In this document: in pieces, positions 1 to 64,000 of the stretch
Layout of the letters: the number at the start of each line of letters is the position of its first letter
Position numbering within the stretch: position 1 is the stretch's first letter
DNA from: Candidatus Kaiserbacteria bacterium
GTDB taxonomy: Bacteria > Patescibacteriota > Minisyncoccia > Phycocordibacterales > UBA918
NCBI GenBank assembly: GCA_019634005.1
Contig: JAHQWD010000003.1
Span: forward strand, 67,725-131,724
DNA: 64,000 nucleotides
Reading direction: 5' to 3'
The notes under the pieces: generated by a model
What the model was told of the DNA's origin: nothing
What the model saw: only the letters and a program-made list of their open reading frames with translations
The model's database searches: none
Position numbers and translations under genes: made by a program

Positions 1-52
1 TGTAACCCTTGCCGCTTCGACGAGTAACGCCTCTCCATATCTCTTCAAACTT

Positions 53-1672
53 ATGATCGATGGAGTTGCGGGTGGAGCAACGCATGCGGATCAGGTAGAA
101 GCATTGATGAAATGGGGGACACTCTATATTGGACTTATCATTCTTATGTGGGTGCTTTGGCGTGCATCTGGATTTATAGGAATGGTATGGATTGTGAGAG
201 CACGTACGGAGGGGTACCAGCGTCTTTATACATACATGACGCGACACAGTCATAGTTATTTCTCTGACCGATTCGCGGGCTCAGTCTCTGCGAAAGTCAC
301 ACACGCTGCAGAAGGCACGTCCAAGTTTATCGAACACATAATGTGGGGATATTACGAGCGCATCATCGGACTTATTATATCTGCGGTGCTCATGTCACTC
401 ACTAATGTATGGATTGGTGCGATATTTGTAGGCCTCATCATCCTGCTGGTGCTCATTAATATTCCGTGGGTGAAGCATCGACGACCCTATGTGGTCTCGT
501 ACACAGAGACACTCTCGGCATTTAAAGGGTTTGGCGTCGATATGGTTACCAATATTGCTGCAGTTCGACAATACGCACGAACAAATCGGGAACTGGAAAA
601 CCTTGCGGGAAGGTTAGAAACACTGGAAGAAAAAGACTTCAAGCAATGGAGACTTTCTGAATGGTCGTTGGTCTTTAATAATATTCTCATTGTGGGCGCA
701 CTGGGAGCGATCATGGGTATGATGATCATGCTCTTTAGTAATGGATCTATCAGTTCTGGTGATGTGGTGCTGGTACTGACACTTATTTTTGCCTCATCTG
801 GATCCCTTACATTTATTGGTAATGCTATGGCGGGTGCGACACGGCAATATGGAGAAATTGAAGAAGGGCTTGATGCCATACTGATTCCTCATGAGGTTGC
901 TGATGGAGCAAAGGCAAAGACGTTAACGGTTACCGAAGGTGCTATTGAATGGAAGGATGTTGATTTTTCTTTTGAAAGTAATAAGGTGTTTGATCATTTC
1001 AGCCTCACCATCAAACCAGGAGAACGTATTGGTCTGGTTGGTCCAAGTGGTGCAGGGAAGACGACGTTTGTCTCACTACTGCTTAGGCAGCATGATGTCC
1101 ACGCAGGAGAAATCCGTATAGACGGACAGAATATCGGAGCAGTAACTCAAGATTCACTTCGCGAAAATATTGCCGTTGTGCCGCAAGAGCCATTGCTATT
1201 CCATCGATCTATTCGCGAAAATATTGCTTATGGGAATCCGCATGCAACGGAGGAGGAAATCGTTGCTGTGGCAAAAAAGGCACAGGCACATGATTTCATC
1301 ACCGCACTATCTGATGGATATGACACTCTTGTCGGGGAGCGAGGTATCAAACTCTCGGGAGGTCAGAAACAGCGTGTTGCTATTGCGCGCGCAATGCTGA
1401 AAGATGCTCCAATCCTCATTCTTGATGAAGCAACGTCAGCACTCGACAGTGAAAGTGAGGTTGCAATTCAGAAGGCGCTTCATGAGCTTATGGAAGGAAA
1501 GACGGTAATTGCAGTCGCACATCGTCTCTCAACACTCCGTGAGATGGACCGCATTCTTGTGCTTGAAGGAGGAAAGATTGTCGAAGATGGGAATCACATG
1601 GAATTAACACAATCGAGTGGTACGTATGCACGACTATGGGAGCATCAGGCGGGAGGATTCTTGCAGGAATAG
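53..1672 (+). CDS. ABC transporter, fused permease/ATP-binding exporter (MsbA-like)
   Basis: N-terminal ~300 aa with multiple hydrophobic helices. C-terminal NBD has Walker A GPSGAGKTT, ABC signature LSGGQKQRVAIARA, Walker B ILILDEAT and H-loop AHRL. The frame is open to the window start, so the true start may lie upstream. Confidence 0.85.
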   Translation: MIDGVAGGATHADQVEALMKWGTLYIGLIILMWVLWRASGFIGMVWIVRARTEGYQRLYTYMTRHSHSYFSDRFAGSVSAKVTHAAEGTSKFIEHIMWGYYERIIGLIISAVLMSLTNVWIGAIFVGLIILLVLINIPWVKHRRPYVVSYTETLSAFKGFGVDMVTNIAAVRQYARTNRELENLAGRLETLEEKDFKQWRLSEWSLVFNNILIVGALGAIMGMMIMLFSNGSISSGDVVLVLTLIFASSGSLTFIGNAMAGATRQYGEIEEGLDAILIPHEVADGAKAKTLTVTEGAIEWKDVDFSFESNKVFDHFSLTIKPGERIGLVGPSGAGKTTFVSLLLRQHDVHAGEIRIDGQNIGAVTQDSLRENIAVVPQEPLLFHRSIRENIAYGNPHATEEEIVAVAKKAQAHDFITALSDGYDTLVGERGIKLSGGQKQRVAIARAMLKDAPILILDEATSALDSESEVAIQKALHELMEGKTVIAVAHRLSTLREMDRILVLEGGKIVEDGNHMELTQSSGTYARLWEHQAGGFLQE

Positions 1673-1683
1673 GGATACAAAAA

Positions 1684-1705
1684 AGCGCCGAGAAGGCGCT
1701 TTTTT
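1684..1705 (+). terminator. Intrinsic terminator hairpin (agcgcc-gaga-ggcgct) plus T-run, after the ABC exporter gene
   Basis: GC stem followed by TTTTT, visible directly in the sequence. Confidence 0.5.
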
Positions 1706-1711
1706 GTGGCA

Positions 1712-1783
1712 TGATCCCACGGGGAATCGAACCCCGATTTCCAGGATGAAAACCTGACGTCCTAACCATTAGACGATGGGACC
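1712..1783 (-). tRNA. tRNA-Glu (anticodon UUC), CCA not encoded
   Basis: Cloverleaf by eye: acceptor ggtccca/tgggatc, D-arm tcgtctaatggttaggacg, anticodon loop ttTTCat, T-arm cgggg-ttcgatt-ccccg. Resembles bacterial tRNA-Glu. Confidence 0.8.
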
Positions 1784-1907
1784 GTGACGCATATACTACA
1801 GAAAAAGTAACGAAAATGCTAGTAGCTAGATTGTAGATTGTTTTGTATTAATACAAAAAAGGCCCCGCAAGAAAGCAGGGACCCCTTTGTACTGGTTGAT
1901 ACTGCAT

Positions 1908-2126
1908 TCAGAGTCGCTTCACTGGGTACGTCGCTGCTTTGGGACCTTTCCGCCTTCTTCTGGACATCCAGAAGAAACAGAAAACCGCAACGGTAAGCGC
2001 ATACAAAGGCCAGAAGTCTCTCGCCATCAACGTGATGGGCTCAGGTATGAACTCCGGTGGGAAATACGCAACTGAGGCGGGTGCTCCAAGTAGTATCATG
2101 GAACAAATTAATTTCACCATCAACAT
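1908..2126 (-). CDS. Small (72 aa) membrane protein, hypothetical
   Basis: Strong Shine-Dalgarno GAAAGGAGGA 4 nt before the ATG. Two hydrophobic segments and a basic RRRRK stretch. Sits in an otherwise gene-free 435-nt gap. Confidence 0.35.
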   Translation of the reverse strand: MLMVKLICSMILLGAPASVAYFPPEFIPEPITLMARDFWPLYALTVAVFCFFWMSRRRRKGPKAATYPVKRL

Positions 2127-2218
2127 GGCATCCTCCTTTCAAATAAAGGTTGTGGTGATTTTTTATTGTTTCCTCCCCTCTACATCTATACCATAGAAGG
2201 AGGGGAAAGGGCAAAGCA

Positions 2219-3142
2219 CTACTTTGCCTTCAATGTCACGTAGATATCTTCAAGCGCACGCACACCATCTCCTGCAGAGATATTATTCTGATGATATCGT
2301 ACGTTGGTACAGTCTCCAGCGGCCCATATTCCAGGAGTATTAGTCTTTTGTGTCCATGGATCGATCTCAATACGATTATACGCATCGAGTTCAACAACAT
2401 CCTTTAGGAATCCTGTGTTTGGCACAACACCAATCTCTACAAAGACGCCAGAGACATCGAGTGTTTTTTCCTCACCACTTTCTATGTCTTTATACTTCAC
2501 GCCATTTACAAAAGACTCTCCAAGAATCTCTGTCGGCTCTGCGTTCGTAAGTGCAGTCATATTCTCGTGTGCAAGCACTTTCTCAACAGTTACTGGATCT
2601 GCTTTGAATTCCGCAGAACGATGGAGTAGTGTCACACTTTTCGCGTACGCAAGAAGTTGCGCTGCGGTTTCAAAACCAGCATTCCCACCACCAACGACTA
2701 CAACATCTTGTCCTGCAAAGAGTGGTCCATCACATGAGGCACAGTAGGTGAGTCCTTTGTTATCAAACTCTTCTGCACCAGGCACCTCGAGCTTCCGTCT
2801 ACCACTTCCTGTGGTAACAAGTACGGCTGTACTTTTGTGCACCTCTCCATCATCAGTAGTCACCTCGAATCCCTCATCGGTCTTCTCTATATCAGAGACA
2901 AGTGCACCTTCTTTGATGGTAACGATGTCACCAGCATATTCTTTTAGGTGTTCTTCAAACGTCTTTGCAAGATCTGCACCACTAATATGTGGAGTACCGA
3001 TCCAGTTCTGGATATCTTCAGAGACAACACTCTGTCCACCAAACTCTTTGGTAATAAGAAGAGATTTAAGTTGCTTTCGTGATGCATAGACACCCGCTGC
3101 CACACCTGCAGGTCCACCACCGATGATAATGAGATCGTACAT
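2219..3142 (-). CDS. trxB: Thioredoxin-disulfide reductase
   Basis: FAD motif IIIGGGPAG at the N-terminus, redox-active CASC motif, NAD(P)-binding motif VVVVGGGNAG. About 307 aa, typical TrxR length. Confidence 0.9.
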   Translation of the reverse strand: MYDLIIIGGGPAGVAAGVYASRKQLKSLLITKEFGGQSVVSEDIQNWIGTPHISGADLAKTFEEHLKEYAGDIVTIKEGALVSDIEKTDEGFEVTTDDGEVHKSTAVLVTTGSGRRKLEVPGAEEFDNKGLTYCASCDGPLFAGQDVVVVGGGNAGFETAAQLLAYAKSVTLLHRSAEFKADPVTVEKVLAHENMTALTNAEPTEILGESFVNGVKYKDIESGEEKTLDVSGVFVEIGVVPNTGFLKDVVELDAYNRIEIDPWTQKTNTPGIWAAGDCTNVRYHQNNISAGDGVRALEDIYVTLKAK

Positions 3143-3180
3143 AGAGAATAATATTAACTAATTGAGGGTCATTGTAACAC

Positions 3181-3215
3181 AAAAAGCGACATCGCTTAGA
3201 TGTCGCTTTTTGGGG
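3181..3215 (-). terminator. Intrinsic terminator downstream of ftsZ (agcgacatc/gatgtcgct hairpin plus T-run on the minus strand)
   Basis: 10-bp inverted repeat flanked by an A-run and a T-run. Confidence 0.5.
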
Positions 3216-3224
3216 TCTCTGCTA

Positions 3225-4430
3225 CTACTTTAACTTCGATCGACGGAGAAAGGCAGGTACTGCACCCCAATCATCATCGTCTTCCTCGTCCATAGGATCA
3301 ACAGGAGTTGGCTCCGCAGGCTTCTCTACCTTCTTTGCCGCTGCCTTCTTCACAGGCTTCTCCTCCTCTTTATCCTTGGAAGAGCCAATGGAGTTAAAAA
3401 TGTGTCCTCGTGCAGGCTCTTCTTTCTCTTCAGTCAAGCGTGCATTCTCTGCAAGTTCACCGCTCATAGCCTCAGACTCTGGGAAGCCTGTTGCAATAAC
3501 GGTCACCTTGATCTCATTCTTCTTGAGTTTGTCATCTTTGATAGTACCGAAGATAACCTTTGCGTGTGGATCGATAGACTCGGTGATCACTCGAGCCGCA
3601 TCCTGCACCTCAAGCATTCCAAGATCATCTCCTCCTGCGATTGCAAAGAGGACACCCTTTGCACCATTGATAGATACCTCAAGAAGAGGGGAGTTGATCG
3701 CAGATTGTGCCGCTTCTTCAGCGCGCTTCTCTCCAGATCCCGCACCGACACCCATAAGTGCGCTTCCTGCATCCTCCATAACACTTCGGATGTCCGCGAA
3801 GTCTACGTTCACGATACCTGGCATAGTGATGAGGTCAGAGATACCTTCAACAGCCTGCTTCAATACATTGTCACAGATCTCAAATGCGTTCTTAACACTT
3901 GTCTCTTTATCGACAATAGCAAGGAGACGGTCGTTTGGAATGATAATAAGTGCGTCTACTTCTTTCTTCAGCTCTGCAATTCCTTGGAGTGCAAGGCGCA
4001 TGCGCTCCTGTCCTTCAAAGAGGAATGGCTTAGTGACCACACCAACGGTAAGCGCTCCTGTCTCTCGTGCAATTTTTGCAACAACGGGTGCCGCACCTGT
4101 TCCTGTACCACCACCCATACCACCTGTGATGAAGATCATGTCAGATCCTTTGAGCGAATTTGCGATCTCTTCACGAGTCTCTTCTGCAGCACGGCGTCCC
4201 ATATCTGGATTTCCTCCTGCACCAAGACCTCGGGTGAGGTTCTTACCGATGTTAATTTTCTTTTTTGCAAGCGAATGATGCAAGTCCTGTGCATCACTGT
4301 TTACTGCAATGAACTCCACACCTTTTACTTTAGAGTCCACCATGTGGTTGACGGCATTTCCTCCAGAGCCCCCAACACCTACTACACGAATCCGCGCGAA
4401 TGATTCCACTGCTGTCTTAATGTGTTCCAT
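3225..4430 (-). CDS. ftsZ: Cell division GTPase FtsZ
   Basis: Tubulin signature GGGTGTG, N-terminal [16 protein letters not shown]7 loop region, and an acidic/lysine-rich C-terminal tail. Confidence 0.95.
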
Positions 4431-4541
4431 ACAATCTAAAAATTATTACCTCCAAACGTCGTTCCCACATCATACCGCGGTACAAAAAATCTGTCACCAT
4501 ATTGACAGATTTGTGTTTCGTGCGATCGTTTCTATTGAAAT

Positions 4542-5711
4542 CTAGGGCAGAAATTGTTTTAACCACCGAAGAAGGGTACCTCCTGTCTTCCGCGCAACGG
4601 AGACTCCACTCTCATCTTCGTCTTCAGAGATGCCCCACATACAGAGTCCATAGGCCACTGCCCACGAAGCGTCCTTTACCTTTCCATTTTGCTTCGGATC
4701 GAGGGTCGCAATCTTTGAAGGAAGCCTGAGTGCTGCACGTGCGAGGTCTTGAATAGTAGCAACACCAGAACCGCCACCAGTGATGATAATACCAGCAGGC
4801 AAAAGACCGTCTCGTTTTATATTCTTGAGGTGTGCATCAATGAGTTCAAAGATGTCATTCATCCGTGCAGCGATAATTTCATCGAGTTTCCGCTTGGAAT
4901 ATGAAGCGCTCAGCATTGCACCTTGCTTGATCTTCTCTGCCTCCTCAAGCGGGATCTTAAATCCAAGTGCGATATCGTTCGTGATATCACTTGAGCCAAT
5001 AGGGAAGACTTTGAGAGAGATGGGAATGTTGTTCTCAAAGACAACAATGGAGACTGTCTCTGCACCAATATTTGCGAGCACACATCCCGCACGCTTCTGT
5101 GCCTTCGTGAGCATCACCAGGCTCCCTGCAAGTGGGGAGGCCATCACATCGTCCACAACAATCCCAATACCTTCTACGGTGGAAACAAGGTCATTGAGGT
5201 GTTGCTCCTGCGAGATAACAAAGAGACTCTCTGCTTCCAGTTTTGTCCCTTTCATGCCATGGGGGCGTCCCAGTACCTTTGTGCCATCTACAGTGAAGGA
5301 GAGAGGGATGGCGTGGAGAATCCTGCTGTTTGGAATATTTTCCATGACACGTTCCTCACTGTCCTGCATCACCTTCTCGACGTCAGTCTGGGTGATCTCA
5401 GAATCCGCACGAGAGGTGATCACCTCACCATGTGAACGGATCTCATCAAGTCCAATACCACCCATAGAGAGGTATGCATGCTTTACCCGTACGCCAGCCT
5501 CTTTCTCCGCCTGTGCGACTGCGTTCTGCACACTCCGTGCTACATCTGCTTCATTGATGATGTATCCATTCCGAAGTCCACGAGACTCAGAATATCCTGT
5601 ACCCAGAATCTTCGGGAGCACCCGTGAAGATCCTTTCTTCGGACGCAGGGCAACCACTACCTTTACTTGGTAGGTACCTACATCTATTCCTGTAACAATA
5701 CGGTCTGCCAT
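4542..5711 (-). CDS. ftsA: Cell division protein FtsA (actin-like ATPase)
   Basis: N-terminal GIDVGTYQVKVVV, actin-fold phosphate-binding motifs (IITGGGS). Lies directly upstream of ftsZ and is start-coupled to the ybeY stop (TAATG overlap). Confidence 0.9.
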   Translation of the reverse strand: MADRIVTGIDVGTYQVKVVVALRPKKGSSRVLPKILGTGYSESRGLRNGYIINEADVARSVQNAVAQAEKEAGVRVKHAYLSMGGIGLDEIRSHGEVITSRADSEITQTDVEKVMQDSEERVMENIPNSRILHAIPLSFTVDGTKVLGRPHGMKGTKLEAESLFVISQEQHLNDLVSTVEGIGIVVDDVMASPLAGSLVMLTKAQKRAGCVLANIGAETVSIVVFENNIPISLKVFPIGSSDITNDIALGFKIPLEEAEKIKQGAMLSASYSKRKLDEIIAARMNDIFELIDAHLKNIKRDGLLPAGIIITGGGSGVATIQDLARAALRLPSKIATLDPKQNGKVKDASWAVAYGLCMWGISEDEDESGVSVARKTGGTLLRWLKQFLP

Positions 5712-6145
5712 TACGTTATATATGAGCGCATAAGAGCACGCTCCTTTCGTTCCATTGTACCGCCATGGTCGTATCCCTTCAAATGGAGTAATCCGTGGAT
5801 AAACAAATATCCGACATATTGTCTATAGGTCATTGAAAACTTGTGTGCCTCACGTTTTGCTACTTTTGGACAAATGTATATCTCGCCGCTTACCTTATCT
5901 AAAGGGAAGGAGAGTACATTTGGAATGTACGTCTTCTTTCGATACTTTTTATTCAAACTCTGCGCACGGTCTTCACCCACAAACACGAGGGAGAGATCGT
6001 ACTTTGTACCAAGTACCCCTTCTGCAATCTTTTTGTATGCGTGCTTTGGGTATTCTTTTACCGTGCTGGATATGGTGGTCATTGAAATAGTATACCTTAA
6101 ACAAACAAGCACCTGCGAGATTAGTTTCTCGCAGGTGCGGCACAT
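5711..6145 (-). CDS. ybeY: rRNA maturation endoribonuclease YbeY
   Basis: Zinc-binding H-x3-H-x5-H motif in FIHGLLHLKGYDH. About 144 aa. Confidence 0.85.
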   Translation of the reverse strand: MCRTCEKLISQVLVCLRYTISMTTISSTVKEYPKHAYKKIAEGVLGTKYDLSLVFVGEDRAQSLNKKYRKKTYIPNVLSFPLDKVSGEIYICPKVAKREAHKFSMTYRQYVGYLFIHGLLHLKGYDHGGTMERKERALMRSYIT

Positions 6146-6157
6146 TAGTAGGGGGCA

Positions 6158-6586
6158 CTACCTTTCCATAAGGAACTCAAAACACGGCGTCTCGTCTTGG
6201 TCGAGGACATGCTCACGGATGTGGGCGTTATCCCACTCATTATATTGTCTCTCGTACCAGCGACGCATACCCTTTCGCATGTATGCAAAAGAAACCACAT
6301 CATGGTTCATGAAATCATATGCCACGCTTTCAAATTCATACGGCACAAAAGGGTAGCCAAGGTGTTCTTTGTAGAGCACCATGAAGACTTTTCGGATCGT
6401 CACGTACCGTCTAGTATTAGCGTCCAGACCACTGTACTTTATGACAACACGAACTCTTTCGTTACCGATCTGTTCCGGAGCACCAATCTCGGCAACTCCA
6501 TCAGAACTGAATCCTGCTTTAACGGCATGGTAAATTGCCAGGTTTTGTGCCTCTGTCAGAGAACAAGGTTTCTTCTGCTTTGACAT
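6158..6586 (-). CDS. Hypothetical protein (142 aa)
   Basis: Clean ORF between ybeY and rpsU. No motif recognised. Confidence 0.45.
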   Translation of the reverse strand: MSKQKKPCSLTEAQNLAIYHAVKAGFSSDGVAEIGAPEQIGNERVRVVIKYSGLDANTRRYVTIRKVFMVLYKEHLGYPFVPYEFESVAYDFMNHDVVSFAYMRKGMRRWYERQYNEWDNAHIREHVLDQDETPCFEFLMER

Positions 6587-6688
6587 TTTTTCCTCCTTCG
6601 GAAACGGATCTGCGGGATTGCAGTACCGACCACTCCTTTGTGGATTTATTCAGAATATACAACTCTATCTATATCGTGTCAAGATAAC

Positions 6689-6716
6689 AAAAAACCTCCC
6701 AACGGGAGGCTTTTTG
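6689..6716 (-). terminator. Bidirectional intrinsic terminator (cctccc-aac-gggagg flanked by A-run and T-run) at the rpsU stop
   Basis: Seen in sequence. Confidence 0.5.
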
Positions 6717-6986
6717 TTATCGTCGACGTCCGCGTGGACGTTCCTGTATCTTTCCGAGTTTCAAAAGTTTCTCGTACGCTTCCTTTCCAGCAAGTTTCTT
6801 GAGACGTGCTTCTTTGCGTACATTCTCAGACTTGGTGCGGCTGTAGTATCGGTTTCCGCGCATACGTGGAATGATGCCTGCGCCCTGTACTCGACGAGTA
6901 AAACGCCGAATAAGATTCGCAGTGCTCTCCTGATTATTTTTTTCTACCTGAACGTTATGTGCCATATGTGACGGAGAGCATACCAC
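6717..6986 (-). CDS. rpsU: 30S ribosomal protein S21
   Basis: 89 aa, very basic. The pattern RRFxRxVxxxGI...R...Y.....R matches the S21 family. Confidence 0.65.
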   Translation of the reverse strand: MVCSPSHMAHNVQVEKNNQESTANLIRRFTRRVQGAGIIPRMRGNRYYSRTKSENVRKEARLKKLAGKEAYEKLLKLGKIQERPRGRRR

Positions 6987-6994
6987 AGTGGGTA

Positions 6995-8173
6995 CTATCG
7001 TGCAATGCGCTTGAGACGTCCGAGAAGTTGGTCCGCAGGAATAGTCTCTTGCGTCTCGTTCGAGAGGTTGCGAAGCATTACGGTGCCTTCAACAAACTCC
7101 TTTTGTCCTACGATAACCGCGACCTTCGCACCGCAGTTCTTTGCTGCAGAAAGCTGTCCTCCGAGAGAGTCGCTGATGATATCTTGTGTTGATGGAATAC
7201 CCGCTCGCTTTAATTCATTTACAAGGAGAAGGGAGCGTACCTTCGGCGCAAAACCAATCTGTACTACAAACACAGAAGGATTCTTTGCCTTCGGCGCACG
7301 CGGTGTCCGTGCAGGCACCTTCTTGTTTCGGAGTACTGCGACAACTCCCGCTGCAGGGACTGGGTTACGTGCCATACGAGAGACAAAGGAATTGTAGCGT
7401 CCACCGCGGATGTAAATAGGTTGTTCCTCAAGTTTCTCGTAGTTGTCGTCGGTAATGTCGATAGCAAAGAGGGTGTCAGAGTAGCAGTTTGGGTGCCCAA
7501 TGAGTTTTGGATCGATCTCGTAGAGCGCTTCTGCCATGTCCAAGAACTCTACGATCTCACGAAAGTGCTTGCGACTTGGATCACTGAGATACTCCAGAGA
7601 GTTTGGTGTCTTGTGTGCAAGTTCGTGTTCCTTTTCAATCAGTCTACGGAACGCGAGGAAGGGGTGTTCCTTCATAAGTTCACGTGCGTCTGGCGGAAGA
7701 AGGTCGATACGCTTGCGGAGGAAGGCGGTCAGTTCTCGCACGTAGCGTGCGGTAGAGTCAGGATCCCCGATAGAGTTAATGCGTACGCTGTGGTGTGGAA
7801 GTCCTACTTCTTCAAGCAGTGTACGCATGGTCTGGATCAGCATGGTCTCTGCAATACTTTTCTCAACGTTGAGGATTTGGAAGGAGAATGCAGTTTCACC
7901 GCTTCGAGGAACAGATTCCATACTATAGAGAAGTACTGGTCCTTCGATATTATTCAACTTCTGGTCATAGTACGCACAGGCTCCCTGGGTGAGCATCCCG
8001 TGGAGTGCGTCCATCTTCCGATCCGCCGCACTGTCATTTTTGGTTGCCGCTTTCTTCTTGCATGCAGTACAAGCAGGATCTTTTTTAAGCACTTCCATAT
8101 CTTTGAAACCAAAGTACCGTGCGGTCTCTGTCGCTGCTTTAATAAAATCTGTTGCTGAAATATTGGTATTCAT
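6995..8173 (-). CDS. Histidyl-tRNA synthetase-like protein (HisS/HisZ family) with class-II anticodon-binding domain; motif 2 looks degenerate
   Basis: GGRY motif (RGGRYNSF...PAAGVVAVL) and a C-terminal anticodon-binding domain (GAKVAVIVGQKEFVEGTVMLRNL). The insertion-domain region INSIGD is present. The motif-2 arginines (FRYE/RYREF) are not recognisable. Confidence 0.6.
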   Translation of the reverse strand: MNTNISATDFIKAATETARYFGFKDMEVLKKDPACTACKKKAATKNDSAADRKMDALHGMLTQGACAYYDQKLNNIEGPVLLYSMESVPRSGETAFSFQILNVEKSIAETMLIQTMRTLLEEVGLPHHSVRINSIGDPDSTARYVRELTAFLRKRIDLLPPDARELMKEHPFLAFRRLIEKEHELAHKTPNSLEYLSDPSRKHFREIVEFLDMAEALYEIDPKLIGHPNCYSDTLFAIDITDDNYEKLEEQPIYIRGGRYNSFVSRMARNPVPAAGVVAVLRNKKVPARTPRAPKAKNPSVFVVQIGFAPKVRSLLLVNELKRAGIPSTQDIISDSLGGQLSAAKNCGAKVAVIVGQKEFVEGTVMLRNLSNETQETIPADQLLGRLKRIAR

Positions 8174-8183
8174 ATACTGCTCA

Positions 8184-8807
8184 TTACTCTGTTAAGACGG
8201 GGACATCGTACGCTCCAGGGAAAAGATCAAGTGCTCCAAGAGGGAAGAGTCGGACGAATGCTCGCCCTGATATATTCTCCCGTGGAAGAACCCCCCACAG
8301 GCGGGAGTCCGAACTCTCGTCACGGTTATCTCCAAAGACCACGTATTCTTCATCTTCAAGCACAAATGTTTGGTCAGTTCGAGGAGACTGCTTTTCGACA
8401 TACGGTTCATTAAGCGCGACTCCTTCAGGATACTCCTTATTGATAAGCGTTATCTTGTTCCCTGTAATGGTTATGGTGTCTCCAGGAATGCCGATGACAC
8501 GTTTAATAAAGAAACGCGATGGGTCATTTGGATATCGAAAGACCACTACATCACCACGTTGCGGCTCTTCAAAGTGGTAGGTAAGTTGATCCACAATGAG
8601 GTAGTCTCCGTTTTGGAACGTACTCTCCATAGAGGCACCTGAGACAATAAATGGCTGTGCGATAAAGACACGTATAGGGACGACAATAACGAGTGTGATA
8701 AGAACAAAGCGGAGGAGTTCTTTTGCCCAGTGTTCATTTTGTGGAGCGTCGGACACAGAAGGGGTGTCAGTCGGTGTGTCCTTTGTAGTATCAGTAACGT
8801 GCTCCAT
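8184..8807 (-). CDS. lepB: Signal peptidase I (S26)
   Basis: N-terminal TM helix, catalytic GASMESTF (Ser) box, GDNRDESSDSRLWG box and the K-containing RVIGIPGD box. Confidence 0.85.
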   Translation of the reverse strand: MEHVTDTTKDTPTDTPSVSDAPQNEHWAKELLRFVLITLVIVVPIRVFIAQPFIVSGASMESTFQNGDYLIVDQLTYHFEEPQRGDVVVFRYPNDPSRFFIKRVIGIPGDTITITGNKITLINKEYPEGVALNEPYVEKQSPRTDQTFVLEDEEYVVFGDNRDESSDSRLWGVLPRENISGRAFVRLFPLGALDLFPGAYDVPVLTE

Positions 8808-8894
8808 AGTATAAGTTAGTCACCATTATAGTCTGGAGTACGACTCGACACAAGTTTCATTATATTGCATGAATGAAAATGCTATACTCTCTCC

Positions 8895-9476
8895 ATGATC
8901 ACCGTAGTTGGACTACAAAACCCAGGGGCAGAATATACAAACACTCGACATAATGTGGGAGAGATGGTCGTGCGTGCATTCCAAGAGAGACACAACCTTC
9001 CTTCCTTTGTTCCGTCATCACAATACGCAGGAGAAATCTCCGAAGGAGTGGTTGACGGACAAGAGGTACGACTTCTTCTCCCAACTACGTATATGAATAA
9101 AAGCGGAAGTGCGGTTAAGAAGGCACTTCATCTTCCCGAAGGTCTCATTGTTGTCCATGACGAACTGGCGCTCCCGCTTGGGGAATTTAAAATTGGATAC
9201 AACCAGGGAGCAGGGAGCCACAATGGCGTGCAATCTATTATTGATGCACTTGGCATGAAAGCGTTCACAAGACTTCGTGTTGGTATCTCACCAACTTCAT
9301 TCTTTGGAAATATGAGACCACCAAAAGGAGAGAGGCGAGCAAAGTTTGTATTGCAGACGTTTTCTAAGAAAGAGATGTCTACAGTTGAGGCAATGCTGCC
9401 GGAAGTACTTACTGCACTTGAGACAATACTTACACAGGGGAGAGAGAAGGCGATGAATCAGTTTAATGTGTCATGA
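8895..9476 (+). CDS. pth: Peptidyl-tRNA hydrolase
   Basis: N-terminal [18 protein letters not shown] and the HNG catalytic region (GAGSHNGV). 193 aa. Confidence 0.9.
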
Positions 9477-9964
9477 ATAAGACCAAAGGATTTACACTCA
9501 TAGAACTACTTGTTGTTATAGCGATTATAGGTATTTTGGCGAGTGTTGTTCTTGGTTCGTTGAATGCAGCACGCGGTAAAGCGAGAGATGCACGACGTGC
9601 TGCGGATATGTCACAAATTATGACAGCGCTCAATCTCTTCTATTCCGATTACGGCTGCCTACCTCGAACATCAGGGTCGTCCTGTGTTGGAGGGTATAGC
9701 GAATCCAATACTGGTGGCTGGGATGCAAGTGGAGAAGGAGATTTTATGACATTCCTCTCCGACAATGGCTACATGCCTTCAGTACCAGTCGATCCTATTA
9801 ATGATGGAGGCGGAGGAAGTTCTCATAGTTATCGATACTATTGTTACGTCTCTGGTCAGAGTTATACAGGGCTACATCTTGGGTACTGGGACGAGTCTGG
9901 GGCATATATACGCTACGCAACGTCAGGTGGCGCATGGACGACACAAGACTACTTGTGTAGATAA
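9473..9964 (+). CDS. Type IV pilin / pseudopilin with N-terminal prepilin cleavage-methylation motif
   Basis: [22 protein letters not shown] is a class III signal peptide with G-F-T-L-I-E. The C-terminal region is Gly/Ser-rich with Cys residues. Confidence 0.7.
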
Positions 9965-9984
9965 AAAGAAAAGGAGAGTGTTTT

Positions 9985-10299
9985 TCAGCACTCTCCCTGA
10001 GGGGGTATCTGTACCAAAACGTGGTACTCTTTTGCAAGTTGTTCCGGTAGCCGTGCATTCTTGTGGAAGTCTTTTCTTTTTCTATACGTAAAGACATTCC
10101 CTACGACTTTTCCTTCTGAGTCCACTATATTTTCACATTTCTCGAGTGTGACAAGTGGGTGTTCTGAGAAAGAAAAAATACAGAGCCAAAGAGAAGTCTC
10201 TTCAACAGTTAGATCACATTCTCTTGCAAGTGTGCCGGCAGTGAATGTTTCAGTGTCTCGCACAGTCTCTAAAAGTCGCCTGTGGTTATAGATGTTCAT
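9985..10299 (-). CDS. Hypothetical protein (104 aa)
   Basis: Strong SD GGAGGATGAA before the ATG. No motif recognised. Confidence 0.5.
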   Translation of the reverse strand: MNIYNHRRLLETVRDTETFTAGTLARECDLTVEETSLWLCIFSFSEHPLVTLEKCENIVDSEGKVVGNVFTYRKRKDFHKNARLPEQLAKEYHVLVQIPPQGEC

Positions 10300-10355
10300 T
10301 TCATCCTCCTATATCTGTACCCATTATTCATATTTTTAGGATTTTTTCAATTCAG

Positions 10356-10383
10356 TTGACTTCACGAGGAAACATAGTAGTAT
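10356..10383 (+). promoter_or_regulatory. Candidate sigma-70-like promoter TTGACT-16 nt-TAGTAT for a plus-strand ncRNA
   Basis: Hexamers read by eye with 16-nt spacing. No protein gene lies downstream on this strand before the terminator at about 10615. Confidence 0.25.
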
Positions 10384-10400
10384 CTTTTTGGACTTCAGGA

Positions 10401-10451
10401 GGCGTAGACGGGTATCCTTTCGGGGAGAGAGTTCGATTCTCTCGTACGTCT
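10401..10451 (+). ncRNA. tRNA-like minihelix (acceptor stem plus perfect T-arm, no anticodon arm) at the 5' end of a putative ~225-nt ncRNA
   Basis: T-arm gagag-TTCGATT-ctctc at 10427-10443. The 3' acceptor strand gtacgtc (10444-10450) pairs 6/7 with ggcgtag (10401-10407). A 19-nt linker sits where the D region would be. No G3:U70 pair, no CCA. Confidence 0.3.
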
Positions 10452-10584
10452 TTACACGGATGCAAAGGATTCATAGATGCTAAGCATAGATAGGAGGCAT
10501 TGAAACTTCAGTTCTGGCTGAGGTGGAGCCGTCAGTGAGATACTATCCCCTAGAGTAATCTTTTCTTCTCGTACCCTGAACCAA

Positions 10585-10619
10585 CCCCTTCTCGACGCAA
10601 GTTGAGAAGGGGTTTCTTT
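10585..10619 (+). terminator. Intrinsic terminator (ccccttctc/gagaagggg 9-bp stem plus TTTCTTT) ending the putative plus-strand ncRNA
   Basis: Seen in sequence. Confidence 0.45.
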
Positions 10620-10620
10620 A

Positions 10621-10652
10621 TAAAACCACCCAGCGCACGCTGGGTGGTTTTA
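10621..10652 (-). terminator. Bidirectional terminator (ccacccagcg/cgctgggtgg stem flanked by AAAA/TTTT) downstream of rpsA
   Basis: Perfect 8-10-bp inverted repeat with flanking A-run and T-run. Confidence 0.55.
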
Positions 10653-10663
10653 TAAAGAGGGAA

Positions 10664-11845
10664 CTAATCCTTCTTAAATGCCAGTGTCATCTTCTGTTCA
10701 TTTGGCTCAAAGAGCGTAATGGTGAACGGATAACTCTGTCCAAGTGAGAGGGTGTTCTTAAGGTCCTCCTCACTCTCAAATTCGGAGATGTGTACGAGAC
10801 CCGCAACACCTTCCTCGATAGACACAAGCGCACCGTGCTTGTTGTATTTAATAACTGCACCGTTAACCTCTTGGTCCTTCTTGTATTTCTTCGCTGCGCC
10901 AACCCATGGGTTTTCACGAAGCTGCTTGATTGAGAGTGAAATCTTGTCATCCTTCACTTCAATAACTTTCACCTGCACCTTGTCTCCAACTTTAAAGCGA
11001 GATCGTGTGTCTTCTACGAGACCCCAATCAAGTTCAGAGATATGTACGAGTCCTTCAAGTCCTTCCTCAAGTTTGACGAAGATACCGAAGTCCACTGCGC
11101 CAGTCACTTCTCCATCGAGCACATCACCAACTTCGTACTTGCTGACCTTTTCTTCCTTCTCTTCTTTCTCCTGAGGTCCCTTCTCTGAGAAGATAAGCTT
11201 TCCTTCGTTCTGGTCTGCGGTGATGATAATCACTGAAAGGAATGTACCAACAAGATTCTGAAGCTCTCCGAGGATACGATCCTTATCTCCATCTTCAACA
11301 CGTGGATAGTGCTCTGATGAAAGTTGTGATGCTGGAAGGAATCCCTGGATACCCTGCCAATCAAGGATAAGACCACCCTTGTTTGCTTCTTTCACTTCAA
11401 GTGAGAGCACCTTCTTCTGCTTCACTGCCTCTTCTGCGTCACTCCAGATAAGTGCCTGGCGTGCCTCACGGAGTGAGAGCTCGATGTAGCCATCTTCGTT
11501 TGATGCATCGACTACCTTTGCAGCGATTGCATCTCCGACAGATACCTTGCGAAGGATATCACGCGCATTCATGTACTCTCGTCCGTAGATGATTCCAGAA
11601 CCAAATGGTGGAAGATCTATAAAGACACGCGCACGTCCAAGCGCTGATACCGTTCCTTCAATAATTTCACCTTCCTGAGGGGGAAGGGGACTTTCTGCAA
11701 CAAATGCCTCCATGGTACCTGGCTTTGCATCTACCGCAGGGGCTTTTTTCTCTTTCTTGGGCATTTCTGCACCAAGTTCTTCTGCTTTTCCTCCAGAAAC
11801 AGCAGAAACAATTCGGTCTAATACCGATGCTTTTTCTTCTGACAT
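10664..11845 (-). CDS. rpsA: 30S ribosomal protein S1 (short, about four S1 domains)
   Basis: Repeated S1-domain signatures (GxV..I...G.FV.L..g..GL.HISE), for example GEIIEGTV...GIIYGREY and GDVLDGEVTGAVDFGIFVKL...GLVHISEL. Confidence 0.85.
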   Translation of the reverse strand: MSEEKASVLDRIVSAVSGGKAEELGAEMPKKEKKAPAVDAKPGTMEAFVAESPLPPQEGEIIEGTVSALGRARVFIDLPPFGSGIIYGREYMNARDILRKVSVGDAIAAKVVDASNEDGYIELSLREARQALIWSDAEEAVKQKKVLSLEVKEANKGGLILDWQGIQGFLPASQLSSEHYPRVEDGDKDRILGELQNLVGTFLSVIIITADQNEGKLIFSEKGPQEKEEKEEKVSKYEVGDVLDGEVTGAVDFGIFVKLEEGLEGLVHISELDWGLVEDTRSRFKVGDKVQVKVIEVKDDKISLSIKQLRENPWVGAAKKYKKDQEVNGAVIKYNKHGALVSIEEGVAGLVHISEFESEEDLKNTLSLGQSYPFTITLFEPNEQKMTLAFKKD

Positions 11846-12041
11846 ATAATGTTATTTCCGACGATACGTATTCGTACAACTGTGTCTCATGGCCGTGTCC
11901 GTGAGTACGAGGTTACGCGTATGCCGTTAGAACTAATAAACCTTAGTAGGCGAAGAGAGTATAGTATAAAAGCTATATATTGTCTATAAAAAAAGCCAAG
12001 ACGAAATGTCTGGGCTTGACGCAAAGAGGAACAGTTGGAAT

Positions 12042-12175
12042 GACCCGACCGTGGTTCGTGCGGAAGGCGCACAGGGGGTGGGGTGAAGGGCCTTCGCGAA
12101 CCTACGGTCGGGTCTAGCAGGAATCGTCACGGGTGTGTCGAGGTGGGTAACGATTCCTAACTGATCGGTATCCTA
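12042..12175. ncRNA. Highly structured RNA element of unknown class in a 450-nt intergenic region
   Basis: A 19-bp near-perfect helix: gacccgaccgtggttcgtg (12042-12060) pairs with cgcgaacctacggtcgggtc (12095-12114), with only two GU wobbles. A second 8-bp helix aggaatcg/cgattcct (12119-12126 / 12151-12158) follows. The enclosed loops are GC-rich. Strand unresolved. Confidence 0.3.
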
Positions 12176-12297
12176 CAGGGCTCCTCTTCCTTTGTCAACA
12201 GAAACAAAGATTGGACTCAAGACTATTTATAGAGCATACAAAGCATCTATTGCTGTCAACATACAGATACGCATACTTCTGATATACTCTAGTCCAT

Positions 12298-12921
12298 ATG
12301 GTAATCACACATCACGGTGGGCAGAGTTTTAAAGTCTCATTTGGAGACACAACACTCGCCTTCGATCCAACATCAAAAGCGTCAAAGACGTTTGATGTAG
12401 CTAAGTTTGGTGCAGATGTTGCACTTATCTCAATGAATCATCCAGATTTCAATGGGGTGCAAGAAGTGACGTATGGGAGCAAGGAGCCGTTTGTCGTATC
12501 GGGTCCTGGAGAATATGAGGTAGGAGATGTGACTGTGCGTGGATACGGAGTTGAGACAATCTATGATAAGGAAAAGCATTTCAATACCATTTATCAAGTG
12601 ATGCTCGAGGGCATGAATCTTGTATTCTTGGGAGCACTTGGGGATGCAGCCATTGATCCAAAGATACTTTCAGAATTTGGTGATATAGATGTCCTCTTTG
12701 TTCCTGTCGGAGGTGGGGACGTTGTTGATGTTCCCGCAGCTTCGAAATTGGCAACAAAGCTTGAGGCGAAGGTCATTATCCCGATGCATTATGACAAGAA
12801 AGCGCTTGATGCATTCCTTAAAGAAGAGGGCAGCAAGAATGGAAAGCCGCAGGAGAAACTGACACTGAAACGGAAAGATCTCAGCACACTCTCGGGAGAG
12901 ATTGTTGTCCTTGCACAATAG
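12298..12921 (+). CDS. MBL-fold metallo-hydrolase (about 207 aa)
   Basis: HHGGQSF at the N-terminus, followed by a histidine/aspartate pattern typical of the small metallo-beta-lactamase fold. Confidence 0.7.
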   Translation: MVITHHGGQSFKVSFGDTTLAFDPTSKASKTFDVAKFGADVALISMNHPDFNGVQEVTYGSKEPFVVSGPGEYEVGDVTVRGYGVETIYDKEKHFNTIYQVMLEGMNLVFLGALGDAAIDPKILSEFGDIDVLFVPVGGGDVVDVPAASKLATKLEAKVIIPMHYDKKALDAFLKEEGSKNGKPQEKLTLKRKDLSTLSGEIVVLAQ

Positions 12922-12935
12922 GGTACAATAGGAGC

Positions 12936-13331
12936 ATGTCATTACTCCAACATGTACGAGAGCGGTCTGATGGAACAAAAAGACATATCGCAACGGCGAT
13001 CGCAGGAACAATAACTGCACTCGTTGCGATCGTATGGATATCAGCACTCCCTGCTCGTCTACAGACCGTCGCTGAGGCACCTGAACAAGAGGTGATACCA
13101 ATAGAACAATCTGGAACATCATTTTCAGATCTTGTATCTGATGTACGGAGTCAGGTGGGTGCAGTCACCAAGGCAATCCCCGATCAAGATCCTGTAGAAG
13201 AGGTTCCTGCAACCCCTTCGTCGGTGCGTATAAAGACGATCGCACCTACTGAAGAGAAGAAAACTACCTCATCAAATCGTGTTGTTCGCATTGCAACAAC
13301 CTCACCAGAGGTGGTGGAGAATGAGGAATAA
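12936..13331 (+). CDS. Hypothetical membrane-anchored protein
   Basis: One TM segment (IATAIAGTITALVAIVWISAL), then a Pro/Glu/Thr-rich low-complexity tail. Confidence 0.4.
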   Translation: MSLLQHVRERSDGTKRHIATAIAGTITALVAIVWISALPARLQTVAEAPEQEVIPIEQSGTSFSDLVSDVRSQVGAVTKAIPDQDPVEEVPATPSSVRIKTIAPTEEKKTTSSNRVVRIATTSPEVVENEE

Positions 13332-13352
13332 TTTGCTATACTTGAGCACACT

Positions 13353-15815
13353 ATGCCGAAGAAAAAGAAAGTAGAAACTCCAGAACGGGTCAGTATCGCA
13401 CCGCAGAATATTACTGAAGAAATGCGTGCGGCGTATCTCGATTACGCGATGAGCGTGATTACCTCCCGCGCGCTCCCTGATGTACGCGATGGGTTAAAGC
13501 CAGTACATAGACGTATTCTCTACTCCATGCGTCTTAATGGACTCACGTCTACTGCACGTTTCAAGAAATCTGCGACAGTAGTGGGAGACGTACTTGGTAG
13601 TTTCCATCCACACGGTGACACCTCTGTGTACGATGCGATGGTGAAGATGGCGCAGAATTTCAGCATGCGTTATCCGCTTGTCATTGGACAGGGTAACTTT
13701 GGTTCTATCGATGGAGATGGTGCTGCGGCGTATCGATACACTGAGGCAAAGATGTCGAAACTTTCTGAAGAAATGCTTCGAGACCTCGAGAAAGACACCG
13801 TCAACTGGCGTCCAAACTTTGATGGCACCAAGAAAGAGCCTGAAGTACTTCCGTCAGGAGCACCAGGACTTCTTCTTAATGGAACGCTTGGTATTGCGGT
13901 CGGTATGGCGACCAATATTCCACCGCACAACCTTGGTGAGGTGAACGATGCAATCGAGCATCTGATTGATAATCCGAAAGCATCGACCGACGATCTCCTT
14001 CAGTTTATTAAAGGTCCAGATTTCCCCGTGGGAGCGGTTGCCTTCAACCAAAAAGATATTGCGCATGCCTACGCAAACGGAAAGGGTGGTGTTGTTGTGC
14101 GTGGTGAGGCGGAGATCACGGAGGATAAAAAGGGAGCCTTCTCTATTGTGATCACCTCACTTCCGTTCCGTGTGAATAAGGCGGACATGCTTGTGAAGAT
14201 GGCGGATTTGGTGCGAGACAAGAAGGTGGAAGGAATTAAAGATCTTCGTGATGAGTCCACCGATGATATCCGTGTAGTGATTGAGCTTAAAGGAACAGCA
14301 AACCCACAGACGGTGCTGAACAAGCTCTACAAGCACACGCAACTTGAGGAGACTTTCCACTACAACATGGTGGCACTTGTTGATGGTGTACCACAGACAC
14401 TTTCTCTGAAGGCAATTCTTGAAGAATACATCAAGCACCGTGAGGATGTGGTAAAGCGTCGTACACAATTTGATTTGAATAAGGCGCAGGACCGAGAACA
14501 CATTCTTCTTGGTCTGAAGAAGGCGCTCGACCATATTGATAAGATCATTAAACTGATCCGCGCTGCAAAGGATGTGCCGACCGCACATGCGCAGTTAATG
14601 AAGACCTTTAAGTTCTCTGAAGTGCAAGCACAGGCCATTCTCGATATGCGCCTCCAGAAACTTGCGGGACTTGAGCGCAAGAAGATTGAGGATGAGCTCA
14701 AGGAGATTCAGAAACTTATCAAGGAGCTTGAGGCTATTTTGAAGAGTCGTGCAAAGCGTCTGACACTCATTAAGAATGAACTCAGAGAGATTACTGAGAA
14801 GTTTGGAGACGAACGTCGTACCAAGATTGTGAAAGGTGGCGTGAAGGAACTAAAGGCAGAAGATCTTGTGGCTGATGAGGAGAGTGTGCTCGTACTCACA
14901 AAGGGTGGATATGTAAAGCGTACCAATCCTAACGAGTACAAGACACAGAAGCGTGGTGGTGTCGGGGTTATCGACCTTAATACAAAGGAAGAAGATGTGG
15001 TAACCACACTCCTTACTACTTCGTCACATAGCGACCTCCTTTTCTTCACTGACAAAGGAAAGGTCTATCAGACAAAGATGTATGAGATTCCTGAGGGTCG
15101 TCGAGCAACGAAGGGGAAGAGTATTATGAACTTCCTTTCACTGACTGCAGAAGAGCATGTCACCTCTGTACTTGCGGTTCGCAAAGATGACTGGGAGGGG
15201 GACTGGGGACTCTTAATGGTGACCAAAAATGGTGTCGTGAAAAAGTCTGATGCAAGTGCCTTCAAAGACGTACGCCGCAGTGGACTCATTGCTATTAATC
15301 TGAAGGATGGTGATTCGCTGGTATCTGCACGATTTGTTGGTAAGGGAGATGAAGTAATGCTCGTATCCCGCGAAGGACAAGCAATCCGTTTTAAGGAGAC
15401 CGATGTACGTCAGATGGGACGTACTGCAACAGGTGTTGCGGGAATGAAACTAAAGGGAGATGATCGAGTCATCACCGCTGACGTCATTAAAAAGGGAGAA
15501 ACGGGACGAGAGGTGCTCGTGGTCTCTGCAAATGGATTTGGAAAGACGACAGAAGCAAAAGAGTACAAAGTACAGAAGCGTGGTGGGTCAGGCATCAAGA
15601 CCGCAAAGCTTTCCGAGAAGACTGGAAAACTCATTGGTGCAGCCATTATTCGTGAAGAAGAGAAGGAGGAGGGAGGACTTGTCATTATGAGCAAGAAAGG
15701 GCAGGTGATTAAGCTTCCACTGAAGGATGTGCCAGCACTTGGACGTCAGACACAGGGAGTGAAGGTGATGAAACTTCGTGCTGGGGACTCTATTGCATCA
15801 GTGGTATACCTCTAG
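13353..15815 (+). CDS. gyrA: DNA gyrase subunit A
   Basis: Active-site region [11 protein letters not shown] (catalytic Tyr), QRD-like region, and a C-terminal beta-pinwheel with repeated GxG motifs. 820 aa. Confidence 0.93.
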
Positions 15816-15830
15816 GGTATAATACGAAGG

Positions 15831-16382
15831 ATGGTTGTCATTCCCACAAAGACACGTTTTGTCCACCCTGACATTATCTGCTCACACTTTCATCTTCGAG
15901 AAGGTGATATTGTTGCGGATCTCGGAGCGGGAGTAGGCTTCTTCACACCCGCACTCTCACGGGCAGTTGGGGCATCCGGCCGAGTGTACGCATGTGAAAT
16001 CCAGAAGAATCTCCTTGAGAGACTGGGTGTTGAGGCGCGCGACCATCGGCTTCCAAATGTCGAACTTCTTTGGTGTGATCTGGAGAAGGAGGGAGGGACG
16101 GAGCTCGCTGATGGGATTATTGATACAGGTGTTATGATAAACACGTTTTTCCAGTTGGAAGATAAAAAGACTGCGATCAAAGAGATGGCACGCATTATAC
16201 GAAAGGGAGGGAAGTTGTTTCTTGTAGACTGGTCAGAGAGTTTTGATGGACTTGGTCCTCGTTCGGATCTTGTGGTACAGGAATCCGAGGCAAGGCGACT
16301 TTTTGAAGAAGGAGGTTTCCGCTTCAAACGGAATTTTCCCGCAGGGGAACATCATTATGGGTTAGCGTTTTGGCGAGATTGA
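15831..16382 (+). CDS. Class I SAM-dependent methyltransferase
   Basis: Motif I ADLGAGVGFF and an acidic motif II. Confidence 0.65.
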   Translation: MVVIPTKTRFVHPDIICSHFHLREGDIVADLGAGVGFFTPALSRAVGASGRVYACEIQKNLLERLGVEARDHRLPNVELLWCDLEKEGGTELADGIIDTGVMINTFFQLEDKKTAIKEMARIIRKGGKLFLVDWSESFDGLGPRSDLVVQESEARRLFEEGGFRFKRNFPAGEHHYGLAFWRD

Positions 16383-16385
16383 CCT

Positions 16386-17687
16386 ATGAATAATATACGA
16401 CCATTCCAGATTATCTTACTCGGTGTTTTCGGCCTTTTTGCTGTTTTCGGCCTTATATATTTTGGATTGTACAAGGGATCAGGAAGTGGAGACCCTGCAT
16501 ACGCAGGAGGTGTTGAGATATGGGGGACAGTTGATGGAGGAGCGGTACGCAGCGTTATTGAGGGGCTGACGAGTACTGTTGAAGGATTTGGCCAGGTGCG
16601 ATACATAGAGAAGGATCCTCAGAGTTTTAATTTAGAACTCCTGAATGCTATTGCAGAAGGGAGAGCTCCCGATCTTATTGTGCTTGCAAGTGATCAGATG
16701 CTTACACATCGTGCAAAGCTCTTTACGATGCCGTATGAGACGCTCTCAGAACGTACCTACAGAGATATCTATGTAGATGGTACAGACATATTCCTCTTTC
16801 CAGACGGTATTTATGGATTGCCGTTTGCAGTAGATCTACTTGTCATGTACTGGAATCGTGACATGTTTGCTTCATTTGGGATCCCAAATGCACCGAGAAC
16901 ATGGGAAACTCTTGTGAGCGAGGTGGTGCCAAAATTGACGCGTGTAGGGAGTGATCTTACGATCTCTCAGAGTGCAATTGCGTTTGGGGAGTATGCAAAC
17001 GTCTCTCATGCAAAAGAGATTCTTTCAATGCTCTTTCTTCAGTCTGGAACAAATATTGTGGAAGAGAAGAGCGGCTCCTATACTGTGACGATTGGAGAAC
17101 GAAATGAACAAGGACTTCCTCCAGCTACGGCAGCCCTTTCGTTCTACACACAATTTGCGCTTCCAACAAGCGCAACGTATTCATGGAATAGAGCGTTTGC
17201 TTCTGATCGAGCCGCCTTTACTGGAGGGGTTCTTGGTACGTATTTTGGCTTTGGCAGTGAGTACGATTCTATAGAACGTGCAAATCCTAACCTTAATCTC
17301 GATATTCAATCAGTACCACAGGGTGTGACAGCAAATACATATCGTGGGTACGGTATCTTCTATGCATTCTCCATACCGCGTGCGGCTGGAAATCCCGAAG
17401 GAGCGTACGCGGCGATGCAGGTGTTAACCGAACAAACCACTGCAAACAAATTGGCACAGGCATTGCGCATGGCTCCAGTGCATCGTGCGACTATCGCGGC
17501 AGGAACGACAGATGTAAATGATCAAGTGCTCTATCAAGCGGCGCTTATCTCTCATGGGTGGCTTGATCCAGATAGTGTGGGGAGCACAGAGGTCTTTAGA
17601 CTTATGGTGGAAGATGTCACCTCTGGGAGATCACGGGTGAGTGATGCTGTGGAGGACGCCATTGCTCGATTACGATTATTATTCTAG
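16386..17687 (+). CDS. Membrane-anchored extracellular solute-binding protein-like (SBP family 1-like)
   Basis: N-terminal TM anchor. Has the motif cluster DLIVLASDQ...DLLVMYWNRDMF...P.TWE typical of MalE-like binding proteins. Confidence 0.45.
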   Translation: MNNIRPFQIILLGVFGLFAVFGLIYFGLYKGSGSGDPAYAGGVEIWGTVDGGAVRSVIEGLTSTVEGFGQVRYIEKDPQSFNLELLNAIAEGRAPDLIVLASDQMLTHRAKLFTMPYETLSERTYRDIYVDGTDIFLFPDGIYGLPFAVDLLVMYWNRDMFASFGIPNAPRTWETLVSEVVPKLTRVGSDLTISQSAIAFGEYANVSHAKEILSMLFLQSGTNIVEEKSGSYTVTIGERNEQGLPPATAALSFYTQFALPTSATYSWNRAFASDRAAFTGGVLGTYFGFGSEYDSIERANPNLNLDIQSVPQGVTANTYRGYGIFYAFSIPRAAGNPEGAYAAMQVLTEQTTANKLAQALRMAPVHRATIAAGTTDVNDQVLYQAALISHGWLDPDSVGSTEVFRLMVEDVTSGRSRVSDAVEDAIARLRLLF

Positions 17688-17690
17688 GGT

Positions 17691-18218
17691 ATGCATATGA
17701 AACAAATTGGATTTTGGACAGTACTACTTACGGTTTTCTTTCTAGCACCGCAAGTTTCTTTTGCGCAGAGTTGGCTCACTGAAGATGAGAATCCGCCATT
17801 CACACGTTTTGAGAACCAAGAATCTGGTGATACTTCAGGAACAACGGTAGGTGGAAATCCTCCTGCTTCGGGTGAGGGCACCACAGTAGGTGGGAATCCT
17901 TCTGCTACAGGTGATGGTACTACAGTAGGTGGAAATCCTTCTGGTCAACCAGGTCGATTGTCAAACCCGCTTGGTGATGATACGAACTCTCTTCCAAAAT
18001 TCCTTGAATCCATTCTTGATATTATCCTTGTATTTGCCGTACCTGTCATTGTCTTCTTCATTATTTACGGTGGATTTCAGTTGGTAACAGCACGAGGGAA
18101 TGAGACGAAAATTAGTAATGCTCGGGCAACCATTACTTGGGCGGTTGTCGGTGGAGTCATCATTCTTGCTGCAGAACTCATTCTCAGTGTTATTGTAGCA
18201 ACTATAAATGCCTTGTAA
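17691..18218 (+). CDS. VirB2/TrbC-like mini-pilin paralog 1, with 3x G-T-T-V-G-G-N-P repeats
   Basis: Signal peptide (AQVSFA|QS), a repeat-bearing spacer, then two hydrophobic helices separated by a short basic loop (VFFIIYGGFQLVTARGNETK...), which is the VirB2/TrbC topology. Confidence 0.45.
   Translation: MHMKQIGFWTVLLTVFFLAPQVSFAQSWLTEDENPPFTRFENQESGDTSGTTVGGNPPASGEGTTVGGNPSATGDGTTVGGNPSGQPGRLSNPLGDDTNSLPKFLESILDIILVFAVPVIVFFIIYGGFQLVTARGNETKISNARATITWAVVGGVIILAAELILSVIVATINAL
17835..17950 (+). repeat. Tandem approx. 45-bp repeats (3 copies) encoding GTTVGGNP(S/P)A(S/T)G(E/D)
   Basis: Seen in sequence inside CDS 17691..18218. Confidence 0.6.
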
Positions 18219-18540
18219 TATGCGATATCTTCTTCTCTTTCTTCTCCCGACCTTTGCATACGCTGCGACATTTAAAGATATTGTCGGGGAAATTCTTGAG
18301 TTTAACCAATTACTTGTCGTCGTTATCTTTACGTTGGCATTTATTGTAACCATTTGGAAGATTGTCGATACGTGGATCATTCACTCGGGGGATCCAGAAT
18401 CAATCAAAAAAGGAAAAAAGACAATCATTATTGCAATTATCGTGCTCGTTATTATGTCAGGGTTATGGGGGATTCTTGAACTACTCACGAGCAGTTTCTT
18501 CTCGGCTGTTTCGGTGAACAATAGCTCTATTTCTATCTAA
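18208..18540 (+). CDS. VirB2/TrbC-like mini-pilin paralog 2
   Basis: Signal peptide, then two hydrophobic helices with a basic loop (HSGDPESIKKGKK). Start is probably the second Met at 18220. Confidence 0.45.
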   Translation: MPCNMRYLLLFLLPTFAYAATFKDIVGEILEFNQLLVVVIFTLAFIVTIWKIVDTWIIHSGDPESIKKGKKTIIIAIIVLVIMSGLWGILELLTSSFFSAVSVNNSSISI

Positions 18541-18623
18541 TCCACAGACCACTCGTCAATAGAGGGTATTTTAGGTACAATAGGGATACTGAACAACAGT
18601 TAGTTATAGGTATAAATAAATAT

Positions 18624-18986
18624 ATGAAATCTTTAGTCAAAATATTTTCCTTCTTGTTGGTGATTGCACCGGTGGTTGCGCAGGCACAGTTTGGAGGGAT
18701 AGACACATTTATCGGGAGAATAATCGAATTTATCGACACAACTCTCGTTCCTCTTGTGTTCGCTCTTGCGTTTATCGTATTCCTTTGGGGAGTCTTTACG
18801 TACTTCATTCGTGGTGGTAATGATCCTGAAAAACAAAAAGAGGGAAAGAACCTCATGCTCTACGGAATTGTTGGTTTTGTAATCATGGTTTCTGTGTGGG
18901 GTATTGTAAACCTTATTGCTAATGGTCTTGGGTATACTACCGAGCAAATCTACGTACTTCCTGACGCACCGTACACAAATCCGTAG
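18624..18986 (+). CDS. VirB2/TrbC-like mini-pilin paralog 3
   Basis: Signal peptide VVAQA|QF. Core FLWGVFTYFIRGGNDPEKQKEGKNLMLYGIVGFVIMVSVWGIV. Confidence 0.5.
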   Translation: MKSLVKIFSFLLVIAPVVAQAQFGGIDTFIGRIIEFIDTTLVPLVFALAFIVFLWGVFTYFIRGGNDPEKQKEGKNLMLYGIVGFVIMVSVWGIVNLIANGLGYTTEQIYVLPDAPYTNP

Positions 18987-19006
18987 TAATTGTTCTAATC
19001 GTTAGC

Positions 19007-19288
19007 ATGATTGCTTATGCACAAAGTGCAGAGGTACTTGCTCGTTCAGCGCTCGACCGCTTGAACGATGCGATACTCTTCCCGCTGATAACATTGCTCA
19101 CCTCTGTCGCAATTGTCATATTCCTCTGGGGCGCTTTTGAGTTCATTTCAAAAGCGGAGAGTGATGAGGCACACACAAACGGAAAGCGGCATATGCTGTG
19201 GGGTATCATTGGACTGTTTGTGATGCTCACTGCATATACAATCCTTCGTCTTGCTGCGAATACGGTCGGTGCACCAGTGCCGTCCTAG
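19007..19288 (+). CDS. VirB2/TrbC-like mini-pilin paralog 4
   Basis: Core FLWGAFEFISKAESDEAHTNGKRHMLWGIIGLFVMLTAY, the same architecture as paralog 3. Confidence 0.45.
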   Translation: MIAYAQSAEVLARSALDRLNDAILFPLITLLTSVAIVIFLWGAFEFISKAESDEAHTNGKRHMLWGIIGLFVMLTAYTILRLAANTVGAPVPS

Positions 19289-19301
19289 GCGATCGTGTCA
19301 T

Positions 19302-19345
19302 AAAAAAAGAGCGGACGTTCCCCGTAGGGAGCGTCCGCTTTTTCT
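19302..19345. terminator. Bidirectional intrinsic terminator between convergent genes (gagcggacgttcc/ggagcgtccgct, flanked by A-run and T-run)
   Basis: Seen in sequence. Confidence 0.55.
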
Positions 19346-19358
19346 AGTCGGAAGTTCG

Positions 19359-20300
19359 TCATGAGTAGTTGCACTCCTTGTACGGAAGGAGCTCAATAAC
19401 CACTTGTCGTTTCTGACCTGTTTTGTTGAACAGGAAGCCGAAACGGGCCTTGGCCCGCTCTCCCTCCAGCACGTCAGAGCCGATGTGTTCTTCATCGGCA
19501 CCGAAATACTTGAGACAGTATCCTTCTTTTATGAGGACGTAATCGGTGACCTCATGGGGCTCAAAGGCAAGTGTGAATTTGGCTGGTGGCTCGGTGAGCC
19601 CATTCAGCTGTTTCACGGTCAGGGGGGTGTCTGAAGCCTCTTCGGATGCTTTTTGCATCTCGGCGACAGCCTCTGCCACGGCTCTGTCAACCCGTCGGGC
19701 GACATATGCCCTGGTGACTGTCTGTTGAGTGTTCGAGGCAGCCTTTTCCTCTTCCAAGAATTCGGAGAAGGGGATAGTGCTCAAGATGTTGACGAAGATG
19801 GTGTAAACGGCGTAGGCCGTCACGACCCATTTCAGATACTTCTTGGATCCTTCGCCCAGCCAGATGGTGAGCAGGCCGAGAACGATCCCCATAAGAGCGA
19901 TTACCCAGAAGGCACCGGGATTTTCCTCAAACGACCAAGTCGACAAGACACTTGCCGAAAAGGTGAAGAAGAAGAGGATGCCCAGAGCTCCCTTGTAGAG
20001 GATCTGAGCACCTTCAACGGCGCCTTGGGTGATGTCCTCGTCATTCAGACCTTGGACAATCGCCCCAAGCCCCATTGCCGTGAAGACAATGGTGGTATTT
20101 GTCAGATGTAGCCCAAGGGCAATGAGCCCGATAAAGGATAGGGCTACATTGACACCCAGAAAGCCAGCCAGGTTGATGGACCACATGACGGTTGTTGCGA
20201 TCAGAGTGTAGAACGCAAACTTAAAGAGGATAAAACGTACATCCTCTCCCTTCTCGTGAGCGTATGCCCCGAGCTGATTTACTAAGTTTGTCATAGACAT
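19359..20300 (-). CDS. Hypothetical integral membrane protein (313 aa; 4-5 N-terminal TM helices plus a soluble C-terminal domain)
   Basis: Hydrophobicity pattern only. No motif recognised. Confidence 0.5.
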   Translation of the reverse strand: MSMTNLVNQLGAYAHEKGEDVRFILFKFAFYTLIATTVMWSINLAGFLGVNVALSFIGLIALGLHLTNTTIVFTAMGLGAIVQGLNDEDITQGAVEGAQILYKGALGILFFFTFSASVLSTWSFEENPGAFWVIALMGIVLGLLTIWLGEGSKKYLKWVVTAYAVYTIFVNILSTIPFSEFLEEEKAASNTQQTVTRAYVARRVDRAVAEAVAEMQKASEEASDTPLTVKQLNGLTEPPAKFTLAFEPHEVTDYVLIKEGYCLKYFGADEEHIGSDVLEGERAKARFGFLFNKTGQKRQVVIELLPYKECNYS

Positions 20301-20317
20301 GACTATTCCTTTCTAGT

Positions 20318-21124
20318 CTAGCCCCAGACAGCATTGAAAAACTTACGGAGAGGCCCGTGGTCTTTCTTGCTGTCTGCGATCTTTTGTTCGATTTGGTTGG
20401 CAAGACGATTAGTCGCCTTGTCATATCGTTGCGGCAATGACCGCACCGAGTTGATAGCTTTTGCCACCAAGTCTTTGGTCTTCTGATTCGGATGTATTGG
20501 AAGCAGGATACCTTGGGACTTGAATTGTTTTGCGAGTCTTTTATAACCCGCGAGTGGCGTAGGACTTTCTTTGATCGTCCTGATCACATATTCCATGAAG
20601 ATGACACCCTCGTGGACTTTTTCGGTCCGACGTGGCGGCTCCTTCATCTGGAAGTGGATGCTTTCGTTGCCGAACCTTGACTTCAACTCCGTCTGTACAT
20701 CGGCAGATTCCCTCGCCGTGACGGAGAAAGAAGAACCGTTACGTCCTTCCATACTGAAGGTCGCCTCAGCAACTTTTGGTTTGATTGTTCGGGGTCCTCG
20801 TTTCACCACAAACAGGCGAAACTCGTTCCAACAGAACAGATTGATCAGGTACTCCTCGAGGGTACCTCCCTTAAGCGATGCCCATTTGTGGAATTCCGCG
20901 AAGATGTCGAACGCATCTTCGAGCCCAGGTATCTCCGATACCTTTAGCATGATCGAGTTGAACTGCCGTTCATCCTCGCCACCACGGAGACCATAGACTC
21001 CTTTTGCAATTGCTGAGGCGTCATTGGCTGGTTTTTCCCCACGAAACGCAGAGAGAACATCAGCCGCGGAGTGCATATGGCTAAGAAGGCCCAGCATCTC
21101 ACCAATCTTGTCAGCTATTTTCAT
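20318..21124 (-). CDS. Hypothetical protein (268 aa)
   Basis: Clean ORF, co-oriented with and 17 nt from the previous gene. Confidence 0.5.
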   Translation of the reverse strand: MKIADKIGEMLGLLSHMHSAADVLSAFRGEKPANDASAIAKGVYGLRGGEDERQFNSIMLKVSEIPGLEDAFDIFAEFHKWASLKGGTLEEYLINLFCWNEFRLFVVKRGPRTIKPKVAEATFSMEGRNGSSFSVTARESADVQTELKSRFGNESIHFQMKEPPRRTEKVHEGVIFMEYVIRTIKESPTPLAGYKRLAKQFKSQGILLPIHPNQKTKDLVAKAINSVRSLPQRYDKATNRLANQIEQKIADSKKDHGPLRKFFNAVWG

Positions 21125-21262
21125 GACTTATTACTCCCTGTCAAAGGACATGTGTTGCAGGGAGGCCAATCCTCCCATTCCTGTATATTATATCATATAT
21201 AAGATATAGAGTCAAGTATATATCTTGCGACGAGGGCTATTGTTCGGTATCATTGTTCCACC

Positions 21263-22285
21263 ATGAAAACAAGCGTTATTTCTCGGGTAGAAATGAAGAA
21301 GAAGGTGAAAAAAGACGGTGTATCACGTACGACACTTTCTTTCTATCGCTATGTGCATATTCCAGATCCAAACGTGTTTAGGGACACTCTTTTTGCAGAA
21401 CTGTCAGCGCTTGGCTGTCTGGGGCGTATATATGTAGCTGAAGAAGGGATTAACGCGCAAATGAATGTACCGAAACAGAATTTTGAAGCATTCAGGACAT
21501 ATCTTAACTCCGTAGAAGCATTAAAGGATATGCCGCTAAAAATCGCTGTTGAAGAGACTGAAGCGCCATCTTTTTATAAGCTCACCGTCAAGGTGCGGAA
21601 AAAGATTGTTGCTGATGGTCTCGATGACGCCTCCTTTGATGTAACAAACACGGGTGCGTATCTTTCTGCAGAAGAGATGAATGAGTACATCAATGATCCT
21701 GAAGCAGTTGTGGTAGATATGCGGAATGGTTATGAAAGTGAGGTAGGTCATTTTGAAGGAGCGGTTACGCCTGATGTTGATACCTTTCGGGAGGAGCTTG
21801 TAGTGGTTCCAGAGATGCTTCGGGTGCATAAGAATAAAAAGATTGCACTCTACTGTACAGGCGGCATTCGTTGTGAGAAGGCGAGTGCGTGGCTAAAGCA
21901 TAATGGTTTTGAGAATGTTCGACACCTTAAGGGGGGTATCATAGACTACAAGCGACAAGTAGATGAGAAGGGGCTAGAGAATAAGTTTAAAGGCAAGAAC
22001 TTTGTATTTGATGAACGTCTTGGAGAGAGAATTTCTCCTGAGGTTATTGCAACGTGTCATCTCTGTAATGAGATTTCGTGTGATACCCACTACCACTGTA
22101 AAAATCAAGCATGCCACGTGCTTTTTATTGGATGTTCATCATGTATGGAGAAGAAGAGGGGATATTGCTCTTACAAATGCATGACCTTTGATAAGCTTCC
22201 AGAGAGTATAAAGAGGCGTCTTACGCGGAACAATTATAAAAAAGACCTTGAGCAATTTAAAAAGAATCGTCTGAAGGCACGGTAG
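21263..22285 (+). CDS. trhO: tRNA uridine(34) hydroxylase (rhodanese-domain protein, YceA/TrhO family)
   Basis: Near-colinear similarity to E. coli YceA: SFYRYVHIPDP, GRIYVAEEGINAQMNVP, the rhodanese active site YCTGGIRCEKASAWLKHNGF, GKNFVFDERLGERIS, and a Cys-rich C-terminus. Confidence 0.85.
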   Translation: MKTSVISRVEMKKKVKKDGVSRTTLSFYRYVHIPDPNVFRDTLFAELSALGCLGRIYVAEEGINAQMNVPKQNFEAFRTYLNSVEALKDMPLKIAVEETEAPSFYKLTVKVRKKIVADGLDDASFDVTNTGAYLSAEEMNEYINDPEAVVVDMRNGYESEVGHFEGAVTPDVDTFREELVVVPEMLRVHKNKKIALYCTGGIRCEKASAWLKHNGFENVRHLKGGIIDYKRQVDEKGLENKFKGKNFVFDERLGERISPEVIATCHLCNEISCDTHYHCKNQACHVLFIGCSSCMEKKRGYCSYKCMTFDKLPESIKRRLTRNNYKKDLEQFKKNRLKAR

Positions 22286-22356
22286 CGAAAGAGGCCGCAG
22301 GTGCGGCCTCTTCAGAAAAGTTACAGACGAGAACGGGCATGCGTTGTTTTTACCAA

Positions 22357-22635
22357 TCAGTTTTGGACAAGTGCCTCGAAGAAATCTCTTTGGTGAGAGA
22401 GAAGTAGGAACGTGTCCTCCTCCGACAACGCTTTGATCTTAGCATAGCGTGACAGTATACCGACGAGTCCTTGCTCGAACTTGTCTGAAGGTATCTCTGT
22501 ATCCGCCAGTCTGACGAACTGAGGACGAAGAGACAGTAGGACATCCTTCCCGTGATTTATTGTTGTGCAGACATCGATGAGTCTCATCTCGATATCCCAT
22601 TGTTCTCGCATTTTCAAAAGAACAAGTTCCCCCAT
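22357..22635 (-). CDS. Hypothetical protein (92 aa), start reassigned
   Basis: The listed ORF begins at a TTG. The internal ATG at 22635 is preceded by AAAAAGGAGGAGGAATGCT, a strong SD. Confidence 0.4.
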   Translation of the reverse strand: MGELVLLKMREQWDIEMRLIDVCTTINHGKDVLLSLRPQFVRLADTEIPSDKFEQGLVGILSRYAKIKALSEEDTFLLLSHQRDFFEALVQN

Positions 22636-22715
22636 AGCATTCCTCCTCCTTTTTTCTATATGGTGGTTTGGAAAGATTTTGTCATATATGAATATGTCGG
22701 TCAATAGCGCTTTCT

Positions 22716-22805
22716 TGGTGCCGAGGGCGGGATTCGAACCCGCGCGAGCAAGGAATGCTCACGACATTTTAAGTGTCGCGTGTCTACCAACTCCACCACC
22801 TCGGC
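22716..22805 (-). tRNA. tRNA-Leu (anticodon UAA), long variable arm, CCA encoded
   Basis: Acceptor gccgagg/cctcggc, anticodon stem-loop cgaca-ctTAAaa-tgtcg, long extra arm, T-arm cgggttcgaatcccg. Confidence 0.8.
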
Positions 22806-22869
22806 ATGAGGCGCATAATAGCATAAAACATTTGTTCTGGAAGGTGCAAGATGCTACAGTATTCCACAC

Positions 22870-22944
22870 GTCCTGGTGGCGAAGTGGTAACGCTGAGGTC
22901 TGCAAAACCTCCATGCGCGGGTTCGATTCCCGCCCAGGACTCCA
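22870..22944 (+). tRNA. tRNA-Cys (anticodon GCA), CCA encoded
   Basis: Acceptor gtcctgg/ccaggac, anticodon loop ctGCAaa, T-arm gcggg-ttcgatt-cccgc. Confidence 0.8.
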
Positions 22945-22995
22945 CGTAAAGTGCTTGTTTTTACAAGCACTTTTTAGTACACTCTGGTCTGTTAC

Positions 22996-23068
22996 CCGCC
23001 CATAGCTCAGTTGGTAGAGCAGTTGCCTCTTAAGCAAATGGTCCTAGGTTCGAGTCCTAGTGGGCGGA
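22996..23068 (+). tRNA. tRNA-Lys (anticodon CUU), CCA not encoded
   Basis: Acceptor ccgccca/tgggcgg, D-arm tagctcagttggtagagc, anticodon loop ctCTTaa, T-arm ctagg-ttcgagt-cctag. Confidence 0.8.
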
Positions 23069-23102
23069 CAAAAGACACCAGTCATGGTGTATAATTGGGA
23101 CA

Positions 23103-23480
23103 ATGAAAAATATTTTCCTGAAGACATTCAAATGGATACTACTGACCATTGTTGCATCAGTAATTACTGTTATTGTGCAAGGTATTGTTGAGGAGCAGAA
23201 TCGTTTCAATGCATCAGCAGAGGCATATTTCTCATATGAAAAACTTTCCGAGGAAGAGATAGATGGTATGTATCGCACAGAGTTCCTTCTCATTCTCCGT
23301 GGGTTTGCACCACTTGCGGATACATTACAGACATTCGTATATCCAGGACGATATTGTAGTGTCCCAGAGATACGTCCTGAAGATCTAGAAAACGAATGGC
23401 ATTACGTATCTGTGTGCACGACAGACCTTCCAATCGCAGAGCGAGGAGCGCTCTTTCAGATTGTACAGGTGGCGAGGTAA
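23103..23480 (+). CDS. Hypothetical membrane-anchored protein (125 aa)
   Basis: N-terminal TM helix. Sits between tRNA-Lys and tRNA-Leu. Confidence 0.4.
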   Translation: MKNIFLKTFKWILLTIVASVITVIVQGIVEEQNRFNASAEAYFSYEKLSEEEIDGMYRTEFLLILRGFAPLADTLQTFVYPGRYCSVPEIRPEDLENEWHYVSVCTTDLPIAERGALFQIVQVAR

Positions 23481-23523
23481 CTTTCTGGAAATCATGGACA
23501 CAATAGTGTACACTCTAGTCCAC

Positions 23524-23607
23524 GCCGGGGTGGCGAAATGGTAGACGCGCTAGTCTTAGGAACTAGTGGAGCAATCCGTGCTGGTTCGAGTCCAGTTCCC
23601 GGCACCA
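23524..23607 (+). tRNA. tRNA-Leu (anticodon UAG), long variable arm, CCA encoded
   Basis: Acceptor gccgggg/tcccggc, anticodon stem-loop ctagt-ctTAGga-actag, T-arm ctggttcgagtccag. Confidence 0.8.
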
Positions 23608-23610
23608 AGA

Positions 23611-23641
23611 ATAAAACCGAGACAATGTCTCGGTTTTATTC
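23611..23641 (+). terminator. Intrinsic, potentially bidirectional terminator (aaaaccgagaca-atg-tctcggtttt) after tRNA-Leu; it overlaps the rbfA stop codon
   Basis: Seen in sequence. Confidence 0.5.
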
Positions 23642-23974
23642 TTTCCCTTCAATATCTCGTGCAATCTCATCGATGTGTTGTCGATGTCGCTCTCCGTAAT
23701 CTACCTCGAACTCTATATGAGGGATACGTTTAAAGGCACTCTTTTTCTTAAGAAAATCTCTGAAGTGGCTGGCACTTCGCTTGAGGAAGATGAGTGCGTC
23801 TTCCTGTCGATTATCGGGGATGGTGGTGAAACGAATTGTCGCTTTTCGGTAGTCTGGAGAGATGGTTGCGTCTGTTACGGTAATCATCGGGTCTGTGTTT
23901 GCCTCATTTCGAATGAATGTTGCTGCAAACTCTTTCAGTTGCGAGCGTACGCGGTCATGTCGGTCAAAATCCAT
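23636..23974 (-). CDS. rbfA: Ribosome-binding factor A
   Basis: RbfA family pattern (DPMITVTDATISPDYRKATIRFT...FKRIPHIEFEVD). Located downstream of infB. Start taken at the Met that overlaps the infB stop (ATGA), not the upstream Met. Confidence 0.75.
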   Translation of the reverse strand: MDFDRHDRVRSQLKEFAATFIRNEANTDPMITVTDATISPDYRKATIRFTTIPDNRQEDALIFLKRSASHFRDFLKKKSAFKRIPHIEFEVDYGERHRQHIDEIARDIEGKE

Positions 23975-23975
23975 A

Positions 23976-25586
23976 CTACGTAATTTCAATAGTAAACGCT
24001 TGGATATAATCTCCTGGTGCAATATCCGCTTTTGAGTCCACTTGCATACCGAACTCGTCGGAAGAGACTTGTTGCACGTCAGACTTCTGCTGCTGGATAT
24101 TCTTCAGTATTCCAACACCAACCTCAAGGTCTCTCCGTAGGATTTTTACCTGTTGTCCGACAGACAAAGTTCCTTCATCCACACGTCCACCGAGAACATG
24201 GGCATCTTTTTGTCGACTAAACGCTTTCAGAATCTTTGCTTTCCCAGTGATGACCTCAGTCTCTTGCTTTGGTGTGCGGTTCTTGAGTGCTCCTTCAAGC
24301 CATTCTGCAAGTTTATAGATGATATCGAAACTCTCGATCTCTACACCAAGACGATCTGCAAGGTCCTGTGCGGCACGTTCTGTCTTTACATTGAATCCAA
24401 CGATGATGGCATTCTCTGTTGCACTGACGTTTTGTACATCACTTGCGGTAATATCTCCTACACCAGTATCAATGACACGTACTGCAATACGGTCTGATTC
24501 GAATTTAGCGAGTTCGTGCTTTACTGCATCAATCGTTCCAAGCACGTCCGCTTTGATGAGAATAGGGACAGTTGGCATGGAATCATCGACGCGTTCGGTT
24601 GTTGTCTCTTCACTCTGATTCTCTGAGACTACCTGCTCTGCCTCCTTCTTATTAGAAACAGTTGTAAACGGAGATCCAACGACAGGTACCTCGTTCCATC
24701 CCACAATTCCCACTGGCTCTGAAAGGCCTGCTTCACGGATATTTTTTCCGAGGAAGTTCTCCATGATGCGTACGGGTGCGTAGGAAGATCCAGAGACAAC
24801 AAATGAGCCGCTCTCAAGCGTTCCGTTCTTGATGATGAGTGTTGCAGTGTTTCCACGCTTGGTATCAAGATGCCCTTCAATCACGAGACCTTCTGCAGGT
24901 GCGTTGGTATCTCCAGTGAGTTCTGCAAGCTCTGCGGAGAGAAGGAGTACGTCGAGAAGCTCATCAACCCCTTCACCGCTCTTTGCAGAGATGCCGACCC
25001 ATGGAATGTCCCCACCCATACCTTCGATATAGATTTCGTTTTCAATGAGGCTACTTTGCGTTTTAGTGATGTTCGCACCTGGCTTGTCTATCTTATTAAT
25101 AGCAACAATATATGGAATCTCTGCCTTCTGAATACACTTCAGTGCTTCAAGTGTTTGTGGCATAACACCATCTTCTGCAGAGACGATAAGGATGGCGATA
25201 TCAGCAACGTCTGCACCACGGTGACGCATCTGCTGGAAAGCCTCGTGTCCTGGCGTATCAAGGAAGGTGATACTTTTCTTCCCGTGCTCTTTGGTCTCAT
25301 GCTCTACTACATACGCAGAGAGGTGTTGGGTAATACCTCCCGCTTCACCTTCCACGACGTTCGACTTACGGATGTAGTCCAAAAGCGTAGACTTTCCATG
25401 ATCGATATGCCCCATGATTACCACGACAGGTGGTCGCGGTACAATATTTGGCTCTGCAGTCTTTTTATTTTTCTTTGCCATAGTTGTGTGTAAAAACGCT
25501 CTTCTGAGCGTTTTTGAGCAATGTTCCGAGTCTAACACAGATTTACTATTTTTCCATCCTGTGACATCATCTGGGTAATGTTTCAA
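23976..25586 (-). CDS. infB: Translation initiation factor IF-2 (short form, 536 aa)
   Basis: GTPase G1 GHIDHGKSTLLD, G3 DTPGHEAF, G4 NKIDK. C-terminal beta-barrel domains. Confidence 0.9.
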   Translation of the reverse strand: MKHYPDDVTGWKNSKSVLDSEHCSKTLRRAFLHTTMAKKNKKTAEPNIVPRPPVVVIMGHIDHGKSTLLDYIRKSNVVEGEAGGITQHLSAYVVEHETKEHGKKSITFLDTPGHEAFQQMRHRGADVADIAILIVSAEDGVMPQTLEALKCIQKAEIPYIVAINKIDKPGANITKTQSSLIENEIYIEGMGGDIPWVGISAKSGEGVDELLDVLLLSAELAELTGDTNAPAEGLVIEGHLDTKRGNTATLIIKNGTLESGSFVVSGSSYAPVRIMENFLGKNIREAGLSEPVGIVGWNEVPVVGSPFTTVSNKKEAEQVVSENQSEETTTERVDDSMPTVPILIKADVLGTIDAVKHELAKFESDRIAVRVIDTGVGDITASDVQNVSATENAIIVGFNVKTERAAQDLADRLGVEIESFDIIYKLAEWLEGALKNRTPKQETEVITGKAKILKAFSRQKDAHVLGGRVDEGTLSVGQQVKILRRDLEVGVGILKNIQQQKSDVQQVSSDEFGMQVDSKADIAPGDYIQAFTIEIT

Positions 25587-26753
25587 ACAAAGCGCATCTA
25601 TCTAGATTATGCTGCTGCAACTCCCGTGCGAAAGGAAGTGTTCTCTGCGATGAAACCGTATTTCACAAAGCACTTCGGAAATGCAGGAGCTATCCACCGA
25701 GAAGGAGTAGAGGTGAAAAAAGTCATTGAAGATTGTCGTACGAGACTCTCTCGACTCTTTCGTACCCGCACAGGGAACGTGATATTCACAAGCGGAGGAA
25801 CGGAATCTAATAACCTTGCGATTCTCGGCACACTCGAGGCTACGGGAAAAAATTGGAAAGATATGGAGGTAATTACGACAAAGCTCGAACATCCCTCGGT
25901 GCTGAAAGTGATGGAAGTATTGGAAGCGCGGGGAGTATCCATAAAGTATGCTCCAGTAAATGAGGATGGACAGATTGTTCTTGCAGAGTTTAAGAAGCTA
26001 CTGTCTCCCAAGACTACTCTTGTAACGTTTGCCTATGCAAACAGTGAGACAGGGGTGATACAGCCTGTGAAAAAGATTACACACATGATTCGTGATTATG
26101 GAGGCAATATCATTTCGCACCTTGATGCAAGTCAGGCACCGTTGTGGCTTTCATGTCGTATTGATTCTCTCGGTGTTGACCTTATGACACTTGATGCAGG
26201 AAAGTGCCATGGTCCCAAAGGAGCGGGTGTGTTGGTATATCAGGGGGACGCAAAACTTACATCACAGCTTCATGGAGGAGGGCAGGAAGGAGGACTCCGT
26301 GCGGGAACTGAGAATACACCCCTTATCGTTGGTATGACCACTGCATTTGAGATTGCGCAGAGAGATTATGAAAAAAGAAGTGAAAGCGTACGTATTCTTC
26401 GCGACCTTCTCACGGAAGAGATTGTGGCAGCAATTCCAGAAGCAGTCGTGAATGGATCTGTTGAGGAGCGACTTGCAAATAATGTAAATATTTCTCTTCC
26501 AGGATTTGATACAGAATATGCGGTCATCGTATTGGACGCAAAAGGGATTGCAGCATCCACACGAAGCGCCTGTGGTGCTGGTGAAGGGATTGGCTCTCAC
26601 GTAGTTCGTGAGATGACAAAAGATGATGCTCGTGCACATGCAACACTCCGTTTTACGTTAGGAGAAGAGACAGGGAAAAAGGATATAAAAAAGGTGGTTA
26701 TCACACTGAAGAATCACATTGACACCATGCGTCAGGGTAACTTACCAACCTGA
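25578..26753 (+). CDS. Cysteine desulfurase (class V aminotransferase, NifS/IscS-like)
   Basis: PLP-fold pattern including SGGTESNN. The C-terminal region with SACGAG contains the catalytic Cys loop. Confidence 0.8.
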   Translation: MFQTKRIYLDYAAATPVRKEVFSAMKPYFTKHFGNAGAIHREGVEVKKVIEDCRTRLSRLFRTRTGNVIFTSGGTESNNLAILGTLEATGKNWKDMEVITTKLEHPSVLKVMEVLEARGVSIKYAPVNEDGQIVLAEFKKLLSPKTTLVTFAYANSETGVIQPVKKITHMIRDYGGNIISHLDASQAPLWLSCRIDSLGVDLMTLDAGKCHGPKGAGVLVYQGDAKLTSQLHGGGQEGGLRAGTENTPLIVGMTTAFEIAQRDYEKRSESVRILRDLLTEEIVAAIPEAVVNGSVEERLANNVNISLPGFDTEYAVIVLDAKGIAASTRSACGAGEGIGSHVVREMTKDDARAHATLRFTLGEETGKKDIKKVVITLKNHIDTMRQGNLPT

Positions 26754-26842
26754 CGTCTGTTGACAGACTTTTGATGAGGAGGGTATACCTATCTATAGGG
26801 TACACAGACAGTACGAATTGAAAACAGCAGGAGGTCAGACAC

Positions 26843-27634
26843 ATGAGCTACTTTTTCTTGCTTGGGGCAGAAGACCCTGAGATGAAAAAAATGGAAGAGT
26901 TGCTGGGCGACTCGCTCCAATATGCCGTTCTGGACGGCAAACGGGTGCATCCAGACTCTGCATATGATGCAGACCCCGTGGTCGTTCCGCGGCAACATCA
27001 ACTGGTGCTTATTGAATGTGAACCGAGTAACATTCGTGAGCATCCCGACGCAATCCGCTTGGACCATCATCGCCCTGGCGATCCAGGATACAACAAAGGT
27101 GCTCAAGATTTCTTGAAGGCATCATCGATCGGGCAACTTCATCAGCTGCTTGATGTCGAACCAACAGCAGAGGTTTTGGTAGTTGCGGCATGCGATCATT
27201 GTATGCCAGATGCCGTCCAAGGACGGTGCCCAGGGGTTTCCCCCGAGGAAGCACTTGCGTTCAGTATCTCTGAGATTGCTCGACACACGCACACTTCGAG
27301 TATGGAAGTGTCAGAACATATCAAGCGATTTCAGATGCTGATAGAGAATGCTCCGAGAGAAGTGTTCGGTGAGCAGGAGGTTCACGATCTTCGGGAACAT
27401 TATCTGGATCCAGGGTATTCACTGAACTTTCTCACTGCACGAGTTGCGGTAGCGCTTGAAGGATGTTGTGCTCTGCTTTGCCACGACGATTGGCATCGTG
27501 GCGGTATCAAGTGGCAGCTATTCGGCAACGCGGCACCAGAAACATTCGTCCTCTTTCAAGGCTGGGCGGTGAAGCAGGGACTCAAGAGAGTGTATGGTGT
27601 TCCGCACCGCGGCTATGCTGGCGGGTACTTGTAA
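26843..27634 (+). CDS. Hypothetical protein (263 aa), noticeably GC-richer than its neighbours
   Basis: Clean ORF, no motif recognised. Local GC is about 55% against about 46% in the flanks (by eye). Confidence 0.45.
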   Translation: MSYFFLLGAEDPEMKKMEELLGDSLQYAVLDGKRVHPDSAYDADPVVVPRQHQLVLIECEPSNIREHPDAIRLDHHRPGDPGYNKGAQDFLKASSIGQLHQLLDVEPTAEVLVVAACDHCMPDAVQGRCPGVSPEEALAFSISEIARHTHTSSMEVSEHIKRFQMLIENAPREVFGEQEVHDLREHYLDPGYSLNFLTARVAVALEGCCALLCHDDWHRGGIKWQLFGNAAPETFVLFQGWAVKQGLKRVYGVPHRGYAGGYL

Positions 27635-27803
27635 GAGTCCTCCTTGTTCCTCTGTTCAATAAAAGCTTTCGGCCTACGGGACGGAGGCTTTTATTCTTGA
27701 CTCGAAGGACACTTTCTTGCATTATGGTGACCCAAAGACGTGGTCTGCATAACTATTTTCTAAATAGGGAGATTGCGCGTATAATGGAGAAAATACTCAC
27801 GAT

Positions 27804-30485
27804 ATGCCAAATTTTCACAATTTTACATCTCGAGCTAAGGAGGCAATACGAAAGGCACATGAACTCGCTATAGAGCGGGGACAAAACCATGTGAGCCCAA
27901 CACATCTTCTCGCGGCGTTGGTTATGCAAGAAGAAAATACGGTCATCACTATTCTCGACCGTCTGGACATTGATGTCATTGTCCTTACAGATCTTCTGAT
28001 TGATGGATTAGAGACGCCACTTTCAGGGCAGACGCTCTCTCCATCACATCAGCTCTATCTCACTCCAGATCTTGCACAGTCGCTTGAAGAGGCGGGACGC
28101 ATCTCTACAGAGTTTGGCGATGCGTATGTTGGTGTCGAGCACCTCTTCCTAGGACTCCTTGAACACCCAGGTCCCGCAGCTGATGTACTAAAACAGGGTG
28201 GTATTAATAAGAAAGATGTTGCAAACGCGCTTGCGGAGATCCGTGAAGGCGGTGCGGAAGACGGTACGCAGCCAAAAAAATATCGTGCACTCTCAAAGTA
28301 CGCACGAAATCTCACTAAGCTTGCACAGGAAAACAAGCTCGACCCAGTCATTGGACGTGATGTGGAGATTCAGCGAGTAATTCAAATTCTTTCTCGTCGT
28401 ACGAAAAACAATCCCGTGCTCATTGGAGAGGCTGGGGTGGGAAAGACTGCTATTGCAGAAGGACTCGCACTTTCAATTGCACAAGGAAATGTTCCAGAAT
28501 CAGTAAAGGAAAAGGAGATTCTTTCTCTTGACCTTGGTCTTCTGATCGCGGGAACAAAGTTCCGTGGAGAGTTTGAAGATCGTCTGAAGGCGGTGATGAA
28601 GGAGGTTGAACAGTCTGGAGGGAATGTGATTCTCTTCATCGACGAACTCCACACCATCGTAGGGGCAGGGCAGGCAGAAGGTGCGCTCGACGCATCAAAT
28701 ATGCTGAAGCCCGCACTTGCACGTGGAGAACTCCGTGTGGTTGGTGCGACAACACTGAAGGAGTATCAAAAGCATATTGAGCGTGACCCTGCATTGACAC
28801 GTCGCTTCCAACCCGTACATGTCAATGAGCCATCCATTGAAGATGCGATTGCTATCATGCGAGGAATTACTGAAAAGTATGAGCTCTTCCATGGTGTCCG
28901 TATTACCGACGACGCTATTGTCGCTGCAGTAGAGCTCTCTGCGCGATATATTACAGATCGGTTCTTGCCCGATAAGGCAGTTGATCTCATTGACGAATCT
29001 GCATCGTCACTTCGCATTTCATTAGAAAACAAGCCTGAAGAGCTTGAGGTGGCAGACCGTAAGGTTCGAAGACTGGAGATAGAGAAAGAGGCACTGAAGA
29101 AAGAAGAGGAAATGACCGAGGGGTCAAAGACGAAGCTTCGTAAGCGACTCAAGGAAATTGATAAAAGCATTGGAGAGCTCAAAGAAAAAACAAAGACTCT
29201 TGAGACAAAGTGGAACAATGAGCGAGAGGCCTTGAGTATTATCCGTGAGATGAAGAAGGATCTCGAGACACTTCGTCTTGAAGCGGAAGCCGCAGAGGCA
29301 CAGGCGGATCTCACTTCTGCTGCAGAGATTCGGTACAGCCAGATCCCTAATCTAGAGAAAGAACTTGAGGAAAAGTCTACCAAGCTGAAGAAGTTACAGC
29401 GAACACGGCGGCTTCTTAAAGAGGAAGTGACCGAGGAGGACATTGCGTCCGTGGTGTCTCGCTGGACAGGTATTCCTGTTGCACGCATGCTTGAAGAGGA
29501 GGCGCAGAAACTTGCACGCATGGATGAGGAGTTAGAGAAGCGTGTCGTAGGACAGCGCCGAGCTGTTGAATTGGTTGCAGACGCGGTGAAGCGTTCACGC
29601 GCAGGTATTGCAGACCCTAATCGTCCCATTGGCTCGTTCCTTTTTCTTGGGCCGACAGGAGTGGGTAAGACAGAGCTTTCAAAAGCGCTCGCGGAATTTA
29701 TGTTTGATGATCCAAATGCCTTGGTGCGTATTGATATGTCGGAGTACATGGAGAAGCACTCTGTATCGAAGATTATCGGCTCACCTCCAGGATATGTGGG
29801 GCATGATGAAGGTGGCTCTATTACAGAGATTGTCCGACACCGTCCATACTCTGTCATCCTGCTTGATGAGATCGAGAAGGCACATCCTGAGGTGTTTAAC
29901 ATCTTGCTTCAGGTATTAGACTCTGGACATCTTACCGATGCAAAAGGACGAAAGGTGAACTTCAAGAATACGGTTATTATCATGACTTCAAATATCGGTG
30001 CAGAACACATCGATAAGATGAGCAAGTTTGGATTCTCCAATAAGGGACAGGATGAACAATATGATGTGGCAAAGGATAAGGTAATGGAGTCCTTGAAGGG
30101 ATATTTCCGTCCAGAGTTCCTCAACCGTCTCGACGAAATTATTATCTTCGATATTCTTTCACAGAAGACGATCCGAGAGATTGTGGGGCTTCAGATTGAT
30201 ATTGTTCGTGAGCGACTGGAGCAGAAGGATATTAAACTGATCATCAGTGCTCCCGTGCTAGATTACCTCGCAGAGAAAGGATATGATCCGAAGTTTGGAG
30301 CGCGTCCGCTCAAGCGTGTGATTCAGTCTCAGATTCTGACTCCCGTTGCTTCTATGATGGTGGGGCAGGGTATGCTCCAGGGTGGCACCGTATCTATCTC
30401 CGTGAAGAAGGGGGAGCTTGCCTTTGATGTGAAGAAGAAAGGGGTACGCGGGCGAACTAAGAAGAAAACTGCAGTTGCTGCGTAG
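27804..30485 (+). CDS. clpB: ATP-dependent chaperone ClpB
   Basis: Clp N-domain repeats. AAA-1 Walker [11 protein letters not shown], the coiled-coil middle domain, AAA-2 Walker [11 protein letters not shown], and the sensor/GAR motif. Confidence 0.9.
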
Positions 30486-30486
30486 C

Positions 30487-30515
30487 AAAAAAGGCGCCGA
30501 TAAGGGCGCTTTTTT
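30487..30515 (+). terminator. Intrinsic terminator after clpB (gcgcc-gataag-ggcgc plus TTTTTT)
   Basis: Seen in sequence. Confidence 0.5.
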
Positions 30516-30704
30516 GATATAGACAGTTTACGGTGTCAAGTATTGGTGCGCCGAAATGCTCAAGGTTAGAACTTCTATATTGGAAAGTGAGTGTGTATTT
30601 TTACCTAGTTTTATAAAAGAAGAAGTTTTTGTTTAAAAAGAAGACAGCCCGCAGAAGTTGAGGCCTCGTTGGGCGTCTTCTTCTGCGAGCTGGTGTTGCT
30701 CACA

Positions 30705-30989
30705 TCATGGTTGGCGGAAGGACAGTTTTCTTTGGCTGCAGAATGTGTTCAGGAAAGCGTAGAACTTTTTCTCGTCGCGTTCGTGCACAGTGACCTGCAC
30801 ATGCCAACCACAACCATTTGGATGATCGTGATAACCATCAACCGCCTTAACCAGCTTGCCATGGATATCGTCGTTGACGGCGAATGCTTCGCCAAACTCA
30901 CGCATGAAATCCCAGACATTTTTTTTGGGAATGACCACATCCAGGCGGACGTGGCGCATGTAGACAATTACGTCATGATCTCTTGGCAT
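30705..30989 (-). CDS. Hypothetical small protein (94 aa; possibly a Dabb / alpha-beta-barrel-like stress protein)
   Basis: The minus-strand ORF has protein-like composition and an upstream GAAAGAGG. The overlapping plus-strand ORF 30669..31085 looks non-coding. Confidence 0.35.
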   Translation of the reverse strand: MPRDHDVIVYMRHVRLDVVIPKKNVWDFMREFGEAFAVNDDIHGKLVKAVDGYHDHPNGCGWHVQVTVHERDEKKFYAFLNTFCSQRKLSFRQP

Positions 30990-31137
30990 TGGAAGACCTC
31001 TTTCAGGTTGTGGGCACGGCCCGTTGAAAAATCAACACATACAATACACTATAAACACTACATTGTCAATGTATCTCCTAAGTAAAATAAGGCCAAAAAC
31101 GGATTTAATTTCAAAAATCCCGTTTTGCCTTGTCTAG

Positions 31138-31220
31138 TGCGCCGAGTTGGATTCGAACCAACGTAGACCGAAGTCAGCGGATTTACAGTCCGCCGCATTT
31201 GACCACTCTGCCATCGACGC
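31138..31220 (-). tRNA. tRNA-Tyr (anticodon GUA), long variable arm, CCA not encoded
   Basis: Acceptor gcgtcga/tcggcgc, anticodon stem-loop gcgga-ctGTAaa-tccgc, extra arm, T-arm gttgg-ttcgaat-ccaac. Confidence 0.8.
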
Positions 31221-31277
31221 GTGACGTATAAGGTATCACAACTCACAGTCTATGGAAAGTAGAGTGTCTGGAATGCT

Positions 31278-31874
31278 ATGATATGGATATCTATGAAATA
31301 CATAGTGCCGATTCTATTTTTTGTTCCGCAGGTTGTGGGCGCACAGGGTCTTGTACCTTGTGGTTTTGAGACAACGCCAGGTAATCCAGCTACATTTGTT
31401 CCGTGTCAGGCATGTCACTTGGTGCAACTGACAAGCAATACACTGACGCTATTGATACAGCTCGGTACAGTATTGGCAGTACTTATGATTGTGGTTGGAG
31501 GTTTCTATCTCCTTTCGTCTGGAGGAAGTGAGGTACAACGATCAAGAGGAAAACGGATCATTACGAATGTCATTATTGGGTTAGTAATTATGCTTACTGC
31601 ATGGTTGTTGGTAGATACGGTCTTCAAACTACTCTTGAGTGATGAGGCACAAAAGTTTGGTGTGTGGAATGAGATCCAATGTGTTGAAGGGAGTAGTAAT
31701 TCTGAATCCGGTGAAGGTGATGGTTGGTCAGATATTGGGAATGATATACAGTCTTGGCTTTTTGGGACTGATACTTCTAAGACAGAAGGAGATTCATCGG
31801 AAGGAAATGGAGGATCTGAGACAACTTCAACTGATGACATTCCTCGTATTGGAGATGGTGTGACTGATATCTAG
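31278..31874 (+). CDS. VirB2/TrbC-like mini-pilin paralog 5, with an acidic Gly/Ser/Glu-rich C-terminal extension
   Basis: Signal peptide VVGA|QG, a Cys-containing spacer, then two hydrophobic helices with a basic loop (SSGGSEVQRSRGKR). Lies between tRNA-Tyr and tRNA-Trp. Confidence 0.45.
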   Translation: MIWISMKYIVPILFFVPQVVGAQGLVPCGFETTPGNPATFVPCQACHLVQLTSNTLTLLIQLGTVLAVLMIVVGGFYLLSSGGSEVQRSRGKRIITNVIIGLVIMLTAWLLVDTVFKLLLSDEAQKFGVWNEIQCVEGSSNSESGEGDGWSDIGNDIQSWLFGTDTSKTEGDSSEGNGGSETTSTDDIPRIGDGVTDI

Positions 31875-31910
31875 AATTATTCTTCGAAGTGCGGTATATT
31901 CTAACTCCTG

Positions 31911-31982
31911 GGCCTATAGTTTAATTGGTAAAACGGCGGTCTCCAAAACCGCTGTTCTAGGTTCAAGTCCTAGTGGGCCCGC
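31911..31982 (+). tRNA. tRNA-Trp (anticodon CCA), 3' CCA not encoded
   Basis: Acceptor gggccta/tgggccc, anticodon stem-loop gcggt-ctCCAaa-accgc, T-arm ctagg-ttcaagt-cctag. Confidence 0.8.
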
Positions 31983-32043
31983 CCAATGAGACTTGAACCA
32001 CGGATTCCTTATTTCGTGGTTCAAGTAAAAAATATCTTCATAA

Positions 32044-32089
32044 AACAAAGTCCAAGTCCTGTTGGGGTGCCCCAGCAGGACTTGGACTT
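32044..32089. repeat. 46-nt perfect palindrome (16-bp arms caaagtccaagtcctg, nested inner hairpin tgggg-tg-cccca)
   Basis: Seen in sequence, 62 nt downstream of tRNA-Trp, inside the N-terminal extension of the listed ORF 31986..32831. Confidence 0.6.
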
Positions 32090-32105
32090 TGGTATACTCA
32101 GAAAT

Positions 32106-32831
32106 ATGAATTCCATAAAAACAGAGAGTTTCAAGCTTGCTATATATTCAGCGGGAGATGAAAAAGCAGAAAAAATGGCTCTTGTCCTGCCTGGACGTCT
32201 GGACACAAAAGATTACGCACACATGCATAGTCTTGTAGATTTTCTTGGACAGAAAGGATACTTCGCAATTTCTTTTGATCCTCCTGGAACCTGGGAGAGT
32301 GCAGGTGATATCAGCCTTTACACAGTGCCAATGTATCTAAGGGCAATCGATGAAGTTATTGAATATTACGGAAATAAGTCGACAGTCATTGCTGGTCACA
32401 GTCGTGGTGGAACGATGGCGCTTTGCGCTGGAGTAACTAATCCATCTATTACACACATCATTGCTGTTATGTCGCACTATGGACCAAGTGAACTGAGCGA
32501 GGAGGCTAAGAGTGCTGGTGTCTCAATTTCATACCGAGATATTCCTCCTGGAACAGAGAGGACAGAGGAGAAGAAACGCTTTGATCTCCCGCTCTCATAT
32601 TTCGATGATCCGACAGAATACAAGGGTCTTGAGACATGTGCAAAGCCAAAATTGTTTTTCTTTGGCACTGAAGACGATCTTGTTTTTCCCGAAGATGTGT
32701 GTGAGACATTTGAAGTTTCTGCTGAACCAAAAGAGTTGCACGAACTGAACTCCGAACATGATTACCGTCTGCATCCCGAAATCATGGAGGAGGTCAATCA
32801 GGTTGTGGAAAGTTTCCTTGAGAGGAACTAA
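32106..32831 (+). CDS. Alpha/beta hydrolase (Ser nucleophile, GHSRGG elbow)
   Basis: G-x-S-x-G in AGHSRGG. The ORF's predicted secondary structure looks like an alpha/beta-fold. Start moved to the ATG downstream of the palindrome. Confidence 0.65.
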   Translation: MNSIKTESFKLAIYSAGDEKAEKMALVLPGRLDTKDYAHMHSLVDFLGQKGYFAISFDPPGTWESAGDISLYTVPMYLRAIDEVIEYYGNKSTVIAGHSRGGTMALCAGVTNPSITHIIAVMSHYGPSELSEEAKSAGVSISYRDIPPGTERTEEKKRFDLPLSYFDDPTEYKGLETCAKPKLFFFGTEDDLVFPEDVCETFEVSAEPKELHELNSEHDYRLHPEIMEEVNQVVESFLERN

Positions 32832-32962
32832 AAGGATTTCATTTTGTAGAAGGTACTTACGTAGAGTACTCAGGTACAGTTGAAGATCGTGAAGTCTTCA
32901 AGACTACCCTTGAGACAAAAGTAAATGAGTTAATCTCTCAGAATCTTGACGTTGCAAAGAAC

Positions 32963-33172
32963 ATGGTAAGTGAAGAAGAGGCTCGTGATCGAGGAATGAT
33001 TGCTCCAGAGGGAAAGGAGGTTCGTACTGTTGGGTTTGAAGGGCACGAACCGTGTGGGTGCGGAGGTACTCATGTACGCAGCTCAAAAGACATTGGTCAT
33101 ATCACGATACGGAAGGTGTCTTCAAAGAAAGGAAGGACAAAGATTTCATACAGTACAGTAGCTTGCCTATAG
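32963..33172 (+). pseudogene. AlaX / AlaRS-editing-domain-like C-terminal fragment (HEPCGCGGTHV zinc motif); probable gene remnant
   Basis: C-x-C-G-G-T-H-V motif. The frame is open back to 32822 but holds no start codon and no N-terminal HxxxH motif. Confidence 0.3.
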
Positions 33173-34051
33173 GAATTTTTGAATCTCTTTAAGAATCTGA
33201 GGATCACCCTTCTTAAACCATCGGATTTCTTTATCTCGTTTCAACCACGTCATCTGACGCTTTGCGAACTTACGTATTTCAGATTCTAGTATTCTCAGCA
33301 TTTCTTCTTTAGAGATCTCTTCTTGGAGGTATTGTGCAACATATCTATATTCCAATCCCAGATCTTCCAAACGCTCCCAAGAAACACCTTCTTCATGAAG
33401 TCGTGCCACCTCCTCGATCATGCCTTGCTCGATACGTTCAAGGAGTCGCACGTGGATGTTGTGGTGGAGTTCTTCCTTAGGAACGTCTATACCGATAGTG
33501 AGTGTATCGTATGGTGTTTCCTTAATCTCCTTGGGAACAGATCCAAGCGCATCAACTATCTCAAGCGCACGTATGAGTCGTACTTTATTGTATTGATCAA
33601 TAGTTTCTGCACGCCGTGGATCTTTTTCCTTCAATATTTTGAAGAGTTCCATAGTGTCTTTTCCTTCCAACTCTTCCCGAAGTGCTTCGTTTGGAGAGAC
33701 TTGTGGTGTACTGATCTTCCCAAGGAGCACATCTATGTAGAAAAAGGTACCTCCAGCAATTACAGGAACCTTTCCGCGAGAAGTTATATCTTCAATTGCA
33801 CCTGTTGCGTCTACTCGAAATTGATCCGCAGTATAGACATCTTTTGGGTCTGCAATATCAAGGAGATGGTGGGGGATGTCGTCCATTTCTTCAACAGTTA
33901 CCTTACCACTTCCGAGATCCATTCCCCGATACACCTGCCTTGAATCTGCGGAGATAACCTCTCCATTGAAACGCTTAGCTACCGCTATAGAGAGAGAAGT
34001 CTTTCCTGAAGAAGTCGGTCCGACGATGATAATGAGTTTTTGTTTCTTCAT
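33167..34051 (-). CDS. miaA: tRNA dimethylallyltransferase
   Basis: P-loop IIIVGPTSSGKTSLS, DSRQVYRGMDLGSGK, and an overall MiaA pattern. Confidence 0.9.
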   Translation of the reverse strand: MKKQKLIIIVGPTSSGKTSLSIAVAKRFNGEVISADSRQVYRGMDLGSGKVTVEEMDDIPHHLLDIADPKDVYTADQFRVDATGAIEDITSRGKVPVIAGGTFFYIDVLLGKISTPQVSPNEALREELEGKDTMELFKILKEKDPRRAETIDQYNKVRLIRALEIVDALGSVPKEIKETPYDTLTIGIDVPKEELHHNIHVRLLERIEQGMIEEVARLHEEGVSWERLEDLGLEYRYVAQYLQEEISKEEMLRILESEIRKFAKRQMTWLKRDKEIRWFKKGDPQILKEIQKFL

Positions 34052-34066
34052 GATGGTATCGTAGCA

Positions 34067-34921
34067 TTAAAGTTCTAGCTTTTCTCCAACGAGTCGTCCG
34101 TGCCGATAAACCTTCTCAAGCTTTTCTTTATCAGTACAAAATCCAGAATAACAGTGTGCATTTTTTATATGTACAACATTATCAAACGTAGATAGGTCTT
34201 TCATTGGATCCTTCCAAAGGTCTTGCACATATCTCTTTCCAAGTCTTTTACTAAACAGTGTTGCGAGCGCTGCTCCTGCAACAAGATGGAGAGGGTACAG
34301 GATGATTTTAGATAACAATGACGTGTATCCTGGCTCGATGTAGATAACGGTCTTGTCTGAGTGCTCTTGTATAATGTCCCGCTCTATATCCGCAGGCAAG
34401 GTACCACCATCAATATATTGGTAATCACCGAGCTGGATTGCTCGTGAAGAGAACGGCCCCGTCTGTGAAGATGCTTTTAATTTATCGAAAAGGTGAGGCT
34501 GTGCAGGAAGATATTCTCCTTTAGCTGTGGTGGTATTTATTGCTTTTATGAAGAATTGTATATCAGTCTGTTCAAGAGTGGGGAGGTCTATTGCACATTC
34601 AGATTCTTTAGCGATCCTTTCAACATACTCTATATCAATATAATCTTGTATCGTAGATTTTTTTAATAAAAATATCTTGAGTGCATAGAGTAGCATGTTG
34701 CCACGGATAAAATCCTTACTCGCTAGGTATTTCTTAAAGAATATATAGGGAACGTTTGGTTGATTACTCAGGAAATAGACACCAACATCTGCACCAGAGG
34801 AACTTCCATAGATGCTATGGATACGACCTCTATATTTCTTATGTATTTCTTCGAGTACCCCTGCGGTGAATATACCCATCATCCCTCCTGCTCTCAAAAT
34901 GAGTACGATGTCTTTTTTCAT
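34067..34921 (-). CDS. Patatin-like phospholipase
   Basis: Oxyanion hole RAGGMMG, the nucleophile elbow GSSSGA (G-x-S-x-G), and the catalytic Asp in the DGG motif (YIDGGTL). Confidence 0.7.
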   Translation of the reverse strand: MKKDIVLILRAGGMMGIFTAGVLEEIHKKYRGRIHSIYGSSSGADVGVYFLSNQPNVPYIFFKKYLASKDFIRGNMLLYALKIFLLKKSTIQDYIDIEYVERIAKESECAIDLPTLEQTDIQFFIKAINTTTAKGEYLPAQPHLFDKLKASSQTGPFSSRAIQLGDYQYIDGGTLPADIERDIIQEHSDKTVIYIEPGYTSLLSKIILYPLHLVAGAALATLFSKRLGKRYVQDLWKDPMKDLSTFDNVVHIKNAHCYSGFCTDKEKLEKVYRHGRLVGEKLEL

Positions 34922-34925
34922 AATG

Positions 34926-35007
34926 TGCCACGGGAGGGAATCGAACCCTCACCCCTTTCGGAACACGATTTTGAGTCGTGCGCGTCTACCAATTCCGCCA
35001 CCGTGGC
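34926..35007 (-). tRNA. tRNA-Leu (anticodon CAA), long variable arm, CCA not encoded
   Basis: Acceptor gccacgg/ccgtggc, anticodon stem-loop cacga-ctCAAaa-tcgtg, extra arm, T-arm gaggg-ttcgatt-ccctc. Confidence 0.8.
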
Positions 35008-35085
35008 ATAGAAAGGAGTCTACCAGAAAATACACGGGTTATAAACATACAGAGAAGAGAGTGTGCGTGGTAGTATAGTGATTAT

Positions 35086-36141
35086 ATGGAAGAACAAGCG
35101 TACGAAAGTAACTCTATTTTCTGGGTGGAAGTGGGCAAGATTGTTCCCAATCCCTTCCAGCCACGACGGGAATTTGATGAAGCAAAGCTGAAAGAGCTTG
35201 CGGAGTCTATTCGTATGTACGGTGTGCTCCAACCGCTCGTGGTTACTCGTAAGGAGGTAACTTCTGCGGACGGTGCCTTTCGTACAGAGTACGAACTCAT
35301 TGCTGGAGAGCGTCGTTTGCGTGCTTCTAAACTTGCGGGAATTGAACAGGTACCTGTGATCATTCGCTCGGGGCAGGAGACAGAGCTCATGAAGTTGGAG
35401 CTTGCCATTATCGAAAACCTCCAACGAGAAGATCTCAACCCAGTGGATCGTGCACTTGCTTTCAAGCAACTTGCATCACAGTTTGGACTTTCACATGCAG
35501 ATGTTGCAAAGAAAGTGGGGCGAAGTCGTGTGTACGTCTCTAACTCTATCCGTCTACTCAACCTTCCCGATACTATCCTCTCAGCACTCTCAAACGGAGA
35601 GATTAGCGATGGACATGCTCGCACGCTCTTGATGCTCTCAGATCGTCCTGAAGAGCAAGATGTCATCTTTAGAGAGATCCTACTTAAGAAGCTCTCAGTA
35701 CGTGAGGTGGAACACCTCTCTCGTCAGATTGCAACGGAGAAGGTACGCAAGAAGAGTCCAAAAGATCTGGAACCAGAACTGAAAGAAATGGAACAGAAGT
35801 TCCAAGAATCTTTGGGTACTCGTGTACAGATCTCAAAGACAGACTATGGTGGGAAAGTGGTCATCGACTACTTCTCTCCTGAAGATCTCGAACAGATTCT
35901 TGCAGTCATCAATAAAAAGAAAGAGGAAGAACCAAACACTGATGAACAGGTTGCGCAAATTACATCAGCAACGCCACTTGATGAAGAGTCACATGTTGAA
36001 CAGAAAGAGCATTGGGTACCTGATGAGGTGGAGCGAGTCATGGAAACACCAGAGCCGATAGAGGAACCCCAGGAAGCTCCTCAGGAGGAAGAATCATCGG
36101 ATGACGATGGTCTCTATTCCATCAAGAATTTTTCTTTGTAG
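35086..36141 (+). CDS. parB: ParB/Spo0J-family partition protein (no adjacent parA)
   Basis: ParB N-terminal box GVLQPLVV...YELIAGERRLRASKLAG. An HTH region and an acidic C-terminal tail. Confidence 0.8.
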   Translation: MEEQAYESNSIFWVEVGKIVPNPFQPRREFDEAKLKELAESIRMYGVLQPLVVTRKEVTSADGAFRTEYELIAGERRLRASKLAGIEQVPVIIRSGQETELMKLELAIIENLQREDLNPVDRALAFKQLASQFGLSHADVAKKVGRSRVYVSNSIRLLNLPDTILSALSNGEISDGHARTLLMLSDRPEEQDVIFREILLKKLSVREVEHLSRQIATEKVRKKSPKDLEPELKEMEQKFQESLGTRVQISKTDYGGKVVIDYFSPEDLEQILAVINKKKEEEPNTDEQVAQITSATPLDEESHVEQKEHWVPDEVERVMETPEPIEEPQEAPQEEESSDDDGLYSIKNFSL

Positions 36142-37672
36142 TTAGATACGTGCGGATGCGTCTCCGTGCAAGTGATGTCTTTGCAAAGTCCAGCCATTTC
36201 TGTGTCGGGTGAGCATTCTTTTGTGTTGTGATCTCTACGATGTCTCCGTTCTTGAGCTCAGTATCCAAAGAAACAAGTTTGCTGTTTACTTTTGCTCCAG
36301 AGGTCCCGTCTCCGATCTCAGAGTGGATTGCGTAGGCAAAATCAAGTGGATATGCACCAACAGGAAGATCGACCACGTCACCTTCAGGGGTGAAAACAAA
36401 GATGCGGTGGGTAAAGAAATCTTGCTTGAGCTCATCCACAAAGGCACCTGCACCGTCATGTTCGGTGTCACCAATTTCCTGAATCCACTGTGGGATACGA
36501 GACTTATGTGGTTCTTTCACAAGTAGCTCAGGTTTCTTTTTCTCATGGGTGCTCTCACGCCACGCAAAGGGACGGAAGAGGCTTGGAATCAAGCTTCCAA
36601 ACCACGTCTGATTTTCTGATTCAGAAGCCTTTGTACCTTGTTGTTCATCTTTATAGATCACGTGAGACGCAATACCGTACTCTGCATCATGATGCATCTC
36701 TTCAGTACGGATCTGTATCTCTAGGATGGTTCTGTTTGGGGTGATGACTGTTGTATGAATAGAGCGGTAGCCGTTTGGTTTCGGGAAGGCAATATAGTCT
36801 TTCACACGTCCTGGCATTGGTCGCCAGATTTCATGGATAATGCCGAGTGTTCGATAGCATTCTTCAACAGAATCAACAACCACACGAATAGCAAGGAAAT
36901 CATGAATCCGATCCATGTCCCAGTCTCTCCGCTTCAACTTTTGAAAGAGACTATACAGCCCTTTCACACGAGAGTATGTATGAAAATCTCGGAGTCCTGC
37001 TTCAGCGAGGCCTTTCTGTAGAGATTTTCGTGCCTTCTCCAATTCTTCCTCACTTCGCTTACGGATCGGCTTAGTGAGTTTGAGTACTTGCTCATACTCC
37101 TTGGGGTAGACGTACGGGAATGCAAGATCCTCAAGCTCTTTACGAATACGTCCCATTCCAAGACGGTGGGCGACGGCAACATAAATCTCCAATGTCTCCC
37201 GTGCAATGCGCTGCTGTTTCTGTACGGGTACGTACTCAAGCGTCTGCATATTATGGAGACGATCCACCAGTTTAATGATCAGTACACGAATATCTCGACT
37301 CGTTGCGACAAAAAGCTTCCGAAGACTTTCATTATGTCGATCACTTCCGTAATAGCGGACAGATCCAAGTTTAGTCACTCCTTCAACAAGGAAGAGTACT
37401 TCATCCCCAAACTGTGTTTGGATATCGTCTGAAGAGATAGAGGAGTCTTCAATACTGTCGTGGAGAATCCCTGCCGCAATAGTCTTTGCACCCATCCCCA
37501 TGTCTGCGAGCTTAAACGCTACATCCAAGACATGACTCATGTACGGTTCACCAGAGTAGCGTTTCTGTCCTTTGTGCGCCTCAGTCGCGACCTGGTGTGC
37601 CTGGGTAATAAGTTCCTTATCCTCAGAGGTGAGGTCACGAATTTTACTGAAGATGCTCTTTAAGGTCATCAT
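36122..37672 (-). CDS. Bifunctional (p)ppGpp synthetase/hydrolase, short Rel/SpoT (HD + synthetase + TGS; no ACT domain)
   Basis: HD motif HDSIED, synthetase motif RVKGLYSLFQKL...DFLAIRVVV, and a TGS domain at the C-terminus. Confidence 0.85.
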   Translation of the reverse strand: MMTLKSIFSKIRDLTSEDKELITQAHQVATEAHKGQKRYSGEPYMSHVLDVAFKLADMGMGAKTIAAGILHDSIEDSSISSDDIQTQFGDEVLFLVEGVTKLGSVRYYGSDRHNESLRKLFVATSRDIRVLIIKLVDRLHNMQTLEYVPVQKQQRIARETLEIYVAVAHRLGMGRIRKELEDLAFPYVYPKEYEQVLKLTKPIRKRSEEELEKARKSLQKGLAEAGLRDFHTYSRVKGLYSLFQKLKRRDWDMDRIHDFLAIRVVVDSVEECYRTLGIIHEIWRPMPGRVKDYIAFPKPNGYRSIHTTVITPNRTILEIQIRTEEMHHDAEYGIASHVIYKDEQQGTKASESENQTWFGSLIPSLFRPFAWRESTHEKKKPELLVKEPHKSRIPQWIQEIGDTEHDGAGAFVDELKQDFFTHRIFVFTPEGDVVDLPVGAYPLDFAYAIHSEIGDGTSGAKVNSKLVSLDTELKNGDIVEITTQKNAHPTQKWLDFAKTSLARRRIRTYLTTKKNS

Positions 37673-37717
37673 ATTGGGATATTGTACTACATTAAAAAAG
37701 AGGCACCATGGCCTCTC

Positions 37718-40066
37718 TTAATTTTGCTTCAGAAGTTCTACTGCATCTTCGACTGTAAACGTCTTGAGATCAGTCCCGTCAGGGAGCATAATGCGTTTAA
37801 ATCCCTTTCGAAGGTATTGTCCAGATTTAGACTCATAGACACGAACGAGCTTATTCGTCTTTGGGTGGAGTCCTAGTTCCTTCACCATTTTCTCTCCAGG
37901 ACGCCCCTTCTTCGGCTCCTTGAGAAGTTCAAGTGCACGTTTAAAAGTAATATCATACGGGTTGTCCTCACCCTTCAGTGAACGATAGTCTCCTGCATGC
38001 TCTATGTATGGCCCAAACCGTCCAGTGTTTGCGACAATCTGCACATCGGTATCTGGATGTGTTCCCAGCTCGCGGGGAAGCATTAAATACTTCACTGCAT
38101 CCTCAAGGGTGACGTCCTCCACACTCTTATCCTGTGGAATGCTTGCTCTCCGTGGCTTTTCTTTTTTCGATCCTTTCTCTGGCGTCTCTCCCAGTTGTAC
38201 ATATGGTCCAAACCGTCCCGTGAGAATAAAGATGGGTTCTCCAGTTTCTGGATGATTACCAATAGGCTCATCTGCTTTAATCTCTGATCCATCGATCATA
38301 CGTGCACCCGTACAATCAGGGAAGGTGCTGCATGAAAGGAAACGTCCACCACGACCAAGCTTAATTACCATGTCCTTTCCACATTCTGGACACGGAAACT
38401 CCTTTGGTCCTGGCCCAAGATTGGTGAGTTTTTCAATGTCTTCTTTTGCGGCGATTGCTTTGGTAAACGGTCCATAGAAATCTTTGAGTGTTTTTGTATA
38501 CTCGCGTGATCCATCTGCAATCTCATCAAGCTCATCCTCCATCTCACTGGTGAAGGTGTCAGAGATATAGTTATCAAAATGTTCTTCGAGAAATGAAGAG
38601 ACCACATCTCCGGTGTCAGTTGGGATGAGGGTCCTTCCTTGTTTCTCTACATACCCACGATCCACAATGGTACGCATGATAGATGCGTATGTTGATGGAC
38701 GTCCAATACCCCGTTTCTCCAGTTCTTTAATAAGTCCTGCTTCAGTGTATCGACTTGGCGGCTGGGTCTGCTTTGCCTCCACCTCAAGTTCCTTGAGTGT
38801 GAGTGCGTCTCCCTTAGAAAGTGCAGGCACCTCTGTGTCATCACGACGTGCGGCGGGATCTGCCTGAAGCCATCCTGGGAAGGTGACCCGTGACCCGCGC
38901 ACAATGAAATCAGGGATCTCCTCTTTTGCATCGACAACATTTGCCGTGATGCGTGTACGTTGCATCTTTGCGTCTGCCATTTGGGATGCGACAGTCCGTG
39001 CCCAGATGAGCTCATAGAGTCGCTGTTGGTCTTCAGTTGTTCCTGCTTTTCGTTTTGTGACATCTGTTGGACGAACTGCCTCGTGTGCCTCCTGCGCAGA
39101 CTTACTTTTAGTCTTAAATGCTCGTGCGCCTACATTTTCTTTTCCATACTCTTTCTCTACCAGTCCAAGAATTTGCTTCTGGGCACCTTTCGCAAGTGCG
39201 GTGGAGTCCGTACGCATATACGTAATGTGTCCTGCCTCATACAGTTTCTGTGCAGCACCCATGGTACGACTTGGAGAAAATCCAAGACGTGTTGAGGCGA
39301 CCTGCTGAAGCGTAGAGGTTGTGAATGGCGGACGGGGCGCGCGCCTTGCTTCGGTTTCTTTGATATTGGTGACCTCCCATTTATTGTTCTCTGCAACACC
39401 TTTGATACGATCTACTTCTTTTTCTTCACGTGGTTCTTCAACACAGACGAACGGAATGTTCATCTTCTGTGCAGTAGTGTGTGCGGTGAGGACAAAATAG
39501 TCTTCGGGATTAAAGGCACGAATCTCTCGCTCGCGTTCCATAACGATGCGAAGGGCGGGGGATTGTACACGGCCTGCAGAGAGTCCATAGCGTACTTTCT
39601 TCCAGATAAGACCTGAGAGATCGTATCCCACGAGGCGATCAAGGACACGACGTGCTTCCTGCGCCTCCTTGAGATCTATATCAATGTCACGAGGATGCTC
39701 GAGCGCCTCTTTCACTGCAGATTCAGTGATTTCATTAAATACAATACGCTTCTGATTCGGGTTGATATCTTTCAAAAGTTCAGAGACATGCCATGCGATC
39801 GCTTCTCCTTCGCGGTCGGGGTCGGATGCAAGCAGTACCTGATCGACCTTCTTCGCCGCAGTCTGTAATTCTTTGATCACCTTCTCTTTTCCAGGAGAGA
39901 TGATGTAGCGGGGGATAAAGCCACCTTCAATATCGACAGCGTCTTTGTTAGATTTTGGAATATCACGAACATGCCCCACCGAAGATTTTACGGTGTAGCC
40001 TTTGCCGAGATATTTCTCGATAGTCTTCGCCTTTGCGGGCGACTCTACGATTACCAGTGTAGACAT
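37718..40066 (-). CDS. topA: DNA topoisomerase I
   Basis: Toprim N-terminus LVIVESPAKAKTIEKYLG, an active-site Tyr region, and C-terminal zinc ribbons (CPECGKDMVIKLGRGGRFLSC). Confidence 0.93.
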   Translation of the reverse strand: MSTLVIVESPAKAKTIEKYLGKGYTVKSSVGHVRDIPKSNKDAVDIEGGFIPRYIISPGKEKVIKELQTAAKKVDQVLLASDPDREGEAIAWHVSELLKDINPNQKRIVFNEITESAVKEALEHPRDIDIDLKEAQEARRVLDRLVGYDLSGLIWKKVRYGLSAGRVQSPALRIVMEREREIRAFNPEDYFVLTAHTTAQKMNIPFVCVEEPREEKEVDRIKGVAENNKWEVTNIKETEARRAPRPPFTTSTLQQVASTRLGFSPSRTMGAAQKLYEAGHITYMRTDSTALAKGAQKQILGLVEKEYGKENVGARAFKTKSKSAQEAHEAVRPTDVTKRKAGTTEDQQRLYELIWARTVASQMADAKMQRTRITANVVDAKEEIPDFIVRGSRVTFPGWLQADPAARRDDTEVPALSKGDALTLKELEVEAKQTQPPSRYTEAGLIKELEKRGIGRPSTYASIMRTIVDRGYVEKQGRTLIPTDTGDVVSSFLEEHFDNYISDTFTSEMEDELDEIADGSREYTKTLKDFYGPFTKAIAAKEDIEKLTNLGPGPKEFPCPECGKDMVIKLGRGGRFLSCSTFPDCTGARMIDGSEIKADEPIGNHPETGEPIFILTGRFGPYVQLGETPEKGSKKEKPRRASIPQDKSVEDVTLEDAVKYLMLPRELGTHPDTDVQIVANTGRFGPYIEHAGDYRSLKGEDNPYDITFKRALELLKEPKKGRPGEKMVKELGLHPKTNKLVRVYESKSGQYLRKGFKRIMLPDGTDLKTFTVEDAVELLKQN

Positions 40067-40080
40067 GAGCCTTACAAATA

Positions 40081-40764
40081 CTAGGTCTTGGTATTTCTGT
40101 CAAATGATAGCGCATCTAAGATGTCGTCTGCACAGGTGACTGGGGTGGCTCCCAGTTTTAAAAATTGATGCGTACCGTGACTGTTCTTTGAAAAAATATC
40201 TCCTGGTACGACGAGTACGTCTCTGTTGTAGTCTGCGGCCATACGTGCGGTGATGAGCGTGCCAGATTTTTCTTCTGCCTCTATGATAAGCACCGCATGA
40301 GAAAGCCCTGCCATGATCCGATTTCGACGAGGAAAAGACCAACGGGTTGCTTTGAAGGTTGGCTCAAATTCTGAGAGAAGTGCTCCACCAGACTCTAGGA
40401 TTCGTTCAGCGAGTCTTCTGTTTGTTTTTGGGTAGAGTACGGAGTCATCAAGTCCACTGCCTGGCACGGCAATAGTATGGAGATTGTTTTGGAGTGCTGC
40501 TTCGTGTGCAAGTGCGTCAATACCAAGTGCTAATCCAGAGACAATACATATATTGTGTCCTCTCAGGTCTTGTATAAGCGTCTCTACGACGCGTCTTCCG
40601 TACTCGGTGTACTTCCGAGAACCAACGACTGCAAGATATGTGGTATCTGAAGGAGGAAGCTTTCCACGTACATAGAGTTGTTCTGGAGGATCTGGTATTT
40701 CACAGAGATATGGGGGACACTCTATAGTACGTATTGGAAAGAACATACCGAGAGTGTAACACAA
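40081..40764 (-). CDS. dprA: DNA processing protein DprA (Smf)
   Basis: DprA Rossmann pattern LAVVGSRKYTEYGRRV...IVSGLALGIDALAH. Has the conserved dprA-topA adjacency. Confidence 0.85.
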   Translation of the reverse strand: MCYTLGMFFPIRTIECPPYLCEIPDPPEQLYVRGKLPPSDTTYLAVVGSRKYTEYGRRVVETLIQDLRGHNICIVSGLALGIDALAHEAALQNNLHTIAVPGSGLDDSVLYPKTNRRLAERILESGGALLSEFEPTFKATRWSFPRRNRIMAGLSHAVLIIEAEEKSGTLITARMAADYNRDVLVVPGDIFSKNSHGTHQFLKLGATPVTCADDILDALSFDRNTKT

Positions 40765-41094
40765 GGAAGGTATGCATAACTGATCTTGCCTGGATAAGTT
40801 TAATGTGGTATATTGCGATCAGTAGCAGAAGGGAGTTTCCGATGAAAAATCCTTACAAGAAGACCTTTGTCACCCTTGTCGAGCGGGACGACGGTGGCGG
40901 CAAAAGCACCTTCCCTATCCTTCTTCTACCTCCCTAGGATAGGACATTCTCTCATTCTTGCTCTTTAGAGCAAAAGCAACGAGCCGAACTTCTATGTTCG
41001 GCTCGCTTTCTTTCTTGACATGAATATGTTGGGAGAGTATACAGAATAGTAGTTTTGAGTTCTGTAAGTCAATTGAAAAAGTGGGGTTAGGAAT

Positions 41095-41556
41095 ATGAAT
41101 GTTCAAGCAAACACGTCCTCTCGTCATGTAGAGGTACAGGAGGTTGTAGACGCAAGCAAAGGAAGACTGGACGAAGAGGCTGTTGTGTCTGTACTACACT
41201 GTACGGGAGCGTGGCCACTGGCGGTCTTCTGGGGGTATGTATTGTATAAGAAAAATGGAGACGTTCCATCCATGTGGACGAGTGGAAGCGATCAGAGTGT
41301 GCATCGCGACTGTGAGCACCTTCTCGAATCCTTGGAGGTGGTCAAGAAGAACCCAGGACGACTACCTGTTCAAATGAAGGATGGAAAAATCCGAAAAACC
41401 TTCAAGGAGTTGGGCGTGTCTCTGCCTGACGTCCTTAAAGACGATCTTCTCCGTGCGGCAATACGAGTGTGGATCGTCTTCTCCGTCGTTGGTGATGCTA
41501 ATGAGGGTTCTGACCGAATCTGTATCCGAGTTGCGAAACAATGGCTTCACCTCTAG
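41095..41556 (+). CDS. Hypothetical protein (153 aa)
   Basis: ORF only. Confidence 0.35.
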   Translation: MNVQANTSSRHVEVQEVVDASKGRLDEEAVVSVLHCTGAWPLAVFWGYVLYKKNGDVPSMWTSGSDQSVHRDCEHLLESLEVVKKNPGRLPVQMKDGKIRKTFKELGVSLPDVLKDDLLRAAIRVWIVFSVVGDANEGSDRICIRVAKQWLHL

Positions 41557-41682
41557 ACTCGAAGAGACATGTTATTTGAAGAAACGAGCATGGGCATGCC
41601 CTAGCTCGTTTTTTTCATGTCTTGTGTTATTCCGTACACATAGTATGCTCCCAAAGGGGGTAGCAAAGAAAGGAGTAGAACT

Positions 41683-41958
41683 ATGCCTGTGTATCATATT
41701 GTACTTCATGTGCATGATGATGTATCTCCTCCAATGTGCGGGGCGCTTGAGATGCGTAGACATACCATCTGTCGCATCACAAGCAGATCGGTCAGCGAAG
41801 AGATTGAGGAACTTCTCGAGTTTGCTCGCCAGAAACTTGGTTTTAAGAATCCCAAGGTTAGACCAGGGGACAGAGCGGTTGAGGAATTGTTCAAGGAGGA
41901 CCTTCTCAGATATGCGGAGGCTGCACGTGAACGTCCGGAACAGGACGCGGCGGAGTGA
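41683..41958 (+). CDS. Hypothetical protein (91 aa)
   Basis: ORF followed by a strong terminator. SD-like AAAGGAGTAG upstream. Confidence 0.4.
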   Translation: MPVYHIVLHVHDDVSPPMCGALEMRRHTICRITSRSVSEEIEELLEFARQKLGFKNPKVRPGDRAVEELFKEDLLRYAEAARERPEQDAAE

Positions 41959-41964
41959 CAAACG

Positions 41965-42000
41965 GAGTCGGATTCCCTACGGGGATCCGACTCGTTTTTT
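41965..42000 (+). terminator. Intrinsic terminator (gagtcggat(t)ccc/ggggatccgactc plus TTTTTT)
   Basis: Seen in sequence. Confidence 0.6.
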
Positions 42001-42030
42001 AATACACATGGGTTATAATCAAAGACATCT

Positions 42031-43290
42031 ATGCTGGATATTAAATTCATTCGAGAGAATCTCGATATCGTAAAAGCAGGTGCGAAGAAAAAACATATCG
42101 ATATAGACCTCGATCGTCTTGTTGCACTTGATGGTGAGCGTAAGGAGAAGCTCACGGCTGTTGAAGAAAAGAAAGCGCGCCAAAACAAGGTGTCTGAAGA
42201 AATCGCACACGCTGATGATGCACGCAAGCAAGAACTTATTGCAGAAATGCAGGTGGTGAAAGGGGAGATCCAGTCTGCTGAGGAAGAATTAAAGAAAGTA
42301 ATGGAGGAATGGCAGGCGCTCATGCTCCAAGTACCACAGGTGCCAGACATGTCTGTGCCAGATGGGAAAGATGATGAGGATAATAAGGAGATAAAGACAT
42401 GGGGAGAAAAGACCTCGTTTCCGTTTGAAGCAAAGAGTCATGTCGATATCATGGTGCAGCATGATATGGCGGATTTTGAGCGTGGTACAAAGGTGCACGG
42501 GTTTCGTGGGTACTATCTCAAAAATGAGGGTGCGCTTCTTTCATGGGCTATCTGGAACTATGCACAGAAGTTTTTCTTAGAAAAAGGATTCTCTCCCATG
42601 ATTCCACCGACTATTGTGCGGAAGGAAAATCTCTATGGTACGGGGCATCTTCCAAACGAAGCAGATGATGTGTACCACACACAGGATGGAGACTATCTCA
42701 TCGGGACAGCAGAGATTCCAACCATGGGGTATTACAGTGATGAAGTGCTTCCAAAAGAGAGTTTCCCGATTAAACATCTCTCATTTTCTCCTTGTTATAG
42801 ACGTGAGGCGGGAAGCCATGGAAAAGACACAAAGGGACTGATTCGTGTACACGAGTTTTATAAGTTAGAGCAGGTAGTACTTTGTGAAGCGTCACACGAG
42901 GAGAGTGTGAAGCATCACGAGTGGCTCAATCGTAATACCGAAGAGTTTATCGAATCACTCGGCATCCCGTACCACACCGTACTGAACTGTGGTGGTGATC
43001 TTGGGCAGGGGCAGGTAAAGAAATATGACATTGAACTCTGGGTACCAGGCGAGGAGAAGTATCGGGAGATCAGTTCGGCCTCATACTTCCATGATTTCCA
43101 AACCCGACGCTTTAATATTCGCTATCGTGACGCCGAAGGCACCTTACGCTACGCACACTCGCTTAACTGTACAGCGATTCCAACACCGCGTATCCTCGTA
43201 TCACTCATAGAGAACTTCCAGCAGGAGGACGGATCTATCAAGATTCCAGAGGTGCTCGTACCGTACTTTGGAAAAGAGAAGATAGGGTAG
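42031..43290 (+). CDS. serS: Seryl-tRNA synthetase
   Basis: N-terminal coiled-coil arm. Class II motifs, including motif 2 around FRSE-like YRREAGSHGKDTKGLIRVHEF, and motif 3. Confidence 0.9.
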   Translation: MLDIKFIRENLDIVKAGAKKKHIDIDLDRLVALDGERKEKLTAVEEKKARQNKVSEEIAHADDARKQELIAEMQVVKGEIQSAEEELKKVMEEWQALMLQVPQVPDMSVPDGKDDEDNKEIKTWGEKTSFPFEAKSHVDIMVQHDMADFERGTKVHGFRGYYLKNEGALLSWAIWNYAQKFFLEKGFSPMIPPTIVRKENLYGTGHLPNEADDVYHTQDGDYLIGTAEIPTMGYYSDEVLPKESFPIKHLSFSPCYRREAGSHGKDTKGLIRVHEFYKLEQVVLCEASHEESVKHHEWLNRNTEEFIESLGIPYHTVLNCGGDLGQGQVKKYDIELWVPGEEKYREISSASYFHDFQTRRFNIRYRDAEGTLRYAHSLNCTAIPTPRILVSLIENFQQEDGSIKIPEVLVPYFGKEKIG

Positions 43291-43299
43291 AATAAGCAC

Positions 43300-44103
43300 A
43301 TGGCATGGAGAAAGTCGCGCAGGCGACGCACGAACACACGATCACTACGACACCAGCTTCTCTTCGGAGGAGGCTTTCTCCTTATATTGGGAGGACTTTT
43401 ATATGGAGTGTGGTATGGCACACACCATGATGCGGTTGCGCTCTCAGAGATAAGGGTCTCTGGTGGAGCAACTGTCTCCCATGAGAAAGTAGAACAGGTG
43501 GCATGGAGAGCGCTCTCTGGTAATCAGTATGGTCTTATCTCAAAACGCTTTGCGTATCTCTATCCACAACAGGAGGTCATAGATGCTGTCTCACATATTC
43601 CACGAGTACACGGTGTGTCCGTAACACGTGATGGAAAAATACTCTCTATACATTTTGAAGAATATATTCCCACCGCACTGTGGTGTGACTCTCTGGCAAG
43701 TATCTCGTGTGTTTTCCTTACTGAAGATGGTTTTGGATTTGATAAAGCTCCACAACTTACGGGTGGTGTATTTGTTCGCTATGTAACAGCACTTGCATCG
43801 TCAACTCCTCATACACAGGCGATTGATCGAGACATCATGGTTGAAAGCACTTCTTTTATTCACGCGGTGCGGGAAGCATATGGTTTTGGAATAGCTCAGG
43901 TGGTGTATACAGCAGATGGTGACGTTGAGTATCATAGGGAAATAGGAGGCGTCATTCTCACAACACAAGAAGAAAGTGTCGAGGAAGCTCTTGAAAACTT
44001 AGACACAGTATTATCATCTGAAGAGTTTTCTCACTTACGTACCGAACCGTTTCTGTATGTAGATCTTCGGTTTGGGAATCGGGTCTTCGTAAAAGAAGAC
44101 TAA
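43300..44103 (+). CDS. Membrane protein with FtsQ/DivIB-like topology (basic N-terminus, one TM helix, POTRA-like region)
   Basis: RKSRRRRTNTR tail, a TM helix, then I..I.V.G......E.V-type beta strands. Inferred weakly from the pattern. Confidence 0.3.
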   Translation: MAWRKSRRRRTNTRSLRHQLLFGGGFLLILGGLLYGVWYGTHHDAVALSEIRVSGGATVSHEKVEQVAWRALSGNQYGLISKRFAYLYPQQEVIDAVSHIPRVHGVSVTRDGKILSIHFEEYIPTALWCDSLASISCVFLTEDGFGFDKAPQLTGGVFVRYVTALASSTPHTQAIDRDIMVESTSFIHAVREAYGFGIAQVVYTADGDVEYHREIGGVILTTQEESVEEALENLDTVLSSEEFSHLRTEPFLYVDLRFGNRVFVKED

Positions 44104-44120
44104 TGTGATACCCTCTGCGC

Positions 44121-45119
44121 ATGTCTTTTTGGCAAAAACTTCCAAAACCTATTTTTGTACTCGCACCGATGGCAGATGTCACCGATGCGCCATTTCGACG
44201 TCTGATTGCAAAGTATTCTGCACATGAGCGTACCGACGGAACTATCGGTGGAGCTGATGTAACCTGGACAGAGTTCGTCTCTGCCGATGGTCTCGCGCTT
44301 GCGCCTGAGAAGGGGAGACAAAAACTGCTCGCAGATCTTATTTATTCTGAAGAAGAGCGACCAATTGTCGCGCAGCTATTTTCTTCTAACCCAGAACATA
44401 TGGAATCCGCAGCACGACTGTGTAAGGAGTTGGGATACGATGGGATAGACATAAACATGGGGTGCCCAGATCGTTCGATAGAAAAGCAAGGGTGTGGCTC
44501 TGCCATGATTAAAAACCCAGAGAACGCACGTGAGATTATCCGTGCCGCAAAACGAGGAACAGGGGATCTCCCTGTGTCCGTGAAGACCCGTCTTGGGTAT
44601 AACAAAGACCAGTTGGAAGAGTGGCTCCCAGAACTTTTGAAAGAGAATCCAGCGGTGGTGACCGTTCACGCACGGACACGGAAGGAGATGTCCAAGGTAC
44701 CTGCGCGATGGGAGCGAATTAAACGAGCAGTAGAAATACGAGACGAGCTTGGAAGCGACACCCTTATCTTTGGAAACGGAGATGCCTTGTCTCTCGAAGA
44801 CGCGAAAAAGAAAGTACAAGAGACTGGAGCAGATGGCGTCATGCTCGGTCGTGCTATCTTTGGTAATCCATGGCTTTTCCACCCAGAGAAGGATCTCTCG
44901 AACGTGTCACTTGAGGAACGGCTTTCTGTCATGGTGGAGCATACAAAGTTGTTTGTAGAACTCTTGCCGCACAAAAACTTTGCGGTGATGAAGAAACACT
45001 ATAAGGCGTATGCACACGGCTTTGATGGCGCCAAAGAACTGCGTATGGAACTGATGGAGACAAATACCCCTGAGGAAGTTGAAGAGATTGTAAAGGGATT
45101 TTTAAAGGACAAGGTGTGA
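44121..45119 (+). CDS. tRNA-dihydrouridine synthase
   Basis: VLAPMADVTDAPFRRL at the N-terminus of the Dus TIM barrel. Catalytic Cys region NMGCP. Confidence 0.85.
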   Translation: MSFWQKLPKPIFVLAPMADVTDAPFRRLIAKYSAHERTDGTIGGADVTWTEFVSADGLALAPEKGRQKLLADLIYSEEERPIVAQLFSSNPEHMESAARLCKELGYDGIDINMGCPDRSIEKQGCGSAMIKNPENAREIIRAAKRGTGDLPVSVKTRLGYNKDQLEEWLPELLKENPAVVTVHARTRKEMSKVPARWERIKRAVEIRDELGSDTLIFGNGDALSLEDAKKKVQETGADGVMLGRAIFGNPWLFHPEKDLSNVSLEERLSVMVEHTKLFVELLPHKNFAVMKKHYKAYAHGFDGAKELRMELMETNTPEEVEEIVKGFLKDKV

Positions 45120-45886
45120 TAATTTATAGCAATATGGATACCTCACTACAATTCAGACCAGAAGACAGACTCCAGAAGACATGGATACCTGAAGGAACTG
45201 AGGAGTACAAGATATTCAAGCTCATTACCCTTGAGAACAGATACCTTGGAAAACTTCTTAAGGATAGATACCAACTTGGAAACGGAGGCCTGGTGCTTGA
45301 TGTTGGGGGACGTAAGGGTGATATTGCACTTGAACTTCAAAAACCTGAGTACATTCACATTATCGACCCAGACCCTACGCTCACATTGGATTTTACCCCC
45401 GCGCAGTTTTGGAATGAGCGTATCCAGGATGTTGAACTTGAAGATAAGTATAGACTGATTATCTGCAGCCACGTACTTGGATATCTCGGAACACAAAATG
45501 TGCAAGACGAAGTATTTGACCAACTCATTAATGCTCTTGCACCTGGCGGCACTCTCGTTCTCTTCTTCAACAGAAATACACGATACGTTGGTGAACTACT
45601 AGAATTCTCAAAAGAACTCGGTGTTGATGGACACTATGACTACTTTGATGAGTCTCTTGTTGAGCGGCTTGATAAGACAGAATTTGATATCTCACACGAA
45701 GATGTAACATTCAATTTAAGCTATGAGACGTTCGAAGATTTGTCCCGCTGTTGTTGGTTTCTTTATGGAGCACGGGATCAAGATATAGAGAAAGTTGCCA
45801 GGATGTTCCTACCACGTCTCAAACAGGATCTAGAAGAGTCTGAAATTGAGATTGCTGAACGAGTGCTACTGATTACTAGGAGGTAG
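45116..45886 (+). CDS. Class I SAM-dependent methyltransferase-like
   Basis: Motif I VLDVGGRKGDIALEL. Confidence 0.55.
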   Translation: MIIYSNMDTSLQFRPEDRLQKTWIPEGTEEYKIFKLITLENRYLGKLLKDRYQLGNGGLVLDVGGRKGDIALELQKPEYIHIIDPDPTLTLDFTPAQFWNERIQDVELEDKYRLIICSHVLGYLGTQNVQDEVFDQLINALAPGGTLVLFFNRNTRYVGELLEFSKELGVDGHYDYFDESLVERLDKTEFDISHEDVTFNLSYETFEDLSRCCWFLYGARDQDIEKVARMFLPRLKQDLEESEIEIAERVLLITRR

Positions 45887-45939
45887 ATTGTGAGTAACTT
45901 CCTCAAGACGCACTCGTAAGTCTTTGGTATACTCTACCC

Positions 45940-46206
45940 ATGAGTGAAGTATTGCAAGCAAACGCATTCTTTATGATCACCTCGGCTGCGGTCATTGTGT
46001 TCACACTCTTTGTATGTGTCGCGGTAATCTATGTGATTCTGATCCTCAGGTCTATCAAACGGATTCTTGGACGCATCGAAGAGGGAACAGAGGTGCTTTC
46101 AGAAGACATGGCGTCTGTACGCAGGGCATTTGCTCGACATGGTCTTATTCGAGGGATTCTTGCTGCTATCTTTAGCACACGAAAGTCTCGTGATGATGAG
46201 GAATAA
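45940..46206 (+). CDS. Small membrane protein (DUF948-like)
   Basis: A single TM helix followed by an amphipathic helix. Commonly paired with YtxH-like genes. Confidence 0.45.
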   Translation: MSEVLQANAFFMITSAAVIVFTLFVCVAVIYVILILRSIKRILGRIEEGTEVLSEDMASVRRAFARHGLIRGILAAIFSTRKSRDDEE

Positions 46207-46221
46207 TAATTTTTTAATTCT

Positions 46222-46647
46222 ATGGCAAAGCGTAAAACAACAAAGAAAAAGGATAATACGATGCGTAATGTAGGTATTGGGCTCGGGACTGCGGCAGTTG
46301 CAGCAGCGGGTGCGTACTTCTTTTACGGATCTCCAAATGCAAAGAAGAATCGTCAGAAGCTAAAGAGCTGGATGATGATGGCGAAAGCTGAGGTGCTTGA
46401 GGCACTCGAGGAGGCAAAGAGCATGACGCAAGAAGAGTACGAAGACCTTGTTGAGGATGTGGCAGAGGCATATGCGGTACTTCAGACTGCTACTAAGAAG
46501 GATATTCTAGACTTCAAGAAGGAAATGAAAGATCACTGGAAGAAAATTGAGAAGAGTACAAAGACAAAGGTGAAGAAGGCAGCGACGAAAGCAACAAAGC
46601 GCGCAAAGAAGGTTGCAAAGAAAGTTGTCGCAAAGCGTAAGAAATAA
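46222..46647 (+). CDS. YtxH-like lysine-rich protein
   Basis: N-terminal Gly/Ala hydrophobic segment, then Lys/Glu-rich helices and a K-rich tail. Confidence 0.45.
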   Translation: MAKRKTTKKKDNTMRNVGIGLGTAAVAAAGAYFFYGSPNAKKNRQKLKSWMMMAKAEVLEALEEAKSMTQEEYEDLVEDVAEAYAVLQTATKKDILDFKKEMKDHWKKIEKSTKTKVKKAATKATKRAKKVAKKVVAKRKK

Positions 46648-47463
46648 ATGCAGGCACGGGTCACCATTGGCGTACTGATAGTGGGAGCGATTCTCTTTGG
46701 GGCGCTCCTCCGTACCGAGAGTGTGACCTCACTGCTCCGTATAGAAAATACCGCTGGTACTGCCAGTGGTATTTTGCCGCCTGCGGTTTCTGCACGAAAT
46801 GTTCTCGTCTATGATGTTACGGCAGACGATGTGGTATATGGACGAAAGACAAAAGAGACTCGTCCCATTGCATCTATTACAAAACTGTTTACCGCATACG
46901 CCGCGTATACAAGTGCAAGGCTTGATACAGTAGGAAATATTACGTGGGCAGACCTCCAAACTGAAGGAGATGCGGGATCGCTTTCATATGGTGAGGTGTA
47001 CACTCCTCGAGAACTTCTGTTCCCGCTCCTCCTCCTTTCTTCAAATGATGCGGGAGCGGCACTCCTTCGTATGATTGGTGAAGGCGTGTTTCAAGAAAGG
47101 ATTGCGACGTTGGTTGCAAATGCAGAACTCTCTCATACAAGTATTGTGGATAGTACGGGACTTTCTTCTCAAAATGTGTCGACGGCAGAAGATCTCAAAA
47201 GGCTTGTTTTGTATCTCCAAGAGTATGCACCGCATCTCTTGGACATCACACGTCTCTCTTCGTATCAGGGTACACACGCGGGGTGGCTGAACAACAATCC
47301 AGGACAAAAGTTTGATGGTTGGGTTGGAGGAAAACACGGGTATCTCCCGTCCGCAGGACGAACCTTTGTAGGGATCTTCGAGCAAGGTCACACATATGTA
47401 GTAGTACTGCTGGGGAGTGCAGATCTGTCGGAGGATCTGGAAGTCGTACTGAAAGAGTTGTAA
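46648..47463 (+). CDS. D-alanyl-D-alanine carboxypeptidase (S11-like penicillin-binding protein)
   Basis: SxxK in ASITKLFT, SxN in LLSSNDAG, and a KxG-like GGKHGY. Confidence 0.7.
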   Translation: MQARVTIGVLIVGAILFGALLRTESVTSLLRIENTAGTASGILPPAVSARNVLVYDVTADDVVYGRKTKETRPIASITKLFTAYAAYTSARLDTVGNITWADLQTEGDAGSLSYGEVYTPRELLFPLLLLSSNDAGAALLRMIGEGVFQERIATLVANAELSHTSIVDSTGLSSQNVSTAEDLKRLVLYLQEYAPHLLDITRLSSYQGTHAGWLNNNPGQKFDGWVGGKHGYLPSAGRTFVGIFEQGHTYVVVLLGSADLSEDLEVVLKEL

Positions 47464-47464
47464 A

Positions 47465-47486
47465 AGTGTAGCATATCTGCTACACT
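47465..47486 (+). promoter_or_regulatory. Perfect palindrome AGTGTAGCA-tatc-TGCTACACT immediately upstream of the antitoxin gene; candidate toxin-antitoxin operator
   Basis: Seen in sequence, 7 nt before the antitoxin start. Confidence 0.4.
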
Positions 47487-47492
47487 GTAGAC

Positions 47493-47717
47493 ATGACTAC
47501 AACTAATCCACGAATTCATATAACAACTGACAATGTTACCCGCACACTTCTTCAGAAGCTGGCGAAGCGTGACGACACATCACTCGCAAGTAAGGCGGAG
47601 GAGTATCTTCGTATTGGGCTTGCACTCGCAGAAGATATGGAACTTTCAGCCATTGCAGCAGAGCGTATGAAGACTCCTCGATCAAAGTATATTTCACATG
47701 ATGCTGTATGGGGTTAG
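47493..47717 (+). CDS. Antitoxin (ribbon-helix-helix/CopG-like) of a type II toxin-antitoxin pair
   Basis: Small, precedes and overlaps the RelE/ParE toxin by 10 nt. N-terminal beta-strand plus helices. Confidence 0.55.
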   Translation: MTTTNPRIHITTDNVTRTLLQKLAKRDDTSLASKAEEYLRIGLALAEDMELSAIAAERMKTPRSKYISHDAVWG

Positions 47718-47998
47718 ACGTCAACTATCATCCGCATGTGCTGTCACACGATATTCCAGATCTTTCAAAGACAATTCGTACGCGAATTAAAAAAGCAATA
47801 GAGAAAAAACTGTGTTCACATCCTGAGATATTTGGCGAACCTCTCAGAGGCTCGCTCGTGCCGCTGTGGAAGTTACGCGTAGGTGATTATCGCATTGTGT
47901 ATGATTTTAAGGGTGTGACTGTTTATATTCATGCAATAGGTCATCGAAAGCATATCTATACGCGTATTGCTCCCAAACGAACGCGGTTAGAAGACTAG
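47708..47998 (+). CDS. RelE/ParE-family toxin
   Basis: PLWKLRVGDYRIVYDFKGVTVYIHAIGHRK is typical of RelE/ParE. Confidence 0.75.
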   Translation: MGLDVNYHPHVLSHDIPDLSKTIRTRIKKAIEKKLCSHPEIFGEPLRGSLVPLWKLRVGDYRIVYDFKGVTVYIHAIGHRKHIYTRIAPKRTRLED

Positions 47999-48017
47999 AT
48001 AATGCTATACTACTCCC

Positions 48018-49049
48018 ATGACAGACCACGTAGCACTGTATCGGAAATATAGACCAGAGGCGTTTAAGGATGTACGGAATCAAGACCACATTGTGTCTGT
48101 ACTGGAAGGCGCAGTGAATAAAGGAAACATCCCGCATGCACTTCTCTTTACTGGTTCACGTGGTACGGGGAAAACGACCGTCGCACGTATTTTTGCACAC
48201 GCTATCGGTGCCAAGGACGTCGACATATACGAAATTGATGGTGCATCGAATCGGAAGATAGAACATGCACGAGAACTGCTCGAACAAGTACATACACACC
48301 CCTATGAGTCTCCATACAAGGTGTACATCATTGATGAGGTACATATGCTCACGAAAGAGGCGTTCAATGCACTTTTGAAGACACTTGAAGAGCCACCAGA
48401 GTATGTGGTCTTTATCCTTGCCACGACAGAGCAGGATAAGGTACTTGATACCATTATCTCTCGATGTCAGGTGTTCCAGTTTCGTGCGCCAGGACGTGAT
48501 GTACTCCGAGATACGGTACTTTCCGTTGCAAAGAAAGAGAAGTTCAAACTTGATGCAGAGGCGGCAGACCTGATTGCAACTGCGGCAGATGGCTCCTTCC
48601 GTGATGCACTTGGTGTGACACAGAAAGTGATCATGGCATCAGATGGTGACAAAGCGTCTGTGGATGAAGTTGCACATATTGTCGGGGCACCAAAAACTGC
48701 ACTGCTTCTTAATCTCATCTCTGCACTGCATGAGAAGGATGTAGAGAAGGGACTCCAAGTGGTGCAGGATGCAGTTGATGCACATGTGGATATGAAACTC
48801 TTCGTGCGCCTCCTTCTTGAAAGAGTGCGTGCGATTATCCTTGCGCGTCATACCAAGAATGACGAGGTACTCTCTGGATACTCCGAGGAAGAACAGAAAT
48901 TGTTTGGGGAATATGCAAAGGACCTCAAGTCCCCGATACATTCGCACTTGTTGCTCCGTCTCCTTTCTGCATCTGCGGAAACGGGGAAGACGTATCTATC
49001 ACACCTTCCGTTGGAACTTGCGGTGGTGGAGTTGTGTGCTCCGAAGTAG
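48018..49049 (+). CDS. DNA polymerase III clamp-loader AAA+ subunit (gamma/tau-like, dnaX; possibly delta-prime)
   Basis: YRPEAFKDVRNQDHIV, Walker A GSRGTGKTT, Walker B DEVHML, SRC motif SRCQVF. Confidence 0.7.
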   Translation: MTDHVALYRKYRPEAFKDVRNQDHIVSVLEGAVNKGNIPHALLFTGSRGTGKTTVARIFAHAIGAKDVDIYEIDGASNRKIEHARELLEQVHTHPYESPYKVYIIDEVHMLTKEAFNALLKTLEEPPEYVVFILATTEQDKVLDTIISRCQVFQFRAPGRDVLRDTVLSVAKKEKFKLDAEAADLIATAADGSFRDALGVTQKVIMASDGDKASVDEVAHIVGAPKTALLLNLISALHEKDVEKGLQVVQDAVDAHVDMKLFVRLLLERVRAIILARHTKNDEVLSGYSEEEQKLFGEYAKDLKSPIHSHLLLRLLSASAETGKTYLSHLPLELAVVELCAPK

Positions 49050-49073
49050 GTTTTGTGGTATAAAAGTGAACAT

Positions 49074-49143
49074 TGCCCGATCGTCTAATGGCAGGACGCT
49101 TGGTTTTGGTCCAAGAAATTGGGGTTCGAGTCCCTGTCGGGCA
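49074..49143 (+). tRNA. tRNA-Gln (anticodon UUG), CCA not encoded
   Basis: Acceptor tgcccga/tcgggca, anticodon stem-loop cttgg-ttTTGgt-ccaag, T-arm tgggg-ttcgagt-ccctg. Hmm, T-arm read as tgggg... by eye. Discriminator G. Confidence 0.75.
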
Positions 49144-49316
49144 GCTGTCAAGGAGGGGACACCGTCTAGGGTGTGACATCCGCCTTTATTTTGAGTCATA
49201 TTTTACGAGCAAAAAGTTCTGAACTTTTGTGGTTTTTATGCACACCCCAAAGGTATTTCCGAACTCTCTTCAGCATGTGATTATGCAGGTGTTCTATAAG
49301 CATAATCACCGCACAT

Positions 49317-49505
49317 ATGCAGAAACGTAGAGTGGTCGTCAGAGACCCCAAAGATCTCCCACACATCGATCCCAAGGATTACGTCTTCTCTGAAGAAACG
49401 GTCAGGTCACTGACCGAACTCGCACTGCTTCTCAACGATATTGAGATGGAGGAGAGGGCTGAGGCGGAGAAGGGAAACAAGAAACATATTAACCATAGAC
49501 ACTGA
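49317..49505 (+). CDS. Small hypothetical ORF (62 aa) preceded by an 11-bp inverted repeat
   Basis: The ORF is immediately downstream of gtgattatgc-N13-gcataatcac. There is no clear SD. Confidence 0.2.
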   Translation: MQKRRVVVRDPKDLPHIDPKDYVFSEETVRSLTELALLLNDIEMEERAEAEKGNKKHINHRH

Positions 49506-49595
49506 CACCCAGTTTCGCCATCGGTAGCTTCTATACATCTTTAGGTGTAGAATTCAGTTATTACCAACTCATATTGCAAATTAAGGCGAGCATGT

Positions 49596-52241
49596 ATGGC
49601 CGCAGACCCCATTGATGATATCGAAAAATGGTCCCAAGACCTTGTCCCTTGGAAACGAGACGTCTTGAGGCGACTAGCAACAGGCGCAGAGTTTTCTGAG
49701 GCTGACTACAGTTCGACGCTTTCAATGGTCAAAGAAATTGCAGGCTTTAAGCTCTCCTCCAAGCCACCGGCCGCCATACCTTTTACGAAAAGCCATTTTG
49801 CTGCAGGCGCTACTACACCACTTACCCTTAAGGGCATCACCAACATCCAGAACATCAATCAACTTACCGCTAATGCCCAGCTAGATTTTTGCCCTAAAGC
49901 ATTGACGATTATTTATGGTCGGAACGGAAGCGGAAAGAGTGGCTTTGCCCGCATCTTAAGGACTGCATGTCGGACGAGAATAGAGAACCCAGCAAAACTC
50001 AAAGTTCTATCTGACGTATATGGAGACAGCTCGGGCCCCCAAGCCGCTGATATCGTAATAGACAACGGTAGTGGTGACACATCAATAAAATGGACACCAG
50101 GCCAAACTGCCATCGCAGAGCTGATGCAAGTTGCGGTATTCGATACAGTCTCTGCACAACTGTATGTGGACAATGGAAATCAAATCCGTTTTCTCCCGTT
50201 CGGGCTAGCGTTGCCGCATAGGCTCAATACCGTATGTTTGCAGTTGAAAGAAATACTGGAGGCTGAGCGAAAATCTGAAGTTGGTAACAAGGTGAGTATG
50301 ACGGCAATTAACTTCGACGTCACGCAAGATACTAAGGCACAGAAATTTGAAAGATCGTTAAGTCAAGCTACTACTGATACCGCGATTGCTACAGCAGCAA
50401 AGTTTACCTCCGACGACGAAGCTCGGCTGGAAGAAATTCGGAAGGCTCTATCTGCAGGAGACGCTGCGCTTGCCGATCTGACGGCATTTGAGAAATGGTT
50501 AAGGGACTTAGCGACAGAATGCGAAGAAGCGGAAAAAGGATTCTCAGATAAAGAATTAAAGGCACTTGAAAAGATATACGAAGAGGCACGGTCTGCCCGT
50601 ACCGCGGCAACTGTTGCTGCAAAAGCAATGTTCACTGATGAGCCATTGCCCGGCGTGGGAAGCAAGAGCTGGAGAGCTCTTTGGCATGCTGCTCGCGATT
50701 TCTCTGTACAAGAAGCCTATGTTGACCGCGATTTTCCAATAACCCTTGAAGACGACGCTGCAGCGGCATGTGTACTGTGTCAACAGCCTTTAACTTCTGA
50801 TGCCTCTGCTCGCATGAAGCGCTTCCAGAAGTATTTAGACGACACACTCGGCGTGGCCGCTACCAAAGCTGAAGGAATTGTATCCGAAGCGCAGAAGAAC
50901 CTTAAGACGATTGAATTGCTGGAAGCGTCCGACTTTGAGGCTCGCGTCGAACAGGTAAGGAAACGAAACAATTCTCTCGCAGATGCGCTGGCAACTTTTA
51001 AAACCACGGTAAAGAAACGGAGAGCAATTGCGTCCTCTTACTTATCTGGTGAAGAGGCCGAAACCGCGCCATTGCTGGTGAGCGTTGTTAAAGCACTTAC
51101 AGAACTGCTACAAAAAATTCAGAAGGAGAAAGAAGCGCTAGAGAAAGCAAACAATGCCCCCGATCGGGCGCTACTTGTTGCGGAAAAAGCGGAGCTGGAA
51201 GATCTAAAAACACTCGCAGCGAATAAGGACCGCCTCACAACCCGACGAGACCTACTCCGCCTAGATCATGCATATGCCAAGGCACTTACTCAAGTTGGGA
51301 CTACGGGTATTACTCGGCGCGCAAACGATCTTATCGATACCCACCTTACAAGCGCGGTTGTAAAGCAGTTTGATACAGAGCGTGAACGTTTTGAAATCAT
51401 GCACCTTAAGATAGGTCTGGCTCGACGAAGTGGGCAAACAAAAGCAGAGTTTGATGTTAGCCCGCAGACCAAATTGACGAGGGTCACCTCCGAAATACTT
51501 AGTGAGGGAGAACAGCGGGCGTTGGCACTAGCTGGTTTTTTGACTGAAGTCGAATTGACTGATGGTAAAGGCCCAATTGTAATTGACGACCCAGTATCTT
51601 CGCTGGACCGAGATAGAAGTATCAAGGTTGCTGAACGAATTGCAGAAGAAGCGACTAAACGTCAGGTGATTGTCTTTACCCATGACATGGTCTTTTTCAA
51701 TGAGTTAAGCAAGGCTGCAGACTCGCTGGGTATTGAACCCGTAACCGTTGGCCTTTTCCGAGATAAGGACGCAGCAGGGAAAGTAGACCCAGCGGGGGTA
51801 TCTTGGAAGGGTCTAAATGTTTCCAAGCGCATAGGTAAAATTAAGAATGATTCTGCATCACTGGCCAAATTGTACAAGACGAGTCCTTCTGACTACGAGA
51901 TGCGAGTAAAGGGCCTGTATGGTCGATTACGCGACACCTATGAGCGCGCTGTTGAAGAGGTGATCTTTAACGATATCGTGCGCCGAGGAACGGATGTGAT
52001 CCAAACACAGTTGCTTCGGAAAGTACGTTTGTCTGATGGGCTAGCAATTCGCTTTTATGAAGGGATGACCAAGGCAAATACGCACAGTCATGACAATCCC
52101 GCTTCTGACACCGTGCCAGTCCCCACGCCAGACGAATTCAAAAATGATATCGCTGCTTTTGAAAAGTTGATTGTTGATCTCAAGGCAGAGGGTGTGGCTG
52201 CCGAGGCCGCACGACCTCAAATGAAACCCAAAAAGGATTAA
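49596..52241 (+). CDS. Rad50/RloC-like ABC ATPase with coiled-coil CxxC zinc hook and a C-terminal R-x3-E...H module (putative anticodon-nuclease-type defense protein)
   Basis: Walker A IIYGRNGSGKSGF (about aa 105). A roughly 500-aa insertion with heptad-like Ala/Glu/Lys-rich stretches. CVLC at about aa 392 in its middle. ABC signature LSEGEQRALALA, Walker B IVIDDPVSSLD, H-loop VIVFTHD. The C-terminal 190 aa contains GRLRDTYERAVEE and THSH. Confidence 0.6.
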   Translation: MAADPIDDIEKWSQDLVPWKRDVLRRLATGAEFSEADYSSTLSMVKEIAGFKLSSKPPAAIPFTKSHFAAGATTPLTLKGITNIQNINQLTANAQLDFCPKALTIIYGRNGSGKSGFARILRTACRTRIENPAKLKVLSDVYGDSSGPQAADIVIDNGSGDTSIKWTPGQTAIAELMQVAVFDTVSAQLYVDNGNQIRFLPFGLALPHRLNTVCLQLKEILEAERKSEVGNKVSMTAINFDVTQDTKAQKFERSLSQATTDTAIATAAKFTSDDEARLEEIRKALSAGDAALADLTAFEKWLRDLATECEEAEKGFSDKELKALEKIYEEARSARTAATVAAKAMFTDEPLPGVGSKSWRALWHAARDFSVQEAYVDRDFPITLEDDAAAACVLCQQPLTSDASARMKRFQKYLDDTLGVAATKAEGIVSEAQKNLKTIELLEASDFEARVEQVRKRNNSLADALATFKTTVKKRRAIASSYLSGEEAETAPLLVSVVKALTELLQKIQKEKEALEKANNAPDRALLVAEKAELEDLKTLAANKDRLTTRRDLLRLDHAYAKALTQVGTTGITRRANDLIDTHLTSAVVKQFDTERERFEIMHLKIGLARRSGQTKAEFDVSPQTKLTRVTSEILSEGEQRALALAGFLTEVELTDGKGPIVIDDPVSSLDRDRSIKVAERIAEEATKRQVIVFTHDMVFFNELSKAADSLGIEPVTVGLFRDKDAAGKVDPAGVSWKGLNVSKRIGKIKNDSASLAKLYKTSPSDYEMRVKGLYGRLRDTYERAVEEVIFNDIVRRGTDVIQTQLLRKVRLSDGLAIRFYEGMTKANTHSHDNPASDTVPVPTPDEFKNDIAAFEKLIVDLKAEGVAAEAARPQMKPKKD

Positions 52242-52277
52242 TCAATACATAAATCAAGCTTTCAGCCCCGAAACCAA

Positions 52278-52868
52278 ATGACTTCATTCTTATATTTTGC
52301 ATACGGCTCAAACATGTTGACTGAACGTCTGGTTAGACGTTGCGAGAGCGCTTCTGTGGTAGGTGTTGCCGAGGTTTCTTCATGTCAGTTGCGCTTTAAC
52401 AAGATCAGCAAGTCTGATGGCTCAGGTAAAGGTTCTATAGAGAGCACTGACCAACAGTCTGATAAAGTCTATGGGGTTGTCTTTCGGATTAATTCCGACG
52501 AATTAGACGATCTAGATAAGTTTGAAGGATATGGTAGCGGCTATGATCGTGACGACAAATTGCCAGCCACACTAGTCGGTAAAGGTCTGCCCATTGAAGC
52601 AACAACGTACGTTGCTACGGATATTGATGACAAGTTATACCCTTATGACTGGTACCTAGCGCTAGTTATTGCAGGAGCTAGAGAACACCATCTTCCTATA
52701 GAATATGTCGCAGCGGTTGAAAATGTGACCCATGTTCCTGATCCTGATGAAAATCGCAGATCACGGAAGGAAGCACTTGATATCCTAAAGGCAACAGACA
52801 ATTGGGATCTATATCTCAGGTTGGTAAAGGCTGCTAACCGAGGAGTGGGAACCGGGGTGGGGTATTAG
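52278..52868 (+). CDS. Gamma-glutamyl cyclotransferase (GGCT/AIG2)-like protein with an approx. 80-aa C-terminal extension
   Basis: N-terminal LYFAYGSNM...RL..R, downstream VYGVVFRI...LD..EG....Y.R. Only 36 nt after the RloC-like gene, on the same strand. Confidence 0.65.
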   Translation: MTSFLYFAYGSNMLTERLVRRCESASVVGVAEVSSCQLRFNKISKSDGSGKGSIESTDQQSDKVYGVVFRINSDELDDLDKFEGYGSGYDRDDKLPATLVGKGLPIEATTYVATDIDDKLYPYDWYLALVIAGAREHHLPIEYVAAVENVTHVPDPDENRRSRKEALDILKATDNWDLYLRLVKAANRGVGTGVGY

Positions 52869-53040
52869 CTCTCCTCAAGCAACGCCTTCAATTCCACAAT
52901 GCTTTCCTTAATCTCGCAAGGATTGACAAGTTCTGAAATCCATGCTGTGGGGCAGCAGCTTAGAGGTAGGTTCGGTTTCCGAACTGCATCGAAAGTCACC
53001 ATACAGTTATTGAAGACGCCGCAGGCGAATCCAGACAGAA

Positions 53041-53067
53041 AGACCGTCCGAAAGGACGGCTTTTTTG
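53041..53067 (+). terminator. Intrinsic terminator (ccgtcc-GAAA-ggacgg plus TTTTTT) after the GGCT-like gene
   Basis: Seen in sequence. Confidence 0.6.
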
Positions 53068-53106
53068 TTAAACAAATTATGCCAAGTTAGACATTCTTTG
53101 ATTGAA

Positions 53107-53467
53107 ATGGAAAATACGAAATCGCTCGAAGATTTTACACCTGAGTTGAGAAAGAAGATTCTCGAGAAGGATGGTTATAGATGTGTTGTATGTGGACGGG
53201 GGAGAGATGAAGGAGTGGAACTTCATGTGGACCACATCAAGGCAAAAAGATCTTGGAGGGAAAGCAACGTATGAGAATGGTCAAACACTGTGCGCGCAAC
53301 ATAATTTCTTGAAAAAGAACCTCAAGCAGACAGAAATGGGGAAGAAACTCCTTATAAGACTCTATGAACTTTCACAGACAAAGAGAGATAAAAAGTTGAT
53401 GGAATTTACTACAGAAATCCTTGCGGTCTTTGAGAAGAATAATATTGATGACCAGATAAAATGGTAA
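53107..53467 (+). pseudogene. HNH endonuclease, disrupted by a +1 frameshift at an A5 run (about 53245-53249)
   Basis: Frame 1 reads CVVCGRG...ELHVDHIKAK. Frame 2 continues DLGGKATYENGQTLCAQHNFLKKN. The two halves form one HNH motif. Confidence 0.6.
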
Positions 53468-53476
53468 GATAGACCA

Positions 53477-54553
53477 ATGACAAATGTACTCATTGTGGGA
53501 GCGGGTCCTACAGGACTTACGACTGCTTTAGAACTGACGCGGCAAGGTATTGTGCCAGACATCGTTGATGCGAAGGAGAGTCCCTCGTGGAAATCTCGAG
53601 CAGTTGCAATCCTTCCGCGAAGTATCGAGATATTAAATCGAACGGGAGTGGGTGACCACCTCATACGGGAAGGTGTACGGATCACAAGAGCACATATTCG
53701 ACGAGGGAAGCGATCGCTCCTTGATATTGATCTCTCAAAACTTTTAGATAAAGAAGAGCAGGTCATCGCGCTCGCACAGAATCGAACGGAAATACTCATG
53801 AGCAAACAGCTTGAATCTATGGGTGTCTCTGTCCGATACGATACTAAAGTCACGTCAGTGGCTACATCGGAGACATCTGCAACAGTGACCTTTGCAGATG
53901 GAACAACAAAGACCTATGACTGGGTGGTTGGTGCAGATGGCGTCTTTTCTACTGTTCGAGATTCCGTGCATATTTCATATAATGGATACGAACTTGATGA
54001 AGAGTGGTCTATTGCAGATGTGGAGGTCGCTGAAGAACAGCATCATGGCACTATTAATGCTTGGCTACTTGAAGGTGAGCATAAAACACGAGACGCACTC
54101 GTGATGATCCCTATTGAACGGAATCGGATCCGACTTATCTCTTCAACATCTGATAGCCTTGCAGCACTCCCACTTACTCTAGATGTACAAGATATACGTC
54201 GCACAGGTACATTTAAGATCTCAGTCAGACAGGCAGAGCAGTACATAAAAGGAAGGGTGATTCTTGCGGGAGATGCTGCACACACACATTCTCCCGTCGG
54301 TGGACGAGGTATGAATCTAGGTATTGAGGATGGGCAAGCGATAGCAGATGCGTTGGTGCACAATACCGTGCATACATATGAGGGTAAGAGAAAGCCAAAG
54401 GCTACGAGGGTGATGCGTGGTACTGAGAAGGCACGTAAACTAATCACATCAAACAATCTAGGCATTGTCTTCGGTATCTATGTTGTGACATGGTGTATTC
54501 AACATAGTTATTTTTTACAAAAAAAGTTCGCGAAGAATCTTGCAAAACTCTAA
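53477..54553 (+). CDS. FAD-dependent monooxygenase (UbiH/PheA-type flavoprotein hydroxylase)
   Basis: GxGxxG VLIVGAGPTGLTTALEL, the DG motif VVGADGVFSTVR, and GD-x6-P ILAGDAAHTHSPVGGRGMNLG. Confidence 0.8.
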   Translation: MTNVLIVGAGPTGLTTALELTRQGIVPDIVDAKESPSWKSRAVAILPRSIEILNRTGVGDHLIREGVRITRAHIRRGKRSLLDIDLSKLLDKEEQVIALAQNRTEILMSKQLESMGVSVRYDTKVTSVATSETSATVTFADGTTKTYDWVVGADGVFSTVRDSVHISYNGYELDEEWSIADVEVAEEQHHGTINAWLLEGEHKTRDALVMIPIERNRIRLISSTSDSLAALPLTLDVQDIRRTGTFKISVRQAEQYIKGRVILAGDAAHTHSPVGGRGMNLGIEDGQAIADALVHNTVHTYEGKRKPKATRVMRGTEKARKLITSNNLGIVFGIYVVTWCIQHSYFLQKKFAKNLAKL

Positions 54554-54705
54554 TAAAATAGTTCCTCTTCAAGAAAACTTGACGAAAAGATAAACTTCGA
54601 TACACTAAGATCACACTATGATTTCATTTACACATTACATGCCAAAGCGATGGACAAACCTCGGGAAGGTGTGTTTTGTTGGTATGTAATCTGGAGAAAC
54701 TACAA

Positions 54706-54750
54706 GAACCAAAAATGCCCTTCTCACCCGAGAAGGGCATTTTTGGTTCT
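54706..54750. terminator. Perfect 44-nt palindrome / bidirectional terminator (aaccaaaaatgcccttctc-accc-gagaagggcatttttggtt)
   Basis: Seen in sequence. Confidence 0.6.
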
Positions 54751-54846
54751 TGTATCTCCGTTGTCGATAGGCTGGTGGCGTCTAGAATCCACCAGCCTGG
54801 CGCCAGCGGGGCGCCATTGATCTTTTACAGGAGAGGAGAAGGGCAT

Positions 54847-55908
54847 ATGCCTATCGTTATTGAGAATAACTATGGATCGGTGTCACTTGCCGATCTAGTT
54901 GCATTGCAAAACCAAGGTTTTTCAGTGTTGAAATCTCCACATGTGGGGAACCAGCATCCGAGCAATCTTGTCTGTGCGGCACTCAAGATACCAATGGAAA
55001 TGGTCTCGTTCACACAAGGTGTACGAGACACCAACTTTCATCCACACCTGCTCATCAAAGATGGTGTTGGCAAGCCACTCTATGAGGCAGAAATATGGAC
55101 ACCATTCGGAGTGCTCTCTTGCGGAACATCTGTAACGGAGTTTCATCAGGAATCTCTGAAGACAGTGTTCCCACAAACAGATATCTGCACGGACATCGAA
55201 CGTATGCAGTCTGCACCAGAGCTTGCTGAGATTGTGTTACGGGAGACGAACCAGGCGGTAAAGCAACTCTGGTATCGTAAGACATGCGCCGAGGGCATCG
55301 TTACATCTGTGAAGGGTGTCAATCACTTGTCTGAGCAGGCTTTGGAAACACAGGTATTTCAGATCACGAATCCTACAGATGGTTGGATTATACCGAATCG
55401 TGTACATGCACTCTTTGATTTCGTATGGCAGTCTCTTAGCTCGGGTCGCGACACGATATATCATCTATCTGGTCCACAGATGGTTGGCTATATCGGCGGC
55501 ATCAAAAAAAGCCTCTGCGCAGGCTATGATGCGATTCGGAAAGTTATACCAGATCTTCCAGAGGTATTGATTGTCCGTGTTGTGCCTGTGGCGCCATGTC
55601 GTTTTGTGACACTCTGCTCACGTGCGGGAGCGCTTGCGGCGATCAGTGATGTGGTCCGTTGGTATGAGGCATTGCCGAACGAAGATCGTCGGTATGCACG
55701 AGACCGTTTTACGGAAGTGGTGACAGCATATCCAGAATTTACGCAACCAATCACTTCGGGTGCGTATATTTCTCAGCATGACATCGCCTCGGCGGGTGAC
55801 CTACTTCTCGACTCGTGGATGCTTGAGACGCCGCTATCTCGAGTTGGAGCAATCTACCAAAATCTGATGAAGGCACAAGAGATATGTGCGCATCGGAAAG
55901 CGGCTTAA
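54847..55908 (+). CDS. Hypothetical protein (354 aa), start reassigned downstream of the palindromic terminator
   Basis: The ATG at 54847 is preceded by GGAGAGGAGAAGGG. The listed ORF start at 54676 would read through the terminator. No motif recognised. Confidence 0.45.
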   Translation: MPIVIENNYGSVSLADLVALQNQGFSVLKSPHVGNQHPSNLVCAALKIPMEMVSFTQGVRDTNFHPHLLIKDGVGKPLYEAEIWTPFGVLSCGTSVTEFHQESLKTVFPQTDICTDIERMQSAPELAEIVLRETNQAVKQLWYRKTCAEGIVTSVKGVNHLSEQALETQVFQITNPTDGWIIPNRVHALFDFVWQSLSSGRDTIYHLSGPQMVGYIGGIKKSLCAGYDAIRKVIPDLPEVLIVRVVPVAPCRFVTLCSRAGALAAISDVVRWYEALPNEDRRYARDRFTEVVTAYPEFTQPITSGAYISQHDIASAGDLLLDSWMLETPLSRVGAIYQNLMKAQEICAHRKAA

Positions 55909-55909
55909 C

Positions 55910-55947
55910 AATTCCAGCGCTACGTGCGCGTGGCGCTGGAATTTTAA
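55910..55947 (+). terminator. Intrinsic terminator (aattccagcgc-tacgtgcgcgt-ggcgctggaatt plus T-run)
   Basis: Seen in sequence. Confidence 0.5.
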
Positions 55948-55964
55948 TACTAAATTAAAACACT

Positions 55965-56903
55965 ATGAAAATTTTTGATCTACACCAAGACCTGCTCATG
56001 CACGTACGCTTTAGAGATCAGTTTGGACAGACTGACCAGACGAGCTTTGAAGCTATAGAGGAAAGCGATATTGATCTCGTGGTTGCGACTGCGTTTCCAA
56101 CTCCACCAAATGATGACCACACCCACGAGAGTGTTCCGGCACTTATCACAGAGGAATTGGAGATGTATCAAGAGTTTATAAAGAGAAACCCAACATGGCA
56201 GCTAGTCTTAAATGCGGCCGATCTTGAAAAGGAAGGACAAAAGATACTACTCCACCTTGAGGGGCTCAACGTATTTGATGGCTCTTCTTCAGCATGGGAA
56301 CAGCTCGATGCATGGAGGAATCTTGGTGTCCGCTCCATCAGTAGTCACTGGATTATTCAAAATGATCTCGGAGGCGGCACGCTACAACCGGAAGAGGGTC
56401 TCACGGAGCTTGGGAAGGAACTTATCACCTATCTTGAGAAGAACAATGTGGTGTTTGATATGGCGCACATGAGCAGGACTTCTTTCTGGAACGCTGTTAA
56501 AGTTATACGTCGTCCAATCTACATTAGTCACGGGAACGCTGATGCGGTGTGTAACAATGTGCGCAATTATACTGATGAGCAACTTAAGGTGGTAGCAGAG
56601 ACAGACGGTGTGATCGGTGTTTTCTTCCCGAATACTTTTGTTGTTGGAAAAGAAAAAAAGAGCACCGTTTTGGATGTCGTTATGCACATCAACTACATTA
56701 AGAATCTTATTGGCATTAGGCACATCGCGTTAGGTAGTGATTTTGGAGGCATCATTACGGGCTGTGTAGAAGGATTATCACACGTACGTGATTATCCAAA
56801 TCTCATTACAGCACTTTCCGATGCAGGGTATACGGATGAGGAGATAGAACAGATTACCTACAGAAATGCAAAGAGAGTCTTAAGAGAACACTTGGAGGGA
56901 TAA
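55965..56903 (+). CDS. Membrane dipeptidase (peptidase family M19)
   Basis: DLHQD N-terminal metal motif, FDMAHMS, ISHGNA, ALGSDFGG, the M19 pattern. Confidence 0.7.
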   Translation: MKIFDLHQDLLMHVRFRDQFGQTDQTSFEAIEESDIDLVVATAFPTPPNDDHTHESVPALITEELEMYQEFIKRNPTWQLVLNAADLEKEGQKILLHLEGLNVFDGSSSAWEQLDAWRNLGVRSISSHWIIQNDLGGGTLQPEEGLTELGKELITYLEKNNVVFDMAHMSRTSFWNAVKVIRRPIYISHGNADAVCNNVRNYTDEQLKVVAETDGVIGVFFPNTFVVGKEKKSTVLDVVMHINYIKNLIGIRHIALGSDFGGIITGCVEGLSHVRDYPNLITALSDAGYTDEEIEQITYRNAKRVLREHLEG

Positions 56904-56932
56904 GGGAATCCAGTACGTGCTACACTACAGCT

Positions 56933-57325
56933 ATGAAAATACTTCTCATCGCACTCGCTATCTTCGCACTCTTCATTATTTTAGACCTCATCTGGTTCTC
57001 TGTTGCAGGAAACTTCTTTAAGAATGAGGTTGGTAGTATTGCACGTCTGGCAGCAGATGGTTCATGGAATGTGCGGTATCTTCCTGCAGCTCTCGTGTAC
57101 ATTCTTATGACCATCGGTCTCTTGGTTTTTGTGCTCCCGCAGGCACCGACATTAGTCTCCGCGTTTCTTTTCGGAGCACTCTTCGGATTCATTGCGTATG
57201 GTATCTATGACCTCACCAATCTTGCAACACTCTCCGCATGGACGGTTAAGTTTGTCGTTGTTGATATGGTGTGGGGGGCGTTTCTTTGTGGAATAGTCGC
57301 ACTGTGTGCAAGAGCGTTATCGTAA
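56933..57325 (+). CDS. Small integral membrane protein (DUF2177-like)
   Basis: 3-4 TM helices. Confidence 0.45.
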   Translation: MKILLIALAIFALFIILDLIWFSVAGNFFKNEVGSIARLAADGSWNVRYLPAALVYILMTIGLLVFVLPQAPTLVSAFLFGALFGFIAYGIYDLTNLATLSAWTVKFVVVDMVWGAFLCGIVALCARALS

Positions 57326-57334
57326 AATATAGGT

Positions 57335-57733
57335 ATGGAAAATGCAGCAACGTGGTATGAGATGTTAGTGCGTCCATCATGGGCTCCTCCCGCATGGCTC
57401 TTTGGTCCCGTGTGGACAGTACTCTATGTAATTATCGCAGTTTCATTTGCATATGTCCTATATTTGGGAATTACCAAAAGGATTCCTCGTATAGTCCTCC
57501 TCCCGTTTACACTAAACCTCATTTTTAACCTCCTCTTCTCTCCGATACAATTTGGATTACAGAATAATCTTCTCGCGACGGTAGATATCCTCCTTGTACT
57601 CGGGACGCTCATTTGGTCACTTATTGCCATCTATCCATACGCACGGTGGGTAAGTCTTGTGAATATTCCATACGTACTATGGGTCTCGTTTGCAACCGTG
57701 CTCCAGGTGACCATCACAGTACTTAATTTTTAG
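57335..57733 (+). CDS. TspO/MBR-family tryptophan-rich membrane protein (short)
   Basis: WYEMLVRPSWAPPAWLFGPVWTVLY motif. Confidence 0.7.
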   Translation: MENAATWYEMLVRPSWAPPAWLFGPVWTVLYVIIAVSFAYVLYLGITKRIPRIVLLPFTLNLIFNLLFSPIQFGLQNNLLATVDILLVLGTLIWSLIAIYPYARWVSLVNIPYVLWVSFATVLQVTITVLNF

Positions 57734-57775
57734 TCTCCCTGTACACAGAGGGTGTGTTAAAGCCATTTTGAGTGG

Positions 57776-58993
57776 GTGGTATACTATACGCATATGCATA
57801 CAATAAAAAATCTTATTCCGTACAGTATTATCGGTTTTGTCGCAGTGTTTTTCTTTGCCGTACCGACACAGGCAGCGGTGCAGTGCACCTTTGATCGTGA
57901 CCTTGAAATTGGCATTGATGGAGAGGATGTGCGCTGTCTTCAGCGATACCTCAATGATGCAGGGTTCACTATTGCATCAAGCGGTGTCGGGTCTCCAGGA
58001 AATGAGACGACACTCTTCCGTACACTTACAGAAGAGGCTGTTGTACGTTGGCAGCAGGCGAATGGAATAAGTCCTGCAAGTGGGTATTTTGGCCCTCTCT
58101 CTCGTTCTAAATATGATGCACTCTTAAGTGATGCTCCGAGTAGTTCAACAACAGAAGTTTCCACACAGACGTCACAGGTACAGTCCCTTCTTGATCAGTT
58201 GGCGCTCCTTGAAAAACAGGTGGCAGAAGCAAAAGAGGAGACAGAGGTAGATGAGGATGAAGCAAAGGACATGTTGTTCCGTGCAATTGAGCAAATGAAG
58301 GAAACAGACGAACAGGTCGAAGATGCAGAAGATGATGGGGAAAACGTAGAGAACGCAGAGGATGATGCAAAAGATGCACGGGAGGATCTCTATGAGGCAA
58401 TGGAGGCATATTTAAACAAGCAGTTTGAGCGAGCACTCTCATATGCAGAAGATGCGTTTGATGGAGCGCTCGATGCTTATGAAGATGCTGGCGGAGAGAC
58501 TGAGGAGGATGAACTCGAAGAGGAGTTAGATGAGCTCGATGATGATATTGATGATGCGTGGGACCAGATTGAAGAAGCCGAAGATGACGACAAAGAGGTG
58601 GACGAATCTGAGGAAATCCTTGAAGAAGCAGAAGAGCTACTTGAGCAGGCGGAAGACGAGTTAGATAGTGGAGATTACGATGATGTTCGCGATCTCATTG
58701 AGGATATTGAAGATCTCATTGAGGACGCTATTGATGCAATCGGGGAGTCTAAAGAATCTCGTGCTGAGGATGCTATTGAAGAAGCTGAAGATCTTATCGA
58801 CTACGTAAAGGGACGTATAGAAGACGCTGAGGACGATGGGGATGATGTAGACGAGGCAGAGGACTTAATCGAGGAAGCCGAGGACCTGCTTGATGAAGCC
58901 GAGGATGCCTTTGATGATGAGGATTACGAAGAGGCTGAAGAACTTGCAGAAGATGCTGAGGATGCAGCTGAGGATGCACTTGAGGAGCTTTAA
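57776..58993 (+). CDS. Secreted protein: peptidoglycan-binding-like domain plus approx. 270-aa extremely acidic (Glu/Asp/Ala) helical tail
   Basis: Signal peptide (AVPTQA|AVQ). A PG_binding_1-like region (RCLQRYLNDAGF...WQQANGISPASGYFGP). The tail is built from EDAEDDG-type repeats. Confidence 0.55.
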   Translation: MVYYTHMHTIKNLIPYSIIGFVAVFFFAVPTQAAVQCTFDRDLEIGIDGEDVRCLQRYLNDAGFTIASSGVGSPGNETTLFRTLTEEAVVRWQQANGISPASGYFGPLSRSKYDALLSDAPSSSTTEVSTQTSQVQSLLDQLALLEKQVAEAKEETEVDEDEAKDMLFRAIEQMKETDEQVEDAEDDGENVENAEDDAKDAREDLYEAMEAYLNKQFERALSYAEDAFDGALDAYEDAGGETEEDELEEELDELDDDIDDAWDQIEEAEDDDKEVDESEEILEEAEELLEQAEDELDSGDYDDVRDLIEDIEDLIEDAIDAIGESKESRAEDAIEEAEDLIDYVKGRIEDAEDDGDDVDEAEDLIEEAEDLLDEAEDAFDDEDYEEAEELAEDAEDAAEDALEEL

Positions 58994-59000
58994 AAGAAAA

Positions 59001-59030
59001 AGACCGCTTGTGAAGGCGGTCTTTTTATTA
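59001..59030 (+). terminator. Intrinsic terminator (gaccgcttgtgaaggcggtc plus TTTTT)
   Basis: Seen in sequence. Confidence 0.55.
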
Positions 59031-59043
59031 AAATGAAAGAAAT

Positions 59044-59460
59044 ATGGAGATTAATTACACAGTTGTACTAGGGCTTGCGGTGATTGCTTTAATAGTGAGT
59101 GCCATCTGGTATGGTCCGCTCTTTGGAAAAGCATGGATACGCACTCACGGCGCAGATGCAGACGATCTTAAAAAGCGTAAAGAAATGCAAAAGAAAGCGG
59201 GACCACTCTACGTCATTCAGTTCTTACTCGTGCTCTTTCAGATCTATGTACTTGCACACTATGTAAAAGGGTGGGATACGGTTTCAGGTATAGAGAATGC
59301 ATTATGGCTCTGGGGTGCGTTTATCATGCCAACAGTTGCTGCGTCGTCTATGTGGACGAATGACACCGCTGCAGTGAAATGGGTACGATTTCTTATCCAA
59401 GCTGGATGTCAGCTCGTCCTCTTTATTCTCTTCGGATATGTACTTGGAGTGTGGGGGTAG
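59044..59460 (+). CDS. Integral membrane protein (DUF1761-like)
   Basis: Four hydrophobic helices. Confidence 0.45.
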   Translation: MEINYTVVLGLAVIALIVSAIWYGPLFGKAWIRTHGADADDLKKRKEMQKKAGPLYVIQFLLVLFQIYVLAHYVKGWDTVSGIENALWLWGAFIMPTVAASSMWTNDTAAVKWVRFLIQAGCQLVLFILFGYVLGVWG

Positions 59461-59483
59461 GTGATCTGGTATACTAGATTTCT

Positions 59484-60014
59484 ATGAAGAAAGTGGCTGT
59501 TGGTTCAGAAAATCCAGTAAAACTCGAGGCAGTGGAGAAGGCTTTTTCACAAGTTTTTCCCAATGAGATCTGGCAGGTTGAAGGGGTACATGTATCTTCA
59601 GGGGTGTCAGACCAGCCAATGTCTGATGTTGAGTGTATTGAAGGAGCAACAAATCGTGCAAGAGGAGCAAGAGATACACAAGACGCAGATTTTGGTGTTG
59701 GCATAGAGAGTGGGTTGCAAGAAGTTAATGGTGACTATTTTGAGGCTGGGTGGGTGGTCATTCTGGATCAGAAAGGCAAAATGGGCATTGGCTCGAGTAT
59801 TCGAATCATGGTTCCAGAGAAGATGGTGGAGCTTGTCCGTAAAGGACATGAGGTCGGAGAGGTGAATGATATGCTTTTTGATCTTGAAAATAGTAAACAG
59901 GGAGACGGACACTTTGGTCTCATGACAGGCGGTGCAATTACTCGTATGCACGGACTCCGTGATGGAGTTATTTCGGCACTTGCACTTTTTATCAATCCAC
60001 AGTTAGATGAGTAA
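59484..60014 (+). CDS. yjjX: Non-canonical purine NTP phosphatase (inosine/xanthosine triphosphatase, YjjX family)
   Basis: Colinear with E. coli YjjX: VAVGSENPVKLEAVEKAF, QPMSDVECIEGATNRARGAR, ADFGVGIESGL. Confidence 0.7.
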   Translation: MKKVAVGSENPVKLEAVEKAFSQVFPNEIWQVEGVHVSSGVSDQPMSDVECIEGATNRARGARDTQDADFGVGIESGLQEVNGDYFEAGWVVILDQKGKMGIGSSIRIMVPEKMVELVRKGHEVGEVNDMLFDLENSKQGDGHFGLMTGGAITRMHGLRDGVISALALFINPQLDE

Positions 60015-60016
60015 GT

Positions 60017-60481
60017 ATGAAAATAACTATTTGCGGTAGCATGGCATTCCATGCAGAAATGGAAGCAGCGCGGGACACATTACTTGCGCATGGACACGAG
60101 GTAAAAATCCCAGAGTTGGCAAAAGAAGCGCCTGAAGAATTCGGAGGGGATAAGAAAGTATATTTTGGCAAGTATATTGAAGAGCATGGTGGTATTGATG
60201 CTTTTCCACCAGAACATGCTGTCTGGGAGCACAAGCGCGGTGCAATCATTGATCACTTTGAGAAGATAGAGTGGGCAGATGCTATTCTTGTGGTGAATCC
60301 AGAGAAGCGTGGTATCCCTGGATATGTAGGGGGAAACACGTTGATCGAGATTGGTGTTGCTTTTTGTAAAGAGCGGGACATTTACATTCTTAACAATATT
60401 TCTTCGGAGCTCTCGTACAAACAAGAAATTATTGCGATGAAGCCCGTGATGCTTGAGGGGGATATAACGAAGATAGCATGA
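60017..60481 (+). CDS. SLOG-superfamily Rossmann protein (LOG / nucleoside 2-deoxyribosyltransferase-like)
   Basis: N-terminal ITICGSMAF and a PGYVGGNTLIEIGVAF motif resembling the LOG PGGxGTxxE. 154 aa. Confidence 0.45.
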   Translation: MKITICGSMAFHAEMEAARDTLLAHGHEVKIPELAKEAPEEFGGDKKVYFGKYIEEHGGIDAFPPEHAVWEHKRGAIIDHFEKIEWADAILVVNPEKRGIPGYVGGNTLIEIGVAFCKERDIYILNNISSELSYKQEIIAMKPVMLEGDITKIA

Positions 60482-61053
60482 GTATCCGAACGTACATACC
60501 AAAAGATGCAAAAGTAATACCAGGGCATGCTGAGAAAGTTTTTTCTGGAGTTATCTTTGATGTGTATCAGTGGCCACAGGAAATGTACGATGGGACTACT
60601 GAAACCTTTGAGATGTTGAAACGTCCAGATACAGTACGTGCCATTGCGATACGAGACAATAAGCTGGTGGTTCTTGAACAAGAACAGCCTGTTGTAGGAG
60701 CATTCTTTGATGTGCCTGGTGGTCGACATGACTTTGAAGGTGAGACAGAGCTTGAGGCCGTACAACGAGAGACCAAAGAAGAGTGTGGCATGCAATTTGG
60801 AAATTGGAGACTACTTAAAGTAGATCAACCACACACAAAAATAGACTGGCTTGTCTACACGTTCCTCGCTACGGATTTCATAGATGAGGTTCCCCAAGAA
60901 CTCGAGTCTGGAGAAAAGATTACGGTGCATCTAAAGACATTTGACGAGGTGAAGATGCTTCTGAGAGATCCTCGTGCACGATCTCTTGGCGCAGATATTT
61001 TGGAACATGTTGATTCAATTGATGAACTCCTCGAGCTACCTAGTATAGAATAA
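60478..61053 (+). CDS. NUDIX hydrolase
   Basis: Nudix box GGRHDFEGETELEAVQRETKEECGM. Confidence 0.8.
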   Translation: MSIRTYIPKDAKVIPGHAEKVFSGVIFDVYQWPQEMYDGTTETFEMLKRPDTVRAIAIRDNKLVVLEQEQPVVGAFFDVPGGRHDFEGETELEAVQRETKEECGMQFGNWRLLKVDQPHTKIDWLVYTFLATDFIDEVPQELESGEKITVHLKTFDEVKMLLRDPRARSLGADILEHVDSIDELLELPSIE

Positions 61054-61060
61054 TGAATTA

Positions 61061-61165
61061 TGAAAACAGTGACACTTTGCGGAAGTAGAAAGTTTAAACC
61101 AGAAATGCGTGCGTTTGCGCAGGTGTTGAGTCTTGGGTTTGTCGAAACACATGAAGAAGTATAGA
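61061..61165 (+). pseudogene. 34-codon remnant of a second SLOG-family gene (MKTVTLCGSRKFKPEMRAFAQVL...)
   Basis: Its N-terminus is paralogous to that of CDS 60017..60481. It ends at a TAG after 34 codons. Confidence 0.3.
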
Positions 61166-61173
61166 CTGGAATC

Positions 61174-62310
61174 ATGAACGTGACAGCGAAATGGATCATA
61201 GGACTTAGTATTGTCATTGCACTCGGGGCCTATGTAGTATTAGGTGACATAGCTAGAGAAGATACCCAAGGAGAGTCTATTGTAATTGGTTTCATTGCGC
61301 CGCTCACTGGAGATGCTTCAGTATATGGGATCCCAAAACGCAATACAGTTGAGCTTGCTGTCTCAGAAATTAATAAAACGGGAGGTGTTGATGGACATCT
61401 GTTACGTGTTATCTATGAGGATGGGAAATGTACAGGAGGAGGTGCGGTTGATGCTGCACACAGGCTCGTCGATGTTAAGGAGGTCGAAGTAATTATTGGA
61501 GGTTTCTGCAGTAACGAATCCGTCTCTGCAGAGCCGATTACTACCGCTAATGATATCTTCCTTGTCTCTGCAGGATCAAGTAGCCCTGACCTTACTGATG
61601 TGAGTCCGCTTTTTGCACGTACGTACCCAAGCGATGCTAGTCAGGGAGCCGTACTTGCAAATGCTGCATTTGAGCGAGGGTGGAGAAAGATTGCTTTTAT
61701 ACAGGAACAATTAGACTATCCGCTTGGTATTTATAGAGCATTTGCACAGCGATTTGAAACATTGGGTGGGGCAGTTGTGGTAGAGGAATTTCAAGCTACT
61801 GAGACGGAATTTCTCTCTTACCTTATGAGACTTCAGGTCACAAACCCAGATGCCTTATTTATTGATACGCAGACGGCAGCCTCTGCATCGCGTGTTGTCG
61901 AACAAATTACAGAGCTTGAATGGGAGGTGCCACTCCTTATCTCAGATGCTCCCGCAACAGATCTCAAGTTCACTTCAGCGTATGCAGAATTCCTGGAGGG
62001 GGCTCTTGCCGCTGTTGTTGATGTAGATAGCAATAATGAGATATTCCAACATCTCAAGACGCAGTATGAGATGCAATATGGGTCCTTGCCGTATGCTAAC
62101 TATATGCAGGTTGTATATGACACCGTGTACTTACTTGCAGATGGTATTGCAGATGTGGGATATGATGCAACCGCGCTTGCTGCGTGGGTACGGGAGACAG
62201 AAGGATGGAGCGGAGCATCAGGAGTCGTTGATATTGGAGAAAATGGGGATCGTCTTGGAGGACATCATCTTAAGAGCATCTCGGACGGTATGCTTGTTAA
62301 CATACAGTAA
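61174..62310 (+). CDS. ABC transporter substrate-binding protein (type 1 periplasmic binding fold, LivK-like), membrane anchored
   Basis: N-terminal TM anchor. GFIAPLTGDASVYG...GGV pattern of branched-chain amino-acid-type binding proteins. Confidence 0.7.
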   Translation: MNVTAKWIIGLSIVIALGAYVVLGDIAREDTQGESIVIGFIAPLTGDASVYGIPKRNTVELAVSEINKTGGVDGHLLRVIYEDGKCTGGGAVDAAHRLVDVKEVEVIIGGFCSNESVSAEPITTANDIFLVSAGSSSPDLTDVSPLFARTYPSDASQGAVLANAAFERGWRKIAFIQEQLDYPLGIYRAFAQRFETLGGAVVVEEFQATETEFLSYLMRLQVTNPDALFIDTQTAASASRVVEQITELEWEVPLLISDAPATDLKFTSAYAEFLEGALAAVVDVDSNNEIFQHLKTQYEMQYGSLPYANYMQVVYDTVYLLADGIADVGYDATALAAWVRETEGWSGASGVVDIGENGDRLGGHHLKSISDGMLVNIQ

Positions 62311-62918
62311 TGACTTATTATATTTTGCACAATTACAGACGCTGCCCGTTTTGTATTCGGGTGCGCATCATGCTCTATCTCAAAGGTGTGGAGTATGAAG
62401 TTGTTGAAGAACCGCTTCGTGTTTGGACAGATTGGATGAGAGAGTGGAGCAAAGATAATAATGAACGGCCACGTGTCCCTGTGCTTCGTATTGATGATGT
62501 GGTCTATACGGAATCCAATGAGATTAATCTGATGTTGGATGAGGATAAGGAGTATACACCTGAAGATATTACTGAAATGAGAAAATGGTTCTCATGGTGT
62601 GATGATGTACTGAAGCCACAGATAGATCTGTATAAATATGGAGCGAATCTACAGTTTGATACAGAAGAGAATAAAGGACACGAGAAAAAACTACGAGAAA
62701 TGCTCCAGAAGTTAGAAGACACCCTCAAAGAGAAGACATACCTTATGGAAGAAAGACTTACGGTGGTAGACATTGCTATCATTCCGTTTGTTCGGCAAAT
62801 CATGCGCACACGAAACGGTGTCTTTGATTTCACTTCATTTCCGCATATTGTCAGTTGGGCAAATACAGTTCTAGAGACCGATTGGTTCCAGAATGAGGTT
62901 ATGAAGAAAAGGCAATAG
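62310..62918 (+). CDS. Glutathione S-transferase / Grx2-like thioredoxin-fold protein
   Basis: CPFC active-site motif at the N-terminus, followed by an alpha-helical GST-C-like domain. Confidence 0.55.
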   Translation: MTYYILHNYRRCPFCIRVRIMLYLKGVEYEVVEEPLRVWTDWMREWSKDNNERPRVPVLRIDDVVYTESNEINLMLDEDKEYTPEDITEMRKWFSWCDDVLKPQIDLYKYGANLQFDTEENKGHEKKLREMLQKLEDTLKEKTYLMEERLTVVDIAIIPFVRQIMRTRNGVFDFTSFPHIVSWANTVLETDWFQNEVMKKRQ

Positions 62919-63849
62919 TGAAAGTTGACCCTTCTCCAAGAGTACTCTCTGCAGCAATCGTTCCATTATGCTTTTCCACAATACGTTTTGTGATAGCAAG
63001 CCCAAGTCCGTTTCCTGTCTTTCTAGAAGCTTTCACTCTATAGAAACGGTCAAAGACATGAGGAAGATCTCCCTCTGCAATTCCAATACCTGTGTCAGAG
63101 ACAGAGAGGAGTACATCGTCAGTCTTGCTGAGTGCAAATGAGAGTTTCTTTTTACCATCTCCCATATATTTCAGGGCGTTACTTGCAAGATTCATAAGTA
63201 CGGCACGAAGCTCTGCCAAATCTCCCTGAATATGGATATTAGGAGTTATGTTTGAAGTAACAACAACATCGTCTGCCGAAGCAATCGTCTCCACCTCTTC
63301 AACAACGTCGGCAAGAAGTTCTGAGAGGTTTACGGACTGGTGTGTCGTTGGAGTGGTTTCAAGACGTGCAAGGGTGAGGAGGTCATCTATGAAATGAGAA
63401 AGGTCCATGAGTGACCGATTAAGTGTCTCCGCGTTCTCCATTTGGTCTACGTTGTTTTTAAAGACTGCGAGAGGAGTCTGCAACCCGTGTGCAATATCGA
63501 GCATCATTTGGCTTTGATTCTCATGAAGCGCGCGAACCTCTGCAGTACGTTCTTCTACCTTATCCTCAAGTTCGCGGAAGAGACGCGCACGTCCAAGTGC
63601 TGTCGCTGCGTGATACGCAAACGTGGTGAGTAGGTGCTTATCCTCCTCGGTATAAGGATCTCCAGATTTTTTCTCACACACCACAATGTGACCAATGGTC
63701 TCGTCATTAAGGATAATTGGTTGCCGAAGTTCGACATGCTCCGCATCGCATCCTTTTGAGTTGTCGGTGAGCTCAATAGTCACGCTACTCGCACGAAGGG
63801 TCTCTTGAAGTGTTGTTTCAATACTTTTCACTAGGGCGTTAAAGTCCAC
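62899..63849 (-). CDS. Sensor histidine kinase (GAF C-terminal part + HisKA + HATPase_c), probably 5'-incomplete in this annotation
   Basis: H-box DIAHGLQTPLA, N-box LMNLASNALKY, G1 DTGIGI, G2 GNGLGLAI. The GAF-like N-terminal part is truncated at the listed Met. The gene may extend upstream toward the window end. Confidence 0.8.
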   Translation of the reverse strand: MDFNALVKSIETTLQETLRASSVTIELTDNSKGCDAEHVELRQPIILNDETIGHIVVCEKKSGDPYTEEDKHLLTTFAYHAATALGRARLFRELEDKVEERTAEVRALHENQSQMMLDIAHGLQTPLAVFKNNVDQMENAETLNRSLMDLSHFIDDLLTLARLETTPTTHQSVNLSELLADVVEEVETIASADDVVVTSNITPNIHIQGDLAELRAVLMNLASNALKYMGDGKKKLSFALSKTDDVLLSVSDTGIGIAEGDLPHVFDRFYRVKASRKTGNGLGLAITKRIVEKHNGTIAAESTLGEGSTFTIAFSS

Positions 63850-64000
63850 ACTGGTGTGGAGAATGGCACTGAGGGACTCAAGTGCTTCAGGATAGTCATA
63901 GTGGTCTTTGAAGAAGAAACGGTCTGTCCATTTCGTAAAGAATCGTTCGATGACTGGAACGGTATAGATGCCAACGATAAGGAGTAGGAGCGCAGAGACT

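Follow-up and report, generated by a model that had tools for sequence, protein, structure and literature searches.

What, if anything, is encoded in a 364-nt gene-free gap at positions 10300 to 10663 of this DNA? The gap lies within the window, by which we mean the whole 64,000-nt stretch that was analysed, and it is flanked by two minus-strand genes: the start of an orphan gene for a 104-residue protein (9985–10299) borders it on one side, and the stop of rpsA, the gene for ribosomal protein S1 (10664–11845), on the other. A preliminary description of the locus had pointed to a tRNA-like minihelix at the head of a putative non-coding RNA of about 225 nt, and had named a reduced tmRNA, a tRNA-derived regulatory RNA and a tRNA-like integration target as possible identities. 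We propose instead a plainer answer, to which we assign a probability of roughly 0.55: a gene for a lineage-specific small RNA (sRNA), about 230 nt long, lies on the plus strand of the gap and has a predicted promoter and terminator of its own. We do not think that this model needs the 5′ domain of the RNA to be a tRNA mimic.

Genomic setting of the gap

The 104-residue neighbour is listed by NCBI among the hypothetical proteins of a Candidatus Kaiserbacteria genome (Patescibacteria/CPR), and the relatives of rpsA all come from metagenome-assembled genomes of Kaiserbacteria or Paceibacterota. Nine neighbouring genes were considered, among them gyrA, a gene with a metallo-beta-lactamase fold (mbl), rpsA, the 104-residue orphan, a pilin gene, pth, lepB and a hisS-like gene. 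The order gyrA, mbl, rpsA, convergent pth, lepB and hisS-like is kept in 80 of the 80 species-level relatives retrieved. The rpsA/pth junction, by comparison, ranges from 44 to 3424 nt in length across relatives and carries different small genes in different lineages; it is a variable spot, an insertion hot spot.

The sequence of the window can be set against that of a second locus, L082, which belongs to the closest lineage in which the element is present. The orphan gene has a promoter-like site of its own close by on the minus strand (TTGAAA, 16 nt, AATAAT, at 10323–10350), which is conserved in L082, so the gap is not the leader of that gene. Between the two loci the orphan gene diverges by 9.5, 3.8 and 24.8% at codon positions 1, 2 and 3, respectively; since third positions are the most diverged, followed by first and then second positions, this is a real coding sequence. 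Its product matched no protein family and had no homolog outside its own cluster, to which a distant homolog in locus L085 is to be added. An AlphaFold prediction made without an alignment gave, at a pLDDT of 46, a low-confidence element order of three helices followed by two β strands; given this pLDDT, the model was left out of fold searching. On that model, the 104-residue protein may have a winged-helix fold, and it is a candidate for regulating the sRNA or acting as its partner. The pilin gene has homologs elsewhere, with identities of 66% or less and in unrelated contexts.

Layout of the predicted RNA

The sequence features of the preliminary description were all recovered, at the coordinates given there. 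A sigma-70-type promoter-like site, a consensus prediction, is present on the plus strand at 10356–10383, with TTGACT at 10356–10361, a 16-nt spacer and TAGTAT at 10378–10383. From this consensus promoter, transcription is predicted to start near G10390. L082 keeps the −35 box and the 16-nt spacing, and its −10 box is improved to TATTAT. The predicted 5′ leader, GGACUUCAGGA (10390–10400), is identical in L082. It holds the first copies of two repeats, AGGAGGC and ACUUCAG, and its partner in folds of the full-length RNA is CCUGAA(CC) at 10573–10580.

The tRNA-like segment at 10401–10451 is present, as a sequence, in the form in which it had been reported. It opens with an acceptor-like strand, GGCGUAG (10401–10407), which can form six of seven pairs with the 3′ acceptor-like strand GTACGTC (10444–10450); the latter is followed by a “discriminator” T at 10451, and no CCA is encoded. 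In tRNA numbering the pairs are G1–C72, G2·U71, C3–G70, G4–C69, U5–A68 and A6–U67, with a G7·G66 mismatch at the seventh position and no G3:U70. Between the two strands lie a 19-nt linker (10408–10426), made up of ACGGGUA and a possible 4-bp hairpin UCCU-UUCG-GGGA (10415–10426), and a hairpin that looks like a T-arm (10427–10443), with GAGAG at 10427–10431, TTCGATT at 10432–10438 and CTCTC at 10439–10443.

The remainder of the RNA, the 3′ body, extends from 10452 to 10582. Its last part, 10534–10582, is identical in both lineages and C/U-rich (UAUCCCCUAG, AAUCUUUUCUUCUCGUACCCUGAACC); as such, it is a candidate for a seed or a pairing site. The predicted RNA ends in an intrinsic terminator (10583–10621), in which a 14-bp stem (10583–10596/10601–10614) with a GCAA loop is followed by a U-tract, the stem running into TTTCTTTAT. 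The hairpin plus U-run terminator on the plus strand, and the separate terminator that had been attributed to rpsA, thus both stand. The latter, on the minus strand at 10615–10658, is a perfect 21-nt inverted repeat (10615–10635/10638–10658); L085 and L086 have it too, and it served here as a neutral comparator. In sum, a promoter and a Rho-independent terminator, both predicted from consensus, are found on one strand of a gene-free gap.

Distribution in related genomes

The element was found solely in the closest lineage, whose rpsA product is 95% identical to that of the window; the carrier loci L082, L083/L091 and L093 have it in the same gap, with the same 104-residue and pilin genes. At slightly greater distances the site is occupied differently. 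In L085 (rpsA 92% identical) the homolog of the 104-residue gene lies directly against the rpsA terminator, and the sRNA is missing; in L086 (87%) a MAPEG gene stands at the site, without the element; and in L097 (83%) the spacing between rpsA and pth is 64 nt and the element is again absent. It is absent as well from the conserved rpsA/pth junction in 80 further species loci.

Wider searches agreed with this picture. With blastn and nhmmer, the sole match among the 80 species loci was the element’s own copy in L001, a Logan contig with the same sequence. A blastn search of 87 loci added only copies of the L082 type (L082, L083), and a whole-RNA covariance model (R1), run against 76 sources, recovered only the window copy and L082. 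A regular-expression search for T-arms downstream of rpsA in the relatives found none in the orientation of the sRNA. In L008, an unrelated palindromic match to the T-arm expression occurs about 800 nt past rpsA, in the rpsA orientation, which is opposite to that of the sRNA. A metagenome scan with GAGAGTTCGATTCTCTCGTA returned only copies of the L082 type, three genuine tRNAs and an odd, unrelated match, and scans of viral contigs and BLAST searches of phages and plasmids gave no relevant match. A 61-nt match at 79% identity to a Scytonema plasmid was taken as chance. To judge from this distribution, the element is an accessory gene, gained in a variable junction and very narrowly distributed, in two closely related lineages.

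Constraint on the predicted transcript

The divergence analysis compares the window with L082, these being the only two distinct sequences of the element. The predicted transcript (10391–10619) differs at nine of 229 positions (3.9%), and its terminator (10583–10619) at none of 37 (0%). Third codon positions diverge by 11% in the pilin gene, 25% in the 104-residue gene, 30% in rpsA and 45–50% in gyrA, mbl, pth and lepB. Non-coding sequence close to the transcript is also more diverged: the figure is 12.5% for 10300–10355, 14% for the promoter region 10356–10390 and 25% for the rpsA terminator region 10620–10663, where three pair changes are compensatory. Taken together, the flanking non-coding sequence diverges by 17%, and the transcript differs from these flanks with a Fisher p of 3e-5. 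Over all comparators, Fisher p ranges from 0.013 for the most conservative, pilin third positions, to about 1e-37 for the least conservative. By these comparisons, the transcript region is far less diverged than neutral sites and strongly constrained.

A terminator with no change at all is unusual for a plain terminator, and it counts against a simple sRNA reading.

The constraint does not come with coding potential. All six frames are broken or have non-synonymous changes, and small-ORF readings were rejected; the plus-strand peptides are short (for example, AKDS, AKHR and ALKLQFWLRWSRQ, each followed by a stop), and none is conserved as a coding sequence. With low divergence and no reading frame that fits, the best reading is a functional, independently transcribed small RNA. 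The earlier proposal of a discrete non-coding RNA of about 225–230 nt on the plus strand is therefore upheld at the level at which it was made, that of sequence: its signals are conserved, its body is less diverged than neutral sites, and no frame runs through it.

How tRNA-like is the 5′ domain?

A strict T-arm pattern (a 5-bp stem, G53–C61 and a TTCRANN loop) matches eight of the nine real tRNAs in the 64-kb window and the site at 10427–10443, and nothing else. In first-order Markov random sequences, 0.25 T-arm-like sites are expected per 64 kb, and 0.087 if an acceptor match of at least 6/7 is also demanded 10–60 nt upstream. From these two expectations, the motif is unusual but not overwhelming; taken alone, the 5′ acceptor strand is at chance level (about 0.3 by our own calculation). 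A T-arm of identical sequence occurs in real tRNA genes for Gly, Ile and Thr on metagenome contigs from other organisms, so the resemblance is real at the sequence level.

Models of whole RNAs are less favourable. ARAGORN found no tRNA or tmRNA at this site, only 19 nt separate the 5′ strand from the T-arm where a cloverleaf would need its other arms, and an Rfam search of the window at gathering thresholds gave no match here. Rfam was also run on segments of 551 nt and 86 nt with a cut-off of E ≤ 10. In these relaxed searches the tRNA model (RF00005) gave no match, tRNA-Sec reached 13.8 bits (E = 9.3), and mir-4889 matched the rpsA terminator hairpin, an artefact. The best match was to mascRNA-menRNA (RF01684), at 17.7 bits against a gathering threshold of 42.5, which is below family level; its E of 0.11 applies to the hand-picked 86 nt only, and would be far above 1 for the whole window. 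This model nevertheless aligns end to end (positions 1–56) over 10401–10450, and places the UUCG mini-hairpin (10415–10426) on its short anticodon-like stem. The covariance-model checks that had been recommended thus yielded no tmRNA or tRNA match at threshold, and mascRNA as the best of the sub-threshold ones.

Folding gives a similarly divided answer. The plus strand folds more stably than its shuffles (z = −2.75). The T-arm had been called textbook; its sequence is indeed that of real tRNAs, but the run GAGAGAG permits a second register, with G10425–C10443, 8 bp and a UCG loop, and the ensemble flips between the two: over the full-length RNA, the T-arm register has a probability of 0.68 in the window, whereas the shifted register has one of 0.82 in the relative. 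In the full-length ensemble the acceptor-like stem is almost never formed (probability about 0–0.02), and the 5′ strand (10401–10407) favours a distal copy of CUCGUAC at 10562. For the 5′ domain by itself, the tRNA-like fold is at −13.3 kcal/mol against −19.0 kcal/mol for the local minimum. Two of the nine changes between the lineages fall in this domain, C10447U, which turns a G–C pair into G·U, and G10423A, which turns U·G into U–A in the mini-hairpin; they fit the tRNA-like fold and the rival local fold alike. With two variants only, there is no covariation. Over the whole RNA, the unpaired positions in a fold predicted from one sequence are not enriched in substitutions (permutation p = 0.35); an RNAalifold consensus puts seven of the nine in loops, this consensus having been fitted to the same two sequences. 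Of the proposed mimic of the top half of a tRNA, then, the sequence resemblance is real and the mimicry itself no more than possible, the acceptor stem having a near-zero probability in full-length folding.

It is tempting to read the same sRNA as one whose first 51 nt (10401–10451) fold into a reduced tRNA-like module recognised by tRNA enzymes. The acceptor stem would be followed by a GGG linker as the analogue of the D-loop, the short UUCG hairpin and the T-arm; cleavage by RNase P at G10401 and by RNase Z after U10451 would either free a minihelix some 51 nt long or set the 5′ end of a 3′ RNA of about 170 nt. In favour of this are a T-arm sequence shared with real tRNAs, the restriction of the strict pattern in the window to tRNAs and this site, the end-to-end alignment to the mascRNA-menRNA model with the same architecture, and two substitutions that both preserve pairs. 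In addition, the stretch between the predicted transcription start and the module measures about 10 nt, a typical length for a pre-tRNA leader. Nonetheless, we consider this version distinctly unlikely. The mascRNA and tRNA-Sec scores, the absence of a match to the tRNA model and the chance expectation of 0.087 per window all speak against it, as do the unfavourable energy, the near-absent acceptor stem with its competing distal partner, the hairpin register that switches in the relative, the compatibility of the same two substitutions with the rival fold, the G·G at the seventh acceptor pair and the lack of an encoded CCA.

Other explanations

A T-arm beside an acceptor-like helix, with no anticodon arm, is also what a tmRNA offers, and GUAGACGGG faintly recalls UUCGACGGG, a motif at the 5′ end of tmRNA. 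A non-canonical, reduced or two-piece tmRNA nevertheless has practically no chance of being the right answer. ARAGORN, which includes permuted tmRNAs, found no match, and none of the Rfam models for tmRNA, alpha-, beta-, cyano- and mt-tmRNA reached its threshold; the best, beta_tmRNA, scored 5.8 bits (threshold 84) on the 17-nt T-arm only. G2·U71 stands in place of G3:U70, confirming that a standard one-piece tmRNA does not fit. With both acceptor strands 5′ of the body, the topology is neither one-piece nor permuted. A tag-peptide frame had been suggested as a check; the plus-strand frames give short peptides that are not tag-like, and none ends in a tag-like hydrophobic sequence. Finally, the element is absent at this site in close relatives, unlike an essential gene. 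A tmRNA, whether reduced, permuted or of another form, is not supported. The tRNA-like 3′ half, GAGAGTTCGATTCTCTCGTACGTC, could alternatively be the remnant of a decayed tRNA gene, or of a tRNA 3′ end at an attachment site, with no function of its own. Its T-arm and 7-nt acceptor-like strand do resemble the 3′ end of a tRNA, and the site is an insertion hot spot. We see only a slender chance of this: the junction has no tRNA gene in 40 relatives, the segment is not duplicated within the 64-kb window, there is no integrase among the neighbouring genes, none of the nine window tRNAs shares the acceptor or T-stem sequence, and the conservation spans 230 nt and not just some 25 nt. The same results for duplicate, integrase and syntenic tRNA leave the idea of a tRNA-like integration target unsupported.

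The low divergence itself could have another origin. If this DNA had recently been acquired or recombined, its similarity would reflect the short time since the exchange, the transcript would be incidental and the T-arm a product of chance. The whole pilin-to-rpsA block is less diverged than the remaining genome, so recent recombination may explain part of the conservation: third positions are at 11% in the pilin gene and 25% in the 104-residue gene, against 45–50% elsewhere. It fits as well that the element is missing from L085, L086 and L097 (rpsA 92, 87 and 83% identical) and from the 80 other species, and that conservation is uniform even in the terminator stem, a place in which compensatory changes are normally compatible with selection. 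Against this, divergence jumps just outside the transcript, to 14% in the promoter, 12.5% at 10300–10355 and 25% in the rpsA terminator. A single recombination tract cannot explain both the sRNA and the low-divergence pilin gene, since the 104-residue gene, at 25%, lies between them, and the sRNA is less diverged even than pilin third positions (p = 0.013). We rate this reading as unlikely. That the conserved DNA would act only as DNA is very improbable. Here, operator sites such as the palindrome GAGAGAGT-TCG-ATTCTCTC would be bound by the 104-residue protein, which would thereby control both back-to-back promoters. The hairpin is a near-perfect DNA palindrome beside divergent promoters, and the low-confidence helix-helix-helix-hairpin order of the neighbouring protein would suit such a role; a second copy of the palindrome was not found, however, and operators leave unexplained both the continuous constraint over about 230 nt and a perfectly conserved plus-strand terminator 150–200 nt away.

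A possible role for the RNA

In the sRNA model that we prefer, the gene occupies the variable spot between convergent rpsA and pth, back to back with the promoter of the 104-residue gene, and its transcript would span roughly 10390 to 10620, from its own sigma-70-type promoter to its own intrinsic terminator. The RNA would act as a regulator, most likely through its invariant C/U-rich 3′ third (10534–10582), which might bind a protein or base-pair with mRNA targets at their purine-rich ribosome-binding regions. A structural, stabilising or processing role would then fall to the 5′ hairpin domain with its T-arm look-alike. A crude RNAduplex target scan over 70 translation-initiation regions of the window performed no better than shuffled controls.

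Pairs of a regulator gene and an sRNA are well known, as in oxyR/oxyS, gcvA/gcvB and sgrR/sgrS, and the divergent 104-residue gene might control the sRNA in the same manner. The likeness to OxyS, GcvB and SgrS lies in a stand-alone intergenic gene with a sigma-70-type promoter and a stem plus U-tract terminator, in a length of about 230 nt, a narrow phylogenetic range and sequence constraint, and in the divergent orientation relative to a small gene for a possible DNA-binding protein. The present case differs in that the neighbour is an orphan and the host belongs to the Patescibacteria (CPR). 6S RNA, SRP RNA and RNase P RNA were dropped as identities: there was no Rfam match and, on inspection, none of their characteristic motifs or shapes. 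What we describe is a candidate new sRNA family, known from two lineages.

Comparison with tRNA-like RNAs and implications

The processing logic of the tRNA-like module discussed above is that of mascRNA/MALAT1 and of the gammaherpesvirus tRNA-miRNA chimeras (TMERs). As in mascRNA/menRNA and the TMERs, a reduced tRNA-like unit of about 50–56 nt would be fused to a longer non-coding RNA, with a 7-bp acceptor stem, almost no D-arm, an anticodon-like hairpin and a T-arm, and as in the TMERs the unit is at the 5′ end. Those RNAs are eukaryotic or viral, however, and not homologous to the element, which scores far below the family threshold and whose acceptor stem is not favoured by thermodynamic folding. 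The tRNA-like domain of tmRNA likewise has a T-arm beside an acceptor-like helix without an anticodon arm; the element departs from it in lacking G3:U70, a tag frame and a pseudoknotted body between the acceptor strands. A bacterial case is YrlA, a Y RNA-like RNA with a module that mimics the T-arm and elbow of tRNA (PMC4201824). With YrlA, the element would share a non-coding RNA that has one module imitating the T-arm and elbow, and 5′ and 3′ ends that may pair; it differs in that there is no Ro60 gene (rsr) among the nine neighbouring genes, no Rfam match and no Ro-binding helix that we could recognise.

The element is of modest interest unless processing shows that the tRNA-like module is used. 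It is decidedly improbable, in our estimate, that in a CPR bacterium a mimic of the mascRNA/TMER kind, placed at the 5′ end of an sRNA precursor, serves RNase P and RNase Z as a handle, by which a downstream regulatory RNA would be matured or a stable, non-decoding tRNA-like minihelix released. To our knowledge, the strategy of processing by a tRNA handle is so far on record for eukaryotes and their viruses only; if true here, it would be a bacterial counterpart of such RNA maturation, in bacteria with minimal RNase repertoires. The sRNA gene itself carries a more immediate meaning. We know of no characterised sRNA, and of almost no described regulatory RNA, in the Patescibacteria (CPR); with its clear signals and constrained sequence, this stand-alone gene is a concrete CPR candidate to seek in metatranscriptomes.

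A variable rpsA/pth junction and its small genes

In Kaiserbacteria and Paceibacterota, the convergent junction between rpsA and pth (positions 9477-10663 of the window, compared across the retrieved loci L002-L097) is an insertion hot spot whose inserts are specific to particular lineages. Among these loci the junction measures between 44 and 3424 nt, and the small genes found there vary by lineage; they include a MAPEG gene, one for a 2OG-Fe(II) oxygenase, a pilin, and orphans. One orphan is the 104-aa gene on the minus strand (9985-10299), for which no Pfam family match was found. Among 1.84 billion representative proteins, the sole full-length match to its product was its own cluster, the remaining matches being short segments of long repetitive proteins. 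At the same location, L085, a related locus that lacks the candidate sRNA, carries a 165-aa homolog with 28% identity. Despite its orphan status, the 104-aa gene is shown to be a real gene by its pattern of divergence by codon position.

Repeats within the predicted RNA, and tRNA-like elements

The predicted RNA contains short internal repeats between 10390 and 10582, comprising four motifs, each present twice: AGGAGGC (10397 and 10493), ACUUCAG (10393 and 10506), CAUAGAU (10472 and 10484), and CUCGUAC (10441 and 10562). Since CUCGUAC occurs in two copies, the acceptor-like 5′ strand of the RNA has two alternative pairing partners. In addition, the segment at 10485-10497 is similar to the 104-aa gene's ribosome-binding region. 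Both this likeness and the internal repeats may be due to chance.

As for canonical tRNA genes, four (Leu-taa, Cys, Lys, and Leu-tag) are clustered within 900 nt at 22716-23607; CCA is encoded by some of the window's tRNA genes and is absent from others. Separately, an unrelated, GC-rich metagenome contig (L092, JAAIGE0101207382.1) has, at 373-497, an acceptor-like stem, GGACCAG...CTGGTCC, surrounding two T-arm-like hairpins, GAGAG-TTCGATT-CTCTC and GTTAG-GTTCGAATC-CTAAC. This structure was matched neither by ARAGORN nor by Rfam at E ≤ 0.1.

Comparison with the closest lineage bearing the candidate sRNA

Upstream of rpsA lies a 452-nt gap (11846-12297), in which the 150 nt adjoining rpsA are 82–98% identical to L082, a locus of the closest lineage carrying the candidate sRNA, while the remainder is only 30–66% identical. 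An Rfam search of the gap returned no match; this sequence probably represents the promoter and 5′ leader of rpsA.

In the pilin-like gene (9473-9964), whose product has an N-terminal methylation motif, no more than 11% of third codon positions differ between the window and the L082 ortholog, as against 45–50% in gyrA, mbl, pth, and lepB. Such a disparity in sequence divergence suggests that the accessory block has recently been recombined or exchanged between the window and L082 lineages.

Follow-up and report, generated by a model that had tools for sequence, protein, structure and literature searches.

A candidate small RNA gene in the spacer between divergent rpsA and MBL-fold genes of a Candidatus Kaiserbacteria genome

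The spacer between rpsA and the MBL-fold gene

The window is the whole stretch of DNA analyzed here, 64,000 nucleotides from a contig of a Candidatus Kaiserbacteria bacterium. It contains a divergent gene pair consisting of the rpsA (S1) gene (10664–11845, minus strand) and an MBL-fold gene (12298–12921, plus strand). The two genes are separated by a spacer of 452 nt, in agreement with the ∼450-nt intergenic region and the neighbors given in a preliminary description of this DNA. The S1 relatives of the locus belong to Kaiserbacteria or Paceibacterota MAGs, and a protein identical to the MBL product is listed at NCBI under Candidatus Kaiserbacteria. The central part of the spacer is a GC-rich element, and the earlier remark that its GC content lies far above the A/T-rich flanks holds, with values of 0.61–0.65 in the element and 0.34–0.45 in the flanks (100-nt windows). 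The GC peak of 0.68 over 80 nt is the highest among all 20 intergenic regions of the window. A search for a second copy within the 64-kb window found none; the element is single-copy there, contrary to the possibility raised beforehand that it is a degraded inverted repeat present in multiple copies.

The element is non-coding. No plausible open reading frame, small open reading frame, or type I toxin peptide was found in it, and the only frames present are short and lack plausible start contexts. Two of these, of 61 aa (11887–12072, minus strand) and 48 aa (12130–11984, minus strand), start in the hairpin region and cross the terminator described below. The features of the spacer, in window positions, are the following.

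11846–11951, minus strand: conserved 5′ leader of rpsA, a separate element downstream of rpsA's own promoter
11958–11986, minus strand: rpsA promoter, TAGACA-17-TATACT, directly after the U-run; it marks the 3′ boundary of the predicted RNA and is not part of it
11988–12016, minus strand: terminator-like hairpin with a 9-bp stem containing one mismatch and a 5-nt loop, followed by U7, as seen in folds
12017–12041, minus strand: single-stranded, pyrimidine-rich tail of 25 nt, AUUCCAACUGUUCCUCUUUGCGUCA, 0.84 unpaired in the predicted P2 transcript
12042–12114, minus strand: hairpin 2, with 11 bp, a bulged A, 5 bp, inner pairs, and a C-rich apex that includes CCCUUCACCCCACCCCCUGUG (−39 to −43 kcal/mol)
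12118–12159, minus strand: hairpin 1, with 13 bp including two G·U pairs and the 16-nt loop CCACCUCGACACACCC (unpaired probability 1.00)
12170–12198, minus strand: promoter-like site P2, TTGACA-17-TAGGAT, with ten of 12 consensus matches and a predicted start near 12163
12179–12190, minus strand: segment GGAAGAGGAGCC, complementary to the 3′ tail, which would be transcribed from P1 only and forms a closing stem in folds
12233–12259, minus strand: upstream promoter-like site P1, with the −35 TTGACA at 12259–12254, a 15-nt spacer, and the candidate −10 TATGCT
12283–12288, plus strand: −10 hexamer TATACT of the MBL gene, ending 9 nt before the ATG at 12298

The two outer features concern the flanking genes. 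Of 85 related loci, 84 have a −10 hexamer (TATACT or TATAAT in most cases) that ends 5–14 nt, and usually 9 nt, upstream of the MBL start codon. The hexamer lies just before the start codon, so the MBL mRNA is predicted to be effectively leaderless and to start downstream of the element. This spacing between the −10 hexamer and the ATG recurs at many other genes of the window, whose mRNAs likewise appear leaderless. The distance from the MBL ATG to the rpsA leader is below 170 nt in 22 of the 85 relatives. The element is absent from the MBL orthologs that are 83–89% identical, and most MBL orthologs occur without it.

On the opposite side of the spacer, the rpsA promoter is separated by a single base from the U-run of the terminator-like hairpin. 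An equivalent promoter is called in the related loci L164, L168, and L169, and its sequence is also kept in L166. The leader that follows it was found in 106 loci with nhmmer, and RNAalifold on 42 leader sequences gives two helices in which 98.3% of the pair cells are standard and 10 of 15 pairs carry compensatory double changes. These pairing values were reached by none of 500 shuffles, and slid controls were only 18–47% paired. No Rfam match was obtained for the leader in the window or in 20 related loci. It is probably an S1 autoregulatory element, and it is a firmer new feature than the candidate small RNA (sRNA) considered below. The preliminary description had offered the GC-rich element itself as a minus-strand 5′ leader of rpsA; the true leader is the segment 11951–11846, which lies behind its own promoter and past the element's terminator. 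Compared with ribosomal-protein autoregulatory leaders such as the Escherichia coli rpsA leader, the element is likewise located just upstream of rpsA and on the same strand, but it differs in lying upstream of the rpsA promoter and in ending in a terminator.

The two promoter-like sites inside the spacer are of unequal quality. P2 is a consensus match and a predicted promoter with a mediocre −10 hexamer (TAGGAT). P1 is back to back with the MBL promoter and has a weak −10 hexamer in the window, where the promoter scan missed it. The window, L164, and L168 each have a TTGACA of the P1 type at a distance of 38–39 nt from the MBL ATG, and in L166 it occupies the identical alignment column; the equivalent in L168 has a proper, scored −10 (TTGACA-16-TACTAT). 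The terminator-like hairpin at 11988–12016 was not listed by the strict terminator scan because of the mismatch in its stem.

Folding, strand, and known RNA families

The GC-rich hairpins are real. The long helix at 12042–12114 was initially described as 19 bp with two G·U wobbles; the helix exists, although on the plus strand it comprises 18 bp, 11 and 7 on the two sides of a 1-nt bulge, of which one is a G·U pair. This segment has an energy of −43.1 kcal/mol when folded as the plus strand and −39.3 kcal/mol when folded as the minus strand. The second stem-loop noted next to it, formed by AGGAATCG and CGATTCCT, is present at 12118–12159. On the plus strand, it has nine contiguous bp and three more (−13.0 kcal/mol), and on the minus strand, where it is hairpin 1, it has 13 contiguous bp including two G·U pairs (−16.4 kcal/mol). 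These two G·U pairs become A·C mismatches on the plus strand, which is why only 8 bp had been counted for this stem.

The judgment that such a fold is very unlikely by chance was upheld. The best 75-nt local fold of the 452-nt spacer has an energy of −44.3 kcal/mol, while 60 mononucleotide shuffles gave −24.4 ± 2.7 kcal/mol for 75-nt local folds with a minimum of −31.4 kcal/mol. Against dinucleotide shuffles, the minus strand of the region 11990–12200 has a z-score of −7.63; the plus strand, whose fold is also stable (−83.5 kcal/mol), reaches −3.04. For the window's unit alone, the values are −7.7 and −4.3, respectively.

The strand assignment draws on several further observations. A run of seven T residues after the stem-loop 12016–11994 is present on the minus strand only. 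The promoter and terminator scan of the spacer revealed neither an upstream plus-strand promoter nor a plus-strand terminator, and all promoter-like sites that it returned are on the minus strand (TTGACA-17-TAGGAT and the rpsA site TAGACA-17-TATACT). Because of the z-scores, the pairing in hairpin 1, the U7 terminator, and the promoter-like sites, the element probably functions on the minus strand, on which rpsA is also encoded.

In folds of the short transcript that is predicted to start at P2, the C-rich motifs in loop 1, the apex of hairpin 2, and the tail are unpaired with probabilities of 0.84–1.00. The motifs in the hairpin 2 apex (CACCCCACCCCCUG) reach 0.85–0.87, and together with CCACCUCGACACACCC they provide the at least two accessible C-rich hairpin motifs (0.85–1.00 unpaired) that are expected of an sRNA with C-rich loops. 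Unpaired positions in the window's unit are 48% C and 6% G, figures in which the depletion of G is partly an artefact of minimum free energy folding. The unpaired probability of the tail motif falls from 0.84 in the P2 transcript to 0.11 in a P1-length transcript; this hints, in the folding model, at two isoforms that would differ in the pairing of the tail.

Comparison with known families used Rfam 15. At the gathering threshold, the whole window contains nine tRNAs only, and nothing relevant was found in 20 related loci. A cmscan of 11840–12310 on both strands with 4227 families at E ≤ 10 yielded no family match; the families covered include SRP (RF00169), RNase P (RF00010/11), 6S (RF00013), 6C (RF01066), RsaE, ar14/CcsR, and riboswitches. 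The sole alignment at this cutoff, to RF02278, has 15.4 bits against a gathering score of 50, covers only the terminator hairpin and U-run, and is due to chance. The option of an RNase P or SRP-like RNA, for which a search with Infernal and Rfam had been proposed, thus found no match on either strand at E ≤ 10. A retron and a TIGR or CRISPR-like array were rejected from sequence alone, as the locus is without repeats or associated genes.

Turnover of the spacer in related genomes

The comparison set consists of 160 S1-anchored loci and the closest relatives identified via the MBL protein, which is 89% identical in P0002, 83% in P0003 and P0004, and 80% in P0005. The divergent synteny of MBL and rpsA is conserved, and the spacer ranges from 94 nt to more than 2 kb. 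The nearest relative, L164, shares 88% nucleotide identity with the window in the S1 coding sequence, 91% in the stretch from the U-run to the ATG, and 79% in the MBL coding sequence. In contrast, the identity in the RNA body is 45%, compared with 46 ± 1% for shuffled sequence. The helix is absent from the nearest relatives, so that the preliminary proviso of a helix not conserved in related genomes largely applies. Such non-conservation argues against a conserved riboswitch-like element and does not argue against a lineage-specific sRNA.

Searches beyond the nearest relatives gave a similar result. The element returned only its source contig in blastn, blastn-short, and nhmmer searches of 162 S1-anchored loci. 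A single-sequence covariance model (R1) applied to 167 sources gave one weak match only, in L169, and a two-sequence model (R2) built from the window and L169 found no new member in 100 loci. With filters off, R1 has a noise floor of 12–18 bits on both strands, and a score alone cannot establish homology. Exact-pattern scans of viral contigs found nothing related, with one chance match in a coding sequence of a high-GC phage, and blastn of the element against phage and plasmid collections gave no match. The further relatives P0006, P0007, and P0009 have an assembly gap or unrelated spacers at the site.

In relatives, the site is empty, or it contains small open reading frames or inserted genes, or it carries between one and four unrelated units, each with a promoter, hairpins, and a terminator. 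This build recurs on the rpsA strand, with two tandem units in L164, four in L168, and at least one each in L166 and L169. Promoter and terminator calls in these loci are well in excess of the numbers obtained from shuffles. L168 has four TTGACA promoters, three of which are paired with terminators; its seven promoter-like sites, five of them on the rpsA strand, compare with 1.4 expected from shuffles, and its six terminator-like sites with 0.6 expected. Of eight folded units from relatives, seven have z-scores of −4.2 or below, down to −7.3, and the exception is L168_uA (−2.1). In every unit-carrying relative, the U-run abuts the rpsA −35. Pooled over 14 units, C makes up 34% and G 9% of the unpaired positions in minimum free energy folds, in which G depletion is again partly an artefact. 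Pairwise local alignment of the 14 units detects similarity only between two units of L168. A motif following the long hairpin, CCAAC(A/U)GUUC, which had been matched by eye with L013 and L019, did not generalize and was rejected. Taken from the sequence comparisons, the spacer is a turnover hotspot in related genomes.

The one candidate for a related unit is located in L169, just upstream of the rpsA promoter. It matches the window's unit in position, strand, and order (hairpin, long hairpin, tail, terminator), and it has CACCU in loop 1, ACCCCAC in apex 2, and an exact copy of the 9-mer UGUUCCUCU in the tail. Among ∼100 loci, this 9-mer is found within −330 to −50 of the rpsA leader only in the window and L169. 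A counterpart of P2 (TTGACT-16-TATATT) is present at the matching relative position. The stem sequences of the L169 unit differ from those of the window, its R1 score of 14.5 bits is inside the noise range obtained with filters off, and it was not singled out by pairwise alignment. Judged from these sequence features, the chances that the L169 unit is a true homolog of the window RNA are roughly even.

Interpretation of the element

The unit sits between the divergent promoters, and the predicted RNA belongs to neither the MBL nor the rpsA mRNA. The favored reading, at a little more than even confidence, is that the element is the body of a lineage-specific small non-coding RNA gene on the minus strand at a turnover hotspot. 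By prediction from sequence, it has the parts of an sRNA gene, i.e. its own promoter-like site, a Rho-independent-type terminator, and no coding potential. The preliminary description had listed a stand-alone sRNA among its options, and this option gains support for the minus strand from the promoter-like site, the minus-only terminator, and the strand-specific pairing. TTGACA-17-TAGGAT would place the start of transcription near 12163, and the upstream TTGACA may provide a second start near 12225. With its end at the U7-tailed hairpin at 12016–11988, the RNA would be ∼170 nt long, or ∼235 nt if transcribed from the upstream site. In order, the RNA would consist of a short 5′ end, the 13-bp hairpin 1, the long bulged hairpin 2, the 25-nt tail, and the terminator. 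The exposed CACCUC, ACACACCC, ACCCCACCCCC, and tail 9-mer could pair with G-rich target RNAs without a chaperone, and we infer that the RNA would act in trans on G-rich RNA through its C-rich loops and tail. Scanning the 69 gene starts of the 64-kb window for duplexes and motifs revealed no convincing target site; the best duplex in the window (−25.9 kcal/mol, at 57750) is in a promoter region. A general anti-Shine–Dalgarno role has few substrates because many genes look leaderless.

Several known sRNAs resemble the proposed RNA in design. RsaE/RoxS of Firmicutes is a conserved sRNA with C-rich motifs and a known regulon that acts in trans on G-rich ribosome-binding regions. The window RNA is like RsaE/RoxS in having unpaired C-rich motifs on hairpins followed by an intrinsic terminator; it differs in showing no homology and in occurring where many genes appear leaderless. 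The 6C RNA (B11/6C of Mycobacterium tuberculosis) needs neither Hfq nor ProQ when its C-rich loops pair with G-rich parts of mRNAs (PMC6486639). Like 6C (RF01066), the window RNA would be a small stand-alone RNA with stem-loops and runs of C in the loops, although it has no sequence or covariance-model similarity to 6C, is larger, and contains a long bulged hairpin and a pyrimidine-rich tail. Furthermore, 6C is conserved across high-GC Gram-positives, whereas the window RNA is confined to one or two genomes. The CcsR ('cuckoo') RNAs of alpha- and betaproteobacteria carry CCUCCUCCC loops (PMC8034643). They share with the window RNA the presence of two hairpins per RNA, anti-Shine–Dalgarno-like C-rich loops, and loci that duplicate and rearrange, and a neighboring unit in L169 has a CCUCCUCCCUC loop. 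In contrast to CcsR, the loops of the window RNA are CACCUC and ACCCCAC, no DUF1127 gene is located nearby, and Rfam gives no match. Copies of CcsR that share a locus also resemble each other, while the units here are mutually unalignable except for the one L168 pair.

Explanations other than an sRNA gene were weighed against the same observations. The element could be a structured insertion devoid of RNA function, such as a remnant of recombination or of horizontally acquired DNA, that at most works as a terminator or an insulator and supplies the rpsA promoter with a T-rich upstream element. This is unlikely, if not negligibly so. It would account for a body that is unalignable between close relatives with conserved flanks, for the varying content of the site (nothing, open reading frames, or hairpin units), for a GC content well above the genome average, and for the position of the U-run against the rpsA −35 in all unit-carrying relatives; the 22 relatives with less than 170 nt from the MBL ATG to the rpsA leader also make the region dispensable. 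However, neutral filler in small, dense genomes should drift to AT and lose structure, yet seven of the eight units in relatives keep strongly negative z-scores, and a consensus −35, a terminator, and C-rich loops occur together in independent units from several genomes. Moreover, the MBL gene is divergent, so no upstream gene on the minus strand needs terminating. A role in cis for rpsA is improbable, be it attenuation or read-through from P1 and P2, transcriptional interference, or an RNA that titrates S1 protein. The element has the same strand as rpsA and is directly upstream of it, with the U-run one base from its −35, and the arrangement recurs upstream of rpsA in relatives. Pyrimidine-rich single strands are a classic S1 ligand, and the predicted P1 and P2 isoforms would differ in tail pairing. 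On the other hand, a conserved promoter and leader of its own accompany rpsA in every relative, even in those without an upstream unit, no alternative anti-terminator fold or conserved sensing domain is evident, and the body is not conserved, unlike known attenuators and riboswitches, and has no Rfam match.

The remaining explanations have far lower probabilities. The preliminary description had raised the possibility of a plus-strand 5′ leader or riboswitch for the MBL-fold gene; such a role, for a gene 130–250 nt downstream, is very improbable. Apart from the stability of the plus-strand fold (−83.5 kcal/mol, z = −3.0), this would be consistent with the one G·U pair that the long helix gains on the plus strand and with G-rich loops that could in principle form G-quadruplex-like or ligand-binding structures. 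The MBL −10, which ends 9 nt ahead of the ATG here and 5–14 nt ahead of it in 84 of 85 loci, instead places the start of the mRNA after the element, and the plus strand offers neither an upstream promoter nor a terminator. Hairpin 1 is weaker on that strand, Rfam gives no match, and the element is missing from most MBL orthologs, with fewer than 170 nt available in 22 relatives. A divergent housekeeping RNA (SRP/4.5S, RNase P, 6S, or tmRNA) or a miniature inverted-repeat mobile element has a minimal probability. The element is GC-rich and structured, with a size near that of 6S or 4.5S RNA, and its long helix is an inverted repeat. Nevertheless, cmscan at E ≤ 10 provides only the chance terminator alignment, two hairpins and a tail differ from a single bulged rod, and the lack of the element even in close relatives rules out an essential RNA. 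A mobile element is countered by the one copy in the window and none in ∼170 related loci, viral contigs, and phage and plasmid collections.

The candidate sRNA gene is thus most likely a modest lineage-specific lead and not a riboswitch. It is well delimited by a promoter-like site, two hairpins, C-rich loops, and a terminator and represents a concrete target for mapping in metatranscriptomes. If the units of this and related loci are expressed, they would suggest fast-evolving riboregulators. A broader reading, which is quite unlikely, is that this Kaiserbacteria-like clade of Parcubacteria uses the spacer between MBL and rpsA as a dedicated 'sRNA cassette' site with rapid exchange. It would carry one to four tandem units that are swapped wholesale, each built from a TTGACA promoter, strongly folding hairpins whose loops are C-rich and anti-Shine–Dalgarno-like, and a terminator. 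In that case, the turnover would point to diversifying selection, for example in phage or host conflict, or alternatively to a modular retuning of translation in largely leaderless organisms. Regulatory small RNAs of bacteria in the Candidate Phyla Radiation (Patescibacteria) are not described in the literature searched, and such a site would be the first sRNA system reported for this group. Between close relatives, the flanking promoters and the rpsA leader are ∼90% identical, and the combination of conserved flanks around a replaced body with unrelated tandem units in sister genomes is odd for streamlined genomes.

The structured leader of rpsA

The gene for ribosomal protein S1, rpsA, is preceded by a 5' leader identified as structured and conserved from nhmmer matches, helices and covariation. 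The leader and the promoter before it lie as follows:
11846-11951, minus strand: structured, conserved rpsA 5' leader
11958-11986, minus strand: promoter preceding the leader

The leader finds nhmmer matches in 106 related loci and has no entry in Rfam 15. It contains two helices, CGGCAYACG/CGURUCGYCG and CCGNNC/GNNCGG, in which 98.3% of cells are paired and 10 of the 15 pairs carry compensatory changes, a result reached by none of 500 shuffles. In the outer helix, the 3' arm adjoins a GGAA located just upstream of the rpsA ATG. Hairpin insertions vary at a site 3' of GGCC, and an additional covarying hairpin was recognized by eye at the 5' side. The leader is probably an S1 autoregulatory element.

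Variable contents of the MBL-rpsA spacer

In the close relatives L168, L164 and L169 (loci given in their own numbering), units of promoter, hairpins and terminator form tandem arrays upstream of rpsA, on the rpsA strand:
1740-2510, minus strand, L168: array with four TTGACA promoters and three terminators
1900-2510, minus strand, L164: array
440-1850, minus strand, L169: array

A 14-mer, ACGGAAGGTGTGTT, is common to two of the L168 units. In L169, a stretch of ∼1.3 kb is free of ORFs above ∼90 aa and includes one hairpin with a CCUCCUCCCUC loop. Small ORFs are found in the spacer of other relatives, namely a ∼60-aa ORF with zinc ribbon-like CxxC...CxxC spacing in L118, L054, and L055, and a short hydrophobic ORF in L034, indicating that this hotspot takes small protein genes too. 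In several relatives, such as L162, L131, L019, L016, L011, and L111, long perfect GC-rich palindromes (arms of 15-20 bp, loops often GCAAAGC or GCGAAGC) directly adjoin the -10 region of the MBL-fold gene. Their possible roles are bidirectional termination, insulation or operator function; no such palindrome lies beside the MBL -10 region of the window. The assemblies of two MAGs, L022 (at about 2630-2710) and L170, break within the spacer at poly-G or poly-C and N runs, a pattern that fits a region whose structure or variability makes assembly difficult.

Probably leaderless gene starts

The MBL start codon lies ∼9 nt (5-14) downstream of the end of a -10-like hexamer (TATACT or TATAAT) in 84 of 85 relatives. 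The counterpart of this arrangement in the window is:
12283-12298: MBL -10-like hexamer to start codon

By eye, the same spacing recurs at many other genes of the window, for example at 8895, 48018, 45940, 59484, and 13353, which implies that leaderless mRNAs are common in this Kaiserbacteria organism and that Shine-Dalgarno sites are little used.

Repeats elsewhere in the window

Two perfect inverted repeats, with gaps of 2-4 nt between the arms, were detected:
54701-54754: arms of 25 bp
10615-10658: arms of 21 bp, just downstream of rpsA

The repeat near rpsA probably serves as a terminator in both directions. At 17838-17943 lie three direct repeats, 82-86% identical and with a period of 39 nt, which may represent an in-frame repeat inside a gene.

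Follow-up and report, generated by a model that had tools for sequence, protein, structure and literature searches.

Patescibacteria, which account for a large part of bacterial diversity, lead a life of attachment to host cells, and we know of no case in which a filament has been shown for any of their VirB2-like proteins. Genes for such proteins have been described in this group as 441 arrays of 2-11 VirB2-like genes with a mean identity of 25% and a maximum of 54%, an array being defined as at least two pilin genes that lie in tandem or one non-pilin gene apart (Quinonero-Coronel et al. 2025, PMC12102498). The published arrays are described as commonest in Microgenomatia and Saccharimonadia, and pilin genes occur within 20 CDS of virB4 in 1135 of 1948 assemblies, a proximity that is not obligatory (PMC12102498). 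In Southlakia epibionticum a pilin array inside the T4SS cluster is essential (SEML1_0006-0019 region; Wang et al. 2023, PMC10633639), and in co-cultures of Paceibacteria the T4SS pilins rank near the top in expression among unknown extracellular genes (PMC10936435). Divergent tandem VirB2 genes are also found in the host-dependent Anaplasma phagocytophilum and Bartonella, where the paralogs, as cited in PMC12102498, are regarded as variable surface antigens.

The array described here lies in a 64-kb stretch of DNA from Candidatus Kaiserbacteria (hereafter, the window) and consists of four consecutive pilin genes at 17691-19288, with a fifth pilin gene standing apart at 31278-31874; all five ORFs are on the forward strand. 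It resembles the published Patescibacteria arrays in being a chromosomal set of tandem PF18895/PF04956-type genes, of the kind present in 2-11 copies, and in the divergence of its members, with a mean identity within the arrays of related loci of 26.2% (723 pairs). It differs in belonging to Paceibacteria (Kaiserbacteria) rather than to the array-rich Microgenomatia or Saccharimonadia, in being neither in nor near a virB4 cluster (within the window no virB4 is found within 20 CDS), and in being joined to a module of a methyltransferase and a MalE-like solute-binding protein (SBP), a link that seems to be without mention in the literature on Patescibacteria pilin arrays. The array is genuine and for the most part unexceptional, as both the family and its tandem arrays have already been described in Patescibacteria, and the locus itself brings nothing new on the PF18895 family. 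In the single species tested, both the T4SS and the pilin array that belongs to it proved essential.

A Pfam search matched all five ORFs to PF18895 (T4SS_pilin) with E values of 8e-06 to 5e-12, and paralogs 1, 3, 4 and 5 (36.9, 46.1, 34.5 and 42.8 bits, respectively) pass its gathering cut-off of 26.6 bits. Paralog 2, at 26.3 bits, is 0.3 bits short of this cut-off, and is recognized with 70.8 bits (E 4.5e-21) by a family-specific HMM constructed from 79 homologues of paralog 3. Among the 836 six-frame ORFs of the window this HMM recovers exactly the five pilin ORFs (E 7e-54 to 1e-07), with the sixth-ranked ORF at E 0.17, a separation that far exceeds chance; by this census there are no further members in the 64-kb window. 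All 79 homologues except the weakest themselves carry PF18895, and paralogs 3 (MBX2866718.1) and 5 (MBX2866731.1) are labeled 'pilin' by NCBI in a Candidatus Kaiserbacteria MAG. One could still suppose that these are unrelated small hydrophobic proteins that match the models through transmembrane composition alone. Two-helix membrane proteins do draw spurious matches: the family profile, when run against PDB sequences, found no solved pilin and returned FliL and TRPC6 as spurious membrane matches, many weak Pfam matches are obtained, and the fold searches are non-specific, with no Foldseek match below E 3. However, four of the five proteins score above a curated Pfam cut-off, the family HMM sets the five apart from the other ORFs of the window with a margin of over six orders of magnitude, the profile matches 40,148 cluster representatives, and the family conserves features that are not hydrophobic, namely an A-x-AQ site, an NPL motif and a G-x-D/E...GK loop. 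Spurious matching is thus very improbable and is effectively refuted by the Pfam scores and the separation achieved by the family HMM.

The relationship to the classical conjugative pilins is more distant. The TrbC model (PF04956) matches four of the five paralogs below threshold, best for paralog 1 (24.8 bits, with 14.8-17.3 for the others), and in the same search gives no match for paralog 2; its gathering cut-off of 27.9 bits is reached by none. The pilin-like Mbov_0395 family of Mycoplasma ICEs (NF045849), likewise a monoderm T4SS-associated two-helix protein, is matched by paralogs 1-5 with 30.0, 24.8, 34.6, 26.0 and 20.2 bits (E 1e-08 to 3e-04) over almost the whole of the 80-position model; these scores of 20-35 bits are nevertheless below the NCBIfam cut-off of 40 bits, and the genes of the window are not on an ICE. 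An hhalign comparison of the family profile with Agrobacterium/Rhizobium VirB2, represented by annotated genes located between virB1 and virB3, gave a probability of 72.6% and an E value of 3.2e-05 over 82 columns, suggestive scores of a type that membrane helices inflate, and the alignment is colinear through the leader with its A-x-AQ cleavage site, helix 1, the loop and helix 2. The proteins share with VirB2 of A. tumefaciens and TrbC of RP4 the predicted A-x-A cleavage before Q, the two helices and the short basic loop, but they differ from them in their sub-threshold PF04956 scores, in their monoderm host, in not being known to cyclize or to form a filament, and in that no virB1, virB3 or virB4 adjoins the array. 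Type IV pilins are similarly small, secreted and filament-forming, but belong to a different family with one N-terminal helix and a globular head in place of a two-helix hairpin, and have a G/FxxxE class III leader that is absent here; the type IV pilin ORF at 9473-9964 has an N_methyl motif (PF07963), whereas the Pfam search found this motif in none of the five pilin ORFs. Together these comparisons identify the five products as predicted pilin-like proteins of the VirB2/TrbC superfamily, of the Patescibacteria type defined by PF18895, and not as type IV pilins, in agreement with the original prediction on both counts.

A hydropathy scan reveals an N-terminal signal-like segment followed by two hydrophobic helices with a short charged loop between them, with paralog 4 as the leaderless exception, and an AF2 model of paralog 3 assumes a helical hairpin (pLDDT 83.5; helices 2-23, 26-63 and 68-101). 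The single architecture that had been expected for all five copies therefore stands with respect to the helices and loop and fails for the signal peptide of paralog 4, while the FLWG(A/V)F and helix-2 (MLWGI/MLYGI) motifs that had been regarded as common to all are confined to paralogs 3 and 4. Other gene calls begin at 17697, 18220 and 31293, so the exact starts may shift by a few codons. Paralog 1 (17691-18218, 175 aa; alternative start 17697) combines a signal peptide, a Gly/Thr/Pro repeat spacer, the conserved NPL motif and the two-helix core. The three GTTVGGNP units noticed previously in its spacer correspond to a 39-nt tandem repeat on the forward strand at 17847-17943 (2.5 copies; Tandem Repeats Finder score 145, 86% matches), which encodes GTTVGGNPxxxGx. 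Paralog 2 (18208-18540, 110 aa; alternative start 18220) begins before paralog 1 ends, the two genes sharing 11 nt, and its best matches occupy the second or middle place in other arrays. Paralog 3 (18624-18986, 120 aa) is the most conserved member, with 79 homologues of up to 64% identity, and is the likely candidate for the major subunit; a promoter-like site (18553-18581) is situated within the 83-nt gap on its 5' side.

Paralog 4 (19007-19288, 93 aa), which starts with MIAYAQS from an ATG at 19007, is without the N-terminal hydrophobic segment and retains an AxA remnant of a signal peptide. Upstream of it the in-frame stretch KSVVIVLIVS resembles the core of a signal peptide and is aligned by the HMM to the leader; this stretch has no ATG, GTG or TTG (there is a GTA at 18971), and the orthologues from more than 20 species have the same M-x-x-Y/H-A start with stop codons immediately upstream. 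An upstream extension restoring a lost or hidden leader was therefore rejected, and KSVVIVLIVS is treated as a coincidence or a remnant.

The four genes of the array are closely packed with two genes on their 5' side. The first of these encodes a class I SAM-dependent methyltransferase (15831-16382, forward strand, 183 aa; an identical gene shows Methyltransf_11/25/31 and Ubie_methyltran matches) and the second a membrane-anchored family-1 MalE-like SBP (16386-17687, forward strand, 433 aa), which is annotated by NCBI as 'extracellular solute-binding protein' (MBX2866715.1) and whose stop lies 3 nt 5' of paralog 1. Beyond this 3-nt spacing and the overlap of paralogs 1 and 2, the intergenic distances are the 83 nt preceding paralog 3 and the 20 nt preceding paralog 4. 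Downstream of paralog 4 is a hairpin (19306-19343) with a 17-bp G+C-rich stem between an A-run and a T-run, whose minimum free energy of -31.2 kcal/mol (z-score -4.87) was equaled by none of 200 shuffles; it is likely to be a bidirectional intrinsic terminator that ends both the operon and the convergent gene. The methyltransferase, the MalE-like gene and the pilin array thus show operon-like packing with a strong terminator at the end. Two convergent genes farther downstream (19359-20300 and 20318-21124) were considered as VirB6-like partners and rejected; they match no Pfam family, recur in no more than about 6 of 80 species, and are outside the core module.

Comparison with related loci reveals that this organization is conserved. 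At all 84 related loci whose sequence extends far enough to show it, the methyltransferase gene directly precedes the SBP gene, with a distance of 1283-1589 nt between the two stops in every case, while the spacing between gyrA and the methyltransferase varies from 567 to 3532 nt. Behind the SBP gene come 2-9 pilin ORFs (mode 4) at each of the 69 loci for which over 3.5 kb of sequence is available downstream, and the array is directly 3' of this gene at every related locus examined. Orthologues of the SBP match PF01547/PF13416 and show full-length identities of 32-40%, its family profile matches solved sugar-binding proteins with E values down to 1.9e-18, and relatives are encoded in at least 582 species genomes; no ABC permease adjoins its gene at the loci examined. 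The individual pilin genes are likewise fixed in place: across about 80 species, paralog 1 has a positional orthologue in first place in 65 of 81 cases, paralog 3 in penultimate place in 62 of 80, and paralog 4 in last place in 69 of 78. The median identity of orthologues is 34-41%, as against 15-36% (15.5-36.3%) between the paralogs of the window. As orthologues are closer to each other than paralogs of the same genome, the duplications are old and the copies differentiated. The four array members are orthologue groups of long standing with fixed places (first, second, penultimate and last) in about 80 species, and the module has been inherited vertically, with each paralog in its place, in at least 80 species of Paceibacteria.

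These observations bear directly on the proposal, made in the original prediction, of an antigenic or receptor diversification, and on the reading of it in which the paralogs would be major pilins able to stand in for one another and maintained as a recent repertoire, in the manner ascribed to Anaplasma and Bartonella. The identity of only 15-36% between the paralogs bears out the predicted divergence, species differ in the size of their arrays (2 to 9), and the idea has been raised in PMC12102498. Moreover, the orthologues of paralog 1 range from 63 to 338 aa with repetitive, low-complexity spacers that are wholly unrelated between species. This N-terminal Gly/Thr/Pro spacer of the first gene is, however, the only truly hypervariable part, and the expected diversification of spacers is upheld there and not elsewhere. 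Contrary to the situation cited for the Anaplasma and Bartonella paralogs, those of the window fall into orthologue groups that hold their position from species to species: in most of about 80 species each paralog has its own orthologue, to which it is closer than to its array neighbors. The absence of a leader in one member is a constant feature between species, and apart from the 39-nt repeat no repeats or other recombination substrates were seen. Given this positional orthology, the leaderless member and the paucity of repeats, the copies are better viewed as old, fixed and differentiated subunits than as a recent repertoire, and we consider an interchangeable antigenic set quite unlikely. 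Ancient, position-specific members also make a heteromeric structure likelier than such a repertoire.

No genes for VirB4, VirB6, VirD4, TrsD or PrgI-like proteins were found in the 64-kb window, in which all ORFs of at least 500 aa are assigned to families other than VirB4. Likewise, a search of 80 related species found no large VirB4-like ORF at a distance of up to 8 kb from the operon, and none is near the seven homologues on long contigs, all seven of which have syntenic contexts. Six related genomes with the operon are scored in a published table, 4 of them as VirB4-positive and 2, both possibly incomplete, as VirB4-negative. The absence of machinery from the window and from the vicinity of the 80 loci, the two VirB4-negative relatives, the TrbC scores below the cut-off and the lack of a sequence match to a solved pilin are points against a T4SS pilus.

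An alternative consistent with this separation is that the hairpin proteins and the anchored sugar-type SBP form a membrane or envelope complex that needs no VirB4, and that could serve as a device for the capture or uptake of host-derived oligosaccharides or as an envelope scaffold. The invariant junction of SBP and pilin genes, the methyltransferase-SBP junction that persists while the link to gyrA is often broken, the position of the operon, never near virB4 at the loci examined, the two VirB4-negative genomes, and the clear homology of the SBP to the binding proteins of sugar ABC systems, yet with no adjoining permease, all argue for it. Against it, homologous arrays of Saccharibacteria are part of the T4SS cluster and share its essentiality (PMC10633639), more than half of the surveyed assemblies, as noted above, have pilin genes near virB4 (PMC12102498), most of the related genomes possess VirB4, and gene order in tiny genomes may reflect frozen synteny rather than functional coupling. 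In light of these connections we regard a T4SS-independent complex as rather unlikely. We lean, by a modest degree, towards the explanation that the PF18895 pilin-like proteins are differentiated subunits that are polymerized by a VirB4-type T4SS into a host-contact structure, and in this respect the link to host contact drawn in the original prediction agrees with literature proposals for Patescibacteria. Paralogs 1, 2, 3 and 5 would be exported by Sec and cleaved after A-x-A, and paralog 4 would insert into the membrane without a leader, so that all five may reside as helical hairpins in the cytoplasmic membrane, the Lys/Arg loop facing inward and the two termini outward. They might then be extracted and polymerized into a pilus-like or envelope-spanning filament that touches the host cell, by a VirB4-type T4SS whose genes would lie at another site in the chromosome (according to the literature, near dnaA/dnaN in Paceibacteria). 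The four array members would be non-interchangeable subunits, with paralog 3 probably the major one and paralog 1 displaying its fast-evolving repeat spacer on the filament exterior, and the co-transcribed SBP would be accessory.

A more specific role for the SBP may also be entertained, with considerable doubt: the methyltransferase, the SBP and the array could constitute one vertically inherited unit in hundreds of Paceibacteria species, uncoupled from virB4, in which the SBP is a dedicated partner of the filament, perhaps a receptor at its tip or base or a substrate-capture element, for uptake of host-derived molecules rather than export. Were this so, the notion of a T4SS pilus that acts as an import conduit, on which reviews so far offer speculation only, would gain its first support from genomes. 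The comparison of loci offers three testable leads for Paceibacteria, namely the ancient, position-specific nature of the array members, the presence of a subunit that is always leaderless and of another that always bears a fast-evolving surface spacer, and an array that is always, by prediction, co-transcribed with a sugar-type SBP and a methyltransferase at a distance from virB4, and these narrow the targets for modeling, proteomics and cryo-ET.

The fifth gene, paralog 5 (31278-31874, 198 aa; NCBI start 31293), is indeed placed between two tRNA genes as originally described, with tRNA-Tyr (31137-31220, reverse strand) on one flank and tRNA-Trp (31909-31985, forward strand) on the other. Its product combines a signal peptide, a Cys-containing LVPCG segment, the two-helix core and the acidic Gly/Ser/Asp tail that had been noted at its C-terminus. 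Relative to the PF18895 model, to which all five conform, the Cys-containing segment and acidic tail of paralog 5 are additions, as is the repeat spacer of paralog 1, and paralog 4 differs in having no leader. A word search with paralog 5 gave two matches, the single other homologue being 42% identical with the same synteny, and a pilin ORF is present at the equivalent place in two related loci (L004 and L005). Paralog 5 is thus a syntenic singleton between tRNA-Tyr and tRNA-Trp.

Profile searches placed all five genes of the original prediction in the T4SS_pilin family of Pfam (PF18895; cut-off 26.6 bits). Four of them form the tandem array, namely paralogs 1 (17691-18218, 36.9 bits), 2 (18208-18540, 26.3 bits and thus below the cut-off), 3 (18624-18986, 46.1 bits) and 4 (19007-19288, 34.5 bits). 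Paralog 5 (31278-31874, 42.8 bits), on the plus strand like the others, lies apart between tRNA-Tyr (31137-31220, minus strand) and tRNA-Trp (31909-31985, plus strand). Four of the five additionally show sub-threshold matches to TrbC/VirB2 (PF04956), and the proposed VirB2/TrbC-like identity is upheld. A family HMM derived from 79 paralog 3 homologues recovered exactly these five from the 836 six-frame ORFs of the window (next match E 0.17), indicating that the pilin set is complete for the window, far beyond chance. All five also display sub-threshold, near-full-length matches to NF045849, the NCBIfam model of a Mycoplasma ICE pilin-like family, suggesting that monoderm MPF_FATA-type elements may also carry VirB2-like proteins; this likeness is relevant to the origin of the Patescibacteria pilins, a question raised in the literature. 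The family is very large, with 40,148 cluster representatives matching the pilin profile at E <= 0.001. Certain database proteins of 230-606 aa (P0084-P0095 and P0159) contain 2-7 consecutive matches each, and represent either whole arrays fused into a single polypeptide or separate tandem genes that gene callers have joined, as could happen in lineages reading UGA as sense.

At NCBI, paralog 3 has an identical entry, MBX2866718.1 ("pilin [Candidatus Kaiserbacteria bacterium]"), from a contig of 379,352 bp; MBX2866731.1, likewise annotated "pilin", corresponds to paralog 5, and MBX2866715.1, an "extracellular solute-binding protein", to the gene upstream of the array. Quinonero-Coronel et al. 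2025 (PMC12102498), who screened 3,035 Patescibacteria genomes using the PF04956 and PF18895 models, reported 441 VirB2-like arrays of 2-11 genes each with a mean identity of 25%, for which they suggested a role in host adaptation. Predicted pilins within the T4SS cluster of Southlakia epibionticum were found to be essential by Tn-seq (Wang et al. 2023, PMC10633639), and in Paceibacteria co-cultures T4SS pilins rank among the highest-expressed unknown extracellular genes (PMC10936435). The array therefore exemplifies a published phenomenon: it is real, but its genes carry annotation already and its class has been described. In the literature searched we found no report of the invariant link between the array and the genes for a methyltransferase and a MalE-like binding protein, of its separation from virB4, of positional orthology among its members or of a leaderless last member.

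In the window, 3 nt separate a class I methyltransferase gene (15831-16382) from the downstream gene for a membrane-anchored MalE-like solute-binding protein (SBP; 16386-17687), and a further 3 nt separate the latter from paralog 1, which overlaps paralog 2 by 11 nt; the next intergenic gaps are 83 nt and 20 nt. This spacing is operon-like, and a 17-bp hairpin bordered by A and T runs (19306-19343, -31.2 kcal/mol) lies downstream. The order gyrA, methyltransferase, 430-aa SBP-like gene and 4-7 pilin genes recurs in 7/7 related contigs, which also carry a single pilin gene after ClpB, at the place of paralog 5. The SBP-like proteins are orthologous (32-40% identity over their full length), and their homologues include sugar-binding proteins of ABC importers with solved structures (E as low as 1.9e-18). 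A scan with the SBP alignment, using one genome per species, retrieved at least 582 relatives, of which the best 80 loci were taken. An iterative pilin HMM detected 2-9 pilin ORFs directly 3' of the SBP gene in 69/69 loci whose downstream sequence exceeds 3.5 kb (two ORFs in 1 locus, three in 3, four in 35, five in 16, six in 10, seven in 3 and nine in 1); the window itself and a few redundant loci are among those counted, and the HMM had been trained on this same set. The methyltransferase adjoins the SBP gene in 84/84 loci (window 15831-17687; related loci L002, L004, L006-L088) at an invariant spacing, whereas its distance from gyrA ranges from 567 to 3532 nt. Many records labelled "uncultured Candidatus Saccharibacteria bacterium" (L010, L011, L013, L016 and others) display the Kaiserbacteria-type gyrA-methyltransferase-SBP-pilin synteny with 45-52% SBP identity; these labels are probably generic or wrong.

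The strong variation among the copies had been taken as antigenic or receptor diversification. Across species, however, the best match of paralog 1 is the first array position (65/81 loci), that of paralog 2 the second or a middle position, that of paralog 3 the penultimate (62/80) and that of paralog 4 the last (69/78). Median identities of window paralogs to these matches are 34-41%, as against core identities of 15.5-36.3% between the window paralogs themselves; hence, the duplications predate the radiation of the clade and the copies have differentiated. Such old, differentiated copies argue for distinct structural roles rather than a recent antigenic repertoire, and the antigenic interpretation is not supported. 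The variability seen in the N-terminal spacer does hold for the first-position gene: its orthologues (63-338 aa) all have a leader followed by a species-specific Gly/Thr/Pro/Ser low-complexity spacer, often with short repeats, and then a conserved NPL motif and the two-helix core. No other part is truly fast-evolving; in paralog 1 the spacer includes the three GTTVGGNP repeats, encoded by a 39-nt tandem repeat.

A hydropathy scan bears out the expected topology of a leader and two hydrophobic helices separated by a short Lys/Arg-containing loop, and the AlphaFold2 prediction for paralog 3 (pLDDT 83.5) comprises a leader helix followed by a helical hairpin. The FLWG(A/V)F motif, thought common to all copies, is confined to paralogs 3 and 4, and a signal peptide is likewise not universal, since paralog 4 begins with MIAYAQS and has no hydrophobic leader. 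Its orthologues in more than 20 species share the start M-x-x-Y/H-A and have stop codons a few triplets 5' of it, making the leaderless last gene a conserved trait. A stretch resembling a signal-peptide core, RTVHKSVVIVLIVS, is encoded in frame 5' of the paralog 4 ATG (18965-19006); as a hidden leader it was rejected because it contains no canonical start codon (the triplet at 18971 is GTA) and the orthologues have no such stretch, and it is probably a coincidence or remnant.

The array lies in housekeeping DNA (GyrA, IF-2, ClpB, ParB, RelA/SpoT, TopA, DprA, FtsZ/FtsA and SerRS are encoded nearby). Every window ORF of at least 500 aa was assigned to some non-T4SS family, and none of at least 150 aa was VirB4-, VirB6-, VirD4-, TrsD- or PrgI-like. 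The flanks of the related loci contained no ABC permease near the module and no large unassigned VirB4-like ORFs; judged by eye from their sequences, the flanking ORFs inspected match UvrB, a P-type ATPase, RNase J, PheT, PBP2 and SPFH-like membrane proteins. Of six related operon-carrying genomes, four are scored as having VirB4 (C7867-001, -006, -007 and CG10_..._47_16) and two RIF MAGs as lacking it (PMC12102498, Table S1); Paceibacteria virB4 is located near dnaA/dnaN (PMC12102498). We infer that the pilins would most likely undergo Sec-dependent insertion and then be assembled by a VirB4 machine, encoded at a distance, into a heteromeric surface filament. The ORF at 9473-9964 (plus strand) is, as foreseen, a true type IV pilin with an N_methyl motif and distinct from the array; together with DprA (40081-40764, minus strand) it indicates that the genome also has competence and T4P components apart from the VirB2-like genes.

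Beyond the hairpin, a likely terminator, lies a convergent gene pair (19359-21124, minus strand) encoding 313-aa and 268-aa proteins of no Pfam family, the former with several hydrophobic segments near its N-terminus as judged by eye. It is kept in only about 6/80 related species; others have a membrane protein and a Band_7/SPFH-like gene at this position. Four tRNA genes cluster within 900 nt at 22716-23607 (Leu-taa on the minus strand; Cys, Lys and Leu-tag on the plus strand). Just after tRNA-Gln, an 881-aa ATPase of the AAA_13/AAA_21/SMC_N type is encoded (49596-52241, plus strand; PF13166, 93.9 bits), an architecture often seen among defence proteins of the abortive-infection or anticodon-nuclease-like kind.

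Follow-up and report, generated by a model that had tools for sequence, protein, structure and literature searches.

The variable interval downstream of tRNA-Gln contains two separate extra blocks

The question raised by this locus is whether the genes that follow tRNA-Gln in this Candidatus Kaiserbacteria genome arrived together, as one genomic island inserted at the 3' end of the tRNA gene, or piecemeal. A preliminary description, made from the sequence, had proposed a single island of 6.8 kb. Here, we examined the window, that is, the whole 64,000-nucleotide stretch analyzed (contig JAHQWD010000003.1), in comparison with related genomes. The tRNA-Gln (UUG) gene (49074 to 49145, + strand; predicted by ARAGORN, with an Rfam tRNA match of 55 bits) closes a conserved synteny block, serS-x-dus-dnaX-tRNA-Gln, and its adjacency to dnaX is kept in most Paceibacteria relatives, close as well as distant. 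Using blastn against sister genomes with dnaX at least 90% identical (L170 to L174), we found that the alignment ended at 49146, one base beyond tRNA-Gln, and restarted in all sisters at the DUF2177 gene at position 56917. Thus, tRNA-Gln forms the left edge of a variable spot, and the DUF2177 and TspO genes (56917 to 57733, + strand; blastn and gene tables) form its conserved right flank. Between these common flanks, three related species had three different gene contents, and the size of the spot ranged from 0.7 to 7.8 kb. The relationship among them was ((window, L170), L171), with 87.4, 84.7, and 84.2% identity over nine common proteins; as the sisters are separate species (ca. 77 to 84% DNA identity) and not strains, gain in one lineage and loss elsewhere are not fully separable. 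More distant relatives carried different genes 3' of the same tRNA-Gln in every genome, including DNA methylases, a restriction enzyme, and a Zeta toxin. Further small indels relative to the sisters (blastn), a ParE/antitoxin pair and a methyltransferase, lie nearby, away from tRNAs, and point to a general flux at the level of cassettes. A DprA gene (DNA_processg_A) is also found nearby, inside the window.

The DNA that the window has in excess of the sisters fell into two separate blocks on the + strand, both missing from all sisters: block (a), of 4.3 kb (49147 to 53475; blastn against L170 to L174), and block (b), of 2.4 kb (54536 to 56916; blastn breakpoints). They are separated by a gene for an FAD-dependent monooxygenase of 358 amino acids (FAD_binding_3; 53477 to 54553, + strand; PF01494, 2.5e-52), the orthologue of which is located directly 3' of tRNA-Gln in L171 to L174 (79% amino acid identity), so the blocks are two separate units and not one insertion. 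The monooxygenase, which had been listed among the island genes, is a native gene outside any insertion; its codon and tetranucleotide use was ordinary, and it is most simply ancestral, since both the window and the outgroup L171 have it at the same position. In place of block (a), L171 and L172 had a spacer of ca. 135 bp between tRNA-Gln and the monooxygenase gene (alignments A1 and A2), with no remnants, and at the position of block (b) they had an open reading frame (ORF) of 120 and 135 amino acids.

The alternative is one island extending from 49146 to ca. 55950, integrated site specifically in the 3' end of tRNA-Gln and now decaying, with its integrase and att repeats lost. The 3' ends of tRNA genes are well-known sites of integration, and the end of homology to all sisters one base past the tRNA fits an old integrase event with eroded traces, as do the foreign defense gene and the broken HNH gene in block (a) (see below). 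However, at ca. 80% DNA identity the spacers are unalignable, and any insertion in the spacer would seem to start at the tRNA end, so the sharp break is expected anyway and says little about the mechanism. Besides the syntenic monooxygenase in its middle, the proposed island has a right end, 55947, that divides a conserved module (see below). Neither an integrase nor a recombinase was found in the region, where intergenic gaps are too small to conceal a remnant. The predicted direct repeat of the tRNA-Gln 3' end was absent from the whole window with up to three mismatches allowed, and local alignment gave no match above the shuffled null. Along similar lines, the composition expected to be atypical over 49.1 to 55.9 kb was close to that of the remainder (GC of 0.467 versus 0.464 ± 0.009). 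The tetranucleotide deviation was limited to the ATPase gene of block (a), the most deviant 2-kb segment (z of ca. 3.2, the window maximum), which was also alone in having a raised codon use distance (z = 2.1), while 52.5 to 56 kb was ordinary in both parameters. A single integrated island is therefore quite improbable. What stands of that proposal is a variable spot 3' of the tRNA, containing a defense-type gene of foreign affinity and all of the genes originally listed.

Block (a) carries an RloC-like ATPase

Block (a) contains a 62-amino-acid ORF, an ATPase gene, a GGACT-like gene, and an HNH gene disrupted by a frameshift. The ATPase (881 amino acids; 49596 to 52241, + strand) is an SMC/Rad50-like ABC protein with a C-terminal helical domain (AAA_13, 1.4e-26), and it matched full-length the model PDLC04891 of PADLOC PDC-S06 (7.7e-180), itself a computational candidate system. 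Its motifs include Walker A (residues 108 to 115), C392-V-L-C395, LSEGEQ (635 to 640), DDPVSSLD (664 to 671), H696, and the C-terminal R779-x3-E783-x48-S831-H832, all of them invariant across 40 homologues. The published motif pattern of RloC (PMC2610378) is thus fully present. The anticodon nuclease RloC has been described in Geobacillus kaustophilus and Acinetobacter baylyi (PMC2610378, PMC3458546, and PMC3874168), and the protein studied here shares with it the ABC motifs, a long helical insert with a central CxxC, and an Arg-x3-Glu-x48-(Ser)His arrangement inside the published x36-52 window, a likeness of motif pattern and not of direct alignment. The gene is also stand-alone, untied to a restriction-modification locus. 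The AF2 architecture and Foldseek matches (SMC, Rad50, JetC, and AriA) agree with this reading. On the other hand, the PADLOC PrrC model covered only the ABC core (4.6e-9), and the canonical HEPN Rx4-6H spacing was not obvious, the sequence there being K826-x5-H832. The original identification of a Rad50/RloC-like ATPase is upheld, and by analogy we infer that the protein is an RloC-like candidate anticodon nuclease.

The nearest homologues of the ATPase were 60 to 66% identical over their full length, all named ones belonging to Alphaproteobacteria, and no further CPR-named homologue appeared among the 120 best. In contrast, dnaX showed only ca. 35 to 42% identity to non-CPR bacteria. In the alphaproteobacterial loci, the ATPase stands alone as a gene, with changing, defense-like neighbors. 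Given that homologues were ca. 65% identical at best and that their genomes have 59 to 66% GC versus 48% for the gene in the window, either the true donor is unsampled or the transfer is old. Judging from these affinities, block (a) is probably a defense-type cassette from outside the CPR, with alphaproteobacterial-like relatives.

The other genes of the block showed looser ties. The 62-amino-acid ORF (49317 to 49505, + strand; NCBI hypothetical protein KTR10_02270) is an orphan that formed a singleton cluster, had no match in any family library searched, and was not found 5' of ATPase homologues in other genomes. Just upstream of it, the operator-like inverted repeat noted before was recovered as a perfect 10-bp repeat, GTGATTATGC ... 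GCATAATCAC (49277 to 49286 and 49300 to 49309, with a 13-nt spacer). It could be an operator; we estimate that 64 kb would contain about two repeats of this kind by chance, and thus it is insignificant by itself, its position being only suggestive. The GGACT/AIG2-like protein (196 amino acids; 52278 to 52868, + strand), with a gamma-glutamyl cyclotransferase fold (PF13772, 1.4e-12; PF06094, 3.4e-10), had best homologues that were 45 to 53% identical, the named ones again from Alphaproteobacteria, and its gene was not linked to the ATPase in the other genomes examined. The HNH endonuclease gene (53107 to 53467, + strand) is, as first reported, a pseudogene with a +1 frameshift, caused by an additional A within the A5 run (53244 to 53248); removal of one A restored a 119-amino-acid protein matching PF01844 at 1.1e-8, above the family threshold. 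The same frameshift was found in a second assembly (Logan contig L001), with 0 mismatches over 21 kb.

Since the window is part of a metagenome-assembled contig and the relatives of the ATPase are alphaproteobacterial, we considered whether alphaproteobacterial DNA had been misjoined into a CPR contig. The inserted DNA, however, has 48% GC versus 59 to 66% for the alphaproteobacterial loci, both junctions lie in short spacers between tightly packed, co-oriented genes, and the second assembly, the Logan contig of SRR12681089, perhaps built from the same reads, was identical over all junctions. A chimera is hardly credible in these circumstances.

Block (b) is a recurrent module with a structured leader

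Block (b) consists exactly of a leader of ca. 270 nt, a class-I-aminoacyl-tRNA-synthetase (aaRS)-like gene, and an M19 dipeptidase gene. The aaRS-like protein (54847 to 55908, + strand) had been described as 354 amino acids with no recognizable motif; it has 353 residues and indeed no Pfam or NCBIfam match, but its predicted fold is that of a class I aaRS or BshC-like nucleotidyltransferase, and its residues 31 to 35 form a conserved HIGH-like motif, P-H-V-G-N. No sequence similarity to BshC, MshC, or class I aaRS catalytic domains was detectable. Furthermore, unlike these enzymes, it always has an M19 dipeptidase as a partner, and it lacks an anticodon-binding domain and falls well short of the length of BshC (540 amino acids) or an aaRS. 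This ligase-like family looks undescribed. The dipeptidase (membrane type, 312 amino acids; 55965 to 56903, + strand; PF01244, 3.2e-74) had been taken for the core flank of the island. Its gene is, however, missing from all sisters and belongs to block (b), the true flank being DUF2177.

The trio of leader, 353-amino-acid-protein gene, and M19 gene recurred in four other loci (L175, L176/177, L178/179, and L181/182), the neighborhoods of which were otherwise unrelated and the contigs of which looked CPR-like by size and gene content. The dipeptidase gene adjoined the homologue of the ligase-like gene in all four, and the pairwise identities of the two proteins covaried. The GC-rich hairpin directly 3' of the stop codon of the ligase-like gene (55910 to 55943, + strand; inverted repeat I10), which corresponds to the strong terminator placed at ca. 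55947, had matching hairpins at the same place in L175, L176, and L181. It is therefore an element inside the module, between the two genes of a conserved pair, and not an island boundary. From this recurrence, block (b) is, as far as the sequences indicate, a self-contained module of CPR type.

The leader (54579 to 54846, + strand; alignments A3, A5, and A6 and RNAalifold) is a conserved structured region. Its elements, all on the + strand, are, in order, a promoter-like TTGACG-16-TACACT (54579 to 54606), stem A (54631 to 54680), a long terminator-like hairpin B (54701 to 54754; 25 perfect pairs, with an A-run on one side and a T-run on the other), hairpin C of 20 bp (54757 to 54810; 97.9% paired, with 11 compensatory pairs), a terminator-like hairpin C2 that overlaps C (54798 to 54816) and is followed by TTGATCTTTT, and the ribosome-binding site GGAGAGGAG. 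Over only five sequences, 87% of cells were paired and 21 pairs were changed on both sides, a covariation that was reached by 0 of 500 shuffles (slid controls of ≤0.13 versus 0.35). As in attenuating leaders such as riboswitches, T-boxes, and protein-binding leaders, a conserved stretch of ca. 270 nt with terminator-like hairpins extends from a promoter-like site to the ribosome-binding site, and hairpin C overlaps terminator C2, each excluding the other. Unlike them, the leader contains two successive terminator-like hairpins and matched no Rfam family, T-box included. The leader RNA looks undescribed.

Finally, the ancestor of the three species might have had the ATPase block, the ligase-M19 module, or both at this position, with deletion in the sisters during streamlining. 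CPR genomes are streamlined and loss-prone, the module is found elsewhere on contigs that look CPR-like, and the ATPase, at host GC (48%) and 35% diverged from any sampled homologue, is not a very recent arrival. Nevertheless, given the tree ((window, L170), L171), each block would have had to be lost independently at least twice, the spacer of L171 is only ca. 135 bp with no remnants, the ATPase keeps the most deviant oligonucleotide signature of the window, and the 353-amino-acid protein had no orthologue of >63% identity in the database despite sister species having been sampled in four data sets. We regard differential loss as unlikely.

Proposed history and function

We conclude that, in one genus of Candidatus Kaiserbacteria (CPR, class Paceibacteria), the interval from dnaX-tRNA-Gln to DUF2177-TspO is probably a small hotspot of accessory genes with core genes on both sides, in which this genome would have acquired two cassettes independently. 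Hotspots of defense and accessory genes between core genes are described in Enterobacteria and Pseudomonas, and the spot studied here resembles them in its conserved flanks, content differing per relative, defense-type cargo, and no need for dedicated mobility genes. It differs in its very small size, its reduced CPR genome, the mixture of a defense cassette with a metabolic module, and a comparison based on three species. tRNA-integrated islands of the tyrosine-integrase type likewise start just 3' of a tRNA gene and carry foreign, non-core genes, but here there is no integrase or duplicated tRNA 3' segment, the region is not a single unit, and its composition is mostly ordinary.

The ancestral order was probably tRNA-Gln, FAD monooxygenase, small ORF, and DUF2177, and the two cassettes would have been gained one on each side of the native monooxygenase. 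Entry was most likely by recombination in conserved flanking genes or spacers, e.g., after DNA uptake, although no recombination scars were identified; a tRNA-targeting integrase is less likely. The first cassette, which would also have brought the GGACT-like gene and the now dead HNH gene, may work through its RloC-like protein. This is an ABC ATPase of the Rad50/SMC type, in which a long helical insert bears a CxxC zinc hook and the nuclease-like domain at the C terminus has a putative Arg-x3-Glu...Ser-His triad. By analogy to RloC, the ATPase would detect DNA damage or the DNA of a phage, after which tRNA anticodon loops would be cut and the infection aborted. In the second cassette, the 353-amino-acid protein would act as a class-I-aaRS/BshC-like ATP-dependent ligase, and the leader, in which two hairpins are terminator-like and one covaries strongly, may exert attenuation control. 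The module would probably serve amino acid or peptide ligation, together with hydrolysis, regulated in this way.

Gene content downstream of tRNA-Gln

Downstream of tRNA-Gln(UUG) (49074-49145), we recovered every gene of the inventory drawn up in the preliminary description, which had read 49144-55950 as one genomic island inserted at the 3' end of this tRNA. All genes lie on the forward strand and comprise a 62-aa orphan ORF (49317-49505) with a 10-bp inverted repeat ahead of it, an 881-aa ATPase gene (49596-52241), a GGACT/AIG2-like gene (52278-52868), a broken HNH gene (53107-53467), an FAD_binding_3 monooxygenase gene (53477-54553), and, after a 293-bp spacer that contains a perfect 25-bp hairpin, the gene of a 353-aa protein without family match (54847-55908), followed by a hairpin (55910-55943) and an M19 dipeptidase gene (55965-56903). 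The HNH endonuclease gene is indeed frameshifted: as sequenced, its frame stops after 55 codons, and only deletion of one A from an A5 run (53244-53248) brings out the HNH motif, the repaired 119-aa product matching PF01844. The gap between the GGACT-like and HNH genes contains a 63-aa ORF (52899-53090) that ends at a hairpin plus T-run (53044-53059), has no family matches, and may be a gene remnant or mere spacer. The products of the window are identical to NCBI proteins MBX2866744-MBX2866759, from a 379-kb contig of a Candidatus Kaiserbacteria genome (CPR, class Paceibacteria).

Comparison with related genomes

The relatives taken from species representatives and JGI metagenomes all had ≤64% dnaX identity; they keep the arrangement serS-x-dus-dnaX-tRNA-Gln and have nothing in common downstream. 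The order serS, variable 260-aa gene, dus, dnaX, and tRNA-Gln (42031-49145 in the window) is kept across Paceibacteria down to ca. 46% dnaX identity, and the synteny block ends at tRNA-Gln in every genome (the window and the distant loci L002-L007, L061, and L082-L092). The 7 kb beyond the tRNA differs from one of these distant genomes to the next; among its genes are those of three DNA methylases, a BsaWI-type restriction enzyme, and a Zeta toxin. In L092, a 231-aa ORF (1489-2184) separates dnaX from tRNA-Gln, and the tRNA is followed by a nucleotidyltransferase, an HTH protein, an MsrA/MsrB fusion, then DUF2177 and, further on, DUF1761, a set that is a faint echo of the right-flank genes of the window.

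True sisters were found via the 90%-identity dnaX cluster, namely, L170, which is a second species, and L171-L174, which belong to a third and come from four datasets (L171 and L172 are 100% identical across 16 kb). When the window was compared by blastn with every sister, homology was lost at 49146 and regained at 56917/56918, in DUF2177; within this interval, 53476-54535, corresponding to the FAD monooxygenase, was homologous only in L171-L174. The order in L171 and L172 is dnaX, tRNA-Gln, FAD monooxygenase, a 120/135-aa ORF, DUF2177, and TspO. In L170, the space from tRNA-Gln to DUF2177 (8788-13146) is occupied by two class-II aminoacyl-tRNA synthetase (aaRS) paralogues (tRNA-synt_2), a SAM methyltransferase, and an S66 peptidase (LD-carboxypeptidase/MccF-type). 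Identities over nine shared proteins (window-L170, 87.4%; window-L171, 84.7%; L170-L171, 84.2%) place L171 as the outgroup. Since the monooxygenase occupies the same position in the window and in this outgroup, with 79% amino-acid identity, comparative sequence evidence is most simply explained if the gene is ancestral.

The sister comparison therefore resolves the extra DNA into two blocks, 49147-53475 (block a, from the 62-aa ORF to the HNH gene) and 54536-56916 (block b, with a leader, the 353-aa gene, and the M19 gene). The expectation that sisters would differ after tRNA-Gln held true, but the monooxygenase is kept in L171-L174, and the conserved right flank is DUF2177 rather than the M19 gene, which had been taken for a core flank and lies inside block b, missing from the sisters. 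We consider it probable that the region is a small core-flanked hotspot exchanging cassettes, in which a defense cassette with non-CPR affinity and an independent CPR-type module of a putative ligase and a dipeptidase sit astride a native gene. The alternative that these genes were differentially lost in the sisters appears unlikely on the three species compared.

Tests of integration at the tRNA

The adjacency to the tRNA is real, in that tRNA-Gln ends at 49145 and sister homology (blastn) stops at 49146. Nevertheless, this break carries little weight as evidence for integration, because the 135-bp spacer of the sisters is unalignable at ca. 80% DNA identity, so that an insertion anywhere within the spacer would give an identical break. 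No recombinase, integrase, or remnant of one was detected among all ORFs of 49146-55950 (Pfam, NCBIfam, and PADLOC scans); the noncoding gaps of this stretch are all ≤293 bp, and those of block a are too short to conceal a recombinase. The direct repeat of the tRNA 3' end (attL/attR) expected under the island proposal was absent from the 64 kb at ≤3 mismatches, and the best local alignment score of the tRNA 3' end was no better than those of shuffled queries.

What is missing in the relatives is not a single unit but two separate blocks, with a monooxygenase between them that is syntenic in L171-L174. A single decayed tRNA-integrated island, as originally proposed, would account for the position next to the tRNA and for the broken HNH gene, but it is contradicted by this syntenic gene inside it and by the splitting of the 353-aa/M19 module, and we regard it as improbable. 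Its right boundary at ca. 55947 falls between the 353-aa and M19 genes, which always travel together, and the "strong terminator" taken as its end, the hairpin after the 353-aa gene, is an element internal to the module, present again in three of the other four loci.

On composition, the picture is mixed. The GC content is unchanged (0.467 in the region versus 0.464 ± 0.009 elsewhere). Tetranucleotide use, scanned in 2-kb windows by a leave-one-out procedure, deviated most, across the whole window, over the ATPase (49.5-52.5 kb; z of ca. 3.2), and the deviation at 52.5-56 kb was average or lower. Codon-usage distances followed suit, with z values of 2.1 for the ATPase, 0.5 for the GGACT-like gene, -0.2 for the monooxygenase, 1.0 for the 353-aa ORF, and -0.1 for M19. 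Thus, the ATPase gene alone is atypical, in tetranucleotides and codon use, and the remainder is ordinary. An assembly chimera, which would make the junctions artificial, is hardly credible, as the GC content is host-like and a second assembly is identical. The tRNA-adjacent region is real but ordinary in kind, a variable accessory/defense spot and no classic island, and its earlier boundaries and native/foreign calls need correcting.

Small indels were also found nearby. The stretch 47425-48002 has a counterpart in no sister, is unique to the window genome, and is another small cassette insertion; located between an S11 peptidase gene and dnaX, it encodes a ParE toxin and, in a 74-aa ORF that overlaps the toxin gene upstream, its presumed antitoxin (47493-47998). 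A gene for a 256-aa SAM methyltransferase (45092-45879), between dus and the next gene, is present in L170 and absent from L171-L174, a distribution that agrees with the closer relationship of the window to L170. None of these indels lies at a tRNA, and together they support a general flux of cassettes. Elsewhere in the window, a 313-aa ORF on the minus strand (19359-20300) has the most deviant codon usage (z of 2.9; GC3 of 0.63 versus about 0.43), and its neighbor on the same strand (20318-21124) is GC3 rich too; neither has Pfam matches, and the pair (19359-21124) may be another foreign patch.

The RloC-like ATPase of block a

The ATPase matched the PADLOC profile of candidate system PDC-S06 (PDLC04891) over its full length (7.7e-180; residues 5-863 on positions 3-854 of 858) and also matched Pfam AAA_13. 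Membership of the RloC family is defined by the motifs of an ABC ATPase, by a CX2C zinc hook within a coiled-coil insert, and by the triad Arg-X3-Glu-X36-52-His at the C terminus, often with Ser directly before the His (PMC2610378). All three of these features are present in the 881-aa protein and invariant among 40 homologues: the ABC motifs G108RNGSGKS (Walker A), L635SEGEQ (signature), D664DPVSSLD (Walker B/D-loop), and H696 (switch His); C392-V-L-C395, a putative zinc hook between Walker A and the signature; and, at the C terminus, R779-DTY-E783 followed after 48 residues by S831-H832. The AF2 model (pLDDT of 77.6) displays a split ABC head, helices over 202-598 with the CxxC in a nonhelical loop (374-400), and an all-helical C-terminal domain, and Foldseek retrieved SMC, Rad50, JetC, and AriA heads. 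The label "Rad50/RloC-like" is thus well founded. Nuclease activity is predicted, and the canonical HEPN spacing, Rx4-6H (PMC3710099), is not obvious here.

The best 120 homologues, nearly all full-length, had 59-67% identity, and the named ones among them were all alphaproteobacterial (Sphingopyxis, Xanthobacter, Ancylobacter, Ochrobactrum, Rhizobium, Mesorhizobium, Oricola, and Qipengyuania). In the alphaproteobacterial loci, the ATPase stands alone among changing neighbors (SbcCD-like pairs, IS21 fragments, and a nucleotidyltransferase [Polbeta]-HEPN protein). The GC content of these loci is 59-66%, versus 48% for the window gene, so either the transfer is an old one or the actual donor has yet to be sampled. 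The GGACT-like protein (PF13772, 48.3 bits for a cutoff of 27; PF06094, 41 bits for a cutoff of 22.8) has alphaproteobacterial named relatives as well (45-53% identity), and its linkage to the ATPase was not found in the ATPase loci of other genomes. Surveys of Paceibacteria describe a high density of defense systems and fast-changing repertoires (PMC12259885), so a defense gene here is unsurprising.

The putative ligase-dipeptidase module of block b

The 353-aa protein had only 74 relatives in a 5.8-billion-cluster search, and an exhaustive profile search extended the family to ca. 450 representative clusters at 50% identity, all unnamed or hypothetical. Neither this protein nor 10 distant relatives had Pfam or NCBIfam matches, and its profile retrieved nothing meaningful from PDB sequences. 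The AF2 model is very confident (pLDDT of 97.5; pTM of 0.94) and has a Rossmann-like catalytic fold of the class-I aaRS/BshC-like HUP nucleotidyltransferase type. Conservation is complete at P31, H32, G34, and N35 and almost complete at V33 (P-H-V-G-N), a candidate HIGH-type signature whose place in the first beta-alpha unit is the expected one. D61, N63, and P66 are also invariant, and H65 and H67 are nearly so. These conserved residues fit a putative role as an ATP-using adenylate-forming ligase.

In each of the four other loci examined (L175, L176/177, L178/179, and L181/182), the homologue is followed by an M19 dipeptidase and preceded by a noncoding gap of ca. 270 to 290 nt. Neighbors are otherwise unrelated, the contigs look CPR-like in gene content and size, and pairwise identity varies in step for the two proteins. 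After the hairpin 3' of the 353-aa gene, an AT-rich motif (AUACUAAAU-like) is found in the window (55944-55964) and in L175, L176, and L181; this is a possible -10 element that would provide the M19 gene with a separate promoter.

The gap before the 353-aa gene is a conserved leader of ca. 270 nt (54579-54846), with copies at about 5745-6000 in L175, 5715-5980 in L176, 5735-6000 in L178, and 5740-6000 in L181. It contains two terminator-like hairpins and a 20-bp hairpin C with 11 compensatory pairs (97.9% paired). When the five sequences are aligned, pairing holds in 87% of cells, and 21 of the 55 pairs have changed on both sides, values to be read with the caveat that the structure was derived from the same five sequences, which are few. 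None of 500 shuffles reached the observed values, except for the count of further pair types (8/500), and slid controls gave ≤0.13 versus 0.35 observed. Rfam 15, including T-box and riboswitches, yielded no match at the gathering score; in the five loci, a subthreshold match to the generic hairpin Plastid-psbA (window and L178) was the only one with an E value of ≤1. A covariance model found no further copies among the sequences of this analysis, nor did a scan of viral contigs.

The leader is a candidate new cis-regulatory RNA composed of stem A, the terminator-like hairpin B, and the covarying hairpin C, which overlaps the terminator-like hairpin C2. It is conceivable, though we hold this only tentatively, that block b represents an undescribed CPR-specific regulon, with the leader as a new attenuator that would sense a ligand, a tRNA, or a protein and would control an as yet unrecognized family of class-I-aaRS/BshC-like ATP-dependent ligases always paired with an M19 dipeptidase. 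The gene set of L170 is a second "synthetase-like plus peptidase" combination at the hotspot, and it hints that such modules are interchangeable cargo there.

Implications

With regard to the island proposal, the outcome is mainly a correction: an island-like, tRNA-adjacent stretch can turn out to be a mosaic in which two unrelated cassettes accompany a native gene, and the sharp break at the tRNA end is an effect of alignability rather than of integration. The more original by-product is the combination of leader, putative aaRS-like ligase, and M19 dipeptidase, with a protein family that is confidently folded yet unannotated behind a covarying leader without Rfam match; of all the parts, the leader RNA and the aaRS-like family most merit further work, and both are directly testable. 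More broadly, the region shows gene flux at the level of cassettes in a reduced CPR genome, and the RloC-like abortive-infection candidate, with its alphaproteobacterial relatives, could hint at the DNA-exchange partners of these episymbionts.
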